64,000 nt of DNA, taken from NCBI GenBank assembly GCA_050952625.1, contig JBMNLH010000001.1:64001-128000 (forward strand), given 5' to 3'. This document shows, piece after piece, positions 1-64,000 of the stretch; position 1 is the first letter of the stretch; each line of letters starts with the position of its first letter. The DNA comes from Bacillota bacterium. Lineage in GTDB: Bacteria; Bacillota; Ch66; Ch109. Position numbers and translations under genes: made by a program. The notes under the pieces are model-generated. The model was not told where the DNA came from and made no database searches. It saw nothing but the letters and a program-made list of their open reading frames with translations.

Positions 1-1
1 G

Positions 2-541
2 CTGGGTATGGTTTATGAAGACTCGGATAATGCCCGGGTATATTCAGCCGTCAATGAAGTGGAAAGCCTGGCCAAGGAAAAGGGGTTTGAAATAGTCCGT
101 TATCATGTGCGAGAACCACGTCTTCCCGAGGAGTTCCCTCAGTATTATCAGGGAGTCCAGGCCGCCTACAATGAATTAGCCAAACAGGTTGATGCTGTTT
201 TTGTGACCATTGCCTCGCTGGAAAGTACAAAGCTGCCAGAACTATTCCAACCCTTTTACGAGCGAAAAATACCAATTTTCTCTCAGTTAGGGAGCATTGA
301 AGTGGAAAATGGAGCGTTGCTCACTATTTCAGTGATGGATGAAGTGAATATCGGACGTTTTGGGGCGGATAATATTGCCCAGTGCCTGAAAGGGGCTAAA
401 CCACGTCAGTTAGAACAATCTTTTCAAAGTGCCCCGAAAATAACCCTTAACGCTGAGGTGGCGAAAATGATCGACTTCAAACTGCCATTTGAACTGGTGG
501 TTGTGCTTGATGAAGTTTACCAGACCATCGGAGCTCGATAA
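2..541 (+). CDS. ABC transporter substrate-binding protein, C-terminal part (5' end outside window)
   Basis: Frame is open from base 2. The C-terminus (VENGALL...GAKPRQL...ITLNAEVAKMIDFKLP..LVVVLDEV) resembles the ABC_sub_bind family. Confidence 0.65.
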   Translation: MGMVYEDSDNARVYSAVNEVESLAKEKGFEIVRYHVREPRLPEEFPQYYQGVQAAYNELAKQVDAVFVTIASLESTKLPELFQPFYERKIPIFSQLGSIEVENGALLTISVMDEVNIGRFGADNIAQCLKGAKPRQLEQSFQSAPKITLNAEVAKMIDFKLPFELVVVLDEVYQTIGAR

Positions 542-566
542 ATATTTATTTAATTAGCGAAAGCGT

Positions 567-722
567 GTGATACTTAGGGCACTGGCAAAAGGAAATGCAG
601 AGCTTGCCGATGAAGAACTGGAAAATGTAGCTGGTGGATCAGCCTTTATTGACAAGTTTGTCTCAATGGGCCAATGTCTTTATGAGGGTACGGTTCGATT
701 TATTAGTGCGTGGCAATGGTAG
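567..722 (+). CDS. Double-glycine (Nif11/NHLP-like) leader peptide, 51 aa, possibly a truncated RiPP precursor
   Basis: Manual translation from GTG567: MILRALAKGNAELADEELENVAGG-SAFIDKFVSMGQCLYEGTVRFISAWQW*. The ELxDEELExVAGG motif is present but there is no clear RBS. Confidence 0.55.
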   Translation: MILRALAKGNAELADEELENVAGGSAFIDKFVSMGQCLYEGTVRFISAWQW

Positions 723-1011
723 CCCAGACAAGCTGGTGGCGCAAAGCTATTAAAGGCCGAGGAACTTGATGGAATAATACTAGGATAGAGTTCTTTGAAC
801 CGAATGGTAATATGGTATTAAATTAATTTGCATTAAGAAGGCACTCGGGAGGACCTAGACAAACTCCCGGCTGTTTTCTTTTTTGCCTTTTTCTCGTTTA
901 TCCATAAAGAAAGGAACAGCAGGAAAAATAGCACACAATGTCGAAATGGCAAATCAATATTAGATTAAGCATTAAATACTGTATCAAACAGCAGCATTGG
1001 AGGAGAGAAAA

Positions 1012-2191
1012 GTGGCTTTACCCTTAGAGGGAATTCGAGTTCTGGATTTATCGCAGTTATTACCGGGGTCTTTATGTACACAGATCCTGGCTGACCTGGG
1101 AGCAGACGTGCTGAAGATAGAAAACACGAAGGGTGGAGATGGGTTCCGGTGGACCCCACCGCTGGTTAAGACCCTGGGCAGTTTTTTTCATGTGACTAAT
1201 CGAAACAAAAGAGGGATGAAATTAAACCTGCGGGAACCGGCCGGTCGGGAGATTTTTCTGAAACTGGTTCCTGAGGCTGACGTGCTCCTGGACAACTTTC
1301 GGCCCGGGGGAATGAGGCGGATGGGCCTGGGTTACGATGACTTGAAACAGATCAACCCGCGACTCATCTACTGTTCACTAACCGGGTTTGGCCAGGATGG
1401 CCCCTATCGGGATCGAGCCGCGCATGACCTTAACTTTTTAAGTATCTCAGGGATTTTGGATCTGCTCGGGGAAAAGGGTGGCCGACCGATTGTGCCAGCT
1501 ATCCAAATCGCCGGGGCTGGTGGCGGCAGCTTAAATGCGGCCCTAGGAATTTTAGCCGCCTTAATCAGGCGGGAACGGACCGGGGCCGGCCAGTACCTGG
1601 ATGTCGCTATCCTGGATGGACTTGCCCCCTTTTTGGCCTTAACCATGTCGCAGTACCTGGCTGACGGACAGTTGACCCGCCGGGGAGAAAGCCTGGTGGG
1701 CGGTGGTTACGCTTTTTATAATGTCTATGAAACCGCCGATGGAAAATTCTTGGCTTTGGGTGCTCTGGAGGAAAAATTCTGGATCGAGTTCTGCAAAGCA
1801 GTTGGCCGGGAGGATTTAATTGAGGAGCAGTTTGCGCCGGCACCCCGCCAGGATGAACTGATCGAAGAGGTCCGCGCGATTATTCGGCAGAAGACCCGAC
1901 AAGAGTGGGTGGACCTCCTTAGCCAGTATGATACCTGCTTTTCACCGGTGAATAACCTGGAAGAAGCTCTGCAGGATCCGCAGATTCAGCACCGCGGCCT
2001 TATGGTTCAAGGGACAGCACCCGGTTGACGGTGAAATCGGTCAAATGGCGTTCCCGATCAAGTTTTCTGCGGACCAGCCCGGGTGGCGTATGCCCCCGCC
2101 AAGTTATGGGGAGCATACGGAGGAGATCCTGAAAGAATTGGGCTACAGTGATGAGGAGATCGCAGACCTGGGGGCGCGAGGCATTATTTAG
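1012..2191 (+). CDS. CaiB/BaiF family III CoA-transferase (apparent frameshift near 2000)
   Basis: PLEGIRVLDLSQLLPG, NRNKRG and DNFRPG motifs. The family C-terminus (PIKFS...PPPSYGEHTEEILKELGYSDEEI) continues in another frame to TAG2191. GGAGG RBS before GTG1012. Confidence 0.85.
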
Positions 2192-2242
2192 TATATTGAG
2201 GGATTTCTTTGAGATATTTGTCTATAAAGAAAAGGACGGTGC

Positions 2243-3772
2243 TTGGCGATGACTCAAGTCACTAGTAATCAGCCGATTAAGCAGCAGACTGCGAACTCGG
2301 CTCGGGGTGAACTCTTAATGATCGCGGTTACCCCCCATCCCCCGATTATGGTGCCGGAAGTGGGTCGAGGAGAAGACCGCCAAGTTGAACGGAGTCAAAA
2401 GGCGATGGCTCGACTCGGTCAAGAAATTAGAGCCCTCCAGCCGGATACTGTGATTTTTATCTCTCCCCATGGGCCGATTTTTCAAGATGGGATTGCCCTG
2501 GCGGGAACACCCTGGTTGCAAGGAGACCTGGGGCAGTTTAGAGCCAAGGAGGCAGCTTTTAAATATCCCAATGACCTGAATTTGGCTCAGGCGATTGCTG
2601 AGGAGGCAAAAAAAGCGGGTATTCTGACCGTTATCCTGGATGAACGTCTGGCAAAGCGGTATGGGGTGTCGGACCGCCTTGACCACGGGGTAATGGTGCC
2701 GCTTTACTTTCTCCAGGCAGAAGGGCTCAGGCCAGCAGTTGATTCGCCTCGGCATGATTCCAAACCAGAAGAAATCCGAACTGTTGCCCCGGCCAAACTG
2801 GTTGTGATGGCTTACGGCCTGTTGCCTTTTGAGGACCTGTATGCTTTTGGGTTGGTGATACGGCGCGCTGTGGAGCAGACTGGGCGGCGCGCAGTGCTGA
2901 TTGCCAGTGGGGATTTGTCGCATCGGCTAACCCCGGCGGCCCCGGCTGGGTACCGACCGGAAGGGGAGGTATTTGATCGGCAGATTTGTGAGCTGACCGC
3001 CAAAGCGGATGTCCTGGGTCTGCTTAATCTACCCCTGGGATTAGCGGAACAGGCGGGGGAATGCGGACTGCGTTCTCTGATTATGGCCTGGGGAGCAGCT
3101 GATGGCCGCCAGGTAAACCCCGAGGTTTACAGTTACGAAGGTCCTTTTGGAGTGGGCTACATGATTGCCAATCTGGGCGTTGGCCAGGCTGATCCTTCCC
3201 GGCAACTGCTCGAACAGCTTAGGGAGCAGCGGGTCAAGGCAATCCAGGAACGCCGGCAGCAAGAGTCACCTTTAGTTCAATTGGCCCGGGCGAGTTTGGA
3301 AACTTACGTCCGCCAAGGGAAAAGATTAGAGCCTGGACCTGAGCTGAAACTTGAGGAACTGCAGCGGCCGGCCGGGGCGTTTGTCTCCATTAAGAAAGAC
3401 GGCCAATTGCGTGGTTGCATTGGCACAATATCACCAGTTTATCCTACGCTGGCGCAGGAAATAATTGAAAACGCGATCAGTGCCGGAACCCGGGACCCGC
3501 GCTTTTTACCAATCGAAGAATCAGAACTGGATGACTTGGTTTACTCAGTCGATGTTTTGGGTGTCCCCGAAGCAGTTACCGGACTAGATGAGCTTGATCC
3601 GTCCCGTTATGGGGTGATTGTCAGTCATGGTTCACGCCGGGGTCTGCTGCTGCCGGATCTGGAGGGAATTGACACCGCTGAACAACAGGTCGCCATTGCC
3701 CGGCAGAAGGCGGGAATTGGCCCCGCAGAATCCGTAACCCTGGAGCGGTTTGAAGTTAAGCGGTTTACATAA
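2243..3772 (+). CDS. amrA: AmmeMemoRadiSam system protein: LigB/MEMO-like domain fused to AMMECR1 domain
   Basis: PHPP, SPHG, DHG, ASGDLSH, GECG and YEGPFGVGY (LigB/MEMO fold), then GAFVSIKKDGQLRGCIGT, DPRF and GLLLPDL (AMMECR1). Confidence 0.88.
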   Translation: MAMTQVTSNQPIKQQTANSARGELLMIAVTPHPPIMVPEVGRGEDRQVERSQKAMARLGQEIRALQPDTVIFISPHGPIFQDGIALAGTPWLQGDLGQFRAKEAAFKYPNDLNLAQAIAEEAKKAGILTVILDERLAKRYGVSDRLDHGVMVPLYFLQAEGLRPAVDSPRHDSKPEEIRTVAPAKLVVMAYGLLPFEDLYAFGLVIRRAVEQTGRRAVLIASGDLSHRLTPAAPAGYRPEGEVFDRQICELTAKADVLGLLNLPLGLAEQAGECGLRSLIMAWGAADGRQVNPEVYSYEGPFGVGYMIANLGVGQADPSRQLLEQLREQRVKAIQERRQQESPLVQLARASLETYVRQGKRLEPGPELKLEELQRPAGAFVSIKKDGQLRGCIGTISPVYPTLAQEIIENAISAGTRDPRFLPIEESELDDLVYSVDVLGVPEAVTGLDELDPSRYGVIVSHGSRRGLLLPDLEGIDTAEQQVAIARQKAGIGPAESVTLERFEVKRFT

Positions 3773-3997
3773 TTTCTACGGTCGCCAGGCAGCACATCCG
3801 AACATGAAAAACAACCCGACCTGAAAATTCAATCGCGCAGTGTGGGTAACGAAGGTCAGTGATCGGCGATTTACATTTATATATATATTCGTTATATATT
3901 ATTTGCTCCAGTGCTCCAGTTTTATCTGTTGAACGAGTTTTCACACAAAAGTTAAACACAAGAGTTATATTTCAGAAAGAAAGCCAGGGAGATCAAG

Positions 3998-4993
3998 ATG
4001 CGGGAAGCTCTCTACTATGAAGCTAGAACAGAGAATAAAGTTAAGTGTCTCTTGTGTCCCCGGGAGTGCCTGTTAGCCCCGGGAAAGGCGGGCGTCTGCC
4101 GGATCAGAGAAAATCGAGACGGTCGGTTATATACTCGGAACTATGGCCGAGCCTCAGCCTGTGCTTTGGATCCGATCGAGAAAAAACCACTGTATCATTT
4201 TCACCCAGGGAGCACCATTTTGTCCCTCGGGACATTTGGCTGTAATTTTGGCTGCCGGTTTTGTCAGAATTGGTCTATCGCGCAGGCTGAGCCTTCGACG
4301 ATTAAGCTTCGCCCAGAACAAGTCATTCAAGCACTCCTGGAAGCGGCTGAACCCTACCGCTGTATTGGTTTAGCTTTTACCTATTCAGAGCCCCTGGTGT
4401 GGTATGAGTACGTGCAGGAGACAGCCGAGCAGGGGCAACGGGCCGGATTTAAAAACGTCCTGGTGACCAATGGCTTTATTCAGGAACAACCCTTAAAAGA
4501 ACTGCTTCCTTTGATTGATGCGCTGAATATTGATGTCAAGGCTTTTACCAATGAATTCTACCGGCACTGGTGCCGGGGGAGCCTTAAACCGGTCTTGCGG
4601 ACGGTTGAGTTGGCTGTAGTTCAGTGTCATGTCGAACTCACCACCCTGCTCATTCCGGGACTGAATGATTCAGCAGAGGAAATTAAGGACCTGGTTACCT
4701 GGGTAGCCGGTTTAAGCCCAGATATACCCCTGCACTTCTCCCGTTATTTCCCCAATTATCAACTGAATTTACCAGCCACCCCAGTATCAACCATGGAAAG
4801 GGCGTATGAAATCGCCCGGGAACAGCTTAACTATGTTTATCTAGGCAACCTCCCCGGGAACCAACGGAGCAACACCGCTTGTCCCCAGTGTTCGCAACTT
4901 CTGGTTGAACGCAACGGCTATCAGACCGAGGTAGTCGGGCTGTCTGGCCAGGCATGTGCCAACTGCGGTCAGTTAATTCCGATTATCAGATAA
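3998..4993 (+). CDS. amrS: AmmeMemoRadiSam system radical SAM enzyme
   Basis: N-terminal CxxCPxxC, DPIEKKPLYHF, CNFGCRFCQN radical SAM motif, IPLHFSRYFP, C-terminal zinc ribbon. Confidence 0.92.
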   Translation: MREALYYEARTENKVKCLLCPRECLLAPGKAGVCRIRENRDGRLYTRNYGRASACALDPIEKKPLYHFHPGSTILSLGTFGCNFGCRFCQNWSIAQAEPSTIKLRPEQVIQALLEAAEPYRCIGLAFTYSEPLVWYEYVQETAEQGQRAGFKNVLVTNGFIQEQPLKELLPLIDALNIDVKAFTNEFYRHWCRGSLKPVLRTVELAVVQCHVELTTLLIPGLNDSAEEIKDLVTWVAGLSPDIPLHFSRYFPNYQLNLPATPVSTMERAYEIAREQLNYVYLGNLPGNQRSNTACPQCSQLLVERNGYQTEVVGLSGQACANCGQLIPIIR

Positions 4994-5248
4994 GCTCTCA
5001 TGTTCTGATCGTGCTGCCAAGTAGGATAACGGCTCCTCTGATATACTCAGCTATACTCAGCCTCTCTCCGCATATTAAGCTCTCCGGACCCTACATCCCC
5101 CTTCGGACCGAACGCCAAGCGGCGGTTTAAATCACCAGCATTTCTTTTAATTCCCTTAAACCAACGGTACCAGAAAAAAAGGATATTTGTCGATATCGCT
5201 GAATAAGTATTGTTGGGGAGATACCCCTAGGGGGTGAGGGGATTGAAA

Positions 5249-6451
5249 ATGAATTACAAAGAGCAGGCTCTCTGCGAACTACAAGCCATTGCCGACCAGA
5301 TAATTGAAATAAGCCGAGCAATCCATCAGCAGCCAGAATTGGGGAATCAGGAGTTTTTCGCGGTTCAACTGATCACCGGTTGCTTGGAAAAGTACGGCTT
5401 TACGATAACCCGAGAGTTGGCCAGCCTGCCGACAGCTTTTGCCGCCGAATACCAGGGCAAACGGGGAGGACCAAAGATCGCTTTTTTGGCCGAATATGAT
5501 GCCTTACCGGAACTGGGCCATGCCTGTGGCCATAATCTGATCGGAGCCGCCAGTCTAGGGGCCGGCCTGGTAGTGAGCCGCCTGCTGAGCGACATCGCGG
5601 GGACCGTTTTGGTGATTGGCACCCCGGCCGAGGAGACAAATGGAGCCAAGGTAACGCTAGTTGAAGCCGGGGTGTTTAACGAAATAGATGCTGCTTTAAT
5701 GTTTCATCCGGGAGACTGTAATGCTGTGGAGGTTAGTTCCTTGGCCCTAGATGCGCTGGAATTTACCTTCAAAGGCAAGGCAGCTCACGCCTCGATCTGT
5801 TCCCAAGGAGGAGTAAACGCCTTAGAAGCAGTACTCTTGCTGTTCGGCGGAGTGAACGCTCTGCGGCAATACCTGGGTGATGAGGTGTTGATTCACGGAA
5901 TTATTGCTGAGGGCGGGATCAGGGCGAATATTATCCCGGAACGGGCAGTAGCCCGCTTTTATATTCGCGCTCGGCAGCTCGACCAATTAGAAAGAGCGGT
6001 GGCCCGGGTTAAGGACTGTGCCCGGGGAGCAGCCACCATGACCGGCACCACAGTGGAGTGGCGAAACTACGAGTTTTCCTATAAAGGAATGATCAGTAAT
6101 CCGACCCTGGTCAGTTTGTTTAAGAAAAACCTTCGGGATTTGGGGGTCAAGGATCTGGTTGGCCCACGGGAAACCCTAGGCTCGCTGGACATGGGGAACG
6201 TTAGTCAGGTGACGCCCAGCCTGCATCCCTACCTTTTATTAAAGCCCCGGTTGATTCCGCATACTCAAGAATTTGTTGAGGCAGCCGGGTCAAAGGCCGG
6301 GGAACAGGTTTTGCTATTGGCAGTAAAGGCTTTAGCTTGGACTGCCATCGATCTTTTGCTTAACCAGCAGTTAGTGGAAAAAGCCCGGCGTGAGTTAGAG
6401 CGAAAACTGGCGGCCCAAAGCCAGGTGGAATGGGGAGCAGCCTCGAGTTAG
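5249..6451 (+). CDS. M20 family amidohydrolase (Acy1L2/AbgB-like)
   Basis: PELGNQE, AEYDALP..GHACGHN, GTPAEE, GKAAHA and GSLDMGNVS motifs. Confidence 0.88.
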   Translation: MNYKEQALCELQAIADQIIEISRAIHQQPELGNQEFFAVQLITGCLEKYGFTITRELASLPTAFAAEYQGKRGGPKIAFLAEYDALPELGHACGHNLIGAASLGAGLVVSRLLSDIAGTVLVIGTPAEETNGAKVTLVEAGVFNEIDAALMFHPGDCNAVEVSSLALDALEFTFKGKAAHASICSQGGVNALEAVLLLFGGVNALRQYLGDEVLIHGIIAEGGIRANIIPERAVARFYIRARQLDQLERAVARVKDCARGAATMTGTTVEWRNYEFSYKGMISNPTLVSLFKKNLRDLGVKDLVGPRETLGSLDMGNVSQVTPSLHPYLLLKPRLIPHTQEFVEAAGSKAGEQVLLLAVKALAWTAIDLLLNQQLVEKARRELERKLAAQSQVEWGAASS

Positions 6452-6473
6452 ATATTAGGATTGGATGTTGGAC

Positions 6474-6537
6474 GTAAGGCGTGAAGGTGTGCAGTGTGAG
6501 ACGTGAGGAGTTAGGTGTTAGGCGTTAGGTGTGCGGG
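6474..6537 (+). repeat. Degenerate heptamer tandem repeat (GTGAGGN-like)
   Basis: gtaaggc gtgaaggt gtgcagt gtgagac gtgagga gttaggt gttaggc gttaggt gtgcggg. Confidence 0.7.
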
Positions 6538-6735
6538 GTAAATTTGGGATGGTTTTTGACTCGGATGGTGCAAGTATTAAACTTATAGTAACAAGGTGAA
6601 TTAAAATTGACGACCGGTCGGTTAACTCACCGGCTCTGAAAGTTATTAATTTATCTGAAGAAAGTATTAAAAATCTGGACAAGAAAATGTATAATAACTC
6701 GATAGGTAGTTTTAAACATTAAGGGAGTGAACTGG

Positions 6736-7773
6736 GTGATCAAAGTTGGGATTGTGGGCGACGGCTACACAGCGGAGGAACTCGTTCGCTTGTTGGCTCG
6801 TCATCCGGAAGCGGAAGTAATGGCGATTACCTCCCTATTAAATATAGGCCGGGGTTTTGATGAAGTATTTCCTAATCTTAAGCATTACACAAAAGTAACG
6901 TGTGAAAGCATGGACCTGCCATCATTTGTTGACCGCTGCGACGCGGTTATTGTTGCTTTGCCCCACGGTCAGGCAGTACCAGTAGTTAAAGAGGTGGTCG
7001 CTCAGGGCAAAAAAGTTGTTGACCTGGGTGCGGATTTCCGGTTTAAGCAGGTGGACGTCTATGAGAGTTGGTACAATGTCAAGCATGAAGCCCCTGATTT
7101 ATTAAAAGAGGCAGTCTACGGAATTCCGGAACTGTATGGTGATCAGGTCCGCAATGCGCGAATCGTCGCCAATCCCGGCTGCTTTCCAACTAGTGCCATT
7201 TTAGGACTGGCTCCGGCCTTAAAGGCCGGCCTTTTAGATACCCGGACCTTGATTGTTGATGCGAAGACCGGCGTTTCTGGTGCAGGAAGAACCCCTGGCC
7301 CAAACAATCTGTTTTGTGAAGCGAACGAAAACGTTAAAGCCTATAATGTGTGTACCCATCGGCATTCCCCGGAAATTGAACAGGTTTTCTCCTGGTTAGC
7401 CGGCCAAGAAGCGATAATTTCTTTCACGCCTCATTTGATTCCGATGTCGCGGGGAATTTTAAGCACCATCTATGGGTCCCTGATCCGGTCGATTACCCGG
7501 GACGAGATTCAGTCAATTTACGAAGAGTTTTATCGGGATTGTTTCTTTGTGCGGGTGCAGCCGGCCGGTCAGTTGCCGCTGACCCGGGCGGTTTATACTT
7601 CAAACCACTGTGATATTGGGCTGGTAATTGACGAAAGGACTAACCGCCTGGTGGTAATATCCGCCATTGATAACCTGGTCAAAGGGGCCTCAGGCCAAGC
7701 CATTCAAAACCTGAACCTGATGTTTGGCCTGCCGGAGACCTGCGGTCTGGAAGCGGCGGGTTTGTTGCCGTGA
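6736..7773 (+). CDS. argC: N-acetyl-gamma-glutamyl-phosphate reductase
   Basis: GYTAEELVRLL, ALPHG, DLGADFR, ANPGCFPT, GVSGAGR, DNLVKGASGQAIQNLN. Confidence 0.96.
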   Translation: MIKVGIVGDGYTAEELVRLLARHPEAEVMAITSLLNIGRGFDEVFPNLKHYTKVTCESMDLPSFVDRCDAVIVALPHGQAVPVVKEVVAQGKKVVDLGADFRFKQVDVYESWYNVKHEAPDLLKEAVYGIPELYGDQVRNARIVANPGCFPTSAILGLAPALKAGLLDTRTLIVDAKTGVSGAGRTPGPNNLFCEANENVKAYNVCTHRHSPEIEQVFSWLAGQEAIISFTPHLIPMSRGILSTIYGSLIRSITRDEIQSIYEEFYRDCFFVRVQPAGQLPLTRAVYTSNHCDIGLVIDERTNRLVVISAIDNLVKGASGQAIQNLNLMFGLPETCGLEAAGLLP

Positions 7774-7826
7774 GGCGTGAGATATGAGGTGTGAAGACGT
7801 AAGGCGTGGGGTGTGAGGTGTGAGGT
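7770..7826 (+). repeat. Degenerate heptamer tandem repeat (GTGAGGN-like)
   Basis: gtgaggc gtgagat atgaggt gtgaagac gtaaggc gtggggt gtgaggt gtgaggt, overlapping the argC stop. Confidence 0.7.
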
Positions 7827-8054
7827 GAGCAGTTATTTAAGCCCGCATTAGTACGTTAGTTAATACACTTTTTAACCACTCACGCCTGCTAGGTACAACC
7901 GCGGGCGATAAGGGCGAGCATGTTTGTCATTGTTATCAATATGATCATTATTCGTTTATCGTGGTGCGGTCAGCGGATGATAGCACTGGACCTGACCGAA
8001 TTTAAAACACAAGCATTAAAGATATGTTAATGAAAGGTAAACGGTGATTAACCC

Positions 8055-9284
8055 ATGAGTATCAAACACGAGATAAAAGGCCTGGAAATTGTTCCCGGTG
8101 GAATTACTGCTCCCCGGGGCTTTCAGGCTGCAGCGGCGGCGGCGGAAATCCGCTATCCGGATCGGCCGGACTTAGCCTTGATCTGCTCAGAAGTACCGGC
8201 TGTAGCTGCCGCGGTTTATACCCGGAATAAGGTGCAGGCCGCCCCATTGATCGTTAGCCGGGAGCACCTGGCTAATGGCCAGGCTCAGGCAGTGGTCATC
8301 AATGCCGGTATTGCCAATGCCGCCACCGGTCAGCAAGGGCTGGCGGATGCCCGGCAAATGGCTTATCTGACGGCGGAGGCCCTACAGATCGCCCCAGAGA
8401 ATGTGGTCGTCGCTTCAACCGGCGTGATCGGCCAATTATTGCCCATGGAGCGGGTGGAAAAAGGCATCCGGCAGGCGGCAACTCAATTGAGCCCAGCCGG
8501 TGGGGCTGAGGCTGCTCAAGCGATTATGACCACGGATACCCGGCGTAAGGAGGTCGCAGTTAAACTGCATATTAGCGGCTGCCCGGTAACGATTGGCGGT
8601 ATGGCCAAGGGTTCCGGGATGGTTCATCCGGATATGGCGACTATGTTAGGCTTTATTACGACTGACGCCGCCATTGAGCCGGGAGTTTTACAACAAGCCC
8701 TAAAGGCATCGATTGACCGGTCGTTTAACCTGGTGACAGTGGATGGGGATACCAGTACCAATGACATGGTTTTATTGCTCGCCAATGGCCGGGCAAACAA
8801 TCCACGCATAGCCGGTGCAGGGCCGGACCTGGCCGCTTTCCAGGCCGGCCTTGATTATATAACCGTATATCTGGCCAAAGAGATTGCCCGGGATGGTGAA
8901 GGGGCTACCCGATTAATAGAAGTGAGAGTTATAAACGCTCCGTCCCTAGATGATGGCAAAAAGGCGGCTCGGGCGATTGCTGGTTCTAGTTTGGTTAAGT
9001 CCGCCGTCTTTGGTCGGGACGCCAACTGGGGCAGAATCCTGGCAGCCCTTGGGTATTCAGGGGCCGATTTTGAGCCGCAGCAGGTTGATATTTACCTCGG
9101 CGAAGTTTTGGTCGCTCGTGACGGAGCCGGCCTAGCTTTTGATGAGGAACTGGCCCGTCAAGTGCTGGAACAGGAAACGGTGGTTATCACCGTGGACCTG
9201 AAAGCCGGTCCGGCAGCAGTCACCGCTTGGGGTTGTGACTTAACTTTTGACTACGTTAAGATAAATGCCAGTTACCGAAGTTAA
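8055..9284 (+). CDS. argJ: Bifunctional glutamate N-acetyltransferase / ornithine acetyltransferase
   Basis: STGVIG, AIMTTDT, KGSGMVHPDMATML, VDGDTSTND, DGEGAT, WGCDLTFDYVKINASYRS. Confidence 0.97.
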   Translation: MSIKHEIKGLEIVPGGITAPRGFQAAAAAAEIRYPDRPDLALICSEVPAVAAAVYTRNKVQAAPLIVSREHLANGQAQAVVINAGIANAATGQQGLADARQMAYLTAEALQIAPENVVVASTGVIGQLLPMERVEKGIRQAATQLSPAGGAEAAQAIMTTDTRRKEVAVKLHISGCPVTIGGMAKGSGMVHPDMATMLGFITTDAAIEPGVLQQALKASIDRSFNLVTVDGDTSTNDMVLLLANGRANNPRIAGAGPDLAAFQAGLDYITVYLAKEIARDGEGATRLIEVRVINAPSLDDGKKAARAIAGSSLVKSAVFGRDANWGRILAALGYSGADFEPQQVDIYLGEVLVARDGAGLAFDEELARQVLEQETVVITVDLKAGPAAVTAWGCDLTFDYVKINASYRS

Positions 9285-9417
9285 AACTATTATAAGTTGC
9301 AGATTGTGTTTTAGAAACCAGGTTAACGCTCACTGGTTTTAAGCTCACTGCTTGAAGCCTGTTATTTTTTCAATAACACTGGAAATTAATTACAGGCTGA
9401 AAGGGAGGTAAGTAACC

Positions 9418-10302
9418 GTGCTAACAGCGATTGAAAAGGCTGGCATTCTAGTCGAGGCATTGCCCTATATCAGAAAGTTTTTTGGTAAAACTATCGTTAT
9501 CAAATATGGCGGGCACGCCATGACTGATGAAAAACTAAAGCAGGCCGTCATGACGGATGTCATTCTGATGAAGTATGTCGGGATAAACCCAGTAATTGTC
9601 CATGGCGGAGGACCAGAGATTAATCATCTCCTTGATCGGTTAGGCATGAAGTCGTCCTTTATCCAGGGTCTTCGGGTGACTGACCGGGAGACCATGGAAA
9701 TAGTGGAGATGGTTCTAGTAGGTAAGGTTAATAAGGAAATAGTATCTTTGCTTAATCAAAACGGCGGCAAGGCAGTCGGGCTGAGCGGCAAGGATGGGCA
9801 ACTGATTGAGGCCCAAAAGAAGTTTTTAACTCCGTTTAATGGTGAGGAAGACCAGATTTATGAACTGGGGTTTGTCGGCGAAGTGGCCCGCATCAATCCA
9901 GAGATAATTGAAACCGTAGTGGAAAAGGGTTACATTCCGGTCGTTGCCCCGGTCGGGGTGGGCGCGGATGGCGAAAGCTATAACATCAACGCCGATTATG
10001 TAGCCGGGGCCATCGCCGCCGCCCTTCAGGCAGATAAATTGATCCTGTTAACTGACGTGGAAGGAATTTACGGAAAGTTTGGCGATGCCTCCACGCTTTA
10101 TTCGTCAGTTCGATTAACGGAAATACCCGGCTTAATTAATGAAGGGGTAATTTCCGGAGGAATGATTCCGAAAGTCCAGTGTTGTACCCAGGCAATCCAG
10201 GGAGGTGTTTCTACCGCCCATATCCTCGATGGCCGCATTTTCCATTCAATCCTGCTGGAGATTTTTACGGATCAGGGAATCGGCACCATGGTGGTGCGGT
10301 AG
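9418..10302 (+). CDS. argB: Acetylglutamate kinase
   Basis: [45 protein letters not shown]. Confidence 0.97.
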
Positions 10303-10337
10303 GTTGATATACCAAGATCAATAAAGAGGAAGGGGTT

Positions 10338-11297
10338 TTGCTAATGTCAGAAGTTAAACTTTATCCAAGCTTTCAGGGACGCGACTTTATTTGTATGGCT
10401 GATTATACCCAGGAAGAGATCTACCAGATCTTTGAAGTCGCTCAGTCACTTAAGGAAAAACAGCGGCGACGCGAACCCCATCCTTTGTTAGCCGGTAAGA
10501 CGATGGGGATGATCTTTACCAAAAGTTCAACGCGGACCCGGGTCTCTTTTGAGGTCGGTATCTACCAATTAGGGGGATACGGACTTTTTCTCAGTGCTAA
10601 TGATATTCAACTAGGGCGGGGTGAGACCATTCATGATACCGCCAAGACCCTGTCGCGCTATCTGGATGGGATTATGATCCGTACTTTTGCCCATCAAGAT
10701 GTGCTTGATCTAGCTAAATACGCTTCGATTCCAGTCATTAACGGATTAACGGACTTGCTGCACCCTTGTCAAATCATGGGTGACTTTTTGACGATCTTGG
10801 AAAAGAAGGGACAACTCCAAGGTTTGAAATTAGCTTTTATTGGCGATGGAAATAATATCGCTCATTCCCTGCTGATCGGTGGAGCCAAGGTGGGCATGGA
10901 CGTGGTCATTGCCTGTCCGGTGAGTTATGAACCGGATTCGGCCATTTATCAACAGGCCAGTGCTATTGCCGGAACGACCGGAGCTCGGTTGCAAGTGGTC
11001 CATGACCCACGGGAAGCCGTCGTCGGGGCCGATGTTGTTTACACAGATGTTTGGGCCAGTATGGGGCAGGAAAAGGAAAGAGACAAGCGGATTCAGGATT
11101 TTGCTGGTTACTGCGTTGATGCCCAGTTATTAAAACTGGCTAAAGCGGAAGCGATTGTGATGCACTGTCTGCCCGCTCACCGGGGAGAAGAGATTACGGA
11201 TGAGGTCATGGATGGGCCACAATCAGTTGTTTTTGATGAAGCAGAAAATCGCTTGCATATTCAAAAGGCGATCATGGCTTTGGTGATGGCTTCATAA
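10338..11297 (+). CDS. argF: Ornithine carbamoyltransferase
   Basis: STRTR, HPCQ, DGNN, DVWASMG, HCLP, EAENRLH. Confidence 0.97.
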   Translation: MLMSEVKLYPSFQGRDFICMADYTQEEIYQIFEVAQSLKEKQRRREPHPLLAGKTMGMIFTKSSTRTRVSFEVGIYQLGGYGLFLSANDIQLGRGETIHDTAKTLSRYLDGIMIRTFAHQDVLDLAKYASIPVINGLTDLLHPCQIMGDFLTILEKKGQLQGLKLAFIGDGNNIAHSLLIGGAKVGMDVVIACPVSYEPDSAIYQQASAIAGTTGARLQVVHDPREAVVGADVVYTDVWASMGQEKERDKRIQDFAGYCVDAQLLKLAKAEAIVMHCLPAHRGEEITDEVMDGPQSVVFDEAENRLHIQKAIMALVMAS

Positions 11298-11596
11298 CTC
11301 AAATGAAATGAATTAGTTATTTAGTGCTCTGTATTCATAATTCATCATCGTTTTTAACTAAAAATACTTGTGAAAATAGCTAGGTAGTTTTAATATTGAG
11401 AAGGGGTTAGTCTTAGCCGAGAGAGATGGAGAGTATTTGGGCGATAATGGAAAAAAATCAAACCTTTTGTTTGACAGGTATCCAGTTAAAGACTAAAATT
11501 AGGTCGATATTGATAGCGGCGATTTTCGACAGACGGATGTTGATTTTCGCAAATTAATTTAAATGGTAGCTTAAGAATGCAGGAGGCGAATTAGAT

Positions 11597-12910
11597 TTGG
11601 CTCGAAGAAAGGTCTTAATCATGGGGGCCGCCGGTCGCGATTTTCACAACTTTAATGTGTTTTTTCGGGGTAATGCGGATTATGAAGTGGTTGCTTTTAC
11701 CGCCACCCAAATCCCGGATATTGAAGGTCGGGTTTATCCGAAAGAGTTAAGTGGGGAGCTTTATCCCGAGGGGATTCCCATCTATGCCGAGGAAGAACTA
11801 GTTTCTTTAATCAAGAAGCTTCAGGTAGATGAGGTAGTGTTTGCCTATAGTGATGTCACCCACGAATACGTTATGCATAAGGCTTCGACGGTCCTAGCCG
11901 CTGGTGCTGATTACCGCTTGATGGGGCCGCAATCGACCATGCTTAAATCCACTAAACCCATCGTGGCGGTCACGGCCGTGCGGACCGGCAGCGGTAAGAG
12001 CCAGACGACCCGTAAGGTCTGTGATACCTTAAAAGCCATGGGGAAAAAAGTAGTGGCGGTTCGGCATCCAATGCCCTATGGAGATTTAACCAAGCAAATT
12101 TGTCAGCGGTTTGCCACCTATGCTGACTTGGACCATTATGAATGCACCATTGAAGAGCGGGAAGAATACGAACCCCATCTTGATCGGGGCGTTGTTGTCT
12201 ACGCCGGGGTAGATTATGAAAAAATTCTCCGGGAAGCGGAAAAGGAAGCCGATGTAGTCGTCTGGGATGGAGGAAATAACGACATCCCGTTTTTTGCCCC
12301 GGACATTCATATCGCCGTTGTTGACCCGCACCGACCAGGGCATGAACTAGCCTATCATCCAGGAGAAACCAATCTCCGGATGGCTGGAGTAATAATCATT
12401 AACAAGATGGAGACTGCCTCACCCGAAGGAATTGATATAGTCCGTAAGAGCATTGAAGAAGCTAACCCGGAAGCACTGATCATTGAAGCTGCCTCACCAA
12501 TCTTTACTGAAGAACCTCAGAAGATTAAAGGTAAGCGAGTACTGGTCATTGAAGATGGCCCTACCTTGACGCATGGTGAAATGACTTACGGGGCCGGAGT
12601 AATTGCGGCTAAGCGATTTGGGGCCGCCGAAATAATTGATCCCCGACCCTATGCGGTCGAATCAATTAAGGAAACTTACCGCAAGTATCCCAATATCGGA
12701 ATTTTGCTGCCGGCGATGGGCTATGGAGCCAAGCAGATTCATGATCTTGAAGAAACAATTAATCGTGTTGACTGTGATACAGTAATCATTGCCACCCCAA
12801 TTGATCTTTCCCGGGTCGCCAAGATTAATAAGCCAGCAGTCCGGATTAAGTATGAACTGCAGGAAATTGGTTTACCTAACCTGTTCGATGTGTTAGACCG
12901 GCTAAAGTAG
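11597..12910 (+). CDS. arcE: Arginine synthetase (ArcE-type P-loop ligase; often annotated as predicted GTPase or cyclic 2,3-diphosphoglycerate synthase-like)
   Basis: GAAGRDFHNFN N-terminus, P-loop AVRTGSGKSQT, RHPMPYG, CTIEEREEYE, WDGGNND, EDGPTLTHG and LPAMGY, recognised from memory of the Thermococcus ArcE family. Lies directly after argF. Confidence 0.8.
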   Translation: MARRKVLIMGAAGRDFHNFNVFFRGNADYEVVAFTATQIPDIEGRVYPKELSGELYPEGIPIYAEEELVSLIKKLQVDEVVFAYSDVTHEYVMHKASTVLAAGADYRLMGPQSTMLKSTKPIVAVTAVRTGSGKSQTTRKVCDTLKAMGKKVVAVRHPMPYGDLTKQICQRFATYADLDHYECTIEEREEYEPHLDRGVVVYAGVDYEKILREAEKEADVVVWDGGNNDIPFFAPDIHIAVVDPHRPGHELAYHPGETNLRMAGVIIINKMETASPEGIDIVRKSIEEANPEALIIEAASPIFTEEPQKIKGKRVLVIEDGPTLTHGEMTYGAGVIAAKRFGAAEIIDPRPYAVESIKETYRKYPNIGILLPAMGYGAKQIHDLEETINRVDCDTVIIATPIDLSRVAKINKPAVRIKYELQEIGLPNLFDVLDRLK

Positions 12911-12920
12911 GCTAGTTAAC

Positions 12921-12960
12921 GCTTGGTTTTAACTCGGTCAGCAGGCTAAACCGGGAACGA
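12921..12960 (+). repeat. Dispersed repeat family A (GCTTGTGTTTTAAxTCGGTCAGCAG core)
   Basis: About 40 bp near-identical to 32981-33021. Related copies at 7992-8014(-), 21315, 21793 and 35541-35564(-). Confidence 0.65.
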
Positions 12961-13247
12961 AAATATATGATGTAAACCGCTAATCGCTGACCTTTGTTAA
13001 AAACAAGGTACGATTGATTTATGGAAGAATTAACCTTAGATGAGCTGAATCGGGAGTCGGGCCTGGCAGCAGATAGCCGGTCCGAATTCTGGTTTGAAGC
13101 GGGAGTTTATGAAGCAATTCCGTCTAGAAACTCTGTCTAGCTGTTCGTCAGGTTCCGGGCGGTCCTGGTCCGGATCAGGTGCGAACAGCGCGCATCTCAC
13201 GCCCGACATTGTTTGTTAAAAGACTAAGCAAGGATTTGTCCTGCTGT

Positions 13248-13448
13248 CTATTTTTTTAGATAAATTACCTTTCCAGTGTCTGGATTAAAGGCCGGGCTTT
13301 TATTCGGACCTAGATCTCCTTTTGCAGCCAAATATGTATCAGGATCAAAGCTCGGGTTGGTGAAGAGTTGATGAAGAACAGCTAATTCTTCATCAGATAA
13401 AATATCGCGAGTATTTATTAATGATTTAGTGTCTGACTTATTCATCAA
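13248..13448 (-). CDS. Small hypothetical protein
   Basis: 66 aa ORF with AAGGAGG RBS, in tandem with the 47 aa ORF upstream. Confidence 0.6.
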   Translation of the reverse strand: MMNKSDTKSLINTRDILSDEELAVLHQLFTNPSFDPDTYLAAKGDLGPNKSPAFNPDTGKVIYLKK

Positions 13449-13510
13449 TTAATCCTCCTTAATGATATTCTGTTACTAACTGTATATACTAAAAGTGCAG
13501 AGGCTATCAT

Positions 13511-13654
13511 TTAATAACCCATCTGATTGATAGCTAAAACCACCAGAGATACCAAGCCAATCATAAAAAAAGCACTAAAGGTAGCCCAAATTGTCCGACG
13601 ATAAACCCTTTTGTAATATTGATACTTTTCGGGTAATGAATTTGGATTTGCCAT
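13511..13654 (-). CDS. Small single-TM membrane protein (47 aa) downstream of c-di-GMP riboswitch
   Basis: MANPNSLPEKYQYYKRVYRRTIWATFSAFFMIGLVSLVVLAINQMGY* with AAGGGAGG RBS. Not in the ORF track. Confidence 0.7.
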   Translation of the reverse strand: MANPNSLPEKYQYYKRVYRRTIWATFSAFFMIGLVSLVVLAINQMGY

Positions 13655-13680
13655 GTCTTGATCCTCCCTTAATTTATCGG

Positions 13681-13713
13681 AAAAATAAAAATACCCGGTA
13701 TTAGTACCAGGGC
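13681..13713 (-). terminator. Intrinsic terminator (riboswitch expression platform)
   Basis: Minus strand gccctggtactaataccgggt hairpin followed by a T-rich tail, between the aptamer and the RBS. Confidence 0.65.
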
Positions 13714-13756
13714 ATGCTAAAATTGGTCAAATTCCTGTCAATATTGACCCTTTTTG

Positions 13757-13836
13757 TGGCAACCCGGCTATCATAGGCTTTTCAGCCCTTAGACCCGTAG
13801 CTTTGCGTCATACCTTTTCAGGTATTTTGCCCTTAG
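13757..13836 (-). ncRNA. Cyclic di-GMP-I (GEMM) riboswitch
   Basis: Minus strand AAGGGCAAAATACCTGAAAAGGTATGACGCAAAGCTACGGGTCTAAGGGCTGAAAAGCCTATGATAGCCGGGTTGCC has the GGCAAA..GAAA..GACGCAAAGC..GGGTCTAA..ATGAYAGCC..GTTGCC consensus. Confidence 0.92.
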
Positions 13837-14049
13837 CACTAAATAATAAATGTCTTTAATATATCCTATCAAAACCTGACTAATTTATCAAGGAAATGTT
13901 TGACAAGATTTTGCATATTTCTAGCAAAATCTTCCCAAACAAGTAATTGACACGGTAAAGACGGGTTCAGCAAAAACTGCCTCCCTTGACATATTTCCGG
14001 TTGTCCGGTAATTTAGATTATAAGAGAAAATATAAGAGCTAATGGAGGA

Positions 14050-14406
14050 ATGGTTATGCCTACTTATACCTTTGATTGTCCTAATTGTGGCCGGTTTGAT
14101 ATATCACTCAGGATGTCCTCGCCAAACTTGGACGAATGTCCAACCTGTCAAAGCCCAGTAAAAAAGGTTTTTTTACCGCAACGAGCTATCTTTCGCGGTG
14201 GACTTCCTAGCAACAGCTACGAGCGGCGGTATAGTTTCTTAAACATGGATAAACTAGCTTCTGGTAAAGTTACTCCCCAGGAAATGATGGAGGAATATAA
14301 AATAAAACGCTGGGGTGAAAAAGCTACTCCAGAACAAATCCTTGGGGATTTCAAACGCGAGTTAGATGAACAAGATCACCGTATAAAAAATTTGGAAACG
14401 GTTTAA
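14050..14406 (+). CDS. FmdB family zinc-ribbon protein with C-terminal extension
   Basis: MPTYTFDCPNCG...CPTCQSPVKKVF pattern; GGAGG RBS. Confidence 0.75.
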   Translation: MVMPTYTFDCPNCGRFDISLRMSSPNLDECPTCQSPVKKVFLPQRAIFRGGLPSNSYERRYSFLNMDKLASGKVTPQEMMEEYKIKRWGEKATPEQILGDFKRELDEQDHRIKNLETV

Positions 14407-14424
14407 CCGGCAGCCAAATTGCCT

Positions 14425-14850
14425 CTAGGAATTGCTTAATTCATTAAAGTACTTATTGTTTGTTTTTTCCTCGTTTAAACCCAGCCACTCAATAATGAGG
14501 GCATGCATTGATTCGATCACCTTAGCGGTTTCCAGGCCAAGTTTATTTGCTTCGTCTATACTGTTTTGCAATCGGTCAGTTGGCCAGTAAACATAACCAT
14601 CCTGCGGACCACGATACTTAGCTTCGTCAACGATTTTCAAAACCGCTGGATCGGTTATTTTTTTTCGGCCTCGTTGCAATATTTGGATAGTAGTTGGGTT
14701 AATATTAGCAAAAACATAAAACATTTCACGGGTGACGCTGTTACCCATTATCCTGATTTCCCGCTCTACTCTAACTTGGGAGTAAGGACAGCCATCACCC
14801 CAGAGACCTAGAATTAGTTCTCTCCTTTCTTTTTCAGGCTTCTTTTTCAT
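14425..14850 (-). CDS. Hypothetical protein
   Basis: 141 aa ORF from ATG14850 with AGGAGG RBS; no recognised motif. Confidence 0.55.
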   Translation of the reverse strand: MKKKPEKERRELILGLWGDGCPYSQVRVEREIRIMGNSVTREMFYVFANINPTTIQILQRGRKKITDPAVLKIVDEAKYRGPQDGYVYWPTDRLQNSIDEANKLGLETAKVIESMHALIIEWLGLNEEKTNNKYFNELSNS

Positions 14851-15133
14851 ATTATCCCTCCTACCAAGCATACCGTTTTCCCAATTTTCCGAATATAACA
14901 TTCGATATTACTGGCTAAGTTTCCTTCTGGTTGAAGAATATTTTTGTGAATTTTTTGACGATAATTCCCATATGATTGGTTTTCGTCCCAAGACCGGGGT
15001 CTCATTTTTATTAAAAACACCCTAATTTTGGTGTAATTTCTGGGAAATCAGGAGGAAATCATTTGTACCCGTCGAACTTAGGTTGAATGAAAGTAGAGAA
15101 GGACATAAATCTTGGAATGAATTGGAGAGGTTT

Positions 15134-16213
15134 ATGAGGAAAATAAGGACTGCAGAAATATCACCGGGAATGATCTTGGCCAAAGATGTCTTTTCCCATG
15201 AGAACATTCTATTTCTGGCCCAGGGAATTGAATTAACCACGAGTCATCGAGAAGCATTAATCTCACAAGGTGTAGAATATGTCCATATTTGCCTTTCGGA
15301 ACCGAGCCAAGAAGAAAGCTTGCGGGACAATAAGATTAACTTACAGGAAAAACGCTTTGAAAAGACCTATTGGGAAGCAATCCATAGAATCGAATCTGTT
15401 ATCAAGCAGCTAATCTATCAACAAAGACTGGTTGAAGCAGAATTAAGAGATGCAGCGCAGAATCTCTTTCCACTTATATCGGCTGATTCAAATGTTTTGT
15501 ATCTACTGAAAAAAGCCAAGCAGCAGAGTGATTCAATTTTTACCCATTTAATAGGAGTAGGCGTCTTTTCCATGCTGTTAGGAAAGTGGCTAAATTATAA
15601 TGAATCTTCCCTGGTCGAGGTTGGACTAGCGGGGATTATCCATGATATAGGCAAATGTTATGTTCCCTTTCAGATATTAAATAAACAGGGCTCTTTAAGT
15701 CCAGAGGAATGCAGACTGCTGAAAAAGCACACTGAATACGGTTTTAACCTTGCCCTGGAGTCAGACATTAGAAGTGTTGCAATTTTATCGGCTATTCTGC
15801 AGCACCATGAACGATTAGATGGCAGCGGCTATCCTTTTGGTTTACGCGGCAGTCAAATCAATGAAGCGGCCCGGGTGGTGATGGTTGCCGATATTTTTGA
15901 GGCCATGTTGGCTAATCGGTCTTATCGAAAAGGCTTAACCTCTTTGGCGGTAATTGAAGAAATAAGATTACTGACTTACGGAAAACTGGACCCGACTATA
16001 ACCACTGCTTTCTTGTATCGGATAATTGATAGTCTTATCGGCTGTCGAGTCAAGCTTAGCAATGGGGCAATTGGAGAGATTATTTATATTGATCGCCATC
16101 GCCCCAATCAACCAATGGTTAAGGCCGGGAATCAAATCTATGACCTGCGGACGATCCATAGCCTGACGATTATCGAGGAGTTTGTTGACGGGGACACGCC
16201 ATCAATTGCGTAG
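15134..16213 (+). CDS. HD-GYP domain phosphodiesterase
   Basis: PGMILAKDV N-terminus, HDIGK, HHERLDGSGYPFGL, VADIFEAM, YRKG. Confidence 0.92.
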   Translation: MRKIRTAEISPGMILAKDVFSHENILFLAQGIELTTSHREALISQGVEYVHICLSEPSQEESLRDNKINLQEKRFEKTYWEAIHRIESVIKQLIYQQRLVEAELRDAAQNLFPLISADSNVLYLLKKAKQQSDSIFTHLIGVGVFSMLLGKWLNYNESSLVEVGLAGIIHDIGKCYVPFQILNKQGSLSPEECRLLKKHTEYGFNLALESDIRSVAILSAILQHHERLDGSGYPFGLRGSQINEAARVVMVADIFEAMLANRSYRKGLTSLAVIEEIRLLTYGKLDPTITTAFLYRIIDSLIGCRVKLSNGAIGEIIYIDRHRPNQPMVKAGNQIYDLRTIHSLTIIEEFVDGDTPSIA

Positions 16214-16344
16214 CTCCTCTTTTTTTGTATCCACTTTGGATGCCTGGATGAGCAACTTAAGCGATTTTCTGGAAGTCTTAGGAATAAGGCTTTTCGGTTA
16301 AGTCAATACTTTAATGTAGAGAAGATTGGAGGTGAATTATTTTT

Positions 16345-17262
16345 ATGTTTTCCGCCGGAGTTGCCCCTTTGGGTAACGAAAAAGAAATTGATCAGGAAAA
16401 TTTGGAGGCAAATATTGACTTTGAACACAACTTACCCGATATAGAATCGGAAACTGATTCTAAAAAAGTTGCGCCTGAAAGAGTTTTTGGCGGTTGGGAT
16501 GTCCTGGATCCGCTGTTAAAGCAGCTTATATTGGAGAATAATGAATTGCCGCGTAAAGAACGGCAGCCGATTATTAACTTGCTAAAAGAATTTGCCTTGG
16601 CGCACCATAAATCATTACGCAGCGTTCAGGCTCGTTACTATCAGGTAATTAAGAAGGAGTTGGATAAAGAAAAAAGAGCTGAAGAGATAGAAGATATAGA
16701 GAATCGAACGGTGGAAACGGTCCAAATGCTTCCTTGTAATTACCCTAAAGTTGGTGACATTGTAAATGCGCGAGTCGTCAACCTTATTGATTACGGAGTT
16801 TTTATGGAAACGGATACTGGTTATACTGGCTTTTTGCGCATGGGTGATGTCACCTCTGATGAATGGCTTTCTGGCCGAAACGATTTGGAACGCTATTTTT
16901 ACCAGGGTGAGAAGGTTAAAGTCAAGGTTATTAAGGTAGTTGACGATAAAATCTACTTTTCAACCAAGGCTATTGGAGGCAAGAAGCCGCATCGTCTGGA
17001 ACAGCCAAATATTATTGGGCTAAAGATTGCCAAAGGGAGTCCTGTTGAAGCAGAACTTAATGAACTAGTAAGATTGCTTACATCCAGGGTTGGCCCGGTT
17101 TCAGAAGCCTGTAAGTCCGTCTTAAGTGAATTGCTTTTAACTTATGGACCGGTTCGGGTAACGGCCAGAATTTTAGAAGGCTTAGCTGAATTTGATCAGG
17201 GCTTTTGGTTGGCACGTCAAGCCAAAGACTATTTGGACGGAGAATTTAATCGACTGAATTAG
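16345..17262 (+). CDS. S1 RNA-binding domain protein with helical N-terminal (possibly RsfA/SANT-like) region
   Basis: KVGDIVNARVVNLIDYGVFM...GFLRMGDV...GEKVKVKVIKV...FSTK is an S1 domain. Confidence 0.7.
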   Translation: MFSAGVAPLGNEKEIDQENLEANIDFEHNLPDIESETDSKKVAPERVFGGWDVLDPLLKQLILENNELPRKERQPIINLLKEFALAHHKSLRSVQARYYQVIKKELDKEKRAEEIEDIENRTVETVQMLPCNYPKVGDIVNARVVNLIDYGVFMETDTGYTGFLRMGDVTSDEWLSGRNDLERYFYQGEKVKVKVIKVVDDKIYFSTKAIGGKKPHRLEQPNIIGLKIAKGSPVEAELNELVRLLTSRVGPVSEACKSVLSELLLTYGPVRVTARILEGLAEFDQGFWLARQAKDYLDGEFNRLN

Positions 17263-17303
17263 ACTGAATTAACTAAGAAAAAGTTAATTAATCCGGTAAT
17301 AAC

Positions 17304-17345
17304 AAGAAGGCTTAAAGCCCTAACTGGGTCTGTTAAGCCTTCTTA
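17304..17345. terminator. Bidirectional intrinsic terminator
   Basis: aagaaggcttaa ... ttaagccttctt inverted repeat between convergent genes. Confidence 0.7.
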
Positions 17346-17389
17346 ATCTGAGTTCAAAAGCCCTTTACTTCGTAAGTGAGGGTTACCTA

Positions 17390-18007
17390 CTAATCTAAAG
17401 GCACTAACTCAGCTTTGATCGGGGGCTGTTCGCTTTGATAAGATGTCCACCAGGGGTGGCCTTTTTCCCAGACACAGCTTCTTCCTTTTTCTTGATTTAG
17501 AATTACTGAATTTGGCTGAGTTAACCGGTGACCAGATAATTGTTTCTGACTGGAACTGATATCAAAAAATTCAAGACTATACAAGGAACATTCCCAAAAC
17601 TCATTTAGAGCAATATCCGGTTGATTATCAGCGTTAAAAGTACTGCCCCCGATTATTTGTAAATCATCTGAGTAATTAACGGTTAATTTTTGGATACCCG
17701 GAAAGAGTTCGCAACCGTTGCGGTCATAGACTTCCAGGTGCCAGAGGTTATCCCCCAAAATTTGGTGAGTCAGGGTCATCTCCAGCTCATTGACGAGCAG
17801 CCAAGGCGGGTCATTATGCTTTATGTGGTCTGCCCGTTGATAGACCTTAACCTGCCACTTATCGCCATCATCCCAGTCTGGTTTGGGTGAAATCAACCAG
17901 TTAAAGCCAAGGTACAGAACACCAAGCATCACGACTAAGCCTAAACCATACCCAATCCATTTTCTTGGTAATTTTAAGTTAATTGTTTTGAAAAGTTCCA
18001 TTCTCAT
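17390..18007 (-). CDS. Hypothetical protein with N-terminal membrane anchor
   Basis: Hydrophobic WIGYGLGLVVMLGVLYLGFNWLI; starts 1 nt after the upstream gene stop. Confidence 0.7.
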   Translation of the reverse strand: MRMELFKTINLKLPRKWIGYGLGLVVMLGVLYLGFNWLISPKPDWDDGDKWQVKVYQRADHIKHNDPPWLLVNELEMTLTHQILGDNLWHLEVYDRNGCELFPGIQKLTVNYSDDLQIIGGSTFNADNQPDIALNEFWECSLYSLEFFDISSSQKQLSGHRLTQPNSVILNQEKGRSCVWEKGHPWWTSYQSEQPPIKAELVPLD

Positions 18008-18008
18008 C

Positions 18009-19136
18009 TTACCCCCTTCCGCTAATTATTTGGTCAATCAGTCTTCGACTTAGGACCTGGTGCTGGGTAGCTGAAGCCGGATACCAGAGAAAATCAGGAT
18101 GATCCCGGCGACTGTCACCCACGGTATTCCATCCGCCATCAATGGACCTTTCCCAGCCGCCGGCTGTTGGACGACGCTGATCGCCAGTGATCCAGTAATA
18201 GTAAACCTTCATTGAGGATCTAGTGCCCTGGTAATCTGGATGGGCCGTATAAGCAAACCAGACTCGGCAACGGACATGGGTGCGGTCCGGCTGGTTTCGG
18301 TCCGGCTGGTACTCCATTTGGTAACGGTAAGCCGGGTAGTTCCAGATTTGCGGACTGTTGGTTTCTTGCGTCCCGCCTCGGATATCCATAATTATGGGTC
18401 GGCGTTTCTCACCAATAAAGTCAATCAGCACGCGGTGAAACTGGTGGGGGTAGATATCGTCAATATCATCCCCGGGGCCGTCATAGCGGCTCCCATAAAA
18501 CGCGACCGCCGGGTCCCACCAGTGCCATTCCGCCAAAAGCCCTTTCATATCGCTCGGGTTAAATTGAATTCCGGCCAGGGTCCGTGCGCTTTGGGGTTCG
18601 GGTTCCAAGACGGAGGCGGCGGCCCAGCCATTGCAATGACCAAACCATTCTTCACCTGGTCCATCAGCGTAATGATGCTGCCTTTCCCAGGCGCGGCTTT
18701 CTGGATTAGGCAATCCCTGGGCGACAGCGAGAGCATCATATTTGTCCATGGGCCCTCGGGGATCATAAAGGTGATAAGGCAAACTAACGTGGAATGGCCA
18801 CCACCAACCAGACCAAGGTAAGTTTTGCACTTCTCCTTGATAGATAAGGTTTCCGGGATCGGTTTGAGTTGTAATGAGCTCTGGATTTAAGGGATCGGTC
18901 TGAGTCGTAAGCAGTTCAGGGTTTAAGGGATCGGTTTGAGTCGTAAGGAGTTCAGGGTTTAAGGGATCGGTCTGAGCGGACGGCACAACTTCTGGCGGTG
19001 GGTCAAAGTTAAGGACATTACCGTACCAAAGTGCCAGGCAAATCAGGCAAATGCCCGTGATGCTCAATATGGCAACCTTGGCTATCGCTGGAATACTCTT
19101 TAAAGCAGGTAGGAAAGAAGGTTTTTTTCGTTCCAT
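18009..19136 (-). CDS. Membrane-anchored transglutaminase-elicitor-like (papain-fold Cys) protein
   Basis: N-terminal TM, 12-aa repeats, then PWSGWWWP, PMDKYD, WFGHCNGWAAASVLEPEP, PHQFH and IWNYP motifs resembling TGase_elicitor proteins. Confidence 0.6.
   Translation of the reverse strand: MERKKPSFLPALKSIPAIAKVAILSITGICLICLALWYGNVLNFDPPPEVVPSAQTDPLNPELLTTQTDPLNPELLTTQTDPLNPELITTQTDPGNLIYQGEVQNLPWSGWWWPFHVSLPYHLYDPRGPMDKYDALAVAQGLPNPESRAWERQHHYADGPGEEWFGHCNGWAAASVLEPEPQSARTLAGIQFNPSDMKGLLAEWHWWDPAVAFYGSRYDGPGDDIDDIYPHQFHRVLIDFIGEKRRPIIMDIRGGTQETNSPQIWNYPAYRYQMEYQPDRNQPDRTHVRCRVWFAYTAHPDYQGTRSSMKVYYYWITGDQRRPTAGGWERSIDGGWNTVGDSRRDHPDFLWYPASATQHQVLSRRLIDQIISGRG
18855..18976 (-). repeat. 36-bp coding tandem repeat (QTDPLNPELLTT x about 3.3)
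   Basis: Visible in the translation and as recurring gggatcggt(t/c)tgag in the DNA. Confidence 0.9.
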
Positions 19137-19211
19137 TAGCTCACGCCTCCATAAAATCATCCTTTCTTAGAATTTATTACGCTAACTTAAAACTTAGAAT
19201 AAATTATTAAA

Positions 19212-20567
19212 CTAGTTAGTGTCCGACTGGACAACTGGCTTCATCTTTTCCAATGGAACGAGTAAGAGGTACCCCCAGGTTAGGATAATGCTCAAGGTAG
19301 CACTGGCGACAATTGCCCACCAGATGCCGGCTGCTCCCATTCCGAGCACATTTGCCAGATAATGGGCCCCCGGAACCCGGATAATCCAGAGAGTGATAAT
19401 GGAGATGATCGTTGGAGGCATGACCGCCCCGGCTCCTCGTAAGATACCGCTTAAGGCAAAGGTCCAGCCTAAAGGAAAGTAAGATAGGCTTATTATGCGT
19501 AAATACCGAACACCTTCCGCGATAACCTCCGGTTCACTGACAAACATGGCGATCAGGTAGCGGGCAAAAACATAAAACAGAACCGAAACACTTAGGGCCA
19601 AGACGCCGACAATCAGACTGGAAGCCCGAATGATGTGCTTGATTCGGTCACCTTTTTGAGCCCCGATATGCTGGCCGGTAACTGTACTGGTGGCCATGGA
19701 AATCGCCTGAAACGGAGTCATGATCAAAGCGTCTATTCGGGTACCGGCCGCGAAAGCCGCCATAACGGTTGTACCCAAGCTGTTGACCACGGAGCTAACC
19801 ACTAGCATGCCGACTGAGACGGCAAATTGTTGAATACCAAAGGGGAGTCCCAGCCTAATAACGGTTCCGGTAAGCTGACGATCATAGGTAAAAGAAAAGA
19901 CTGAGAGCGAGCTACTTTGTTTTTTTAAGTAATTGGCTCCCAGGAAGAATAACAAGGCCTGAGAACACAATGTTGCGACAGCAGCCCCGCTGACTCCCCA
20001 TTTAAACACAATGATAAAAAGAGGGGTGAGCAGGGCATTTAGGAACAAAGAATAAACTAAAAAATATAAGGGGGTCTTGGTGTCGCCGAATCCCCGCAGT
20101 AATCCCACGACCAAGTTATAGCTTAAAATAAAGTAGAAGCCTAGAAAAAAGATATTCAAGTAGTTTTTGGCCAGGGGAAAAACTTCAGCCGGGGTTTGGA
20201 CCAGCCTCAATAGCGGCCCGCTGACGAGAATGCCCAGAATCGTTAAAACTACTGCACTTACTGTCACCAAGGTATTTGAATTATCCATCAACTTTTTCAG
20301 GTCATCAAAGCGACGAGCCCCCACATACTGCGAGACCAGGATACTAACGGCCATGGAAAAGCCAATAACGACTGAGATGATAATAAAAATGATAAAAATA
20401 CTGCCTGAAACAGCGGCCAGTGCTTCTGAGCCCACGAAGCGACCTAACCAAATGCTGTTGATGACATTGTTTAGATTCTGCAGCAAACTGCCAAGCAGTA
20501 GGGGCAGGGAGAAGTTGATTATATTTTTTAATAAATTGCCTTCGGTTAGGTCCCAGTGTTTTTCCAT
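19212..20567 (-). CDS. MATE family efflux transporter
   Basis: DLTEG..LKNIINFSLP, GSEALAAV, LRGFGDTKTP, GVSGAAVAT; multiple TM segments. Confidence 0.93.
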   Translation of the reverse strand: MEKHWDLTEGNLLKNIINFSLPLLLGSLLQNLNNVINSIWLGRFVGSEALAAVSGSIFIIFIIISVVIGFSMAVSILVSQYVGARRFDDLKKLMDNSNTLVTVSAVVLTILGILVSGPLLRLVQTPAEVFPLAKNYLNIFFLGFYFILSYNLVVGLLRGFGDTKTPLYFLVYSLFLNALLTPLFIIVFKWGVSGAAVATLCSQALLFFLGANYLKKQSSSLSVFSFTYDRQLTGTVIRLGLPFGIQQFAVSVGMLVVSSVVNSLGTTVMAAFAAGTRIDALIMTPFQAISMATSTVTGQHIGAQKGDRIKHIIRASSLIVGVLALSVSVLFYVFARYLIAMFVSEPEVIAEGVRYLRIISLSYFPLGWTFALSGILRGAGAVMPPTIISIITLWIIRVPGAHYLANVLGMGAAGIWWAIVASATLSIILTWGYLLLVPLEKMKPVVQSDTN

Positions 20568-20759
20568 CAGTTTAGCCTTTCTCTCCGACCGAGTTCCTTG
20601 CTAAATTATACCCGTTGTCGAGTGATCTGTATATGCTCCAATAAATTCGAGGCAGATCCTATTCCGTTAAGCAGTATCAAGGCAGTATCTTATTTATTTC
20701 TGTTTCTAGAACATGTGTTAAAATAAATAGTATCAACGACTTGGAGGCAGGCGAGATTA

Positions 20760-21308
20760 ATGTGGGACAAAATAAGTAGATTTTATCCGCCCTGGTTAGA
20801 GATTTTTCCCCTGGCATTGGTGGTTTTTGCTCTGCTTTATACCAACGCCTGGTATGATGCTTTACCATCAACTGTCCCCACCCATTTTGGGGCCGACGGT
20901 CAGCCGGATGGCTGGAGCAGTAAAAGCTTTGTCAGTGTTTATTTACTTCCGCTGACCAACTTATTTATTTATCTAATGATGGTCTTTATTAACCTCTTTT
21001 TAATTATCCGGCCAGATGACCCGAGACGAGTGGTCAATTTAATGGAGAAAGAGAAAGATGCTTTGGGTCCGGAACGTCTGGAAGCCATTCGGACCTTTAC
21101 GGCGCGGGGACTTTGGCTAATTAATACTTTAACGATTGGTTGCCTGGCTTATCTGACTTACGGCAGCATCAATGTCGGCCTAGGCCGGCAGGAAGGCTTG
21201 GGCTGGGTGATGTGGGTATTTTTTGGGGCCTTTATCATCGTCAGCCTGGGGATGACCATTAAGGTTTTGGCTTTATCTAGCCCGCCTACCTCGAAAAAAG
21301 GCACTTAG
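20760..21308 (+). CDS. DUF1648 domain membrane protein
   Basis: YDALPSTVPTHFGADGQPDGWSSK signature; 4 TM segments. Confidence 0.85.
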   Translation: MWDKISRFYPPWLEIFPLALVVFALLYTNAWYDALPSTVPTHFGADGQPDGWSSKSFVSVYLLPLTNLFIYLMMVFINLFLIIRPDDPRRVVNLMEKEKDALGPERLEAIRTFTARGLWLINTLTIGCLAYLTYGSINVGLGRQEGLGWVMWVFFGAFIIVSLGMTIKVLALSSPPTSKKGT

Positions 21309-21552
21309 AGATCGGCTTGTGTTTTATTCGGTCCAAAAAAATAACCCGGCAAAGTGGGGGCGATTGGTTGGTCCTCTATTCGAGAGGCGACCCCTGCCTC
21401 TAGACTATTGTGTTGAACATAGTCAGGAGGCAGCCTACAAACGCTTGACTCAATTGGTTTGGGAAAATTTGAGACTGGAACTAATCTATTAATGGAACTT
21501 TGCTGTTAAGACCAATTAATGAAACGAAATAGTGGCCTACCGCCGGCTATCG

Positions 21553-21672
21553 CTACTTGAGGATGAAATTAAGCAGCGGGTAGCCAATAGACAATAACAC
21601 GATCACCAGAATTAGGGCCCCAAACGTGAAAGCAATAAATTGGGATGATCGATCGTACCGTTTATTCAGCAA
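21553..21672 (-). CDS. Small single-TM protein (39 aa)
   Basis: TTG start after GGAGGTG: MLNKRYDRSSQFIAFTFGALILVIVLLSIGYPLLNFILK*. Not in the ORF track. Confidence 0.55.
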   Translation of the reverse strand: MLNKRYDRSSQFIAFTFGALILVIVLLSIGYPLLNFILK

Positions 21673-21820
21673 TTAACATCCACCTCCAGGAAAAAGTTGT
21701 TCAGAAAGAAGTTTTTCAGTTAATCATTAATCAGTTCTATTTCTTTATAGACGGGTTAGATTCCTGCTTTGTGAGGCATTTCTCTTAGGGATGCTTGTGT
21801 TTTAACTCGGTCATACCATA

Positions 21821-21858
21821 AGAAAAGCTGTTAACGTTTAAACGTTAACAGCTTTTCT
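21821..21858. terminator. Perfect 38-bp palindrome, probable terminator
   Basis: agaaaagctgttaacgttt|aaacgttaacagcttttct. Confidence 0.7.
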
Positions 21859-22000
21859 AGCTAAGCATAGGAAACCTGTACCCCTTGGCAACAAAAGTTA
21901 TTTCAATAAACCCGTTCGGTATAACCGATCAGGTTCGGTTTAAATACTTGGTTGATTAACCTAGGGAATTAACCTTGTCTTATGCCAGATCCTGCTTGGA

Positions 22001-22291
22001 TTAATAACTGGAAGCACTCCTAAAGCAGTTCCAGCAATAAACCGGACGGTCACCTCGCGGTTTAAAGGGTACCTGAGTTTCACAACCACAACTGCTGCAA
22101 ATTACATCGAACATTTCTCTTTCGGAATTAAACGACCGGTTGGCTTGACCTCTGCGATTTCGTCGGCACTCAGGGCACCGTGCTGGCAGATTTTGAAATC
22201 CCTTTTCCGCATAAAACTCTTGCTCGCCTACTGTGAATACAAAATCGTTGCCACAGTCTCTGCATTGTAACACCTTGTCTTCGAATTCCAC
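22001..22291 (-). CDS. Zinc-ribbon / CxxC-x17-CxxC domain protein
   Basis: FEDKVLQCRDCGNDFVFTVGEQEFY..KGF..PARCPECR and CSSCG..VPFKPRGDRPVYC; GTG22291 after an AAGGGG RBS. Confidence 0.9.
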   Translation of the reverse strand: MEFEDKVLQCRDCGNDFVFTVGEQEFYAEKGFQNLPARCPECRRNRRGQANRSFNSEREMFDVICSSCGCETQVPFKPRGDRPVYCWNCFRSASSY

Positions 22292-22643
22292 TGGATGATC
22301 CCCTTTCCAAATAAAGCTCCTCCTGAATATAACCACCACGTTCAGCTTTACCTAAAAAGGGGTAAGAGTGAACTAGATGATTTGGAAGGCCAATATTAAT
22401 ATTATCACCTTAATCTAAAATTGTAAAACCCAAAATACCTCGATTTTTCGACAGTCAGCCTATGCTTGTTCGGGAAAAATCTTCTCGGAAAAGGCTAAGA
22501 ATAGTGTATACTATATTAAACTATTTAAGAAATAAAGCGACGCTTGTGTTATACTGGCAGACTTGACTGGGATCGACAATAATTATAGATTTTCCAGTGA
22601 TCAACGAAACTTTAACGAACCTTTTGAGGATGGTAGATTGACA

Positions 22644-23974
22644 ATGAAAGAAATCCCCCACAATGCTTCCAATCCCCCGGCAACTGGCCCTGGTCGTGTT
22701 CGCTACCTTCTCTCTGCGGTCTTGTTAATTACCATAACCATTCATTATTTGCAACGGGTAAACATTAGTATCCTGCTGGCGGATCCTCAGTTTCTAGCCG
22801 ACCTGGGGTTAACCGGGGAAACAGCCAAACAGGGATTGCTGATGACTTTTTTTTTATTGCTCTATGCGCTCACTAATTTTATTGCCGGTCCGCTAGGGGA
22901 TCGGTTTGGCCCCCGGCGGATTATGGCCCTCGGCGTGTTCGTATCAGCGGGATAGCCATGGTCGTGGGCGGGGTAGCTTCCGCTTTTGGGATCATGCTTT
23001 TTGCGCGGATCCTGCTAGGAATAGGGAATGGGATCCATTATCCAGCCCAAGGCGTGTTTGTCCGACGCTGGTTTCCGCCCTGGGAAAGAGGAAAAGCGAA
23101 TGCCATCAATAGTATCGGCAGTAATCTAGGGCCGATTTTGGCGATGCCGTTGTTTGTTTTAATTGCCAATAATTGGGGATGGGAGGCTTGCTTTTTTTCA
23201 GTCGCCTTATTGGGCTTGCTAGTGGCTTTGCCCGGAGTCTGGTTTCTAACCAGTGACTTGCCAGAAAAAAGTCCGTTTATTGGCGCAGCCGAAAAGGATT
23301 ACCTGCATAAAAATGTGGGAGGGAGTTTGCCCGGCGGCCAGGTGGCTAGAACACCATTTAGAGTGCAAGTGGGAAAAGTCTTGGAAATTCCTTGGCTAGG
23401 CATGTATATTGTTACCTATGCCTCTTTTCTTTCAATCTGGTTTGGGCTGCTGACCTGGCTGCCGCAGTATTTTACCATGGCTAGAGGCATTTCTTTTAAA
23501 ACCATGGGTTTTGTATCATCTCTTCCCTACATTTTAGGGATCATTGGGTTGACTTTTGCTGGCGTTGTTTCGGATCGAATTGGCCGGCGCGCCCCCTTCG
23601 TGGTTGTCGCTTTGGCGGGCTCTGCCAGCCTGTTGTACTGGGCCGCCGCCACCTCACAGATCTATCCCTGTATTATCTTAGTATCCTTGGCGACCGGTGT
23701 GCTCTCTCTTTTTATGGGGGTATTTTGGGCGATGGTCCAGACCCTCCTGCCGATTAATCTAGTCGGTTTAGGGGTGGGGATGATTTCTGGAGTTGGCAAC
23801 TTTATTTCTGCGCTAACCCCCCTAATTATCGGCGGTTTAATTCAGCTGACCGGCAGCTATTTAGCCGGGATCCTGTACTTGGTGGTCTTTGGTTTGGTGG
23901 GCGCAGTTTGCAGTTGGGTTTTAGTTCGGGAAGAAAAAAAGACCTTTCAGGTCAAGACAGTCGGGGTAAACTAA
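22644..23974 (+). CDS. MFS transporter (ACS/D-galactonate-like), split by an apparent frameshift at about 22950
   Basis: Two ORFs in different frames (ending 22955, starting 22958) together give YLQRVNIS, GPLGDRFGPR, RWFPPWERGKAN and SDRIGRR. Confidence 0.8.
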
Positions 23975-23977
23975 GAA

Positions 23978-24436
23978 TCATCGAGGCATTCGGCCGGTTA
24001 CCTCAAGGTATTTGCGATGCAGCCAGTGAATCGATCTGACCGGTTCAGCAAACATTAGAATACACCAGCCATAAACCAGCACCAAGTTGTTCTGTAATCC
24101 GACTTGGACCGCCTCCTCAGACACAGCTCCTGGCTGCAGCCAGATTGCTTCAATACCCTGTGTGATCAGATCCTGGATTAGGGTCCGATTCTCGCTGGCT
24201 GGGGTGACGACGACGGCTGCTTTGGGTGCTTGCGGAATACTGGAAACTGAGCCGTAGTAGGTTAAACCGTTATAAGTTCCAGGAAAACGGTTAACCGGGA
24301 AAGCCGAGTAGCCGCCCTTTTTGAGATGATTATAGGTCTGCCAGCCGAATCCTTTTTGGTTTCGGGAGACGCCAATAACTGCATACTCAGGGTAACTCAT
24401 GAATTGATTGATACTATCCAGGCTAGAAGCAGACAA
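23978..24436 (-). CDS. CoA-binding protein (YccU-like)
   Basis: AVIGVSRN..FG, FPVN, IWLQPGA, CILMF. Confidence 0.85.
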   Translation of the reverse strand: MSASSLDSINQFMSYPEYAVIGVSRNQKGFGWQTYNHLKKGGYSAFPVNRFPGTYNGLTYYGSVSSIPQAPKAAVVVTPASENRTLIQDLITQGIEAIWLQPGAVSEEAVQVGLQNNLVLVYGWCILMFAEPVRSIHWLHRKYLEVTGRMPR

Positions 24437-24540
24437 ACTATTCCCTCCTAATCATAATTTTATTAACAATTTAAATTAAATGTATTAATCAAAAAGCCGT
24501 AACAATTCGATTTGCTACGACTTTTTTACCTATTTATGAT

Positions 24541-24893
24541 GAGTAAACCTGTAAGCGGAGTTCTGTCCCTCTAACGAGGTGATGATCATCTATCTGGGAT
24601 GCCAGTTGCCTGACACCTCAAGCGACCTACCCGGAAGCGGAGCGGGCAACTCCATCGCTTCTCTATTCGGTCTTGCTCCGGGTGGGGTTTACCGAGCCAG
24701 CCAGTCGCCTGACTGCTGGTGAGCTCTTACCTCACCTTTCCACCCTTACCGGTGTAAACCGGCGGTTTGTTTCTGTGGCACTTGCCTTAAGGTCACCCTC
24801 ACTGGGCGTTACCCAGCACCCTGCCCTGTGGAGCTCCGACTTTCCTCGAACACAGCCTTTCGGCTTTTGTGCCCGCAATCATCCAGTTTACTC
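24541..24893 (-). ncRNA. rnpB: RNase P RNA
   Basis: Minus strand P1 GAGTAAACTG.../...CAGGTTTACTC, GAGGAAAGTC, AGTGCCACAGAAA, GGTAAACCCCACCCGGAGCAAG, AGATAGATGAT and ACAGAACTCCGCTTA. Confidence 0.97.
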
Positions 24894-25190
24894 ACCTGAT
24901 TCAGTGATTTAACGCCAATATAGATTAGCATATGGAAAAGATGTTGTCAAGGAGACTTTCATTACTATTTGTGCCGCCAGCGGTCGCGGCGGAATGGAGG
25001 TTACTATGAAATGATATCCTTGGTTAAAAAAGGATAGTTTTCTTAAAGGCGAGGGTATTGCTAGCTGATGAGAAGTGAAAAAATCCTGATGGCAATCAAA
25101 AACGAGAAGGAATGGTCCAAACGACGTCGAATTATATACATTCTAGAAAGCAATTATTGTCACAATTTGTAGCAGGTTGGGGGACGGAAG

Positions 25191-25547
25191 ATGATTAATG
25201 AAAAACAAAAAGATCCAACTAATCAGTCGGTTAGTGATTTGACCAGATTTGGCCGTCGGCACATTAAGGTTATTGGCGAGTCAACCTTGGCCAACTTGGA
25301 GATAAAATTAAAAGATTGGTTGCAAGAAGGACACATTGTGCGACATCTTCAAATTGATCATTTGCCCGAACAACCGTCCTGCGAAAAGTGGCAAGCCATT
25401 GTGACTTACTATATAAACAATGGGGCGGATCGGCCGCCCAAGCGCAAGTGTTACCGGTGCCTTGACCGGGATGGATGTCCGCGCTATCAGGCATATCTGC
25501 AACGCAAAGAGGAGTATAACCACTTTACAAATTCTTCATGTAATTAA
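25191..25547 (+). CDS. Hypothetical protein with C-terminal CxxC-x4-C
   Basis: 118 aa ORF, GGGGG RBS, upstream sigH-like promoter. Confidence 0.55.
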   Translation: MINEKQKDPTNQSVSDLTRFGRRHIKVIGESTLANLEIKLKDWLQEGHIVRHLQIDHLPEQPSCEKWQAIVTYYINNGADRPPKRKCYRCLDRDGCPRYQAYLQRKEEYNHFTNSSCN

Positions 25548-25817
25548 TTAAATAATAGCCGAGGATAGCGGCAATTGGAATGGTAATAATATGAATAATC
25601 CACCAGCGTCCAGCAGATATTGTCAACCATTTTATGTATTGACTCAATCAAGACACCCCTTGGTATTTTGTTTTCGCAGTATTAATGATGAATTGATTGC
25701 GCGCCGTTTTTAATGAAGGTCAGTGATTGGCGGTTTGCCTAAAGAGTAGAATTCTGGTAAGTTGTTTAGCTTTTAGGAGTCCTTCCATCATGGGAGGACT
25801 CCTATGGGTTAACCTAT

Positions 25818-26318
25818 TTAGTGAGTATTAACGCTATTGGCCCCGTATTTACGGAGAACCGAGGCGGCTTCGTTTACTTTGCTTGGGTCAGAATGAACCG
25901 AGACCATTATTTTACCGGAACGAATGTCTTGTTCCAGTTGGCGGCTTTCAGCTTCGGGAATTCCCCAATCAATTAAACTACCAGCAATACCACCGGTCGC
26001 CGCTCCGCCCAAAAGACCAGCAATTGGCCCAGCAGCAAAAAGAGGACCCAATCCCGGGATAGCCAGAGCACCTACCCCGGCCGCTAATCCAGCCAGACCG
26101 CCAAGTACTCCTCCAGTAGTGGCACCGTCAGATACAGAATCATTGCCAAATTCCATATCGCGGCGGCCTTGGGCACCTGCTCGATTGGCATTGCCCCGAG
26201 CGACTTCATCTTTAGCGACAATAGAAATCTCGTTATCGAAGCCTTTCTGGCGCAGTTCATTAACCGCCTGTTCGGCTTTGCTACGGGTATCGAAAGTACT
26301 AACTACTAAGTTTGGCAA
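25818..26318 (-). CDS. General stress protein (YflT-like with glycine zipper)
   Basis: VVSTFDTRSKAEQAVNELRQKGF..ISIVAKD and GATTGGVLGGLAG..LAIPGLGP..AAGPI motifs. Confidence 0.85.
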   Translation of the reverse strand: MPNLVVSTFDTRSKAEQAVNELRQKGFDNEISIVAKDEVARGNANRAGAQGRRDMEFGNDSVSDGATTGGVLGGLAGLAAGVGALAIPGLGPLFAAGPIAGLLGGAATGGIAGSLIDWGIPEAESRQLEQDIRSGKIMVSVHSDPSKVNEAASVLRKYGANSVNTH

Positions 26319-26716
26319 AAAGCATTTACCTCCTTTTCAATAAATAGTAACTTGCACTTTTCGCGTAACCGAACTTAGTATTCCCCGGTGTTAGAGATAT
26401 ATTCGGTTTAAACCTTTTTTTAATCCAAAATTTATCCGACGTTCCTATATCAGGTTTCATCCCCAGTAATTTGCTTAGCGGTTTAATTGCTCTTTTGTTT
26501 GAATTTTTGTGCTAAACTCATTACGTTATTTGAAGCTCTTATGGGAGTCTTCATAAGTTATTTTGCATAAACGATCCTTAGATTTTTAGATAAAAACAGG
26601 AAATATAATGATACATGTCGAATTTTTATCTCTAGCGAAATAAATATATTATTTCAGGAGATTTTAATGATACAAGAGTAAAAGATTACCCGAAAAAGAG
26701 GTGATTTTACCCCGTT

Positions 26717-27535
26717 ATGCATTCGCGGACGATCAACCGATCGGTTAAACGATATTACCGACAAGGACGAGTCGAGGAGTTTCTGGACTGCCTGGTTCGG
26801 GAGTTTCCCGTCACTCTCTACTTCAATGACCACGAACTAGTTACATTGTTGTGTACACCGGAGTATTTAGAAGATCTGGCGGTTGGTTTTTTAGTCTCCG
26901 AAGGGCTGATGCGGAGCCGAGAAGAATTGGAGTCAGTGGTAGCTGATTATGATAAAGGTCAGGTTTGGGTCAAGAGTTCGGCTGCCCACTTTATCGCAGA
27001 AAAGACATTTTTAAAGCGCTACCTGACTACCGGCTGTGGGAAAGGCACCAGTTTTTACAACCTAAACGATGTCCAAAGCTGTCGTCCAATAACCTCAGGG
27101 TTGCACGTGGACTTGGGACAGGTACTAGATCGAATAAAAGACCTGCAAACCAATTCCCAATTATTTCAAATCACAGGGGGAGTCCATAGTGCCGCTTTGG
27201 CCACGGCCGAAGAAGTTATTTTGTATCGAGAGGACATTGGCCGACATAATGCCGTTGATAAAATATTGGGATACTGCTTAAGACAAGGACAGGAACTAGC
27301 TGAAAGGATAATGCTGACCAGTGGACGTTTATCTTCTGAGATGCTGTTAAAGGTAGCCAAGGCCGGCATTCCCATGGTTGTTTCGCGTTCCGCCCCCACT
27401 GATCTGGCCGTCGAATTAGCCGACCAACTAGGCATTACCTTAGCGGGATTTGCCCGGGGACCGCGTTTTAACGTGTACAGCCATCCAGAGCGGATAGTTG
27501 GGTTGAGGGATGGAGGCATAGGGACGGAGACATAG
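26717..27535 (+). CDS. fdhD: Formate dehydrogenase accessory sulfurtransferase
   Basis: LEDLAVGFLVSEG, TTGCG, TGGVHSAAL, EDIGRHNAVDK, SGRLSSEM, SAPT. Confidence 0.95.
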   Translation: MHSRTINRSVKRYYRQGRVEEFLDCLVREFPVTLYFNDHELVTLLCTPEYLEDLAVGFLVSEGLMRSREELESVVADYDKGQVWVKSSAAHFIAEKTFLKRYLTTGCGKGTSFYNLNDVQSCRPITSGLHVDLGQVLDRIKDLQTNSQLFQITGGVHSAALATAEEVILYREDIGRHNAVDKILGYCLRQGQELAERIMLTSGRLSSEMLLKVAKAGIPMVVSRSAPTDLAVELADQLGITLAGFARGPRFNVYSHPERIVGLRDGGIGTET

Positions 27536-27667
27536 GATGAGATATTGGGATATGAGAGGTTAAGTAAAAACTTATGCTTAAGGGTAAGGCGGCTGGGCGT
27601 TAGAGATAAAGCAACTGAAGAAATAAATATTATTTATTATTAATAAAGTAACGAGAAGGAAGAGATC

Positions 27668-28189
27668 ATGGGACAGCGATCAGTAGTGGAATCGGCAGGA
27701 GGGAGAGTCCCTCTTTTTTCTGTAGTAGGGGCTTCCAACTCCGGAAAAAGCACACTTTTGATTAAACTTGTTCAAGCCCTAAAGAACAGGGGCTATCGGG
27801 TAGCGGTTATTAAACATTCGCGAAATTTTGAAGTAGATCAGCCCGGCAAGGACAGCTGGCGTTATCGGGCTGTTGGAGCTGGACCGGTAATTTTGGCGGG
27901 TCCGGAGCAGATGGTCCTCTTTCGGGCCTGGGAAAAAGAATGGGAACCCGAGGAGATTGCTCAGAGCTTGACAGATGTAGATCTGGTGATTACAGAAGGC
28001 TATAAAAAGGGAAAGCGGCCCAAAATTGAGGTCTTCCGTGAAGATAACTCCCGCGAGTTGATCTGTCCGCCCGAGGATCTGATCGCCGTGGTCAGCGATG
28101 TTAATAAGGATTGGGGAGTGCCGGTTTTTGACCTGGAGCAAATTAAAGAATTGGCAGATTTTGTAGAAGCCCGATTTCTAAAACGGTAG
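27668..28189 (+). CDS. mobB: Molybdopterin-guanine dinucleotide biosynthesis protein B
   Basis: GASNSGKSTL, VAVIKH, DQPGKDSWR, DLVITEGYK, PKIEVFR. Confidence 0.93.
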   Translation: MGQRSVVESAGGRVPLFSVVGASNSGKSTLLIKLVQALKNRGYRVAVIKHSRNFEVDQPGKDSWRYRAVGAGPVILAGPEQMVLFRAWEKEWEPEEIAQSLTDVDLVITEGYKKGKRPKIEVFREDNSRELICPPEDLIAVVSDVNKDWGVPVFDLEQIKELADFVEARFLKR

Positions 28190-28201
28190 AAGGGTGGGTC
28201 C

Positions 28202-30139
28202 GTGCTGGCGTTAATGAATAAAATCAAGGTTACTTTGTTGCCAGAAGACAGAGAAATATGGGTTCCTCAGGGAGAAATGCTTAGTGAGGCTTTACTGATG
28301 GCCGGGTTTGCCCTGGAAACGCCTTGTGCCGGGCACGGGGTTTGTGGCAAATGCAAGGTTCAAGTCATGGGTGCTCTGGCTGCTTCTACTTCCGCCAGTG
28401 GCGAATCTGCCGGTCACCTCGAACTCTACGCGGCTGAGTGGCAGCACCTAAGCTTGGAAGAGATACAGCAGGGCTACCGCTTAGCCTGTCAAGTGGTTTT
28501 ACAAGAGGATGTCCAGGTGAGAATATCCTCTGAGTTTCGGGAAGTATTACGGAAAACAATTGATATAACGAGTACTGGAAATGGCAGTAAATTCCCATTG
28601 TGTCCACTAGTCCGCAAAGCGTTTTTGGTGCTGCCGGAGCCGACGCTGGAAGACCGTCTGGGTGACTGGGAACGAATGGAACGTGGCCTGGTGGAAAAAG
28701 GCTTTTTGCCTCGACCGGATCAGATGGAACGGGGACTGCAATTAGATGGAGCGGTTTTACAGGAACTCCCCCGGGTATTAAGGGTCAATAATTATCAGGT
28801 TACAGCGGTTCTTTATGACAGTAAGCTGATTGCAGTTGAAGCCGGCGATACCACTGCCAGCAGCTATGGGATAGCCTTAGACATCGGCACCACGACGATG
28901 GTTGGAGGTTTAATTGATCTAGCAACCGGGGAACAATTGGCCGTAACCAGCCGCACCAATCCTCAGCGTTCTTTTGGGGCTGACGTTATTTCTCGCATTT
29001 CTTTTGGCAGCCAAGGGAAATCGCAGCTTGAAGAATTGCAGAGCCGACTGCTAGAAGCGGTGAACCAGATGATTGATGAGTTAATAGAAACAGCTCAGGT
29101 TGACCGAAAGCACATCTATGAAGCTGTCGTGGTGGGAAATACGGCTATCCACCACCTGTTTTTAGGACTTGACCCCACCTACTTGGGACAGGGGCCTTAT
29201 GTACCAGTAGTTACCCGGCCGCTGCGGGTGAAAGCGCGCCAATTGGGAATTCACCTGCGTGATTCGAGCTACCTTTATTTGCTCCCGAACATCGCTGGCT
29301 TTGTGGGCGGGGATGCCGTTGGGGTAATCTTGTCGACCGGTTTATATCAGAGTTCGGATATTAGACTGGCGGTGGACATTGGTACTAACGGCGAAATCGT
29401 TCTCGGCAGTGCTCAGCAATTATTGGCCTGTTCGACCGCCGCCGGACCGGCTTTCGAAGGAGCGCGAATTAAGCATGGCATGCGGGCAGCTGAGGGAGCG
29501 ATTGAAAAGGTGATAATGGAAGAAGACGTAAAAGTCGCCGTCATCGGGTCCGTTCTCCCAGTGGGGGTATCCGGCTCCGGGCTGATTGATGCGGTAGCAG
29601 AAATGCTGCGGTTAGGCATTATTGATCATACCGGGCGGATTCTAAGTCAGGCTGAACTCCCCGCTGAACTGCCGGAGTCGATTCGCCGTCGGGTGGTGAA
29701 GGATAACAACGGTCGGGAATTTATCCTGGTATGGGGCGAGGAATCGGGCAGCAGTCGGCCGATTACGATTAACCAGGAGGATATTCGTGAGCTGCAGTTA
29801 GCCAAAGGCGCGATTACCGCGGGAATTAAGGTCTTACAAAAAGAACTGGCCATCAAAAAAGACCAAATTGCCGAGGTTTACCTAGCCGGGGCTTTTGGCA
29901 GCTGTATTAATCCGGTAAGTGCCATGGCGATTGGCTTGATTCCGGCCATGCCTCCGGGTCGGGTCAAGGCTGTCGGTAATGCCGCCGGGGCCGGGGCCAA
30001 ACTGGCCTTGTTATCACGTTCAGCCCGGAAGCAGGCCGCAGGAATTGCCAGGGAAGTCAGGTATATTGAACTTTCCGGCCGGCCTGATTTTCAAGAAGCT
30101 TTTTTAAATGCCATGTATTTTCCAAATTTACGCCGGTGA
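28202..30139 (+). CDS. ASKHA-domain reductive activator of corrinoid proteins (RACo/DUF4445) with N-terminal 2Fe-2S
   Basis: CAGHGVCGKC..RLACQ, DIGTTT, GADVISRI, GFVGGD, DIGTNGE, AAGPAFEG, LAGAFG, GNAA. Confidence 0.92.
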   Translation: MLALMNKIKVTLLPEDREIWVPQGEMLSEALLMAGFALETPCAGHGVCGKCKVQVMGALAASTSASGESAGHLELYAAEWQHLSLEEIQQGYRLACQVVLQEDVQVRISSEFREVLRKTIDITSTGNGSKFPLCPLVRKAFLVLPEPTLEDRLGDWERMERGLVEKGFLPRPDQMERGLQLDGAVLQELPRVLRVNNYQVTAVLYDSKLIAVEAGDTTASSYGIALDIGTTTMVGGLIDLATGEQLAVTSRTNPQRSFGADVISRISFGSQGKSQLEELQSRLLEAVNQMIDELIETAQVDRKHIYEAVVVGNTAIHHLFLGLDPTYLGQGPYVPVVTRPLRVKARQLGIHLRDSSYLYLLPNIAGFVGGDAVGVILSTGLYQSSDIRLAVDIGTNGEIVLGSAQQLLACSTAAGPAFEGARIKHGMRAAEGAIEKVIMEEDVKVAVIGSVLPVGVSGSGLIDAVAEMLRLGIIDHTGRILSQAELPAELPESIRRRVVKDNNGREFILVWGEESGSSRPITINQEDIRELQLAKGAITAGIKVLQKELAIKKDQIAEVYLAGAFGSCINPVSAMAIGLIPAMPPGRVKAVGNAAGAGAKLALLSRSARKQAAGIAREVRYIELSGRPDFQEAFLNAMYFPNLRR

Positions 30140-30371
30140 AGATTCCTCTAGCGGGGATGGGCATACCATAAAAATTCGAGGTTGTCCGAAATATGTAGCG
30201 AAAACGTTGGTATAAGTAAACCATCTAGCTATGAGTCAAAGAAACAGGAATTTCCAAGTAAGGTAGGAATATTATTCTACAAAGAAAGGAACGGGAACAA
30301 TAATAAATCAAAATGAAACTGGTTTTGGAAAAAACCCGGTTGTTCCGTCCAAAGCCAAGGCAGATGTCCCA

Positions 30372-31595
30372 TTGTCGCTCCAACGAGCCAGGGTGCTGAC
30401 TGCCTGTTCCCACCGCCAACCCGATCAGGTGCCCAAAGGGGAATTCGGGATTGAGCCGGGTTTGCGGCAGCGGCTGCTTGGGTTGTTGCGCAAGGAACAA
30501 AGAATAATAAGCCATCCGGATAAAAACGTACCTGCTCCTGCGGGTAGTTGGCAAAATCAAGGGAGCGACCAGGCCAACAAATTATTGACCAAGAGCAAGT
30601 CAAGCGAGTCAGAGGAAATAGAACCACCAAAAAGCAGTTTTATCCACGCGGAATCGCCAAAGGACCAGACTGATCGAGAAATGGCCGAACTGATCTCGGT
30701 GTTGGCCGGGTTGGACATGGATCTTACCGCTGCGAACCCATATTTCGCGCCCCGTCAGGATTTAGGGCCTGACCCCCGCGGCCGGCGGCGGTGGCTGGAT
30801 TTCTGGGGAAATGAAGTAATTGAGGTTGGGGCGTCCACCGGCGTAGTTAGACCGGCCTGTTCTGGAATCAAGGAACTGCTGAACTACGCTTTCCCCCAGT
30901 TGGAGACAGTGGATTTTGCCATGATTAAGCGGTGGTCGCAGGAGACCCCGTTTTTTATTTTCAGCCAGGTGCCAGGACCGTTTAGCCTGCTGGCCGGGTT
31001 AACCTCGTTTCTGGATTTTTTACGGTTTACGGAAACTAACCAGTTGGAATTAAAGCAATTAGCCGCAGCAGCCGGCCAATGGCTGGGGGACTTGCTGCAA
31101 GCGTGCATTACCGCTGGAGCCCAGGGAATAGTGATTACCGAGGACCTGGCTTATAATCGAAGCCCCTGGATACACATAAAGGTATTGCGTCAAGTATTTT
31201 GGCCTGCTTTAGCGGAGATGGTCGAGTTAGCGAAAAAGGCCGGGGTGCCGGTTTTACTGCATTGTGATGGAGATGTCCGTTCCCTGCTGCCCGAGGTGGC
31301 GGACCTGGGTTTCAACGGAATTCACTCCCTGCAGCCTTCAGCCGGAGTTAATCTTGAGGTAGTTAAGGCTGAGTATGGTTCCCGACTTTGCCTGATGGGC
31401 AATCTCGATTGTGATTACCTCCTGCCGCAGGGAACTGTAGCAGAAGTTGAGGCAGCCACTCGGGAGACCTTGCGGGTGGGCAGCCCCGGCGGCGGATTTA
31501 TCCTGAGCAGCAGTGCTGGCATCCTTTCCTCAGACTGGCCAGCGGAAAACGTGCTGGCCATGTACCGAACGGCTGCTTCAGGCAAGTTTTTCTAA
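30372..31595 (+). CDS. Uroporphyrinogen decarboxylase family protein (methylcobamide methyltransferase-like)
   Basis: PDQVP, EDLAY, LLHCDG, IHSLQPSAG, LMGNLD, GT..EV, GGGFILSS. Confidence 0.85.
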   Translation: MSLQRARVLTACSHRQPDQVPKGEFGIEPGLRQRLLGLLRKEQRIISHPDKNVPAPAGSWQNQGSDQANKLLTKSKSSESEEIEPPKSSFIHAESPKDQTDREMAELISVLAGLDMDLTAANPYFAPRQDLGPDPRGRRRWLDFWGNEVIEVGASTGVVRPACSGIKELLNYAFPQLETVDFAMIKRWSQETPFFIFSQVPGPFSLLAGLTSFLDFLRFTETNQLELKQLAAAAGQWLGDLLQACITAGAQGIVITEDLAYNRSPWIHIKVLRQVFWPALAEMVELAKKAGVPVLLHCDGDVRSLLPEVADLGFNGIHSLQPSAGVNLEVVKAEYGSRLCLMGNLDCDYLLPQGTVAEVEAATRETLRVGSPGGGFILSSSAGILSSDWPAENVLAMYRTAASGKFF

Positions 31596-31842
31596 GGAAT
31601 TGTTATGTTAATGGGAATTGTTATGTTAACGCTCAGGTTGACCTAGAGCCAGTTATTGTCATTGATGGTTGTGTCCTTGGGGCATGGATGGTTAACAAGC
31701 CTTGGATTAAAAAGACAAGAGTATACTAGGAACTATGACATACGGCAGCAGAAAAAAGATCTGGGCGGGCTAGAAAAGATAGCAGGGAATCCGGAAGTAA
31801 TTCCAGATTCCCTGTCTTATGGATTGGCACATTATTTATGAA

Positions 31843-32706
31843 CTAGCCGCGGATGAACATCTGAGTCCAGTAATGCTTGTACGATCCGCCAGCAGCGTAA
31901 CCAATGCCGATCTGGTTATAGTTGGCGTTCAGGATGTTTTGCCGGTGACCCGGGCTGTTCATCCAGCCTTGAACCACCTGTTGAGGGGTGGTTTGCCCAG
32001 CCGCAATATTTTCCCCGGCAGCGGTAAACTTAATCCCGAAACTCCGCATCATATCAAACGGAGAACCATAGGTCGGTGAGTTGTGATCAAAATAGTTTTT
32101 ATCCCGCATATCTTGAGACTTGATCCGAGCAACTCGAGACAGTTCCGTGTTTAACTTCAGGGGAGCTAGACCAGCTTTCGCTCTTTCGGCATTAGTTAAA
32201 TCCAGCACCTGTTGTTCAAAGGAACTGATGTTAGACTGTTCACCAGGCGTTGGTTCACTGGGTGCCGGTTCGCTAGGAGTCGGCTCGTTCGGAGTCGGTT
32301 CACTGGGAGTCGGCTCACTAGGCGTCGGTTGACTTGGAGCCGGTTTATTCGGAACCCATTTATCCGTAGGTTGACTTGGCTTTGCTTTACCATTTGTCCA
32401 TTGATTATTCGGAGTTAAACGGTATTTGAAGTTAAATTGACAGTTGGCCGAATCGTTTCCCGGCAGGCAGATAATTTGTCCGGCGCAAAGTTGGTCTGCG
32501 TTCTTCAGTTGCGGATTGGCTTTTATTAGATCACTAATTTGCAGATTGCATTGATTGGCGATTTTCCACAGCGTATCACCCTGAGCTACTTGGCAGTTGT
32601 TTGCTCCAAAGGCTAATGATCCCGGTAAGATCAATGCCAGACTGAGGAGCAGGGCAACTACGATTCTGGGAGGTCTTCTTTTTGGGAACAGGTGCTTTGG
32701 CGACAA
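31843..32706 (-). CDS. Secreted LysM + CAP/SCP domain protein (SafA/YkwD-like)
   Basis: Signal peptide, LysM VAQGDTLWKIA..ANPQL, PTPSE linker, CAP domain EQQVLDLTNAER..HNSPTYGSPF..GENIA..WMNSPGHRQNIL. Confidence 0.92.
   Translation of the reverse strand: MSPKHLFPKRRPPRIVVALLLSLALILPGSLAFGANNCQVAQGDTLWKIANQCNLQISDLIKANPQLKNADQLCAGQIICLPGNDSANCQFNFKYRLTPNNQWTNGKAKPSQPTDKWVPNKPAPSQPTPSEPTPSEPTPNEPTPSEPAPSEPTPGEQSNISSFEQQVLDLTNAERAKAGLAPLKLNTELSRVARIKSQDMRDKNYFDHNSPTYGSPFDMMRSFGIKFTAAGENIAAGQTTPQQVVQGWMNSPGHRQNILNANYNQIGIGYAAGGSYKHYWTQMFIRG
32245..32345 (-). repeat. 15-bp coding repeat (PTPSE-type linker)
   Basis: PAPSQ PTPSE PTPSE PTPNE PTPSE PAPSE PTPGE. Confidence 0.85.
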
Positions 32707-32980
32707 GAGAACCCCTCCTCTAAAAAAATATGTTGATAGGCAAAGTCGCTTGTTTCTGACTGCTGCCTACCTGGAAGTTATTCTAAGGTTGTCGGTAAAA
32801 AACGTCAATCGGATAAATATTGGTAATAGGGTAGGAATAAACTTGAATGCTTGTCTTTTAACGGTTGATAGGCTAGCAGGTAAATAGTGGCAGGGGCATG
32901 GAGCTAACCCGAAGGTTAGCCAAAGATGGGGAATTCATTAAGCAAGAGCCAACAATTGTTGGTGATTATCTTTAACTTAC

Positions 32981-33021
32981 GCTTGTGTTTTAATTCGGTC
33001 AGCAGACTAAGCTGGGAACGA
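32981..33021 (+). repeat. Dispersed repeat family A copy
   Basis: gcttgtgttttaattcggtcagcagactaagctgggaacga, matching 12921-12960. Confidence 0.65.
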
Positions 33022-33117
33022 ACCGAGACCGCTTCGAGCAGGCATCAAATCCGCCCAGCGAGCTTAGACATTGATGCCTGCTAATCCTCAGCCGTCTCCG
33101 TTCAGAGCTTATGACAT

Positions 33118-34443
33118 TTATTTTCCCAGCGGGTTGATCACCAGGCCGGTAATCAGCTTGGGATAAAAATAGGTTGATTTTTGCGGCATCTTATCCCCGG
33201 CTGCGGCGACCGCGGTAACCTCCTCCACTTGGGTAGGGTTTAGGAAAAAGGCTAACTGATCAACTCCTGAATTAACCAGATTTAAGGCCTCTTCCTCGCT
33301 TCGGGTATAGGTCAGGTGGTCCTGGTTTTTCCGCTGTTCACTGCCGATTCCGAGCATTTGGTCAAGGATTAAGTTGTCTAAAATTGCTACATCCAAGTTC
33401 CGCCAAGCTGCTGAGCGTTTAGGATCAAGCAGGTCTTGAGGGGAGCATTCTGGTCGCATGGTCAGCAGATACAATACCCGGTCCCGTGAATACATCCCAA
33501 AAGCGTGGCCGGACTTTCCTTTTTCTTCAAGCAGCTTAAAGAAGTCAGTGATGATTTGTTGATTTTCTTCCTTGCCGGCTGGTATCGGAAAGGCTTTTAA
33601 ATCAAAATAGGCATTAAGCTGTTCCTTGAGTCGGGGAAAATCTAGATTGCGGATGTTTTTCACCAGGCGGTGAGTGGGTAGGATCAACATACCGGGATCA
33701 TATAGGTTTACTAAGGTCATTAAAACAGTGTCATAACCGGTTAAACCTTGGGACTGCATTTCCTCGGCGTAGCTCAGAGCCGTTTCGTAACGATGGTGGC
33801 CATCCGCGATATAGACCGGCTTATTGGCCATATAATTGACTACTGTAGTTAGTGCCGTGGGATCGGTAATCACCCAGAGTCGATGGGTCTCTCCAGCCTC
33901 ATCGGTGAATTCCACATCAGCTGGCCTGTTTTGTCGCGCTTCGCTTAAGGTTTGATTAATTAAATTTTCAGCGTCTGCATACAGACCAAAGACTGGGCTG
34001 AAGTTTGCTTGACAGGCCCGCATTAGCTGTAATCGATCAGCCTTGGGTTTGGAGAGAGTTTCTTCATGCGGTAAAATATTTCCTTTGGAATAAGGTTCCA
34101 GATGAATTCCACAAATAAAACCGGTGCGAACCTTTTTTTCCCCACGCAGGTCAAATTCTTGTTCGTACAAGTATAAGGCCGGTTTTTCTTCTCGAACCAG
34201 GATTTCTTCTTCTTGCCAGCGGGTAAAATAGCTGGCAGCTCTAGTGTAACGGTTATTTTTTTCATCATCCTGCGCAAAAATTTGCCCTAATTCAAGGCGG
34301 ATAATGTTACTGGGATCGTTAGCATAATAGCGAGCTTGAGCAACACTGTCGATAATATCATACGGCGGGGTAACTACCTGAGAAAGGTCTCCAACCTTGG
34401 CTCGGTTGTAGCGGATTCCCCGAATGGGAATGACAGTAGCCAT
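33118..34443 (-). CDS. DUF1015 family protein
   Basis: TPPYDII, ILPHEET, NFSPVF, YIADGHHRYETA, ILPTHR, KMPQKSTYFYPK. Confidence 0.92.
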   Translation of the reverse strand: MATVIPIRGIRYNRAKVGDLSQVVTPPYDIIDSVAQARYYANDPSNIIRLELGQIFAQDDEKNNRYTRAASYFTRWQEEEILVREEKPALYLYEQEFDLRGEKKVRTGFICGIHLEPYSKGNILPHEETLSKPKADRLQLMRACQANFSPVFGLYADAENLINQTLSEARQNRPADVEFTDEAGETHRLWVITDPTALTTVVNYMANKPVYIADGHHRYETALSYAEEMQSQGLTGYDTVLMTLVNLYDPGMLILPTHRLVKNIRNLDFPRLKEQLNAYFDLKAFPIPAGKEENQQIITDFFKLLEEKGKSGHAFGMYSRDRVLYLLTMRPECSPQDLLDPKRSAAWRNLDVAILDNLILDQMLGIGSEQRKNQDHLTYTRSEEEALNLVNSGVDQLAFFLNPTQVEEVTAVAAAGDKMPQKSTYFYPKLITGLVINPLGK

Positions 34444-34582
34444 AATATCCTCCTTATCCCTTGTCAGTACAAAGCCTAACCTATTTTAGTATAAGTTTAG
34501 CTGTAATTCAATGGGTTCGAAAATTAGCAAAACGAAAAGATTTTTGGTAAAATGCAAGAAGACTAAGTGGAATAAGGGTGGA

Positions 34583-35354
34583 ATGGGACAGGTGTTAGTT
34601 GATTACCATATTCATGGGATCGGCCATCGGACCAATAAACATACAGCTCCGGAACTAGCTAAGTATATTGAGCAGGGGATAGCCCAAAACTTGACCGAAA
34701 TTGGTTTTGCCGATCATGATGAATATCTGCTCGAACTAGATTTTTCAAGTTTTCTTTACCTGCAAAAGCGTTATTCGCAAATCAGGCTTCGCCTTGGCTT
34801 GGAAGTTGATTATCGACCGGGACAGGAAATACTGTTGAACCAGCGGCTAGCACCCTATCAATTCGACTACCTGATCGGGTCGATCCATTTTATCGGTGAT
34901 TGGCCTTTCGATCATCCAGCTTATACCGCCGGGTATGCTGCCTGGGACATTGATGAATTGTACAAGACATATTTTTCATTAGTCACCCAGATGGTGAGAT
35001 CCGGGCAGTTTGATATTGTGGGACACCTGGATCTGATCAAAGTTTTTGGCTACCGACCACGACGTTCGGTCCTCGACTTGGCCGGTTCGACCCTGTCAGC
35101 TATCCAAGAAAGCGGAATGACGGTAGAAATTAATACGGCTGGTTGGTACAAGCCGGTGGGTGAGGTCTACCCGACCCGGGAACTCCTGGAGGAATGCTTC
35201 CGTTTAGGAATTCCAATTACTTTGAGCTCGGACGCGCATGCGGCCCAAGATGTCGGACGAGATATTGCGTGGGGCCCGCGAAATGGCCTGGGCCGTCGGC
35301 TACCGGCAGGTCGCGGTATTTGAAAAGCGACAGAGGAGTCTGCTGCCTTTGTGA
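34583..35354 (+). CDS. Histidinol-phosphatase, PHP (HisJ/HisK) family; apparent frameshift at about 35272
   Basis: DYHIH, GFADH, GLEVDY, DYLIGSIH, VGHLDLIK, EINTAG, YP, SSDAH. The C-terminus AREMAWAVGYRQVAVFEKRQR lies in a shifted frame. Confidence 0.85.
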
Positions 35355-35401
35355 GTAGACTCTCATATCACTAAGCAGCCACCAGAACAGGCAAAATTAA
35401 T

Positions 35402-35564
35402 CGCGCCGTGTTTTAACGCGGATCAGCGATTGATGGTCTGCATCAGCGAACAGCGGCGGAGGAGGATCTGCCGGCATCACTGGAGCCTGAAGGGCGAGCT
35501 TGATGCTGGCTCTAAGCGATAGGTCCGATCACAACCTGGTCTGCTGACCGAGTGATAACACAAG
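35402..35564. mobile_element. Possible MITE bounded by inverted family-A ends
   Basis: Left gtgttttaacgcggatcagc and right gctgaccgagtgataacac(aag) are imperfect inverted copies about 160 bp apart. Confidence 0.4.
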
Positions 35565-35608
35565 AATTTCGAATACATAAAAATTACTATGAAAGGAGTA
35601 GACTGATT

Positions 35609-35962
35609 ATGTTGGCTTATGATACAGCTCATCGTTTAGCCCGGGAACTAACTGAAACCGAGGAGTATCAGGCACTGATTCAGGCTCGGGATAAGGTTTA
35701 TGAGTCAGAGGCCAATAAGACGATGCTGGAAGACTTTCAGAAAAAACAAACCGAATTAAACAAGGCGCACCTAGCTGGGGAACAAATCCCGCCGGAAAAG
35801 GTTGAGCAATTGCAAAAATTAATGGAAGTGATGATGATGAATCCGGTGATCAGGGATTATCGAATCGCCGAACTAAAAATAGTCCGGCTGATGGGAGACA
35901 TTGAAAAAATCCTCTGGGATGCGGTCAGGCCGGGTTTGATCTTCACCGAGGGAATGGAGTAG
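35609..35962 (+). CDS. YlbF/YmcA family regulator
   Basis: YDTAHRLARELTETEEYQ...FQKKQ...NPVIRDY..AE pattern; AAGGAG RBS. Confidence 0.85.
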   Translation: MLAYDTAHRLARELTETEEYQALIQARDKVYESEANKTMLEDFQKKQTELNKAHLAGEQIPPEKVEQLQKLMEVMMMNPVIRDYRIAELKIVRLMGDIEKILWDAVRPGLIFTEGME

Positions 35963-36260
35963 TCACGCTTTAGTAACCTCAGTTTCCTTAATTAGCCACC
36001 CACGTTCCAAGGACACAACTATCTATGAAAATAGCGGACATATGTCATCCTGAGCGTTAGCGAGGGTCTTCCTTCTCAGCGTGACAGGATTCTTGTTTCA
36101 CCAGAATAACACGATATTAAAACTATTTATCAAAACCATTTTCTTTTTAAAACCACTTAACCTGGAGGCATACAATATATCTCCGGGTTTTTTGTTTACG
36201 AATCGAAGAAAATCTTTATAATTATTGTTGTTTAAAGTCGCGAATAAGGGGGACAGAGGA

Positions 36261-37121
36261 TTGTATCAAATTGTCGGAAAAAAAGTACTGGCTCCAGGGA
36301 TCAAACGTTTTGAGGTGGCAGCCCCGTTAGTAGCCCGGAATGCCCAGGCCGGTCAGTTTATTATGCTGCGGTTAGACGAGTATGGGGAGAGGATTCCCTT
36401 AACCATTGCTGATTTGGACCCGGATCAAGGGACCGTTACGATAATTGTTCAAGAGATCGGAAAAAGCACTGAATTGCTCGGCCGACTGGAGGCGGGCGAC
36501 TTTATCCTTGACTTTGTCGGACCGCTGGGTAAACCCTCACATATTAAAAAATTTGGGCGAGTAGTCATGATTGGCGGAGGGGTAGGTATTGCGCCGATCC
36601 ATCCCATCGCTCGGGAAATGAAACGAGCCGGCAACGAGGTGATATCGGTTCTAGGGACGCGCAGCCGTGAGTTACTGATTATGGAAGAGGAAATGAAGCT
36701 GGCCAGCACAGAAGTGCTCATTACCACCGATGATGGGTCATATGGCCGTCAGGGTTTTGTCACTGATGTGCTCAAAGATCTGATTGCCAATCGAGGACCG
36801 CTAGACTTAGTAGTTGCGATTGGCCCAATGGTCATGATGGAAGCGGTCTGTCGGGTAACCCGGGGGCCGGGAATTCCGACCGTTGTTAGTCTTAACCCGA
36901 TTATGGTGGACGGGACCGGGATGTGCGGGGCGTGTCGGGTTCAGGTCGGGTCGGACACGAAGTTTGCCTGCGTTGACGGACCAGAATTTGACGGACACCT
37001 GGTCGATTGGGAACTGGCCAAACGTCGGGCCCGCCTGTTCATCCAAGAGGAAAAACGAGCCGTCGCCGAACACGCGGCCAAACGGGAGAGGGGGAGATGT
37101 GGATGCGGCTGCCATCAGTAG
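36261..37121 (+). CDS. nfnA: Electron-bifurcating transhydrogenase small subunit (NfnA/SudB-like)
   Basis: AGQFIML, GERIPLTIAD, GPLG, GGGVGIAP, SLNPIMVDGTGMCGACRV, FACVDGPEFDGH. Confidence 0.88.
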   Translation: MYQIVGKKVLAPGIKRFEVAAPLVARNAQAGQFIMLRLDEYGERIPLTIADLDPDQGTVTIIVQEIGKSTELLGRLEAGDFILDFVGPLGKPSHIKKFGRVVMIGGGVGIAPIHPIAREMKRAGNEVISVLGTRSRELLIMEEEMKLASTEVLITTDDGSYGRQGFVTDVLKDLIANRGPLDLVVAIGPMVMMEAVCRVTRGPGIPTVVSLNPIMVDGTGMCGACRVQVGSDTKFACVDGPEFDGHLVDWELAKRRARLFIQEEKRAVAEHAAKRERGRCGCGCHQ

Positions 37122-38542
37122 ATGAATTAAAGAAAGCGGCGAAAAGCACCACCAAACGGCCTATGCCCAGCCAGGACCCCCAATTGCGGGTGAAAAATTT
37201 TCGGGAGGTTGCCCTGGGGTATACTGAGGAGGATGCCCTCCTGGAAGCCAGCCGATGTCTCAATTGTAAAAAAGAATACTGCCGGGAGGGTTGTCCGGTT
37301 GAAATTGATATTCCGGCTTTTATTAAACGAATAAAAGAACAGGACTATTTGGGAGCGGCCCGGACAATTAAAGAAAAGAGCAGCCTGCCGGCAATCTGCG
37401 GTCGGGTTTGTCCCCAGGAAAGCCAGTGTGAAAAGTATTGCGTCCGCGGCCAAAAAGGTGAGCCAGTAGCCATTGGCCGGTTGGAACGGTTTGTGGCTGA
37501 TTACGAGTTAGCTCACGGCAGTTCAGCGGCCGGCAGTCTGGAAAAGCCGGTCAGCAACGGGCACCGGGTGGCCGTGGTGGGTTCGGGTCCAGCGGGTTTA
37601 ACGGTTGCCGGTGATCTGGCCCGCAAAGGTTATGCCGTAACCATATTTGAAGCCTTGCACGTGGCTGGCGGGGTGCTAATGTATGGGATTCCTGAGTTTC
37701 GACTTCCCAAAACAATCGTGCAGCGGGAGATTGAAGGGATCCGGCAGTTGGGAGTAGATATTCAAACCAATGTGGTCGTCGGCCGAACCATTACCGTGGA
37801 ACAGCTTTTAAGCGAAGGGTATGAGGCAGTCTTTGTGGGTACCGGGGCTGGCTTACCGTATTTTATGGGGATTCCGGGAGAGAACCTGAATGGCGTCTAT
37901 TCGGCCAATGAGTTTTTAACCCGGGTCAACTTAATGAAGGGCTATCTTTTCCCGCAGTACCTGACCCCGGTCAAAGTCGGCCGCCGGGTCGCGGTCCTGG
38001 GAGCCGGCAATGTGGCGATGGACGCAGCCCGCACTGCCTTACGGTTGGGGGCGGAAGAGGTTTATATTGTCTATCGCCGGTCCGAAGCGGAGATGCCGGC
38101 CCGGCACGAAGAGATCGAATGTGCCAAAGAAGAAGGGGTGCAATTCAGGCTGTTAACCAACCCAGTCGCCATCAATGGCGATCAGGAAGGTTGGGTTAAA
38201 AAACTGGTTTGCCTCCGTTATGAACTGGGCGAACCAGATGAATCCGGCCGACGTTCCCCCATCCCCATCCCTGGCTCCGAGCACAGTCTGGAAGTGGAGA
38301 CCGTGGTGGTAGCGATCGGCCAGGGGCCAAACCCATTAGTTGCTTCGACTACCGAAGGGCTGGCGGTTAACAAGCGGGGTAATATTGTGGCCGATGAAAA
38401 TGGTCAGACTTCACGGCCAAGGGTGTTTGCCGGGGGGGACATCGTGACCGGCTCGGCAACCGTTATTCTAGCCATGGGTGCCGGGAAAAAAGCAGCCGTC
38501 GCCATTGACCGGGCCTTACGCGAGGGGAGAGGAGAGTACTAA
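37097..38542 (+). CDS. nfnB: Electron-bifurcating transhydrogenase large subunit (NfnB/GltD-like)
   Basis: EASRCLNC, CPVEIDIP, CGRVCPQESQCE, GSGPAGL, YGIPEFRLP, GAGNVAMD, FAGGDIVTGSATVILAM; paired with nfnA. Confidence 0.88.
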   Translation: MWMRLPSVDELKKAAKSTTKRPMPSQDPQLRVKNFREVALGYTEEDALLEASRCLNCKKEYCREGCPVEIDIPAFIKRIKEQDYLGAARTIKEKSSLPAICGRVCPQESQCEKYCVRGQKGEPVAIGRLERFVADYELAHGSSAAGSLEKPVSNGHRVAVVGSGPAGLTVAGDLARKGYAVTIFEALHVAGGVLMYGIPEFRLPKTIVQREIEGIRQLGVDIQTNVVVGRTITVEQLLSEGYEAVFVGTGAGLPYFMGIPGENLNGVYSANEFLTRVNLMKGYLFPQYLTPVKVGRRVAVLGAGNVAMDAARTALRLGAEEVYIVYRRSEAEMPARHEEIECAKEEGVQFRLLTNPVAINGDQEGWVKKLVCLRYELGEPDESGRRSPIPIPGSEHSLEVETVVVAIGQGPNPLVASTTEGLAVNKRGNIVADENGQTSRPRVFAGGDIVTGSATVILAMGAGKKAAVAIDRALREGRGEY

Positions 38543-38859
38543 ATCCTGAATATATCATTTCGCAAGTAGCGTGAGAATTGAATTCCTTGCTAAATGGGCC
38601 TGAGACGGGAGTTAACCGGCTTCAGGCTCATTTTTTTGTTTATCATATAACCTGAAGTGTGGGTAAGATGGTAAACTATAACGAATGGTTATGTATCAGT
38701 TCACCTCAAACCAACACTTGTTTTCCGAAAAAGCGTATAATCAAGGGTAAACTATTTTATAATGGCTTAGCATTTTTCAAGAAGTGGGAGTCTTTTGATT
38801 CAGATCAAAACAGTTTCGAAATTCAGCCAGTTGGTAAATCATTGACTGGGGGTATTAGT

Positions 38860-40014
38860 TTGATCTATTTAGATAATGCGGCTACCTCCTGGCCCAAGCC
38901 AGAGGTTGTCTATCAGGCGGCCGATCAGTGCCTGAGGGAATATGGAGCTAACCCCGGTCGGGGCGGTCATCGGTTATCCCTGCAGGCGGGACGGATGATT
39001 TTAGAGACCAGAGAACTGCTGGCGACTCTTTTTAATATTCCAGATTCATCCCGGATCATCTTTACCGGTAACGTTACCGAAGCCCTGAACTTAGCCATTA
39101 AAGGGTGGCTGCGGCCGGGTGATCATCTGGTCATGACCTCCATGGAACATAATGCTGTGGCTCGGCCGGTTTTCGGCCTTCAAGAACTGGGGGTTAGTCA
39201 TTCTGTGGTTCAGTGTTCACCGGAAGGTCGGTTAGCTGTGCGCGATCTGGAAAAAAGCCTGCGCCCAAACACCCGGTTAATCTGCATTAATCATGCTTCC
39301 AATGTAACGGGGACTATTCAGCCGCTTGAAGAAATTGGCGATCTGGCGGCGCGGAAAGGGATACCGTTGCTGGTAGATTGCGCTCAGACCGCCGGCGTGC
39401 TGCCGATAGATGTTGAAAAGTGTCAGATAAGTTTGTTGGCTTTTACTGGTCACAAAGGTTTGTTCGGCCCTCCGGGGACCGGCGGGTTGTATATTGCCGA
39501 GGGAATCAACCTGAGACCGCTTAAAGAAGGTGGGACCGGCAGCAAATCGGAACTGTTGTCACAGCCTGAAGACCTGCCCGAACGGTTTGAAAGCGGTACC
39601 CCTAATACCTCTGGTCTGGCCGGACTAGGAGCTGGAGTTAAGTTTATTCTCGATCAAGGAATAGACACAATCCGACGGCATGAACAGGAATTAACCCGAC
39701 AGCTTCTGGATGGGCTGCAGCGGCTAGAGGGAGTAACCATTTACGGGCCGAGAGATTATACAGAACAGACCGCGGTTATTTCTTTGAATATCGAGGGTCG
39801 GGATGCGGCGGAATTCAGTTTTTTATTAGACCATTTATTTGATATTGCAACGAGAGCTGGTTTGCACTGCGCCCCCTTAGCCCATCAAACCCTGGGTACC
39901 CTGGAAACCGGCACCCTGCGGCTCAGTCCGGGTTACTTTAATACCGCAGAAGAAATGAATGTTCTGCTAGAGGCCCTGCATTCAATTGTCAAGGATCAGT
40001 CGCCGGGGCGATAA
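38860..40014 (+). CDS. Cysteine desulfurase family protein (class V aminotransferase)
   Basis: IYLDNAATSWPKP, MEHNAV, HASNVTG, FTGHKGL, ESGTPN, RAGLHCAP. Confidence 0.92.
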   Translation: MIYLDNAATSWPKPEVVYQAADQCLREYGANPGRGGHRLSLQAGRMILETRELLATLFNIPDSSRIIFTGNVTEALNLAIKGWLRPGDHLVMTSMEHNAVARPVFGLQELGVSHSVVQCSPEGRLAVRDLEKSLRPNTRLICINHASNVTGTIQPLEEIGDLAARKGIPLLVDCAQTAGVLPIDVEKCQISLLAFTGHKGLFGPPGTGGLYIAEGINLRPLKEGGTGSKSELLSQPEDLPERFESGTPNTSGLAGLGAGVKFILDQGIDTIRRHEQELTRQLLDGLQRLEGVTIYGPRDYTEQTAVISLNIEGRDAAEFSFLLDHLFDIATRAGLHCAPLAHQTLGTLETGTLRLSPGYFNTAEEMNVLLEALHSIVKDQSPGR

Positions 40015-40098
40015 CCCGAGGCAACTAGATCCGGGGATAAGGATAAATCAAACGGTTCTCTTTTACCGTCTTACTCTTAAATAAACAGGTGATAAGAT

Positions 40099-40359
40099 AT
40101 GGCTAACGAAAACCTGGCTTATACAGTATTTACTTTCGTCTCCACCCACCATGCCTTGAAAGCCGAGCAGGTTCTGAAACAGGAACGCCTTCAAGGGACG
40201 ATTATGCCAGTGCCCCGCGAATTATCTTCCTTATGTGGACTAGCTATTCGTGTTGAGCCGGGCCTGCGCGAGCAAGTGGAATCCGTCTTACGCAACAAAG
40301 GGGTCGGAATAGATGAAATAGTCGAGTTGAAACCGCGCTTTAGACCGAAACATCAATGA
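40099..40359 (+). CDS. DUF3343 domain protein
   Basis: FTFVSTHHALKAE..L, IMPVPRELSSLCGLAIR. Confidence 0.88.
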   Translation: MANENLAYTVFTFVSTHHALKAEQVLKQERLQGTIMPVPRELSSLCGLAIRVEPGLREQVESVLRNKGVGIDEIVELKPRFRPKHQ

Positions 40360-40504
40360 ACTCGTCAAGCTTCACGGAAAAGCTTTATTCACTGAAATTC
40401 TTGGATAGTGCCGAACATCGATCCGGTTTTCAACTCAGATAATCAATAACCTTGAGCTAGCCCGCGGATTATAGACTTATTCAGAGATTTGTGCTACTCT
40501 AAAA

Positions 40505-40605
40505 AGTGAACTATTCAGCTTCGCTGAACACCGAGGCTTCAGATGGAGACTTTACTTCACCTGAAGCTGTAACCAAAGCAACCCACTTACAGAAGCGGGA
40601 GTCTT
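40505..40605 (+). repeat. Dispersed palindromic repeat family B (about 100-130 bp), copy 1
   Basis: AGTGAAC..TTCAGCTTCGCTGAACA..GGCTTCAGATGGAG..CACCTGAAG..CCCACTTA, shared by four copies. Confidence 0.85.
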
Positions 40606-40739
40606 GTGATTCCGATGAATTATATAATTATTCGGCATGAATCGTTGAAACAGGAATATCTTTGAGGTATTCTTTCATAAGGAAAGGAACGAGGAAAGGA
40701 ACGGTCGATAATGCGTAATGGAAAGGAGACCGTGAGAAA

Positions 40740-41495
40740 ATGCTTGAATTACGCTCTGTTAGCCTGACTTTAGGCAACGGAAATGGCGGCAGCAAAGAGG
40801 TTTTGAGCCAAATAGACCTCACTTTGGAAGACGGCAAATTTTACGCGGTCACCGGGCCTAATGGCGGAGGGAAAACCTCTTTGGCTAAGGTCATTATGGG
40901 TATTTATCAACCGACAGCTGGTCGGATTTACTATAAAGGGGAAGATATTACGGATCTTAGTATTACGGAACGATCCCAGCGGGGGATCGCCTACGCTTTT
41001 CAACAGCCGCCTCGCTTTAAGGGAGTACGGGTTAGAGATTTATTGAGCATTGCCGCTAATAATTCGTTAAACGAGAAAGAATATCACTGTCTGATGCACG
41101 AAGTCGGTCTCTGTCCGGAAGACTACTTGAATCGAGAGATTGATTCGAGCCTGTCCGGTGGCGAAATGAAACGAATTGAGATTGCTTCCTTGTTGGCCCG
41201 TCCGGCAGAGGTCTGTATTTTTGATGAACCGGAGGCCGGGGTCGACTTGTGGACCCTCCGGCAGCTAGTCATGATGATTATTGAACGGCACCATCTGCGC
41301 AATATTACGACCCTAACGATTACCCATAATGAACGTTTCTTGTCAATGGCTGATGAAGTCCTGCTGCTGGCTGAAGGACAGATTAAAGAACGAGGCAAGA
41401 GAGATAAGGTTTGGCCGCTGATCAAGGACGATATCGCCTGTCAATGGAGACAGAAGTGTGGAGGCGAGGCTAGTGACCCTGACTGCTATCGATAA
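40740..41495 (+). CDS. SufC-like ABC ATPase
   Basis: GPNGGGKT, LSGGEMKRIE, DEPEAGVD; overlaps the SufB-like gene. Confidence 0.85.
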   Translation: MLELRSVSLTLGNGNGGSKEVLSQIDLTLEDGKFYAVTGPNGGGKTSLAKVIMGIYQPTAGRIYYKGEDITDLSITERSQRGIAYAFQQPPRFKGVRVRDLLSIAANNSLNEKEYHCLMHEVGLCPEDYLNREIDSSLSGGEMKRIEIASLLARPAEVCIFDEPEAGVDLWTLRQLVMMIIERHHLRNITTLTITHNERFLSMADEVLLLAEGQIKERGKRDKVWPLIKDDIACQWRQKCGGEASDPDCYR

Positions 41496-42402
41496 ACAAT
41501 TACTTGCATCTGTGGCGGATCTGCATGAGATTCCAACTGGTGCCTATAATATTCGGAAGGATGGCGAAGGGGTGGCCCGTCAGTCCACGGCGAATATTGA
41601 GATTTTACCGAAGACAGATCCTAAGCAGCCGGGGATTGATATTATCGTCAAACCGGGGACCAAAAACGAGTCGGTCCATATTCCGGTGATTATGACTCGA
41701 ACCGGAATGCATGATCTGGTCTATAATACTTTTGACATCGGGGAAAACGCTGATGTTTTGGTCGTGGCCGGCTGCGGAATTCACAACGCTGGGTGTGACT
41801 CATCCCAGCATGATGGAATCCACGAAATCTTGGTGCGCCGGGGTGCGCGGCTGCGTTATGTGGAGAAGCATTATGGCGAAGGACCAGGGGAAGGGCAGCG
41901 AATTCTTAATCCGCAGACGATTATCAAGATTGAAGAAGGAGCCGTTGCGGAACTGGAACTGGTGCAAATCAAAGGGGTGGATAGTACCCGCCGGATAACG
42001 CGGGCTGAAATACACAACCGGGGCAGCCTGCGCATGGTCGAGAAGCTGCTCACCCATGGTCAGCAAACAGCCGAGTCAGAGATGGAAATTTTCCTGATCG
42101 GTAAAGAGGCTAATGCCCAAATCATTGCCCGCTCCGTGGCCCAGGATGATTCCCGTCAGGATTTTCGGGCTAGTTTAATTGGACAAAACTACTGCCGCGG
42201 GCATGTGGAATGTGATTCGATCATTATGGATCAGGCCAAGATTGCGGCTTCGCCGCAGCTTCGAGCAGAACACATCGAGGCCGAATTAACCCATGAAGCG
42301 GCAATTGGCAAAATTGCCGGTGATCAATTGATTAAACTGATGACCCTAGGCCTGACGGAAAAGGAAGCAATTGACACCATTTTGAACGGTTTCCTTAGTT
42401 AG
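41473..42402 (+). CDS. SufB/SufD family Fe-S assembly protein
   Basis: VAGCG, GHVECDSI, AELTHEAAIGKIA..QL.KLMTLGL.EKEA. Confidence 0.88.
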   Translation: MTLTAIDKQLLASVADLHEIPTGAYNIRKDGEGVARQSTANIEILPKTDPKQPGIDIIVKPGTKNESVHIPVIMTRTGMHDLVYNTFDIGENADVLVVAGCGIHNAGCDSSQHDGIHEILVRRGARLRYVEKHYGEGPGEGQRILNPQTIIKIEEGAVAELELVQIKGVDSTRRITRAEIHNRGSLRMVEKLLTHGQQTAESEMEIFLIGKEANAQIIARSVAQDDSRQDFRASLIGQNYCRGHVECDSIIMDQAKIAASPQLRAEHIEAELTHEAAIGKIAGDQLIKLMTLGLTEKEAIDTILNGFLS

Positions 42403-42447
42403 GACAGGTCTAGCAACTAAACCCTGTCCCGAAGGTTTAGCTGAATC

Positions 42448-42579
42448 AAAAGACGTCGACTTTTATATAAGTGGGCGTTAAGTGGGGATACCTTGTTTAG
42501 ACTTCAGGTAAAGTAGTGTTTCTAGGAGTAGTGTTTCTATCTGAAGCCTTGATGTTCAGCGAAGCTGAGCGAGATCACT
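42448..42579 (-). repeat. Dispersed palindromic repeat family B, copy 2
   Basis: Reverse copy (..cttcagg..tctgaagccttgatgttcagcgaagctgagcgagatcact) with an internal agtagtgtttcta duplication. Confidence 0.8.
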
Positions 42580-42631
42580 CCAAGCAGCGGTTTACGCCGC
42601 TGCTTTCGCGTAGTTAAAGGGGGCAACACCA

Positions 42632-43531
42632 GTGAATCTTAATCTATTCATCACCTTTGTTCGGGTTATCGAAAAAAAGAGTTTGTCTGGGGCCGCCCGA
42701 GATCTTTTTTTAACGCAGCCAGCGGTAAGCAAGCAGATTCAGACACTGGAGGAACTGTATGGGGTTCAATTAATGGAGCGGGTCGGCCGGCGAATTCGCC
42801 TGACAGAAGCTGGTGAGATTTTTTACCAGCATGCCCTGGAAATCCTGGGTATTTTGGAAGAACTAAACGATGACTTAATCCGAACAACGGCAGGTGTGCG
42901 GGGCCGTCTGCTGATCGGAGCCAGTACTGTTCCCGGGCATTATATCCTCCCTTCATTTATTGGACGGTATAAACGCCAGTACCCGGAGGTTAAAGTGAGC
43001 CTGGAAATCGGCGATACCGGCAGTGTCGTTAATTCTTTGTTAGAACAGCGGGTTGACTTGGCCGTCGTCGGAGCAACAGTGAAGAACCATAAATTAGTAA
43101 GTACCTTATTTGCGGATGATCGGTTACGGTTGATTGTACCAGCGGCTCACCCGCTGGCCACCCGGACCTCAATCCAGATTGAGGAAATAGTTCAAGAAAA
43201 CCTGATCTGGCGCGAGAAAGGTTCCGGAACACGGCGCGTGCTGGAAGATCGGCTCGCTGATCAGGGAGTAAACCTGGATAAATTGAATATCTTACTCGAG
43301 TTAGGGAGTACCGAAGCAGTAATTACAGCTGTGGAAGAAGGTTTGGGGATTGCCCTGGTATCTCAGTGGGCGATCGGCAAAAGTACCGCCTTAGGCCGGA
43401 TCGCTAGTCCCGAATTGGAGGGGATTGATCTTAAACGGAATCTTTACCTGATTTACCGGCGTCAAAAGATTTATAGCCGGGCGATGCAGGCATTTCTAGA
43501 TCTAAGCAAACTTGATCTAAGCAAAAATTGA
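42632..43531 (+). CDS. LysR family transcriptional regulator (CysL-like, selenium-metabolism-associated type)
   Basis: AARDLFLTQPAVSKQIQTLE HTH, IGASTVPG.YILP, REKGSGTR, LGSTEAVI.AVEEGLG. Confidence 0.9.
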   Translation: MNLNLFITFVRVIEKKSLSGAARDLFLTQPAVSKQIQTLEELYGVQLMERVGRRIRLTEAGEIFYQHALEILGILEELNDDLIRTTAGVRGRLLIGASTVPGHYILPSFIGRYKRQYPEVKVSLEIGDTGSVVNSLLEQRVDLAVVGATVKNHKLVSTLFADDRLRLIVPAAHPLATRTSIQIEEIVQENLIWREKGSGTRRVLEDRLADQGVNLDKLNILLELGSTEAVITAVEEGLGIALVSQWAIGKSTALGRIASPELEGIDLKRNLYLIYRRQKIYSRAMQAFLDLSKLDLSKN

Positions 43532-43619
43532 GCCAGTCCTGGCCGGTTAATTTAGACCGAGCTCGGAGACAATAAGGCCAAGAAGCAGACTTTTTGAGTG
43601 ATTAGAGGGGGTTAAAGCT

Positions 43620-43895
43620 GTGGCAAAGCAAAATTGGCCGGTAGTCTCCAAAAGGGATTTTTTGGGACAAGGTGACTGGTCGCGAGAGTATTACGAAGGA
43701 TTGCTGGTAGTTAACCACGGTGAGCAAGGCTACGATTTAGGAGTAGAATTAGAGGGTGAGCAGGTTTTAAAGGTGGATAGAGCCTCAGCCGATGAGATTA
43801 AGGACCGGGTTCAGTATTGGGGAGCCCGCTTGGAGGATATTCGAAAAGAGTACGGGGTACGGGATAACCGCACCGCTGAGTTCTACAGGGGTTAA
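43620..43895 (+). CDS. Hypothetical protein
   Basis: 91 aa ORF with AGAGGGGG RBS. Confidence 0.6.
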   Translation: MAKQNWPVVSKRDFLGQGDWSREYYEGLLVVNHGEQGYDLGVELEGEQVLKVDRASADEIKDRVQYWGARLEDIRKEYGVRDNRTAEFYRG

Positions 43896-44193
43896 CAACT
43901 GCTACGATTTTATAGATTAATATAATCAACAGCTCTACAATATCTATATGAAACTAAGCGAATTTTTCGTGCTTCATCTGCTTAAATATACGAATCTTGG
44001 GTTATGACTCAGTCATCAAACTAGTTTGGGAACGAAAATTAAGGGAATGTAAACTTTTAAACGCTGACCTTTGATGGCGTCTCACCTTAGCTGGTTGGGA
44101 CTGCCATTTTTTTGTTTAGTGCTTGACCGAACTTCAGGTCTACGTTACATTATGATTAGATTACTGCAGAATGATAGATGGAGGTGTCGTTGT

Positions 44194-44478
44194 TTGCCTT
44201 TATCCGAAGGTTCAACCCTATCGACTATCTTGTGGTTTTTCGTTGTCCCGTTTGCCCTTTTAATCGGGATAATTGTATTGCCGCAACGAAATCGCCAAAA
44301 GAAACAAAAAGAGTTTATCGAAAGTTTAAAGGTGAAGGATAAAGTCGTCACCTATAGTGGCATTATTGGAGTCATTGAAAAGATCGGTCAAAGAACAGTT
44401 ATTCTTCGGGTCGATGAGAAAACACGGATGGAGTTCCTCAAAGAAGCAATTACCAAATTGGCTAAGGATTTGGATTAG
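44194..44478 (+). CDS. yajC: Preprotein translocase subunit YajC
   Basis: TM helix then PQRNRQKKQKEFIESLKVKDKVVTYSGIIGVI...KEAI; GGAGGTG RBS before TTG44194. Confidence 0.88.
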   Translation: MPLSEGSTLSTILWFFVVPFALLIGIIVLPQRNRQKKQKEFIESLKVKDKVVTYSGIIGVIEKIGQRTVILRVDEKTRMEFLKEAITKLAKDLD

Positions 44479-44746
44479 ACTTGAATTAGATTTAAATTGG
44501 CATTAAGCGATAATTATCGGATAAAATGTTTATGTTTGGTTTATTATTCTCACTGCGGGCCGAAAGCCCGCTTTTCATTGTTTAACCTCGTGCGGCAAGA
44601 AGTCTCCAGCTTGACAAACGGGTTAGTTTGGTATTACCATCTATTTTGTTGCTTTATGAAGAATACTCGGTTAGAATATGCTCATAAACATTATTGCTAT
44701 TATTTAGGCTCTTAATAAATTGAATAATGGGGGATTATAATCAGGT

Positions 44747-45697
44747 ATGAAACTGCCAGAATTGCAGATTGGCAATCTGATAGCCCGGCTCCCAATTATC
44801 CAGGGAGGGATGGCTGTTCGCATCTCTACTTCTCGCTTGGCGGCAGCCGTGGCTAATGAAGGTGGCATAGGGATTATCGCTATAACCGGGATGAGTGTTG
44901 AGGAACTAAAGGCTGAGATTCGGAAAGCGCGAGAATTGACCAAGGGAATTATCGGGATAAACTGCCTTTTCGCCGTGCGTGATTTTGCTACCTTAGTAAA
45001 AGCAGCGATTCAGGAAGGAATAGATTTGGTCGTCTCCGGAGCCGGATTCTCCCGAGACATGTTTCAGTGGGGGAAGGAATCAAACACACCCATTGTCCCG
45101 ATTGTTTCTTCAGCGCGACTAGCCAAAATCGCCGAGAAGTTAGGCGCAGCCGCGGTCGTAGTTGAAGGTAAAGAGGCCGGGGGACACCTGGGAACTACTG
45201 AACCAATGAAAAAAATCCTGCCCGAGGTCAGGGCCGCGGTCAGCATTCCGGTTATTGCGGCCGGTGGAATTATTGATGGAAGGGATATTGTTGAGGCCTT
45301 CAAACTGGGAGCCAATGGGGTTCAAATGGGCACCCGCTTTGCGGCCAGTGAAGAATCTGGAGCTTCACGTGAGTTCAAGGAGCTTTATTTGCGCGCTGCC
45401 TTAGAAGATGTTGTTTTAGTCAAAAGCCCGGTCGGTCTCCCTGGGAGAGCCTTGAAAAACCGGTTCTGGGAAAGAATTAATCAGGGTGAAGATCTAAGTC
45501 CGGAAACTTGTCGCGCCTGCTTAAAACACTGTTCTGGTGATTATTGTATTATGGAAGCTTTAGAGAAAGCCCAACAGGGAGACATGGAGAACGGCCTCGT
45601 CTTTTCCGGGGAGCTAGTTCAAAGAATCAAAGAGATATTGCCAGTCAAGAAAATATTTCAAAACTTGCTGCAGGAGATTGAGACTTCTCCGGGATAA
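44747..45697 (+). CDS. Nitronate monooxygenase / FabK-like flavin oxidoreductase
   Basis: PIIQGGM, VSGAG, VEGKEAGGH, IPVIAAGGI, GVQMGTRF, SPVGLPGRA. Confidence 0.9.
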   Translation: MKLPELQIGNLIARLPIIQGGMAVRISTSRLAAAVANEGGIGIIAITGMSVEELKAEIRKARELTKGIIGINCLFAVRDFATLVKAAIQEGIDLVVSGAGFSRDMFQWGKESNTPIVPIVSSARLAKIAEKLGAAAVVVEGKEAGGHLGTTEPMKKILPEVRAAVSIPVIAAGGIIDGRDIVEAFKLGANGVQMGTRFAASEESGASREFKELYLRAALEDVVLVKSPVGLPGRALKNRFWERINQGEDLSPETCRACLKHCSGDYCIMEALEKAQQGDMENGLVFSGELVQRIKEILPVKKIFQNLLQEIETSPG

Positions 45698-45710
45698 GTT
45701 TATCTGCATC

Positions 45711-45814
45711 AAAAGACTTATCCTTCTATAAGCAGGGTTACCTTGTTTAAATTTCAGGGTGAGGCAGAGTCTCGTCCGAAGCCTCGCTGCTCAGCGAAGC
45801 TGAACGAGTTCACT
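45711..45814 (-). repeat. Dispersed palindromic repeat family B, copy 3
   Basis: Reverse copy ending ctcagcgaagctgaacgagttcact. Confidence 0.8.
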
Positions 45815-46056
45815 AAAATACGAAGAATTACAAGTTGAGCAATCTGTTATTGGGAACCAATAGTTCCCATTTTTGTTTTTGTTGATTGTTTATTTATGTG
45901 TGCAATTTAGCACAATTTTGTTGCCAAGAGAGTTTTTTTCTAGAAGGATAAAGCTCATTAATGTCGAAGTATTAATTTAGAAACTTGTTAGGATTAGAAT
46001 CAATTTTCAAATTAGTCAAAAAATTATAACCCTTAAAAACTAAGCTTACATAAGGA

Positions 46057-47067
46057 GTGGGTAAAAAGTTGCAGCAAGACATTACTCAAATTAGAAATGG
46101 GATGTATCAGGCAGGGTATATCTGTGATGACAAAACTGCGACAACCTTATTTTTAGCAGAAGCCCTGCATAAGCCGATCTTGGTGGAGGGTCCGGCCGGG
46201 GTCGGGAAAACCGCGATCGCCCAAGCTTTTAGCCGCATGAAAGGTCTGCCCTTGATTAGACTTCAGTGTTACGAAGGAATTGATGAATCCAAAGCTCTAT
46301 ACGAATGGGATTACAAACGACAATTACTCCATATTCAGGCGGTAGCCAATCAAACAATTGATGTAAAAGAAGTCGAAAAGGATATTTTCTCAGACCATTT
46401 TCTACTGCGTCGGCCTTTGCTGACCGCCATCAGTTGTCCCACTCCCACCGTTCTGTTGATTGATGAGATTGATAAGGTGGATTTTGAGTTCGAAGCAATG
46501 TTGCTAGAACTCCTCTCGGAATTTCAGGTAACCATCCCGGAATTTGGCACTGTTAAGGCGGAACACCTACCTTTTGTTTTTCTGACATCCAACGCCACCC
46601 GCGAGTTATCTGAAGCTCTTAAACGACGCTGTCTGTATTTGTATTTAGATTTCCCGGTCCAAGAACTGGAGGAACAGATCCTGCTGTTGAAAATCCCGGA
46701 AATCCCGCAACAGTTAGCCGGGCAGATTGCCTCTGTTGTCCGCAAGATCCGGCAGGTTCAGCTGAAAAAATTGCCGAGTATCGCTGAAAGCATTGACTGG
46801 GGACGTTCGCTGATTAGCCTGGGTAAAGATGACCTGGATGTGGAAACTACTTTACGCACCTTGAATATACTAGCTAAATACAAAGATGATTTGCATAAAT
46901 TAGACCAGATGGTACAAACCCAGAAAAACTTAAACTTTCAGCCCGTACTAGGATCTTCGCTGTCAACTGGTTCAACCCCGGTGCCGGAAGCCAAAAGTAG
47001 TGAGGCCCCAAGTAAACCTGCCCTGACAATGAAGACAATCGAAAAATACTACAAGAATAAAAAGTAA
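46057..47067 (+). CDS. MoxR/CoxD-like AAA+ ATPase
   Basis: EGPAGVGKT, RLQCYEG, ALYEWDY, LLIDEIDK, TSNATRELSEALKRRC. Confidence 0.92.
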   Translation: MGKKLQQDITQIRNGMYQAGYICDDKTATTLFLAEALHKPILVEGPAGVGKTAIAQAFSRMKGLPLIRLQCYEGIDESKALYEWDYKRQLLHIQAVANQTIDVKEVEKDIFSDHFLLRRPLLTAISCPTPTVLLIDEIDKVDFEFEAMLLELLSEFQVTIPEFGTVKAEHLPFVFLTSNATRELSEALKRRCLYLYLDFPVQELEEQILLLKIPEIPQQLAGQIASVVRKIRQVQLKKLPSIAESIDWGRSLISLGKDDLDVETTLRTLNILAKYKDDLHKLDQMVQTQKNLNFQPVLGSSLSTGSTPVPEAKSSEAPSKPALTMKTIEKYYKNKK

Positions 47068-47078
47068 ATAGCGAGGTT

Positions 47079-48203
47079 TTGGGTATGGCCTTTTTCCATG
47101 TGATGCAGCGGTTTTGTGAAGATTTACGTCGGGAGGGAATCCCAGTTACGCCCAGCCATTCTGAGGACTGTTTTCGGGCTCTCTCTTTAATTGACTGGTC
47201 CGTTGAGGATTTTTTCTATTCCTCTTTGTTTGCCACGCTGATTAAAGATTATAACTATAAGCCTCTCTTTGACAATGTCTATAAACGTTATTTTAAATCT
47301 TGTATCAATCTGGAGAGTCTTAAGCAGCAGTTACTTAAAAAAGGCGAACTGTCAGACCCAGAGAGAGAAGCACCGGAGGACAGCGTAGCACTAGAGGAAG
47401 TAAACGCTCAGGCGGCGGAAAATCAAGGGTCCTTTAAAAACAAGAGTACCACAACTCCAGATGGCCGGAAGAATCCTTTGGCGCAGGATTTTCGTCTGGA
47501 TAGCTTAGAGGATATCCGACGAATGGAGGCCCTCTTCCCCCTAATGGCCAAAAGACTCGCTTCGAAAATGATCATCAAAAACAAGCGAAACGATCAGAAC
47601 TTTATTAACTTCCGTCGGACCATGCGCAAGAGCATGTCTACCGGTGGGGTACCGGTGGATCTGATTACCCGGCGGAAGCAAAAAGAGAAACCGGTGTTGT
47701 TCTGTTTGTGCGACGTTTCCGTTTCAGTACTGCAGTTCAGTTGCTTTGCCTTGGCCTTGTTAGCTTCGTTGGAAAAGTTCTTTCAACATGTCCGCAGTTT
47801 TGGCTTTGTGGATGAGATTGACGAAATCACTCACATGTTAAAGCATGCTGATCCGAAAACCCTGCGGGCTAATGTGTTGAAGAATGCCAAAGTGATTGGG
47901 ATTCGGGGGTACAGCAACTACGGCATATCCTTTAAGCACTTTTTCGAGCGGTATGGCGGGCAGTTGTCGCAAAAGACAACGGTGCTTATTTTTGGGGATG
48001 GCCGAAACAACTGGTATGATGATGAGGCCTGGGTCCTAAAAGAGATGCGGAGTCGATCGAAAAAGATCTACTGGTTTAACCCGGAAGAAGAAGAAAACTG
48101 GTTTACCGGCGACAGCCGGATGAAGGAATACCTGAAGTACTGTGATCGCTCCTTTGAGGTAACCAATCTGCTGCAGATGGAAGATGCATTTTGTCAGTTG
48201 TAA
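47079..48203 (+). CDS. VWA domain CoxE-like protein
   Basis: RRTMRKSMSTGGVP, LCDVSVS, SNYG, FGDGRNN, YWFNPE, W.TGDS; paired with MoxR. Confidence 0.88.
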   Translation: MGMAFFHVMQRFCEDLRREGIPVTPSHSEDCFRALSLIDWSVEDFFYSSLFATLIKDYNYKPLFDNVYKRYFKSCINLESLKQQLLKKGELSDPEREAPEDSVALEEVNAQAAENQGSFKNKSTTTPDGRKNPLAQDFRLDSLEDIRRMEALFPLMAKRLASKMIIKNKRNDQNFINFRRTMRKSMSTGGVPVDLITRRKQKEKPVLFCLCDVSVSVLQFSCFALALLASLEKFFQHVRSFGFVDEIDEITHMLKHADPKTLRANVLKNAKVIGIRGYSNYGISFKHFFERYGGQLSQKTTVLIFGDGRNNWYDDEAWVLKEMRSRSKKIYWFNPEEEENWFTGDSRMKEYLKYCDRSFEVTNLLQMEDAFCQL

Positions 48204-48205
48204 CT

Positions 48206-48371
48206 GCCACGGGGACGGTTCTTGTGGCTGGTAAACGGGCGTGAGGGGTGAGAGGTGAAGAGAAAGACGCGGTCGCGGCGGGGTCGGTTCTTATGGCTGG
48301 AAACAGGCGTGAGAAGAAAGACGTAAGGCGTAAAATATAAGGCGTAAACGTAAAACGTAAGACGCAAAGAC
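48206..48371 (+). repeat. Two REP-like GGGACGGTTC hairpin units plus heptamer tandem repeat
   Basis: gccacggggacggttcttgtggctgg and gcggcggggtcggttcttatggctgg, then gtaaggc gtaaaat ataaggc gtaaac gtaaaac gtaagac. Confidence 0.6.
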
Positions 48372-48512
48372 ATTAAACCTAGAAAACGCTACGTAGCTAT
48401 GAAACCGTAAGTCTTAAATAGTAAGCGACGGTTAAAGAACGTTTGTGCGAGATTATTTTATAGAATGAGTTATGTTATTAGAACGACATATAGAAAGAAC
48501 GGGAGTGATCGC

Positions 48513-48986
48513 GTGAGTCCAGTTGTGGGGGATCGGTTGCCGGCGAATATCTATGAGTATTTTCGGCCCAAGATCATGCGGACCGGCGTTGTTTCCACTG
48601 TTGATGAGGACGGCTACCCGCGGGGGGCCCCGATGTCTTTGTTTTATGCGCTGGATGATCAGACCTTGCTCATGGGGGCGCAAAACCGTTCGCAAACTTT
48701 TAAAAATGTTGAGCGGACCGGGAAAATAGCCCTGACTTTCCTGGGTGGGGGAGATGTCGCTTTCACGGTTCGGGGTAAGTGCCGGGTCTTCAAAACCACC
48801 ATGGAAACCAGTAAATACCTGGGCGTCCTGGTGGTCGAGGTGGAAGCCGTGAAGAGTGATGTGGCGATAGACGTTGAGGTTACCGATGGAATTCAGTACA
48901 CCTACCGGTCCCAGAAGTGGGAAGATTTTGTTAACCGGGTGTTGGACGAACTGCGGGGGTATACGTTGGCGGACGTTAAAGGCTAA
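48513..48986 (+). CDS. Pyridoxamine 5'-phosphate oxidase family FMN-binding protein
   Basis: VVSTVDEDGYP..APMS, SQTFKNVERTGKIAL, TVRG split-barrel pattern. Confidence 0.8.
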   Translation: MSPVVGDRLPANIYEYFRPKIMRTGVVSTVDEDGYPRGAPMSLFYALDDQTLLMGAQNRSQTFKNVERTGKIALTFLGGGDVAFTVRGKCRVFKTTMETSKYLGVLVVEVEAVKSDVAIDVEVTDGIQYTYRSQKWEDFVNRVLDELRGYTLADVKG

Positions 48987-49482
48987 AACTGGCTAAAACG
49001 TCAATTATTGACCTTCTTAAAAAACACTATGATCGATTTCCAGGTACTTCAGATACTGATAGTGCTGTTTTGCAATTTTCCTTGTAATGACAGTGCTGCT
49101 AGCCTCTGCGCTGAAGGGATACGGTTTCGTCCTTCTCTCGTTTTCCCTGTATTGATAGTGCAGCTAGCGACAAAGGTCTAGTTGCATAGTAATAACCATG
49201 ACTAGGTTGTTATGTCCATCAAAAGTTAAATCGTCTAGTTGCCTAGTAATAACTCGGCAGAAGAAACTTAGCCCAGCCTAAGCAGGGCGTTGTCCATGTT
49301 TGGCCGTAACCACACATCCTGCGCTGTAACCTACATAGATTGCTATATGTCGGTGGGCACGGTTAAAGCCATAATCATACGTCCTGCGCTATTTAACCAA
49401 CAGCTGTAACCTATTAGAAGCAATCAATTAGTCAGTCAAGAAGCTCCTTTTTCTTCCATTGTATACAGAGAGAGCGGGAAAA

Positions 49483-50584
49483 TTACAGAACCCTGGTCGT
49501 TGCCTGCCGGCTGTACCACCGGCCCAGCCTTTGCAATGCTTCCAGCTGCTCCCGTTGGCCGGCTTTGGTCCGTTTAAGGGCTTTTTGCAAAATGCGGGCA
49601 GAGTGTTCCATGTCCTCACGGTTTACTGGGTACGGGTGGCCGTCTTTCCCGCCGTGGGCAAAGGAGTAGCGCGCCGGGTCCCGGTAGCTGGGCTGAATCC
49701 CATAGGTCAGCTCTGCAACTAAGGCTAAAGCCCGCAGGGTACCGGCCCCGATCCCGGCAATGCCTAACAGGGCTTCAAAACTGCGGGGTCGTTGGTCGTG
49801 AGCAATGGACAAGGCCTTGTTTAAATAGGTCGAAGAGGGAATGGAGTGCCGGGCGGGCAGCGTCAGACTGGGAACTGTTTTCTTGAACAACTCCAATTCC
49901 CGGATCACACTGGCCGGGGGATAGGACACCAAATCAGTCGCGATCTGCCGGATATCTTTGTTTTCTCCGGCGACCAGGTTTAAGGTCCGGGCAGTCGCAT
50001 CACAGCAGATAGCTGAGTGCGGCTCGCACACAAAATCCTCCACCCCTCGGCTGAGCCAGTGGTAACGCCGGGCCTGCCGGTTATCCTCATTCATCCCTTG
50101 TTGAATTACGGTCCAATCGCCGCCCGGAGTAAAGACAAAAAAGTGATGATAGATTTGGTAGCCGTCCTGGACCGCTGAGCTGTCTACCTTAGCTGCCATG
50201 CGGCTGGCATACTGAAAATCCGCCACCTGGTTAGCGAAGCTAAACCGGTCACCTCAGCCGGGCAATCTCGTTTGGCGTGTTACGAGATACTCGGCCTTTG
50301 CCGCCGGCCAGGAAGATCCCCAGGTCAGCCTGCGCCTCTTTCAAACCTTCCTTAAGGGCCCCGCACACTGTCGTCGTTACTCCTGACGAATGCCAGTCAA
50401 AACCCAGCACACAGCCCAGGCTTTGAAACCAGTAAGGATCGGCTAGCCGTTTCAGAACCTCAAACGGACCGTACTCTTCTACGATAACCTCAATAATAGC
50501 TGCTCCCAAAGTCTTCATTTTAGTGAATAGCCAAGCCGGACATTTTCCGCCATGCAGCGGCAGGTTGGCAATCCCGGTTCGCAT
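49483..50584 (-). CDS. DUF763 domain protein, split by an apparent frameshift at about 50253
   Basis: MRTGIANLPLHGG, DPYWFQSLGCVLGFDWHSSGVTT and GGKG, then AKVDSSAVQDGYQIYHH, QQGMN, RRYHW and FAHGGKDGHPYPV in another frame. Confidence 0.88.
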
Positions 50585-50625
50585 ATCTTATCCCGTTCCT
50601 TTCTTTACAGGAAAATATGGTTTCA

Positions 50626-50713
50626 AGTGAACACGTTCAGCTTCGCTGAACATCAAGGCTTCAAATGGAGACTCTACTCCACCTGAAGTTTAAACAAGGT
50701 AACTCCCACTTAC
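50626..50713 (+). repeat. Dispersed palindromic repeat family B, copy 4
   Basis: agtgaacacgttcagcttcgctgaacatcaaggcttcaaatggagactctactccacctgaag..ctcccactta. Confidence 0.85.
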
Positions 50714-50799
50714 TCAAGAACATATGCTTGACGTCACATATACAGTTTTCCGCCGCGCCTCTATGATTTCTTAATTGATTATAACACTATTTAATCCCG

Positions 50800-50813
50800 C
50801 GAACAAATGTTTG
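50800..50813. promoter_or_regulatory. LexA (Cheo/DinR) SOS box
   Basis: CGAACAAATGTTTG matches Firmicute GAAC-N4-GTTY; lies between the divergent DUF763 and WYL genes. Weaker copy AGAACATATGCTTG at 50717. Confidence 0.65.
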
Positions 50814-50862
50814 TTTGAGCAATTGGAAAAATTAAGTTAGAATTTGGAGTAACCAAGCATTA

Positions 50863-52335
50863 GTGAGAACAAAGACAAAACGGTCTTCAAGGCGAGGTAT
50901 CCTATGGCGAGTCAGGATGGAGGTACAGGAAAGAAGATACCGAATCTGGCGGTGGATTTTTCAGCAGCCAGACCACAGTACATCATATAAATGTTTAGCT
51001 GAACATTTTAAAGTCTCCGAGAAAACGGCGAAACTAGATTGTCTTGAACTGGTTAAAGAAGGCTATTTAAAACGTCATTGGGGCGGGGTAACCTTGACAG
51101 AAAAGGGACTTAAGGCCCTGTCCCAGGCAGGGTCGCTGGGACTTGATAGCACTATAAAACGAAAACATCTACGCCAGTTAGTGATCTTACGGGTTTTAGC
51201 CAGGAGACGAGCTAGCCGAAAGAAAAGTGAACGCACCCTAACCCTAAAAGACATTTCGCGGTTAGCTGGGTGGGACATAGATTGCCCTGAAGAAAAAGCT
51301 TATCCCAGTTTAGATAGTTTGAGTAATGATCTGGCCGAGTTAACCTCAATTGGTCTGGTTGAACGAACCGAACAGGGCTGGCAGTTGGGCAGCAGTTTAA
51401 TGCCGCCGCTTTATTTGAACGATGACCAAATGCTTCAGCTGCACCATTACTTAAATACTTTGCCGGCGTTTCTGCCGCTGGATGCGGTCCAGATGACCAG
51501 AATTAAGGATAAATTGCAAACAATCTTGCTGACAAAAGAAAATATGCTCCCAATTGATCAACTTAAACTGGCGACTAGGGAAGTGGTCCATGGTTATTCT
51601 TCACCACCACCGGCTGATGCTAACATTGTCCGATTGGTCGAGGAAGCTGTCGCCAAAGGGTTGGTCCTGGAACTGCTCTATCAAGGCAGAAAGATCAAGA
51701 TTAACCCAATCGGTTTAGTCTATCATTGGCGGCGGGGGTTCTGGTATATCATCTCCACCCCCAAAAAGCGGCAGCGAACCAACTTACAGATACTACGCCT
51801 GGATCGGGTGACTACCGCCTATAAAACTGAACAACAATTTACTCGTTTGCCGGCGCATAAAAGCAGGATATCGAACTTCCTGGCGGAATACTGGGGCGTT
51901 AGCAATGATCGAAGGTTCGAGGTGGAGATTCGTTTTTTTAATACCAAATGGAATGTTAACGCAGTCGAAAATATGTTGGGTGAAATTGCCCAACGGCAGT
52001 ACTGGGCCAAAACCTGCCGGACCGTACCGCAGCCCGATGGCTCGGTTGTCTTAAAGGATACCATTACTGGGCTGTCTGAGTTTACAGCCTGGTTAAGAAC
52101 CTACGGCGATGCAATCGAGATAATCTCCCCGGCTTGGCTGCGGGAAACACAAAAAGAAACCGCCCAAAAAATGCTAGCTGTCTATAAGAAGAAGACCGGC
52201 CAAATAAATAATCAGGCGGAAAAGCTATTTGACCAAGACATGATCAATAAAGCTGATAGGCCTGAGCCAAGAGATACGACTGAGCAGAGGGGAGCCGAAC
52301 AGAGAGACCGGAGCCGAGCAGAGAGATGGAGGTGA
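50863..52335 (+). CDS. WYL domain transcriptional regulator (DeoR-like HTH + HTH + WYL + WCX), PafB-like
   Basis: LAEHFKVSEKTAKLD..L...GYLKRHWGGV (DeoR-like HTH); INPIGLVY...FWYII...LRLDRV (WYL); WLRTYGDAIEIISPAWLR (WCX). Confidence 0.88.
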   Translation: MRTKTKRSSRRGILWRVRMEVQERRYRIWRWIFQQPDHSTSYKCLAEHFKVSEKTAKLDCLELVKEGYLKRHWGGVTLTEKGLKALSQAGSLGLDSTIKRKHLRQLVILRVLARRRASRKKSERTLTLKDISRLAGWDIDCPEEKAYPSLDSLSNDLAELTSIGLVERTEQGWQLGSSLMPPLYLNDDQMLQLHHYLNTLPAFLPLDAVQMTRIKDKLQTILLTKENMLPIDQLKLATREVVHGYSSPPPADANIVRLVEEAVAKGLVLELLYQGRKIKINPIGLVYHWRRGFWYIISTPKKRQRTNLQILRLDRVTTAYKTEQQFTRLPAHKSRISNFLAEYWGVSNDRRFEVEIRFFNTKWNVNAVENMLGEIAQRQYWAKTCRTVPQPDGSVVLKDTITGLSEFTAWLRTYGDAIEIISPAWLRETQKETAQKMLAVYKKKTGQINNQAEKLFDQDMINKADRPEPRDTTEQRGAEQRDRSRAERWR

Positions 52336-52362
52336 GCCGAACGGCACCGAGCAGGAACGGAG

Positions 52363-53511
52363 TTGGCGAGACAGACAGATAAGGCACTAACCAGGTTGAT
52401 TAGTTTGATCAAGATTCTCGAAAAACATCCAAAAGGCTTATCCGCTAATCAATTGGCCGACTTAACCGGATACCCGGCAGCGGTGATCCTGGATGACCTA
52501 AACTGGATCGTGCTGCAATCGGAATTTGCCGCGCACTACACTCTGTACGTTGATGATTTCCCGGAAGAAGAATTAGACATAGAGACAGGAAGCGAAGCTT
52601 TACCTGAAGCCTTACATATTGAAACAGACAGTATCAAGGCAATCAATAACAGTGTAAAACATAGTGAGCTAATACAAGCTGAGACAGATAATAGCGACGA
52701 AGCAGATTATTCAGTGACTGACCCGGATCTTAAGTGGCTGCTTGTGCAAAGGCAGACCTATACCCCCGGTTTAAATCTGTCTCTTGAGGAAGCGGTCCCT
52801 CTGTTATGGGCTTTAATGGAACACCCTCCAGGCCAAGAGCTGGCCTTATTCCAAAAAGAACTCAGGCGGCGAATTTTACCAGATCATATGGCTGAGCCAG
52901 CGGAAAACTGGATTCAGTTTATGGGAACCAAAGCGGGGATGGAAACACCCGACTGCCGTTACCTTGACCAATTGCGGGCGGCAATCTACCGGGAGCAGCT
53001 AATAGAGGTTAGATATTATGCTAAACAGTACCGGCAAACCAAACGGGCCCGCCTGCAACCGCTGGGGCTGGTGCTCTATAACGTAACCGGCACCTGGTAC
53101 CTGGTCGCCCGAGAATACCCCGGGAAAGATATGACGGCCCGGGAAATAATCTTGCATCTGGGGAGGCTTGAATCACTTCGGGTATTAGATCAAACGGCTA
53201 GCTACCCGGCTGATTTTTCGCTAACCGATTTTCTTAGAACTAGATGGGGAATGGATATGTCAGATCCAGTCAAGGTCAAGGCCAGAATCTATCCGCAGGC
53301 CAATGTTCTGGAGAAGATCAACCGGGAAATGATAAAGCGCGGCCTGCCGGCCCCTGCGGAACAGGCTGACGGAACCTATCTATGGGAAGGCGAAGTGCGG
53401 GGAATTAATAATTTTACCCGGTGGATTCTTGGCTTTGGCTCAGCCGTTGAAATCTTAGCCCCGGCCAAGGTCCGGCGCGAAGTTATTTCGATAATCCGCA
53501 ATATATGTTAA
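52363..53511 (+). CDS. WYL domain transcriptional regulator (HTH + WYL + WCX), PafC-like
   Basis: RLISLI...GLSANQLADLTG...ILDDL HTH; LQPLGLV...TWYLVA...LHLGRL; WILGFGSAVEILAPAKVR. Confidence 0.9.
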   Translation: MARQTDKALTRLISLIKILEKHPKGLSANQLADLTGYPAAVILDDLNWIVLQSEFAAHYTLYVDDFPEEELDIETGSEALPEALHIETDSIKAINNSVKHSELIQAETDNSDEADYSVTDPDLKWLLVQRQTYTPGLNLSLEEAVPLLWALMEHPPGQELALFQKELRRRILPDHMAEPAENWIQFMGTKAGMETPDCRYLDQLRAAIYREQLIEVRYYAKQYRQTKRARLQPLGLVLYNVTGTWYLVAREYPGKDMTAREIILHLGRLESLRVLDQTASYPADFSLTDFLRTRWGMDMSDPVKVKARIYPQANVLEKINREMIKRGLPAPAEQADGTYLWEGEVRGINNFTRWILGFGSAVEILAPAKVRREVISIIRNIC

Positions 53512-53583
53512 GTCAACCCCTACTTAATTGAAGTGGGGGTATTTAGTTTGAAAGGCAAACATCGCTTTGTCCTCCCCTTCACC

Positions 53584-53686
53584 GCCTCACGTCTCAAATC
53601 TGACATCTCACTCCTTACTCCTCACTTATCACTTCTTACACCTTATACATCACCCCTTGCCTCGCTCCTCGCACCTCATCCCTCAC
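53584..53686 (-). repeat. Degenerate heptamer tandem repeat (reverse of GTGAGGN)
   Basis: gcctcac gtctcaa atctgac atctcac tccttac tcctcac ttatcac ttcttac accttat acatcac ... acctcat ccctcac. Confidence 0.75.
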
Positions 53687-53700
53687 CCCGGTCGAATTTA

Positions 53701-53733
53701 GGAAACTTTTTTTCGGCTGAGTGAGTTTATAAT
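53701..53733 (+). promoter_or_regulatory. Putative WYL-activator site plus -10 box, copy 1
   Basis: GGAAACTTTTTTTCGGCT, with TATAAT 11 nt after the CGG; identical architecture at 63334-63366. Confidence 0.7.
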
Positions 53734-53794
53734 CAGGTTTAAACTGCAAGCCTGATTATATTAGGCTAGAGATTTTAGCGAGGTGAGGTTTTAA

Positions 53795-53977
53795 TTGGTG
53801 CGTAAAACTTGTCCTTATTGCGGCAAAGACTCTTTTAGTGCCTGCAGTACTGGCGAGTGGATCTGCCCGCATTGCTTTCGGGATATATCTAAGGTAGAAC
53901 CCAAACCAATCAATTACCCGATCCTGCAGGTAGTTCAGAACAATCATTGCGACAAGGACCGCGAAGTAGTTGATTAA
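53795..53977 (+). CDS. Small zinc-ribbon protein (CPYC...CPHC), 60 aa
   Basis: Two CxxC pairs; GAGGTGAGG RBS. Confidence 0.75.
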   Translation: MVRKTCPYCGKDSFSACSTGEWICPHCFRDISKVEPKPINYPILQVVQNNHCDKDREVVD

Positions 53978-54037
53978 AGCAGCGTAATTTGAAAAACAGA
54001 ATTAACCATTAGTTAAAATAATTCGTTGATAGTTGGA

Positions 54038-54062
54038 AGGAAAATGGATGATCGTGTCGAAA
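54038..54062 (+). promoter_or_regulatory. SigH-like promoter upstream of cas10
   Basis: AGGA-N14-GTCGAA, a motif that recurs in seven + strand intergenic regions of the window. Confidence 0.55.
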
Positions 54063-54102
54063 TTTCCATATAAATGCAGAACGGAGACGTTCAAATCCTA
54101 GT

Positions 54103-56517
54103 ATGTTAACCGTTAACCGTCAGGAGGTGAGAAAAATAGATTGGTTGTCTGACAATAATGAAACTAATTTTAAAAACCTATTATACGGGGCCCTTTTTCA
54201 TGATATCGGCAAGTTTTATCAGCGCACCCGTGATAAACAGGCGGAGAAGGAGATTTTCCAGGCTTATCAATGGTATGTAGAGAGCCTGGGTCGGGAATAC
54301 CTCTCCCACGAACAATGGAGTGCCTACTTCATCCGCACTGTTTTAAAAATGGAAGCAGCCGCAACCCTGGCTTTAAAGCACCACCACCCGGAAACTGACC
54401 TGGAATACCTGATCGCAATTGCCGACAAGTTGTCCGCAATGGAACGGGATGAAGAAGGCCCGGCCAGTAACGGTAAAGCCAATGTGGCAGCGGAACCCCT
54501 GTGTTCTGTTTTATCTTCTATCCGGCACATTAGAGATGATAGCGAGCCGGCCATTAGTTTTAAACGCTTGAAATTCGAACCCTTGGTTGATCCTTACCCG
54601 GTTTCCGATAAAAATGCAGCCCTTAGCCCGGGGGACTATCAGGCCTGGTGGGAGTGTTTCGCAACGGAAACCAAGGAGACTGTGAAGCAGCCGGTCGGTG
54701 CTGGCAAACAGTTTCACCGTCTATATCAGTTGCTTTACCAGTACACCCAGACAGTGCCTTCAGCCGCCTATTATTCCAAACCAACTATCTCCTTGTTTGA
54801 CCATTCCCGGACCACTGCAGCGATAGCCACGGCCCTTTACCGGCAGGGGCTTAGCCAGAATGACCTGGAAAGGTTGCACCGTCTTTTGGTGTATGGAGGC
54901 AAGAAGCGGGGAGCGGAAGAGCCGGTCCTGCTCTTGGTTGGCGGCGATATTTCGGGCATTCAGGACTTTGTGTTTGATGTGTCAGCCAAAGGAGCAGCCA
55001 AAGGCCTGCGGGGCCGGTCCTATTATCTGGCCACTCTTGGCGAGGCGATTGCTCAGTTTATCTTGACTCACGAGGGTCTTACCCCCTGTAACATTTTATA
55101 TTCCGGGGGCGGCCATTTCTATTTGATTCTGCCGGTTCGGGCCATGTCACGCTTAGCCGATTACCAAAAACAGATCGACCAGATCCTGTTTGCGGCCCAT
55201 CAAGGGAAGTTGTCGGTCATTCTAACCGGGATTCCCTTGACCCAGACTGATTTTTACCCGGAGAATTTCGGCGAAAAGTGGCAGCAGATCGGTCTAGCAG
55301 CCCAAAAAGCCAAGCAGCAGAAATTCCTCGAATTGATCCGGCAAAACCCGGAACAAGTGCTGGGTCCGAGTTATGAAGGCCAGCAGGTTTGCGTCATTTG
55401 CGGCAGTTCAATGCCAGTGGGAGAAGAAAAATGCTCTTTCTGCGAAAGCTTTGAACAGCTAGGCGATAACCTGGCGCGGGAGCGGACGTATCTTTTGGAG
55501 TACTACTTTAAGCCCCGTCCGGTAGACCAGATGTCCACAGTGGAAGATGTCTGGGCTGGTCTGGGATATCGGCTGGAGTTTTCCAACAAACCAGATGCCC
55601 AGGCCATTGTTTCGGTAATCAATCAACCAGCCTTGGCCGATAAAGCAGTTGATCGTGTGGTTTGGCTGGCGAATACTGCTCCGCATAACCCGGATGGCAG
55701 TCTGCTGACTTTTGAGGAGATCGCGGCGCAAAGTACCGGGGATCACATGTGGGGAGTCCTGCGCGGTGATGTGGATAATCTGGGCAGGGTTTTTCGGGAA
55801 GGCCTGGGCCAGGATCGCTCAATTTCCAAGATTGCCGCCCTCAGTCGAGAGATGTCCTTTTTCTTTAGCTTTATTTTTAATCAGGTCTGTCTGCGGTACC
55901 GGCAGTCGGTTTATGTCATTTATGCCGGGGGAGACGATTTCTTTTTGGTAGGTGCCTGGAGTGATTTGCCAACGATCGCGGCGGAAATCAACCGGGAATT
56001 TCACCGATACAGCTCCGGGAACCCTAACCTCACCCTATCTTGTGCGATCAGTATCGCATCGGGGATGACCTATCCTTTGTTTAAGGTGGCCCATACCGCC
56101 GGGGAACAACTGGACGAACAGGCCAAAACCACCCGAATGGTTAAAGGGGTTCTCCATCATAAAGATAGTGTATGTTTTCTAGGCCAGCCCTTTACCTGGG
56201 GAGAATTGGAGGAAGTCAGACAAGTCAAGAACTTGATCAAAAAAGCAATCCAAAATGAAGGGGTGGCTAAATCGCTCATCTTCTTGATTAATACAGCTTA
56301 CGCTGAGCAGCGGCAATACCAGCAGGGCAGATACCCGATCAATCGAATTTGGCGGCTGGTCTACGCCCTGACCAGACTGGCTGCGCGACATGGGCAAGCC
56401 GCTAACACCCTGAAAGAATTGGAAAGCCGGCTGTTAACCAGCCAGACAATGCTGTATGCCAACAGCCTTTACGCGGCCCGCTGGGCCGAAAAAGAATTGA
56501 GAACAAGGGGGGACTAA
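54103..56517 (+). CDS. cas10: Type III-A CRISPR-associated protein Cas10/Csm1
   Basis: HD domain LFHDIGKF..HH..IADKLSA; SLFDHSR; GDISGIQDF; LRGRSY; GGGHF; CVIC..CSFC; GDVDNLG; YAGGDD palm motif. Confidence 0.97.
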   Translation: MLTVNRQEVRKIDWLSDNNETNFKNLLYGALFHDIGKFYQRTRDKQAEKEIFQAYQWYVESLGREYLSHEQWSAYFIRTVLKMEAAATLALKHHHPETDLEYLIAIADKLSAMERDEEGPASNGKANVAAEPLCSVLSSIRHIRDDSEPAISFKRLKFEPLVDPYPVSDKNAALSPGDYQAWWECFATETKETVKQPVGAGKQFHRLYQLLYQYTQTVPSAAYYSKPTISLFDHSRTTAAIATALYRQGLSQNDLERLHRLLVYGGKKRGAEEPVLLLVGGDISGIQDFVFDVSAKGAAKGLRGRSYYLATLGEAIAQFILTHEGLTPCNILYSGGGHFYLILPVRAMSRLADYQKQIDQILFAAHQGKLSVILTGIPLTQTDFYPENFGEKWQQIGLAAQKAKQQKFLELIRQNPEQVLGPSYEGQQVCVICGSSMPVGEEKCSFCESFEQLGDNLARERTYLLEYYFKPRPVDQMSTVEDVWAGLGYRLEFSNKPDAQAIVSVINQPALADKAVDRVVWLANTAPHNPDGSLLTFEEIAAQSTGDHMWGVLRGDVDNLGRVFREGLGQDRSISKIAALSREMSFFFSFIFNQVCLRYRQSVYVIYAGGDDFFLVGAWSDLPTIAAEINREFHRYSSGNPNLTLSCAISIASGMTYPLFKVAHTAGEQLDEQAKTTRMVKGVLHHKDSVCFLGQPFTWGELEEVRQVKNLIKKAIQNEGVAKSLIFLINTAYAEQRQYQQGRYPINRIWRLVYALTRLAARHGQAANTLKELESRLLTSQTMLYANSLYAARWAEKELRTRGD

Positions 56518-56518
56518 G

Positions 56519-56980
56519 GTGGGCATGAATCGACCACCCATTCCGGGGGGACCCGGGGGCAGACCAAGAAATACAAGCGGAGGTCGAAGTAACCTTGACA
56601 ATTCCGCGGTCCGGGATGCCCTGCAAAACGTCAGGCAACTGCTGGATAAAGACCAGGACCCGTACGGAGAGTTATTAATCCAAACAGCCGAGGCAATGGG
56701 CCGGCACCTAGCCAATAACCGGATGACCACGGCCCAGATCCGGAAACTCTTCTCCGAAGTGCGGAAACTTAATTTTAAAGACGACGGGCCTTACAAGACC
56801 AATATGATGCGGGCCAAACTGGCCTATACTGCCGGCCGTCACCGCGAAGTTGGTGACCTCCAGCAGGTATTAGACAAAGCCTTAATCGAAGTGGGGACCA
56901 GCGAAGAAAAATTTAACCGTTTTGAAAACTTTTTTGAAGCCATTGTGGCCTACCATAAGAAATACGGCGGTAAAGATTAA
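56519..56980 (+). CDS. csm2: Type III-A CRISPR small subunit Csm2
   Basis: MTTAQIRKLFSEV, KLAYTAGR, F..FFEAIVAYHKKYGG. Confidence 0.95.
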   Translation: MGMNRPPIPGGPGGRPRNTSGGRSNLDNSAVRDALQNVRQLLDKDQDPYGELLIQTAEAMGRHLANNRMTTAQIRKLFSEVRKLNFKDDGPYKTNMMRAKLAYTAGRHREVGDLQQVLDKALIEVGTSEEKFNRFENFFEAIVAYHKKYGGKD

Positions 56981-57025
56981 GAACGAAGAATTAGGGGTTA
57001 AGAAGACAGGGAGGAGGCTTAAGCG

Positions 57026-57859
57026 GTGACTGAACTAATAATGGAAGGCAAATTAGTCATGACTGGCCTGATTAAGGCCTGCACCGGACTGCATATCGGC
57101 GGGTCCCCGACTGGTTTAGATATTGGCGGCGTGGATAAGTCTGTCATTAAGGACCCAGGAGGTAAGCCCTATATCCCCGGCAGTTCGCTCAAGGGGAAAA
57201 TGCGCAGTCTGCTGGAAAAAAGTGAAGGACTGGTTACTTCGTCCAGCCTGGTAGTTACTAAAAAAGGCGGGATCCACGACACCATTCGGATGCACATGTG
57301 CAATTCGCCAACTTGTGCTGTTTGCAATATTTTCGGCCGGACCAACGGGCGAAAAAAATTAGCTGACGAATCAGATCTAAATATTGAGAACGGGACCCTG
57401 CCGCGTTTGATAGTGCGGGATGCGTATCTGGTTGAGGACAGTATCCCGCGGGAGATGAAAGAACACTTGGATTTGGAATGGACCGAGGTCAAGTTTGAAA
57501 ACTCAATTGACCGTATTACATCTGCCGCTAACCCCCGACAGACTGAACGGGTGCCGCGGGGAGCAGAGTTTAGTTTTCAAATGGTCTATACGGTTTATAC
57601 TCCGGCAGACCGAGATGACTTCAGCAAGGTGACCAAGGCCTTACGGCTGTTGGAGGATGACTACCTGGGCGGGGCCGGCAGCCGGGGTTACGGACAAATC
57701 CTTTTTCATAACCTGAAGCTATATTGGAATTCAGTCAATGACTATGAAACCGGGAATATTAATCTAGCGACCAAAGAGCCCTGGCTAGCGGCGGATACCC
57801 TCAGCCAGTTGATGGAACAAATGGTTGAGGCCGGGGGCGTGGCCGGGCTTAAAGAATAG
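57026..57859 (+). CDS. csm3: Type III-A CRISPR RAMP Csm3
   Basis: TGLHIGG, IGGVD, PYIPGSSLKGKMRSLLE, EVKFENSIDR..SAANPRQTERVP, YLGGAGSRGYG. Confidence 0.96.
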   Translation: MTELIMEGKLVMTGLIKACTGLHIGGSPTGLDIGGVDKSVIKDPGGKPYIPGSSLKGKMRSLLEKSEGLVTSSSLVVTKKGGIHDTIRMHMCNSPTCAVCNIFGRTNGRKKLADESDLNIENGTLPRLIVRDAYLVEDSIPREMKEHLDLEWTEVKFENSIDRITSAANPRQTERVPRGAEFSFQMVYTVYTPADRDDFSKVTKALRLLEDDYLGGAGSRGYGQILFHNLKLYWNSVNDYETGNINLATKEPWLAADTLSQLMEQMVEAGGVAGLKE

Positions 57860-57871
57860 CGGGGCGATAGC

Positions 57872-58864
57872 ATGAAAGCACACATCGTGAAAATGCATTT
57901 TACAGCGCCCCTGCACTTAGGCAGCAAGGAAGCAATGCTGGAGAACACCCTGCAGCATATCCCATCCGATGTTGTTTTTTCCGCGCTGTGCAACGTGTAT
58001 CGCCACCTCTACGGCAAACAAGCTTTAGAGTCGCTGCTGGCGGAACAAGCACAGTCGGCCGGCTTCCTATTGTCATCAGCCTTTCCTTATTACCGGGATG
58101 CCTATTTTTTGCCCCGGCCTTTAAACTTTGACTTAACCCGCTATGGCTTTGAACCGAAAAAGGCCAAACGGGTGAAATATCTGGAATATAACCTGATGCA
58201 CCGGGTGTTGGCGGGTAAGTTTCAAGCCGCGGATTTGGAGAATTATGTCGCTGAGGCGGTGCAGGGCCTGCTTTTGCCCCGGGAGTATCAGGGTCTGAAA
58301 ATCTGCCGCGAGGTTGAAATACCGCGGGTCGCCCTGGACAGCCTGACTGCTGCGTCAAATATCTATTACTTTAACCAGGTGACCTTTACCCGGGAGGCCG
58401 GTCTTTACTGTCTGGTCCGGTGTGCGCCGGAATTATGGGGCCGGCTCAGGACCTGTTTTCGTGTCTTGGGCGATGAAGGAATCGGCGGGGACCGGACTTC
58501 CGGCAAGGGAGGATTTACCGTCGAATTTCCAGGCGAACTGGCTTTTCCGCAACTGGGTCAGCCGGCCAGCCATGTCTTATTGTCCCTGTATTATCCCAGT
58601 TCTGATGAGGCGGGAAGCCTGGAGGCTGAGTATTCGTTAATCAAACGTTCTGGTTATGTCTACTCTTCAGAGGAAACCGGCCTGAGAAGGAAAAGCGTCA
58701 CCATGCTGGCCGAAGGGGCAGTAGTCTACGCTGATTCTCCTCCAGTTGGGAAGCTCGTGGACCTGACACCGCCCGGGTTTGACAAGCACAAAGTCTGGCG
58801 CAATGGCCTGGCCTTCACGGTGGCGTCAGCCCTGGGGAAAGGAGGAGGGGAAGATGCCGGGTAA
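57872..58864 (+). CDS. csm4: Type III-A CRISPR RAMP Csm4
   Basis: PLHLG, IPSDVVFSAL, SSAFPY, LGDEGIGGDRTSGKG, KRSGYV, MLAEGAV. Confidence 0.95.
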   Translation: MKAHIVKMHFTAPLHLGSKEAMLENTLQHIPSDVVFSALCNVYRHLYGKQALESLLAEQAQSAGFLLSSAFPYYRDAYFLPRPLNFDLTRYGFEPKKAKRVKYLEYNLMHRVLAGKFQAADLENYVAEAVQGLLLPREYQGLKICREVEIPRVALDSLTAASNIYYFNQVTFTREAGLYCLVRCAPELWGRLRTCFRVLGDEGIGGDRTSGKGGFTVEFPGELAFPQLGQPASHVLLSLYYPSSDEAGSLEAEYSLIKRSGYVYSSEETGLRRKSVTMLAEGAVVYADSPPVGKLVDLTPPGFDKHKVWRNGLAFTVASALGKGGGEDAG

Positions 58865-60005
58865 ACTCAAGTATCGCCTGGAGGTCTTGACCCCGGTGCA
58901 TATTGGCAGCGGGCAAAAACTGCTGCCGGCGGATTATATTCTTGATCCCGAGACGCAGGAGGTTATTCGGGTCGACCTAAATGCCCTGTTTAGTGACCGC
59001 TCTTTTCCGGTCGGACGTTTTATCGCGGCGATTAAAGAGCCTGGCTTTAGTCTGCAGCGGAAATTTTATCAGTCAGGGCGCATGTATCCCCTGTACCGGC
59101 TGGCAGCAGCCGATACGCTAAACGAGCTTAACCAGCACATTGGCCGCCCGGCCGGGGCCATTCTCGAACACATAAAGGAGGCCGGCCAGCCCTATCTCCC
59201 GGGGAGTTCGCTGAAAGGAGCCTTGCGTAGTCTGGTCGTTCGCTGCTTGATTGCGCAAAACCCTGATTCTTACGAAGAAAGGCTCAGACAAAACATGCAA
59301 GGAGACAGGAGAAGCCGAAAGGAGTTTTTCTCCACTTCCGCTGAAGAACGCGTAGTCGGCAACCCCAATTTTAGTCTATTTAAGTCCCTGCAGGTTAGCG
59401 ACAGCTCAACGTTAAACCCACAGCAGCTTCAATTGGGCTGTACGCGGGTCCTTTCCTTAACCCGACGTGGGTTCCGCTGGAAGGACCTGGGTCAGAACAC
59501 GAACGTGGATCGTCCAGAGATGGCAACGCCGATTTTTTTTGAAGCCATTCCGGCTGGGACCACCCTAACCGGCACCTTAAAGGTAGATGAGACCTTGCTC
59601 AAAGGAGAAATGGCGCAATTGCTCAGGTACCCGCCGGCCAGCAGAACCGCCCTGCTGGAACTAACGCGGATCTGCCGGGAAGGCAGCCGGGAACTGTTGC
59701 GCAATGAAGAGGAGTTTTTCACGAAAATTTCCTTTGCCCCGGGTGTTCAGGCGGTCAAAGGTATACTGTCGATTGAGCAGGACTGCAACGCTAATCAGAT
59801 GATTATCCCCTTGGCCTGGGGGACTGGTTATCTGGCCAAAGCGATGGGCTGGAAGATTGATCCCGATTTGTTTCGGGAGGTGCGAGACCGATTCAGACTG
59901 GGCCGGCCGGGGTTTGAATTTCCAAAATCTCGAAAGATTATTTTCACGCAGGGTAAACCGTCTGGTTTAATGGGCTGGGTTAAGATCACCCTGGGAGAGG
60001 AATAA
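58854..60005 (+). CDS. csm5: Type III-A CRISPR RAMP Csm5
   Basis: LTPVHIGSG, PYLPGSSLKGALRS, LQVSDS, LAWGTGYLAK, PKSRK, LMGWV. Confidence 0.94.
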   Translation: MPGKLKYRLEVLTPVHIGSGQKLLPADYILDPETQEVIRVDLNALFSDRSFPVGRFIAAIKEPGFSLQRKFYQSGRMYPLYRLAAADTLNELNQHIGRPAGAILEHIKEAGQPYLPGSSLKGALRSLVVRCLIAQNPDSYEERLRQNMQGDRRSRKEFFSTSAEERVVGNPNFSLFKSLQVSDSSTLNPQQLQLGCTRVLSLTRRGFRWKDLGQNTNVDRPEMATPIFFEAIPAGTTLTGTLKVDETLLKGEMAQLLRYPPASRTALLELTRICREGSRELLRNEEEFFTKISFAPGVQAVKGILSIEQDCNANQMIIPLAWGTGYLAKAMGWKIDPDLFREVRDRFRLGRPGFEFPKSRKIIFTQGKPSGLMGWVKITLGEE

Positions 60006-60008
60006 CTG

Positions 60009-60937
60009 ATGCTCAAGGTAATTAAAGTTAATATCGAACTCAAACCCGTCGAACCTATTGAACTGCCAGTTTATAAAGGTTCCACCTTTCGGGGGGATTG
60101 GGCCAGGTACTTAAAGAGATGGTCTGTATCCGGCGGGACCGGCAGTGCCGTCGGTGTTCCATAAGTAATAAATGCAGCTATACCTTCGTCTTTGAAACCG
60201 CAACTTATTATGCCGGGCAGCCTCGGGATTCCGGGGGTGTGCCGCAGCCGTTTGTCTTGGAACCACCTCTGGAGGAAGAAACCAGATACGAAGTTGGCCA
60301 AACAATCAATTTCAGTTTAGTTTTGATGGGGCGGGGGGTAGATTATCTGCCCTACTTCCTGTCCGCCTTTGATTTTATGGGGGAGCGGGGAATCGGACGC
60401 CGGCGGGGTCGGTTTGAGTTGTTCCGCGTGACTGACAGCTATTCGGGAGAGGTAGTCTACGACCGGGAAAGCGGTGAGGTTAACTCGCTGTTGACCCCCC
60501 GAAACCTTTCAGACCTGCTTCTGAAAAGCGAGGCGTGCCAAAGCTGTTGCCTGACTCTGCTCACCCCGCTTCGTTTAAAACAAGGGGGCAGCCTGACCGA
60601 ACAATTCAACTTTGAATTACTCATTCGAGCTATTCTAAGGAGAATAACCTATCTCAACCAGTATTTCGGTGATCAAGAGATAGAACTGGATTATAAACAG
60701 CTTATCGATCAGGCCAAAGAGATCAAAACCAGGGCCAGAAATATAGCCTGGCGGGACTGGGAAAGGTATTCAAGCCGGCAGGATACCCGGATGAAACTGG
60801 GCGGAATAGTTGGCGACATAGAGTTCGCCGGAGAAATTACCCCTTTTTGGCCTTTTCTGTTAATGGGGCAGGAAATCCACATTGGCAAGAATACTACCTT
60901 TGGCCTGGGAAAATATTTAGTGGAACGATCAGGCTGA
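60009..60937 (+). CDS. cas6: CRISPR precrRNA endoribonuclease Cas6; apparent frameshift in G6 run at 60091-60096
   Basis: ATG60009 gives MLKVI...LPVYKGSTFRG; the protein continues in another frame as GLGQVLK..C..C..C....C.Y..FET, PQPFV, RYSSRQ and GQEIHIGKNTTFGLG. Confidence 0.9.
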
Positions 60938-61398
60938 GAGATTGAGAATGTTGAGTAGATGTTGGAAGGATAAGTAATATTTATGTCGAATTCTAATATT
61001 ATCTATTTTATTTTACCAGTTTCATATTCGATAGGTTTTGCCTATCGTAATTGATAGATAAGTAAGTGAGCCTTTTGGCCTGATTTTATAACGTTGCCCT
61101 GCACGAACGAATAGTAATCAAAATTGCAAATTCGACTCCATATAATATAAGCAATTTATATTTATTGAAGTAATGCACTTATTATTATCGCTAACCTGTT
61201 TAAGGCTAAAAATCTCTGGGAGGTTAGCGATAATGAGTAATTCAAAGAAATATGCTGAAATAAAGAGCAAGGAGGCAATAATTTTATTTGGGATGAACTG
61301 GAAAAGAGGTGATTTTCAAGTCTTTGTAGCAGGTTTTTTTGCGGTTAGCGGAATGGCACCTCGCAGCCCAGTATTATCAAGGCCTCCGGACAGCCGCT
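60938..61398 (+). promoter_or_regulatory. CRISPR leader region with SigH-like promoter at 60967-60990
   Basis: AT-rich non-coding stretch between cas6 and the first repeat; AGGA-N14-GTCGAA. Confidence 0.7.
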
Positions 61399-63221
61399 GT
61401 GAGAATGATTGACCCGCTCAGAGGGGATTGCGACGATGTACTTCTCGAAATTATCATCGGCTCGCTTGTGCCAGTGGTGAGAATGATTGACCCGCTCAGA
61501 GGGGATTGCGACGGCATTAACCTCCTCCTCCTCCTCTTCTAATTCAGTTAATCTGTGAGAATGATTGACCCGCTCAGAGGGGATTGCGACCTGTCCCCGT
61601 AAATACGAGGACTTCTCTCAGATACCTGAGGTGAGAATGATTGACCCGCTCAGAGGGGATTGCGACAATTCCTCCTTGTTTTTTTTCGGTTGGTTTAGAG
61701 ATTTCGTGAGAATGATTGACCCGCTCAGAGGGGATTGCGACTGTCACCTTTGTCAGCGTCCCCGCCATCATTGCCGGAGCCGCGTGAGAATGATTGACCC
61801 GCTCAGAGGGGATTGCGACACCAGATGCGGCCAGCATGGATCCACCGCTTGCTAAAACGTGAGAATGATTGACCCGCTCAGAGGGGATTGCGACTTTTCC
61901 TGTAATTCTGGCAATGATAAGATGTATCCAACTGTGAGAATCATTGACCCGATCAGAGGGGATTGCGACAAATAGCAATTAGAATTATTACCATGAAATT
62001 TCGGATCTGGGTGAGAATCATTGACCCGATCAGAGGGGATTGCGACTTACTAGAATAAACACTTCTCCGCGCGATTTTTTTCCTGGTGAGAATCATTGAC
62101 CCGATCAGAGGGGATTGCGACACTGGAGAGGAAGAAATAATGCTCATAATGGCATTGACTTGTGAGAATCATTGACCCGATCAGAGGGGATTGCGACCCA
62201 CTGCCGACCGGCAGCAAGCAGATTTTCATCCCCGTGAGAATCATTGACCCGATCAGAGGGGATTGCGACAAGGATTAAAGAATATAGCTCCTACAACTTT
62301 GTTGTGTGTGAGAATCATTGACCCGATCAGAGGGGATTGCGACGATATTTTTACGATTAGTCCTATCCCCTGCAGCATCGGTGAGAATCATTGACCCGAT
62401 CAGAGGGGATTGCGACGACTGCCCGCCGACCGCACTCGATGGCCGAAACCATTTTGTGAGAATCATTGACCCGATCAGAGGGGATTGCGACTTCTCCTTC
62501 TTTTTTGGTTTCGTTTCGTTTTCGACGGCTGGGTGAGAATCATTGACCCGATCAGAGGGGATTGCGACCAAAAGCAAGCTTACGACGGGATATGTTTTAG
62601 CTAGTGTGAGAATCATTGACCCGATCAGAGGGGATTGCGACAACTGAAGGTTTACGTTTTTCTTGTTATCCCAGCTAATTGTGAGAATCATTGACCCGAT
62701 CAGAGGGGATTGCGACCTATTGTTGCAGCACCACCACAACGCTCACAAATAAAAAGTGAGAATCATTGACCCGATCAGAGGGGATTGCGACCTAATGCCA
62801 TAACTTCTCAACTCATCAATTGATTTCGGTGAGAATCATTGACCCGATCAGAGGGGATTGCGACATATTTTTCCTCCCATGGCTGGAACGGGTCAGAACG
62901 GTGTGAGAATCATTGACCCGATCAGAGGGGATTGCGACACACAAACTCTGGAACCCTCTCCCCGTCCTGCCTCTTTGCGTGAGAATCATTGACCCGATCA
63001 GAGGGGATTGCGACCTTGAAACTCATCGCACATCGCTCACTTTCTCTTATTTGTGAGAATCATTGACCCGATCAGAGGGGATTGCGACTTTTAGAGCAGG
63101 TCGCTTAGCAGGATTTTTCTCCTTTTTTGTGAGAATCATTGACCCGATCAGAGGGGATTGCGACACTCACTGTTCCCTTTTTATGCCCCATGATGATATC
63201 CCAAGGGGAGAATCATTGACC
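61399..63221 (+). CRISPR. CRISPR array: 24 full 36-bp repeats, 1 degenerate terminal repeat, 24 spacers
   Basis: Repeats 1-7 GTGAGAATGATTGACCCGCTCAGAGGGGATTGCGAC; repeats 8-24 GTGAGAATCATTGACCCGATCAGAGGGGATTGCGAC; spacers 36-42 nt. The degenerate repeat at 63206 and the ATTGCGAC 3' end indicate + orientation. Confidence 0.99.
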
Positions 63222-63294
63222 AGATTCGCCGAATTATTTACTTTACCCAAAACAACTAGGTGGGTTAGATGGCAAGCTAATTCAGGTTAATGGC

Positions 63295-63320
63295 AGCCTC
63301 AGTTATTGGGGCTTTTTTTA
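63295..63320 (+). terminator. Intrinsic terminator after CRISPR array
   Basis: agcctcagttattggggct hairpin followed by a T run. Confidence 0.65.
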
Positions 63321-63333
63321 TTGCCCCCTATCT

Positions 63334-63366
63334 GGAAACTTTTTTTCGGCTAGTTGAATTTATAAT
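63334..63366 (+). promoter_or_regulatory. Putative WYL-activator site plus -10 box, copy 2
   Basis: GGAAACTTTTTTTCGGCT, with TATAAT 11 nt after the CGG; same as 53701-53733. Confidence 0.7.
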
Positions 63367-63423
63367 TTATTAGGGTGATCGGTTAACTTGTCATTGCAAC
63401 TTCTATCAAGGAGGTTAAAAGAA

Positions 63424-64000
63424 ATGGGTTTTCTAAAGGATTTAGGCAGTCTCACCGGCAGCATTGCAGGGGTGGTTTTGTCTACTCCAGTGACTTTGGC
63501 TGGTGGTTTTTTTGATAGTGATACCTTAAAGGAGGCGGCTCGCGGGATACACTATGTTACCGCCAGTACTGGTTCCTTAATCGGTCAAACCGTCAGTGGC
63601 GGTCTGGATGTGGTGGAAGGAGTTTTAACTAGGAATGACAGGATAAGTCAGCAGGGTCTTGATGAGGTTGGTGATTCTTTTAAAACTGTTATCAATGGGG
63701 TAATTGGTGGTACCGCTAGTCTCTTGGATAATAGTGGTAAAGTAATTACTGGGGTATTTGAGGGTGATACGGCCACCGCAATGCAAGGAGCTAAAAATCT
63801 TGCTAAATTTGGCATAATTACGGCCATCGGAATTGGGCTGGCTGATGCGATTGGGATTGTTGATGTAAATGGGAATGAGACGGTAGCCCACGCTCAAGTA
63901 CCTAGTAGTTTTAGTTATGATCAAGATGATGCTGTTTTGGATTATTCAGATATTGGTGAACCGCATGGGCTAGTACCGGACGTTCCGGTTGATGACATTC
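63424..64000 (+). CDS. Gly-rich amphipathic hypothetical protein (3' end outside window)
   Basis: AAGGAGG RBS, ATG63424, open to the window end: MGFLKDLGSLTGSIAGVVLSTPVTLAGGFFDSDTLKEAARG...GAKNLAKFGIITAIGIGLADAIG..., then an acidic linker. Not in the ORF track. Confidence 0.8.
   Translation, partial: MGFLKDLGSLTGSIAGVVLSTPVTLAGGFFDSDTLKEAARGIHYVTASTGSLIGQTVSGGLDVVEGVLTRNDRISQQGLDEVGDSFKTVINGVIGGTASLLDNSGKVITGVFEGDTATAMQGAKNLAKFGIITAIGIGLADAIGIVDVNGNETVAHAQVPSSFSYDQDDAVLDYSDIGEPHGLVPDVPVDDI

Follow-up and report, generated by a model that had tools for sequence, protein, structure and literature searches.

Here, we analysed a 64,000-nt stretch of DNA (hereinafter, the window) from a spore-forming member of Bacillota sensu lato, and our findings suggest that a pair of WYL-domain proteins switches on parts of the adjacent immune locus, a double type III CRISPR-Cas supercluster (III-A plus III-B). 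The two proteins, WYL1 and WYL2, could constitute one heteromeric, ligand-responsive factor, with GGAAAC-T7-CGGCT as the candidate operator, that activates two promoters devoid of a -35 element, a scenario that we put forward tentatively, as quite possible rather than probable. We infer the binding of the motif by the pair, the activation and the sensing of a ligand from the lines of evidence laid out below.

The WYL pair and the adjacent supercluster

The genes of the locus and the elements between them are the following (window coordinates).

50917-52335, + strand: WYL1, 472 aa; extra N-terminal DeoR-like wHTH, weak second HTH, WYL, WCX
52363-53511, + strand: WYL2, 382 aa; HTH, WYL, WCX (Pfam, PADLOC, alignment)
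53516-53540, + strand: terminator-like hairpin past WYL2 (terminator scan)
53555-53690, + strand: C-rich, G-poor tract (C 46%, G 7%) between the WYL2 terminator and motif A1
53798-53977, + strand: zinc-ribbon microprotein gene, 59 aa, CxxC...CxxC; start at GTG 53798 or TTG 53795
54103-60937, + strand: type III-A effector operon (Pfam); cas10, csm2, csm3, csm4, csm5, cas6
54103-56517, + strand: cas10, HD and palm domains (Pfam)
56519-56980, + strand: csm2 (Pfam)
57026-57859, + strand: csm3 (Pfam, RAMP)
57872-58864, + strand: csm4 (Pfam)
58779-60005, + strand: csm5 ORF (Pfam, RAMP)
60098-60937, + strand: cas6 (Pfam)
61399-63235, + strand: CRISPR array, 36-nt repeats, the last one degenerate (read in the sequence)
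63295-63313, + strand: terminator-like hairpin past the array (terminator scan; L009 295-313)
63424-64000, + strand: start of the HNH gene, 286 aa, with a Gly-rich N-terminal part and a C-terminal HNH domain; ends at window-equivalent 64284

The preliminary description of this DNA recognised two tandem HTH-WYL-WCX genes, the first with an additional DeoR-like HTH, and both Pfam and PADLOC confirm this architecture. The genes are separated by 27 nt, and the start of WYL1, in an ORF that is open from GTG 50863, was set at ATG 50917 by likeness to the corresponding ORF of a sister species of the same genus (G001). In WYL1, Pfam detects HTH_DeoR (about 3.5e-7 to 3.9e-7, over the cut-off) and WCX (3.8e-11), the second, ordinary HTH is seen weakly (HTH_IclR, E 0.068), and the WYL domain itself has no Pfam match but is found by Pfam in 5 of 6 orthologues; residues T37, D41, L45 and G49 of the N-terminal HTH are invariant in the six-orthologue alignment. 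WYL2 matches HTH, WYL (3.7e-8) and WCX (5.6e-13) families, the latter two over the cut-off, with its N-terminal piece falling just short of it (HTH_IclR, 2e-4, 21.5 bits against 22). Thus, judging by sequence, both proteins have the N-terminal HTH followed by WYL and then WCX that define the class A transcription factors outlined in PMC6789036. Among the locus proteins scanned, they are the only ones with a clear DNA-binding HTH; the sole other match to an HTH-named family, below the cut-off, is that of the first csx1 product to cas_HTH/Csa3. A third, solitary WYL-WCX gene resides elsewhere in the genome, at C1:1.67 Mb.

Several observations indicate that WYL1 and WYL2 very likely form a heterodimer and probably act as one protein. 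In G001, the two are encoded as a single 859-aa ORF, the fused linker is also present in an independent RNA-library contig (X17), and a fused 706-aa form adjoins cas10 in another genome (G088). A model of the WYL1/WYL2 complex scores 0.69, whereas the best control scores 0.00; this mark is attained by 58 of 80 solved complexes but by just 2 of 110 mismatched pairs. The predicted interface is formed chiefly between the WCX domains, at least 55% of the contacts are shared between runs, and the partner pLDDT is at least 68. This pass may come from likeness, because the solved PafBC and DriD dimers are alike.

The cas10 gene with HD and palm domains, csm2, the RAMP genes csm3-5, cas6 and the adjacent array make up a type III-A system, to which RNA-library contigs from 4 runs (3 studies) map along the operon; another such contig spans 53768-53929, over the zinc-ribbon gene. 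Beyond the window, the HNH gene is followed by two csx1 genes (CARF-HEPN-CARF and CARF-HEPN) and a cmr1-6/cas10 type III-B operon. The C-rich tract is 1 of 10 such windows in the genome and, as a guess, might be a Rho-loading site.

Both proteins match the PADLOC model of Cas-associated WYL proteins, PDLC01652 (WYL1, 7e-22; WYL2, 2e-26), and cas10 starts 592 nt past the WYL2 stop, which together place them among the CRISPR-associated WYL proteins, a group reportedly described by Makarova in 2014. This neighbourhood is not peculiar to one genome: tandem WYL pairs are strongly linked to cas10 in the phylum. Among the 29 tandem or fused pairs counted by eye in a 401-genome sample, 8, that of the host included, have a PF22335 cas10 match no more than 15 kb away, when well under one would be expected by chance, and 4 more cannot be judged. 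The linkage of such pairs to type III CRISPR-Cas is thereby supported, with the regulation itself being what we infer. Moreover, a WYL pair followed by a zinc-ribbon microgene and then by a type III operon is also present in two distant genomes, G284 and L112 (a Desulfoscipio MAG), where the zinc-ribbon orthologues share 13 invariant columns. By contrast, motif A2 and the HNH gene are deleted in the sister species, so that both are dispensable. Given that the cassette is common to G284 and L112 and that the HNH gene is the dispensable part, the earlier proposal that a CRISPR module inserted into a regulon of WYL, zinc-ribbon and toxin genes is unlikely.

Two copies of a promoter-like motif

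The putative regulatory elements are listed here in the same coordinates.

50802-50815, + strand: palindrome AACAAA-TG-TTTGTT, overlapping the -35 of the WYL operon promoter (read in the sequence)
50815-50843, + strand: likely sigma-A promoter of the WYL operon, TTGAGC-N17-TAGAAT (promoter scan)
53701-53733, + strand: motif A1, GGAAAC-T7-CGGCT-N7-TTTATAAT; promoter-like, without a -35, 65 nt 5' of the zinc-ribbon ORF
54038-54065, + strand: sigma-H-type promoter 5' of cas10, AGGA-N17-GAAA, with Spo0A-box core TGTCGAA at 54055-54061
60967-60994, + strand: sigma-H-type promoter 5' of the array leader, AGGA-N17-GAAT, with TGTCGAA at 60984-60990
63334-63366, + strand: motif A2, the 18-mer, N7 and TTTATAAT; 58 nt 5' of the HNH ORF

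An 18-mer search of the window recovers GGAAACTTTTTTTCGGCT exactly at 53701-53718 and 63334-63351, both on the + strand, and only these two sites when up to 3 mismatches are allowed; in shuffled controls, the mean is 0.16 matches and 2 of 100 shuffles reach 2. In both copies, CGG is followed by N11 and TATAAT (53728-53733 in A1, 63361-63366 in A2), and the promoter scan called no -35/-10 promoter at either, in full agreement with the preliminary description. Both sites fall between genes and on the coding strand, 58-65 nt from the start codon that follows and directly past a terminator, and the 18-mer is the longest exact block common to the intergenic regions of the locus. The description also held that the motif brackets the type III-A locus, with the second copy between the array terminator and a Gly-rich ORF; the placement is correct, but the ORF ends in an HNH domain and A2, rather than closing the first module, heads a second one consisting of the HNH gene, two csx1 genes and cmr.

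The similarity between A1 and A2 amounts to one 33-nt block (29 of 33 positions identical), with no alignment of the flanks beyond it. Within this block, the identity falls into two parts at fixed spacing, the second of which, TGA-N-TTTATAAT, lies at equal distance in both copies; with two fixed-spacing blocks and unrelated flanks, this pattern is better explained by a cis-element under constraint than by recent duplication. These and like sequences are of low complexity, with runs of A and T. A 9-nt inverted repeat covers the -10 and the start of A1 (53729-53759) and is absent at A2.

The motif is locus-specific in the host genome (G000; 2,909,876 nt in 9 contigs), where exact copies of the 16-mer and the 18-mer occur only at A1 and A2 and a 1-mismatch copy of the 16-mer at C1:196006; with up to 2 mismatches, the 16-mer yields 9 matches, compared with 2 for the reversed control. 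A genome-wide scan of the kind proposed earlier, here for GGAAAC-N7-CGG-N11-TATAAT instead of the T7 form, returns 3 matches, namely, A1, A2 and a site with another spacer at C1:400241.

A different class of putative promoters, assessed against consensus sequences given in PMC12456013 and PMC3485338, precedes cas10, the array side, csx1 and cmr1 (the latter two at L009 1378 and L009 4880). By their sequence, these sites match the sigma-H type (AGGA-N17-18-GAAT in PMC12456013): each reads AGGA (once AGGG)-N17-GAAT/GAAA and contains a Spo0A-box core. The identical promoter form is found 5' of spo0A, and the genome carries sigH (374 bits). By sequence, cas10 has a sigma-H-type promoter of its own, apart from A1. 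We rejected motif A itself as a sigma-H promoter: its spacer is 19, one copy has GAGT, and genome-wide AGGA/GAAT matches with spacer 19 are at background (18 matches, when spacers 17 and 18 give 64 and 30, respectively).

Relationship to known WYL systems

By sequence, the two proteins are CRISPR-associated WYL proteins nearer to DriD than to PafBC. In a search against solved structures, the closest relatives are the DriD-like chains 8tp8, 9pfq and 7tzv (with E values near 1e-8 in the case of WYL2 and 1e-5 in that of WYL1), whereas PafBC (6sj9) is matched with E 0.07 over the HTH only and HTH_PafC with E 0.099 (12.9 bits, cut-off 32), and we rejected the pair as PafBC relatives by sequence on these grounds. 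Thus, of the PafBC-like heterodimer initially envisaged, the heteromer is supported by the fusion and the complex model, and the PafBC kinship is not supported.

The likeness to PafBC, the WYL heterodimer that regulates the DNA-damage response of mycobacteria and other actinobacteria by 'sigma adaptation', lies elsewhere: PafBC too is encoded by adjacent HTH-WYL-WCX genes, fused in some species (PMC6789036), the predicted interface here joins WCX to WCX, and PafBC promoters lack a -35 and follow tGTCgg-N10-tAnnnT (PMC8635444), compared with TTTCGG-N11-TATAAT in the present candidate sites, which likewise have no -35 and combine a canonical -10 with a fixed-distance upstream element that ends in TCGG. 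The differences are as follows: the spacing is off by one, the GTC read by PafB is TTC here, the candidate element is longer (about -39 to -24), WYL1 starts with an additional HTH, cas genes take the place of pup-proteasome genes next to the pair, and the host is a member of Bacillota rather than an actinobacterium. The spacing between DriD sites and the -10 is likewise fixed, and their -35 elements are poor (PMC13004042). Unlike the present pair of dissimilar subunits, with its non-palindromic 18-mer and CRISPR-Cas neighbourhood, DriD of Caulobacter is an ssDNA-activated homodimer with a near-symmetric site and a DNA-damage regulon.

The type III accessory families on record include HTH-WYL (PMC6546367), the clusters of Shah 2018 comprise 'HTH-WYL' and 'CARF+WYL', and Hoikkala 2024 reserved WYL regulators 'for a future study' (PMC11229360); this literature on CRISPR-associated WYL proteins, to which Sll7009 also belongs, does not, in the parts covered, present them as obligately tandem or fused pairs whose first subunit is long, and mentions no target motif or zinc-ribbon companion gene. 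The characterised defence-linked WYL regulators are mostly repressors (CapW, Sll7009). Like the pair described here, CapW/BrxR-type proteins are defence-linked HTH-WYL-WCX regulators encoded beside their systems, and the CapW type senses ssDNA (PMC11662680), but they are homodimeric repressors acting on palindromic operators in their own promoters, whereas the candidate sites here are at -35-less promoters of downstream genes.

Proposed activation of the locus and the alternatives

We propose that WYL1 and WYL2 assemble into a heteromeric transcription factor that responds to a ligand and specifically serves the neighbouring supercluster. Its likeliest operator would be the 18-mer, 21 nt (from GGAAAC) 5' of a perfect TATAAT in two -35-less promoters, where the bound pair might recruit or adapt the housekeeping RNA polymerase, by analogy with PafBC and DriD. 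Transcription from A1 would cover the zinc-ribbon gene and probably extend into csm, and that from A2 would cover the HNH gene and probably extend into csx1 and cmr, with csm, the array side, csx1 and cmr additionally served by the separate, putative sigma-H-type promoters with a Spo0A-box core. The original idea that the pair activates both promoters is partly supported, by the heteromer, the cas10 linkage, the promoter architecture and a like motif in another genus, but its account of the second copy and of the promoters had to be corrected.

A like motif occurs in another lineage. In a genome of the genus g56 that has such a WYL pair (G098), the longest shared intergenic block is TTTTTGGAAAAAATTTTT, which occurs exactly only 5' of cas10 and 5' of the WYL-pair operon and contains the perfect palindrome GGAAAAA-A-TTTTTCC. 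The pattern GGAAAM-NN-T5-YBG-N10-12-TAnnnT has 3 matches in this genome, all 3 ahead of CRISPR-Cas genes, the third, on a different contig, within the 53 nt that separate cas6 from cas8b of a type I-B system; the pattern was derived from the G000, G098 and G057 sites, and independent evidence is confined to this third match in g56 and to the background frequency. At all seven sites, 21 or 22 nt separate the hexamer from its -10-like counterpart (partly our own count). Across the 401 genomes, the pattern brings no new positives, with no match at the other tandem-pair loci, and its 34 matches in 27 genomes are no commoner than those of the reversed control (about 48, by our count). Thus, the expectation that the motif recurs at homologous WYL loci holds for the like motif in G098 but fails at most other CRISPR-linked pairs: it was not seen at those of G284, G020, G388, G088, G099 and L116/L117, and L112 has a weak version that matches 11 of 18 positions and keeps TTTATAAT. 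Further points against the proposed activation are the low complexity of the sequences, the third, solitary WYL-WCX gene of the host, the loss of A2 in the sister species and the predominance of repressors over activators among characterised defence-linked WYL regulators.

In a first alternative, the promoters could be real but unbound by the WYL pair, being served by the housekeeping polymerase alone, through a perfect -10 and an A/T-rich stretch ahead of it, or by an unlinked factor, with the 18-mer representing a small promoter cassette copied once inside the locus. A perfect TATAAT with TTT ahead can work without a -35, the zinc-ribbon gene of G284 uses an ordinary TTGACA-type promoter, and in a third g56 species (G137), where no WYL1 homologue was found in an assembly that is 94% complete, the motif is kept 5' of a CARF-like gene, as would be expected if the pair were not involved, along with the scarcity of the motif at other pairs. 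Nevertheless, we consider this scenario somewhat unlikely, given the two-block identity at exact spacing between unrelated flanks, the uniqueness of the motif to the locus in 2.9 Mb, the elements of the same kind at all 3 CRISPR-Cas promoters of G098, and the background frequency of spacer 19 for the sigma-H type.

Alternatively, the WYL pair could be a repressor released by a nucleic-acid ligand and acting at the palindrome 50802-50815, a possible operator of the WYL operon as judged by its position over the -35, at the A1 inverted repeat that spans the -10, or at the 18-mer. Published examples of ssDNA-sensing WYL repressors linked to defence exist (PMC11662680; Sll7009, cited in PMC6789036), and in G098 one copy of the palindromic motif heads the WYL operon, which would be autoregulation. 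We find repression unlikely: A1 and A2 have no -35, which suggests that they depend on activation, the host 18-mer is not palindromic, the A1 inverted repeat has no counterpart at A2, and the palindrome at 50802 recurs at neither site. Finally, that the 18-mers are a recombination or insertion scar, an att-like core whose direct repeats flank a complete 9.6-kb module (zinc-ribbon gene, csm, cas6 and array) and have no regulatory role, is very improbable, considering that the second block lies at equal distance in both copies, both in promoter position, that the WYL pair, zinc ribbon and type III system form an old arrangement common to G284 and L112, and that Pfam detected no integrase or transposase in the locus genes on which it was run.

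Returning to activation by the WYL pair, the combination of motif A with putative sigma-H/Spo0A-type promoters suggests that this immune locus would receive both developmental and signal-dependent inputs, with the pair proposed to switch on parts of it.

The WYL pair and the type III supercluster

Downstream of WYL2, the second of two tandem HTH-WYL-WCX genes, lie a 59-aa zinc-ribbon ORF, cas10 (HD and palm domains), csm2-5, cas6 and an array with 36-nt repeats, and beyond the window the locus goes on with two csx1 genes (CARF-HEPN-CARF, then CARF-HEPN), followed by a complete cmr operon of type III-B. The preliminary description had two copies of a motif (motif A, copies A1 and A2) bracketing the type III-A locus, a picture that has to be abandoned, given that A2 heads an HNH gene and the locus continues past it. 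The ORF behind A2 had been described as Gly-rich; its front is, and the same 286-aa gene also has a C-terminal HNH domain.

Features of the locus (window numbering; L009 is the stretch running past the window end)
50917-52335, WYL1, first HTH-WYL-WCX gene
52363-53511, WYL2, second HTH-WYL-WCX gene
53516-53540, terminator-like hairpin just upstream of A1 (terminator scan)
53701-53733, + strand, A1, before the zinc-ribbon ORF
54038-54065, sigma-H-type promoter with TGTCGAA, before cas10
60967-60994, sigma-H-type promoter with TGTCGAA, on the leader side of the array
63295-63313, terminator-like hairpin just upstream of A2 (terminator scan)
63334-63366, + strand, A2, before the HNH gene
L009 1378-1405, sigma-H-type promoter with TGTCGAA, before the first csx1
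L009 4775-4781, fifth, lone TGTCGAA, before cmr1
L009 4880-4905, sigma-H-type promoter with TGTCGAA, before cmr1

WYL1, whose start is most likely the ATG at 50917, judging from the sister species, indeed carries the extra DeoR-like HTH noticed in the preliminary description, at its N-terminus, besides a WCX domain, and WYL2 consists of HTH, WYL and WCX domains. The PADLOC model of Cas-associated WYL proteins matches WYL1 at 7e-22 and WYL2 at 2e-26. Six WYL1 orthologues align over their full length, extra HTH included, with Pfam matches to WCX in 6/6, to WYL in 5/6 and to HTH_DeoR in 5/6. Among the locus proteins scanned, the two WYL proteins are the sole ones with a clear DNA-binding (HTH) domain, the first csx1 giving only a sub-cut-off cas_HTH/Csa3 match.

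Several observations point to a heteromer. In the same-genus sister species (G001), WYL1 and WYL2, at 95% DNA identity to the window, form a single 859-aa ORF. This fusion is not an assembly slip, because its linker, DGAGQRNGVE, recurs in an independent contig of an unrelated RNA library (X17), as the translation of the letters just before 52372. Another genome (G088) has a fused form of 706 aa adjoining cas10. In most actinobacteria PafBC is likewise encoded as two separate proteins, and in some as a fusion, according to a passage of PMC6789036. The modelled WYL1/WYL2 complex scored 0.69, against 0.00 for the best control; 58 of the 80 solved complexes used for comparison attain that mark, as do 2 of the 110 mismatched pairs. 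Contact agreement between runs was 55% or better, partner pLDDT was at least 68, and the surest contacts join WCX to WCX (WYL1 391-423 with WYL2 349-382). The model thus supports predicted binding of WYL1 to WYL2, with the proviso that its pass may reflect likeness, since solved WYL dimers resemble one another. One more WYL-WCX gene, the third of this genome, stands by itself, far away from the CRISPR locus (C1:1670779-1671291, - strand, in a 335-aa frame).

WYL2 is almost without close relatives: a word search gave a single match, at 34% identity, and a metagenome scan with the single WYL2 protein gave none. Matches at 1e-8 occur in 116 of the 401 genomes of the phylum sample and, among the matches listed, include by eye at least 29 tandem or fused pairs. 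When the positions of these pairs were compared with the PF22335 matches listed, at least 8 of the 29 proved to lie within 15 kb of cas10 (G000, which is this genome, G284, G020, G057, G098, G388, G088:C61 and G099), 17 had no cas10 nearby, and 4 were on contigs too short to decide the distance; the eight are not independent, because G057 and G098 belong to one genus. Three more loci came from alignment-based scans: a Desulfoscipio MAG (L112) carries the pair together with a zinc-ribbon gene and cmr, Desulfotruncus arcticus has a degraded WYL pair, and two metagenome contigs carry csx1, a WYL pair and an array alongside type I genes.

A zinc-ribbon microgene homologous to the one here, with 13 invariant columns, sits between the WYL pair and a type III operon in both G284 and L112, so the arrangement of pair, zinc ribbon and type III genes is old; the HNH gene, unlike this cassette, is not an old part. 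In a word search the zinc-ribbon protein retrieved only itself; a profile search gave 557 small zinc-ribbon representatives, none with a name or context, and the Atlas gave only unnamed clusters.

An inverted-repeat element, CGCTAACC...GGTTAGCGATA, lies in the array leader (61189-61232) and again past cmr (L009 about 14881-14925), suggesting that another array with this leader lies beyond the cmr locus. Upstream of WYL1, a dispersed, hairpin-containing element of about 88-103 nt (50618-50720), with 125 BLAST matches in this genome and more than 40 in the sister species, resembles a REP- or MITE-type repeat. The DUF763 gene on its other side (49483-50584, - strand) is split or frameshifted: two neighbouring ORFs, 111 and 247 aa long, match its N- and C-terminal parts.

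Motif A and its two putative promoters

The identical 18-mer GGAAACTTTTTTTCGGCT of the preliminary description is present on the + strand at 53701 and 63334, in both cases with TATAAT starting 11 nt after the CGG, and a consensus promoter scan calls neither site as a -35/-10 promoter, in line with the missing -35. No further copy exists in the window with up to 3 mismatches allowed, the shuffled window yielding a mean of 0.16 matches, and across the 2.9-Mb assembly the 16-mer core is exact only at A1 and A2. The likeness of the two regions is confined to a 33-nt block, identical at 29 of 33 positions and composed of the 18-mer, three unlike bases, TGA, one unlike base and TTTATAAT; the flanks cannot be aligned. 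Readings of motif A as a sigma-54, ECF, SigW-type, sigma-I, CodY, ComK or cre site were rejected by eye for wrong spacing.

Around A1, a 9-nt inverted repeat, ATAATCAGG ... CCTGATTAT, with a 13-nt loop (53729-53759) overlaps the -10 and likely start; A2 has no counterpart. Between the WYL2 terminator and A1 runs a C-rich, G-poor tract of 136 nt (53555-53690; C 46%, G 7%), one of 10 such windows genome-wide, which may be a Rho-loading site or hard to assemble; the sister-species contig ends just short of it. Rfam returned nothing on 50000-64000 except a sub-threshold snoRNA match, set aside as chance.

A1 cannot be compared with the sister species, because the contig with the WYL genes stops there at the WYL2 stop codon, a csm fragment and the array end being on separate short contigs. 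At the other end (G001 contig C198, L066, aligned with L009 1215-1440), the sister species is without A2 and its HNH gene is reduced to the last 15 nt, where homology picks up after a junction with TTTTAT microhomology; beyond it stand two different CARF genes, with no cmr operon at that place. A copy of the 16-mer core with one mismatch (C1:196006, L010 2006; GGGAAC-T7-CGG, then TGTCGAATAAA) precedes a gene for a secreted GHL10/Cu_amine_oxidN1 protein and is perhaps either a weaker, third relative of motif A or a site of the sigma-H/Spo0A kind; it gives no phylogenetic footprint, since the sister species is identical there over 251 nt.

The terminator scan found no + strand terminator in the stretch from the zinc-ribbon ORF to cas10, nor in the one from the HNH gene to csx1, so transcripts from A1 and A2 could possibly extend into the effector operons by predicted read-through. 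Public runs holding part of the stretch number 20, of which 4, from 3 studies, are RNA libraries kept as contigs; these cover csm genes in 4/4 runs and part of WYL2 in 2, and one 163-nt contig spans 53768-53929, with the caveat that RNA libraries may contain DNA and that contigs carry no start information. No contig joins the zinc-ribbon ORF to cas10, and the contigs leave 53396-53757 uncovered, which says nothing either way because contigs cannot reveal starts; the comparison covered the stretch minus the array, with A2 outside it.

Is motif A tied to the WYL pair? In favor of such a tie, exact copies of the motif are confined to this locus, and the pair holds the only clear HTH domains among the locus proteins scanned. 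The two WYL activators that are well studied, PafBC and DriD, each rely on an element at fixed distance and a good -10 without a -35 (passages of PMC8635444 and PMC13004042). In an unbiased search of this genome, the 18-mer is the longest exact block common to separate intergenic regions. The same search in G098, which comes from another genus and holds a WYL pair linked to type III genes, gave TTTTTGGAAAAAATTTTT, exact only before cas10 and before the WYL-pair operon. A pattern drawn from the sites of these same lineages, GGAAAM-NN-T5-YBG-N10-12-TAnnnT, has 34 matches in 27 of the 401 genomes, no more than its reversed control (about 48). This genome, G057 and G098 have 3 matches each, and the third G098 match, not known beforehand, is on another contig, within the 53 nt that separate type I-B cas6 from cas8b. 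By our own count, the hexamer stands 21 or 22 nt ahead of TAnnnT at 7/7 sites. Against the tie count the low complexity of the motif sequences and the other tandem-pair loci, where the pattern has no match (nothing in G284, G020, G388, G088, G099 or L116/117). The motif is weak in L112, and G137 keeps the element before a CARF-like gene, with no WYL1 homologue found in that genome. The third G098 site (L130 2406-2437, G098:C27) stands ahead of a type I-B cas8b-cas7-cas5 operon; in that genus, the type I and type III systems may share a single regulator.

Predicted sigma-H/Spo0A-type promoters

At the four sigma-H-type sites listed above the sequence reads AGGA (once AGGG)-N17-GAAT/GAAA, matching the SigH form AGGA-N17-18-GAAT given in a passage of PMC12456013. 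Throughout this genome, which has both sigH and spo0A, AGGAWW...GAATWW peaks sharply at spacers 17 (64 matches) and 18 (30), compared with 15-23 elsewhere; the reversed control gives 16 at these spacers versus 94, and spo0A itself is preceded by this form. Motif A is a class apart from these promoters, and a sigma-H reading of it fails, because its spacer of 19 sits at background (18 matches genome-wide).

TGTCGAA, the core of the Spo0A box (PMC3485338), occurs in C1:114000-132200 six times on the + strand and not once on the - strand, versus 0.94 expected (P 4e-4), and 5 of the 6 copies are intergenic. Alternatively, TGTCGAAT could just be the local sigma-H -10, because TG stands ahead of TCGAA in 22 of 54 AGGA-N15-16-TCGAAW sites (genome-wide, by eye). 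Another sigma-H-type member, AGGA-N18-GAAT with TGTCGAA, lies before an fdhD-like gene (26596-26625). The sigma-H/Spo0A sites predict, from sequence, a tie between type III immunity and the transition state or the onset of sporulation; our literature search returned no paper connecting this immunity with the sporulation decision.

Proposed mode of control and its significance

We tentatively favor the possibility that the WYL pair is a heteromeric transcription factor dedicated to the CRISPR-Cas supercluster, with the 18-mer at the two -35-less promoters as its most likely candidate operator and the sigma-H/Spo0A-type promoters as a second, independent input. The pair had been described as PafBC-like; by sequence it does not belong to the PafBC family, and its putative mode of working is like that of PafBC or DriD.

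Less likely, and in our view doubtful as a whole, is that the pair represents a distinct heteromeric, sometimes fused, WYL family, characterized by an additional N-terminal HTH and dedicated to the CRISPR-Cas systems of spore-forming Bacillota, which senses a product of interference or infection and activates -35-less promoters as a feed-forward boost, atop Spo0A/sigma-H control. The signal would be a product of type III interference or infection, e.g., cyclic oligoadenylate or ssRNA/ssDNA fragments; the targets would be csm/cmr, csx1 and the HNH nuclease, joined in other genera by type I-B genes; and the overlying Spo0A/sigma-H control would couple CRISPR immunity to sporulation entry.

WYL proteins next to type III loci are already in print (PMC6546367), and the latest survey of type III loci explicitly omitted WYL regulators, as stated in a passage of PMC11229360. 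The titles, abstracts and passages retrieved contain no obligate pair with a long first subunit, candidate operator, zinc-ribbon companion or predicted dual control; supplements may list the genes.

To our knowledge, the control of type III CRISPR-Cas expression is largely unknown. The system described here offers a defined candidate operator and a conserved zinc-ribbon companion gene, together with a natural experiment in the form of fused versus split WYL proteins and a sister species minus one target. If the pair activates both promoters, CRISPR-Cas would have its first assigned WYL activator in the style of PafBC or DriD. The predicted sigma-H/Spo0A promoters, for their part, would connect type III immunity with the sporulation decision.
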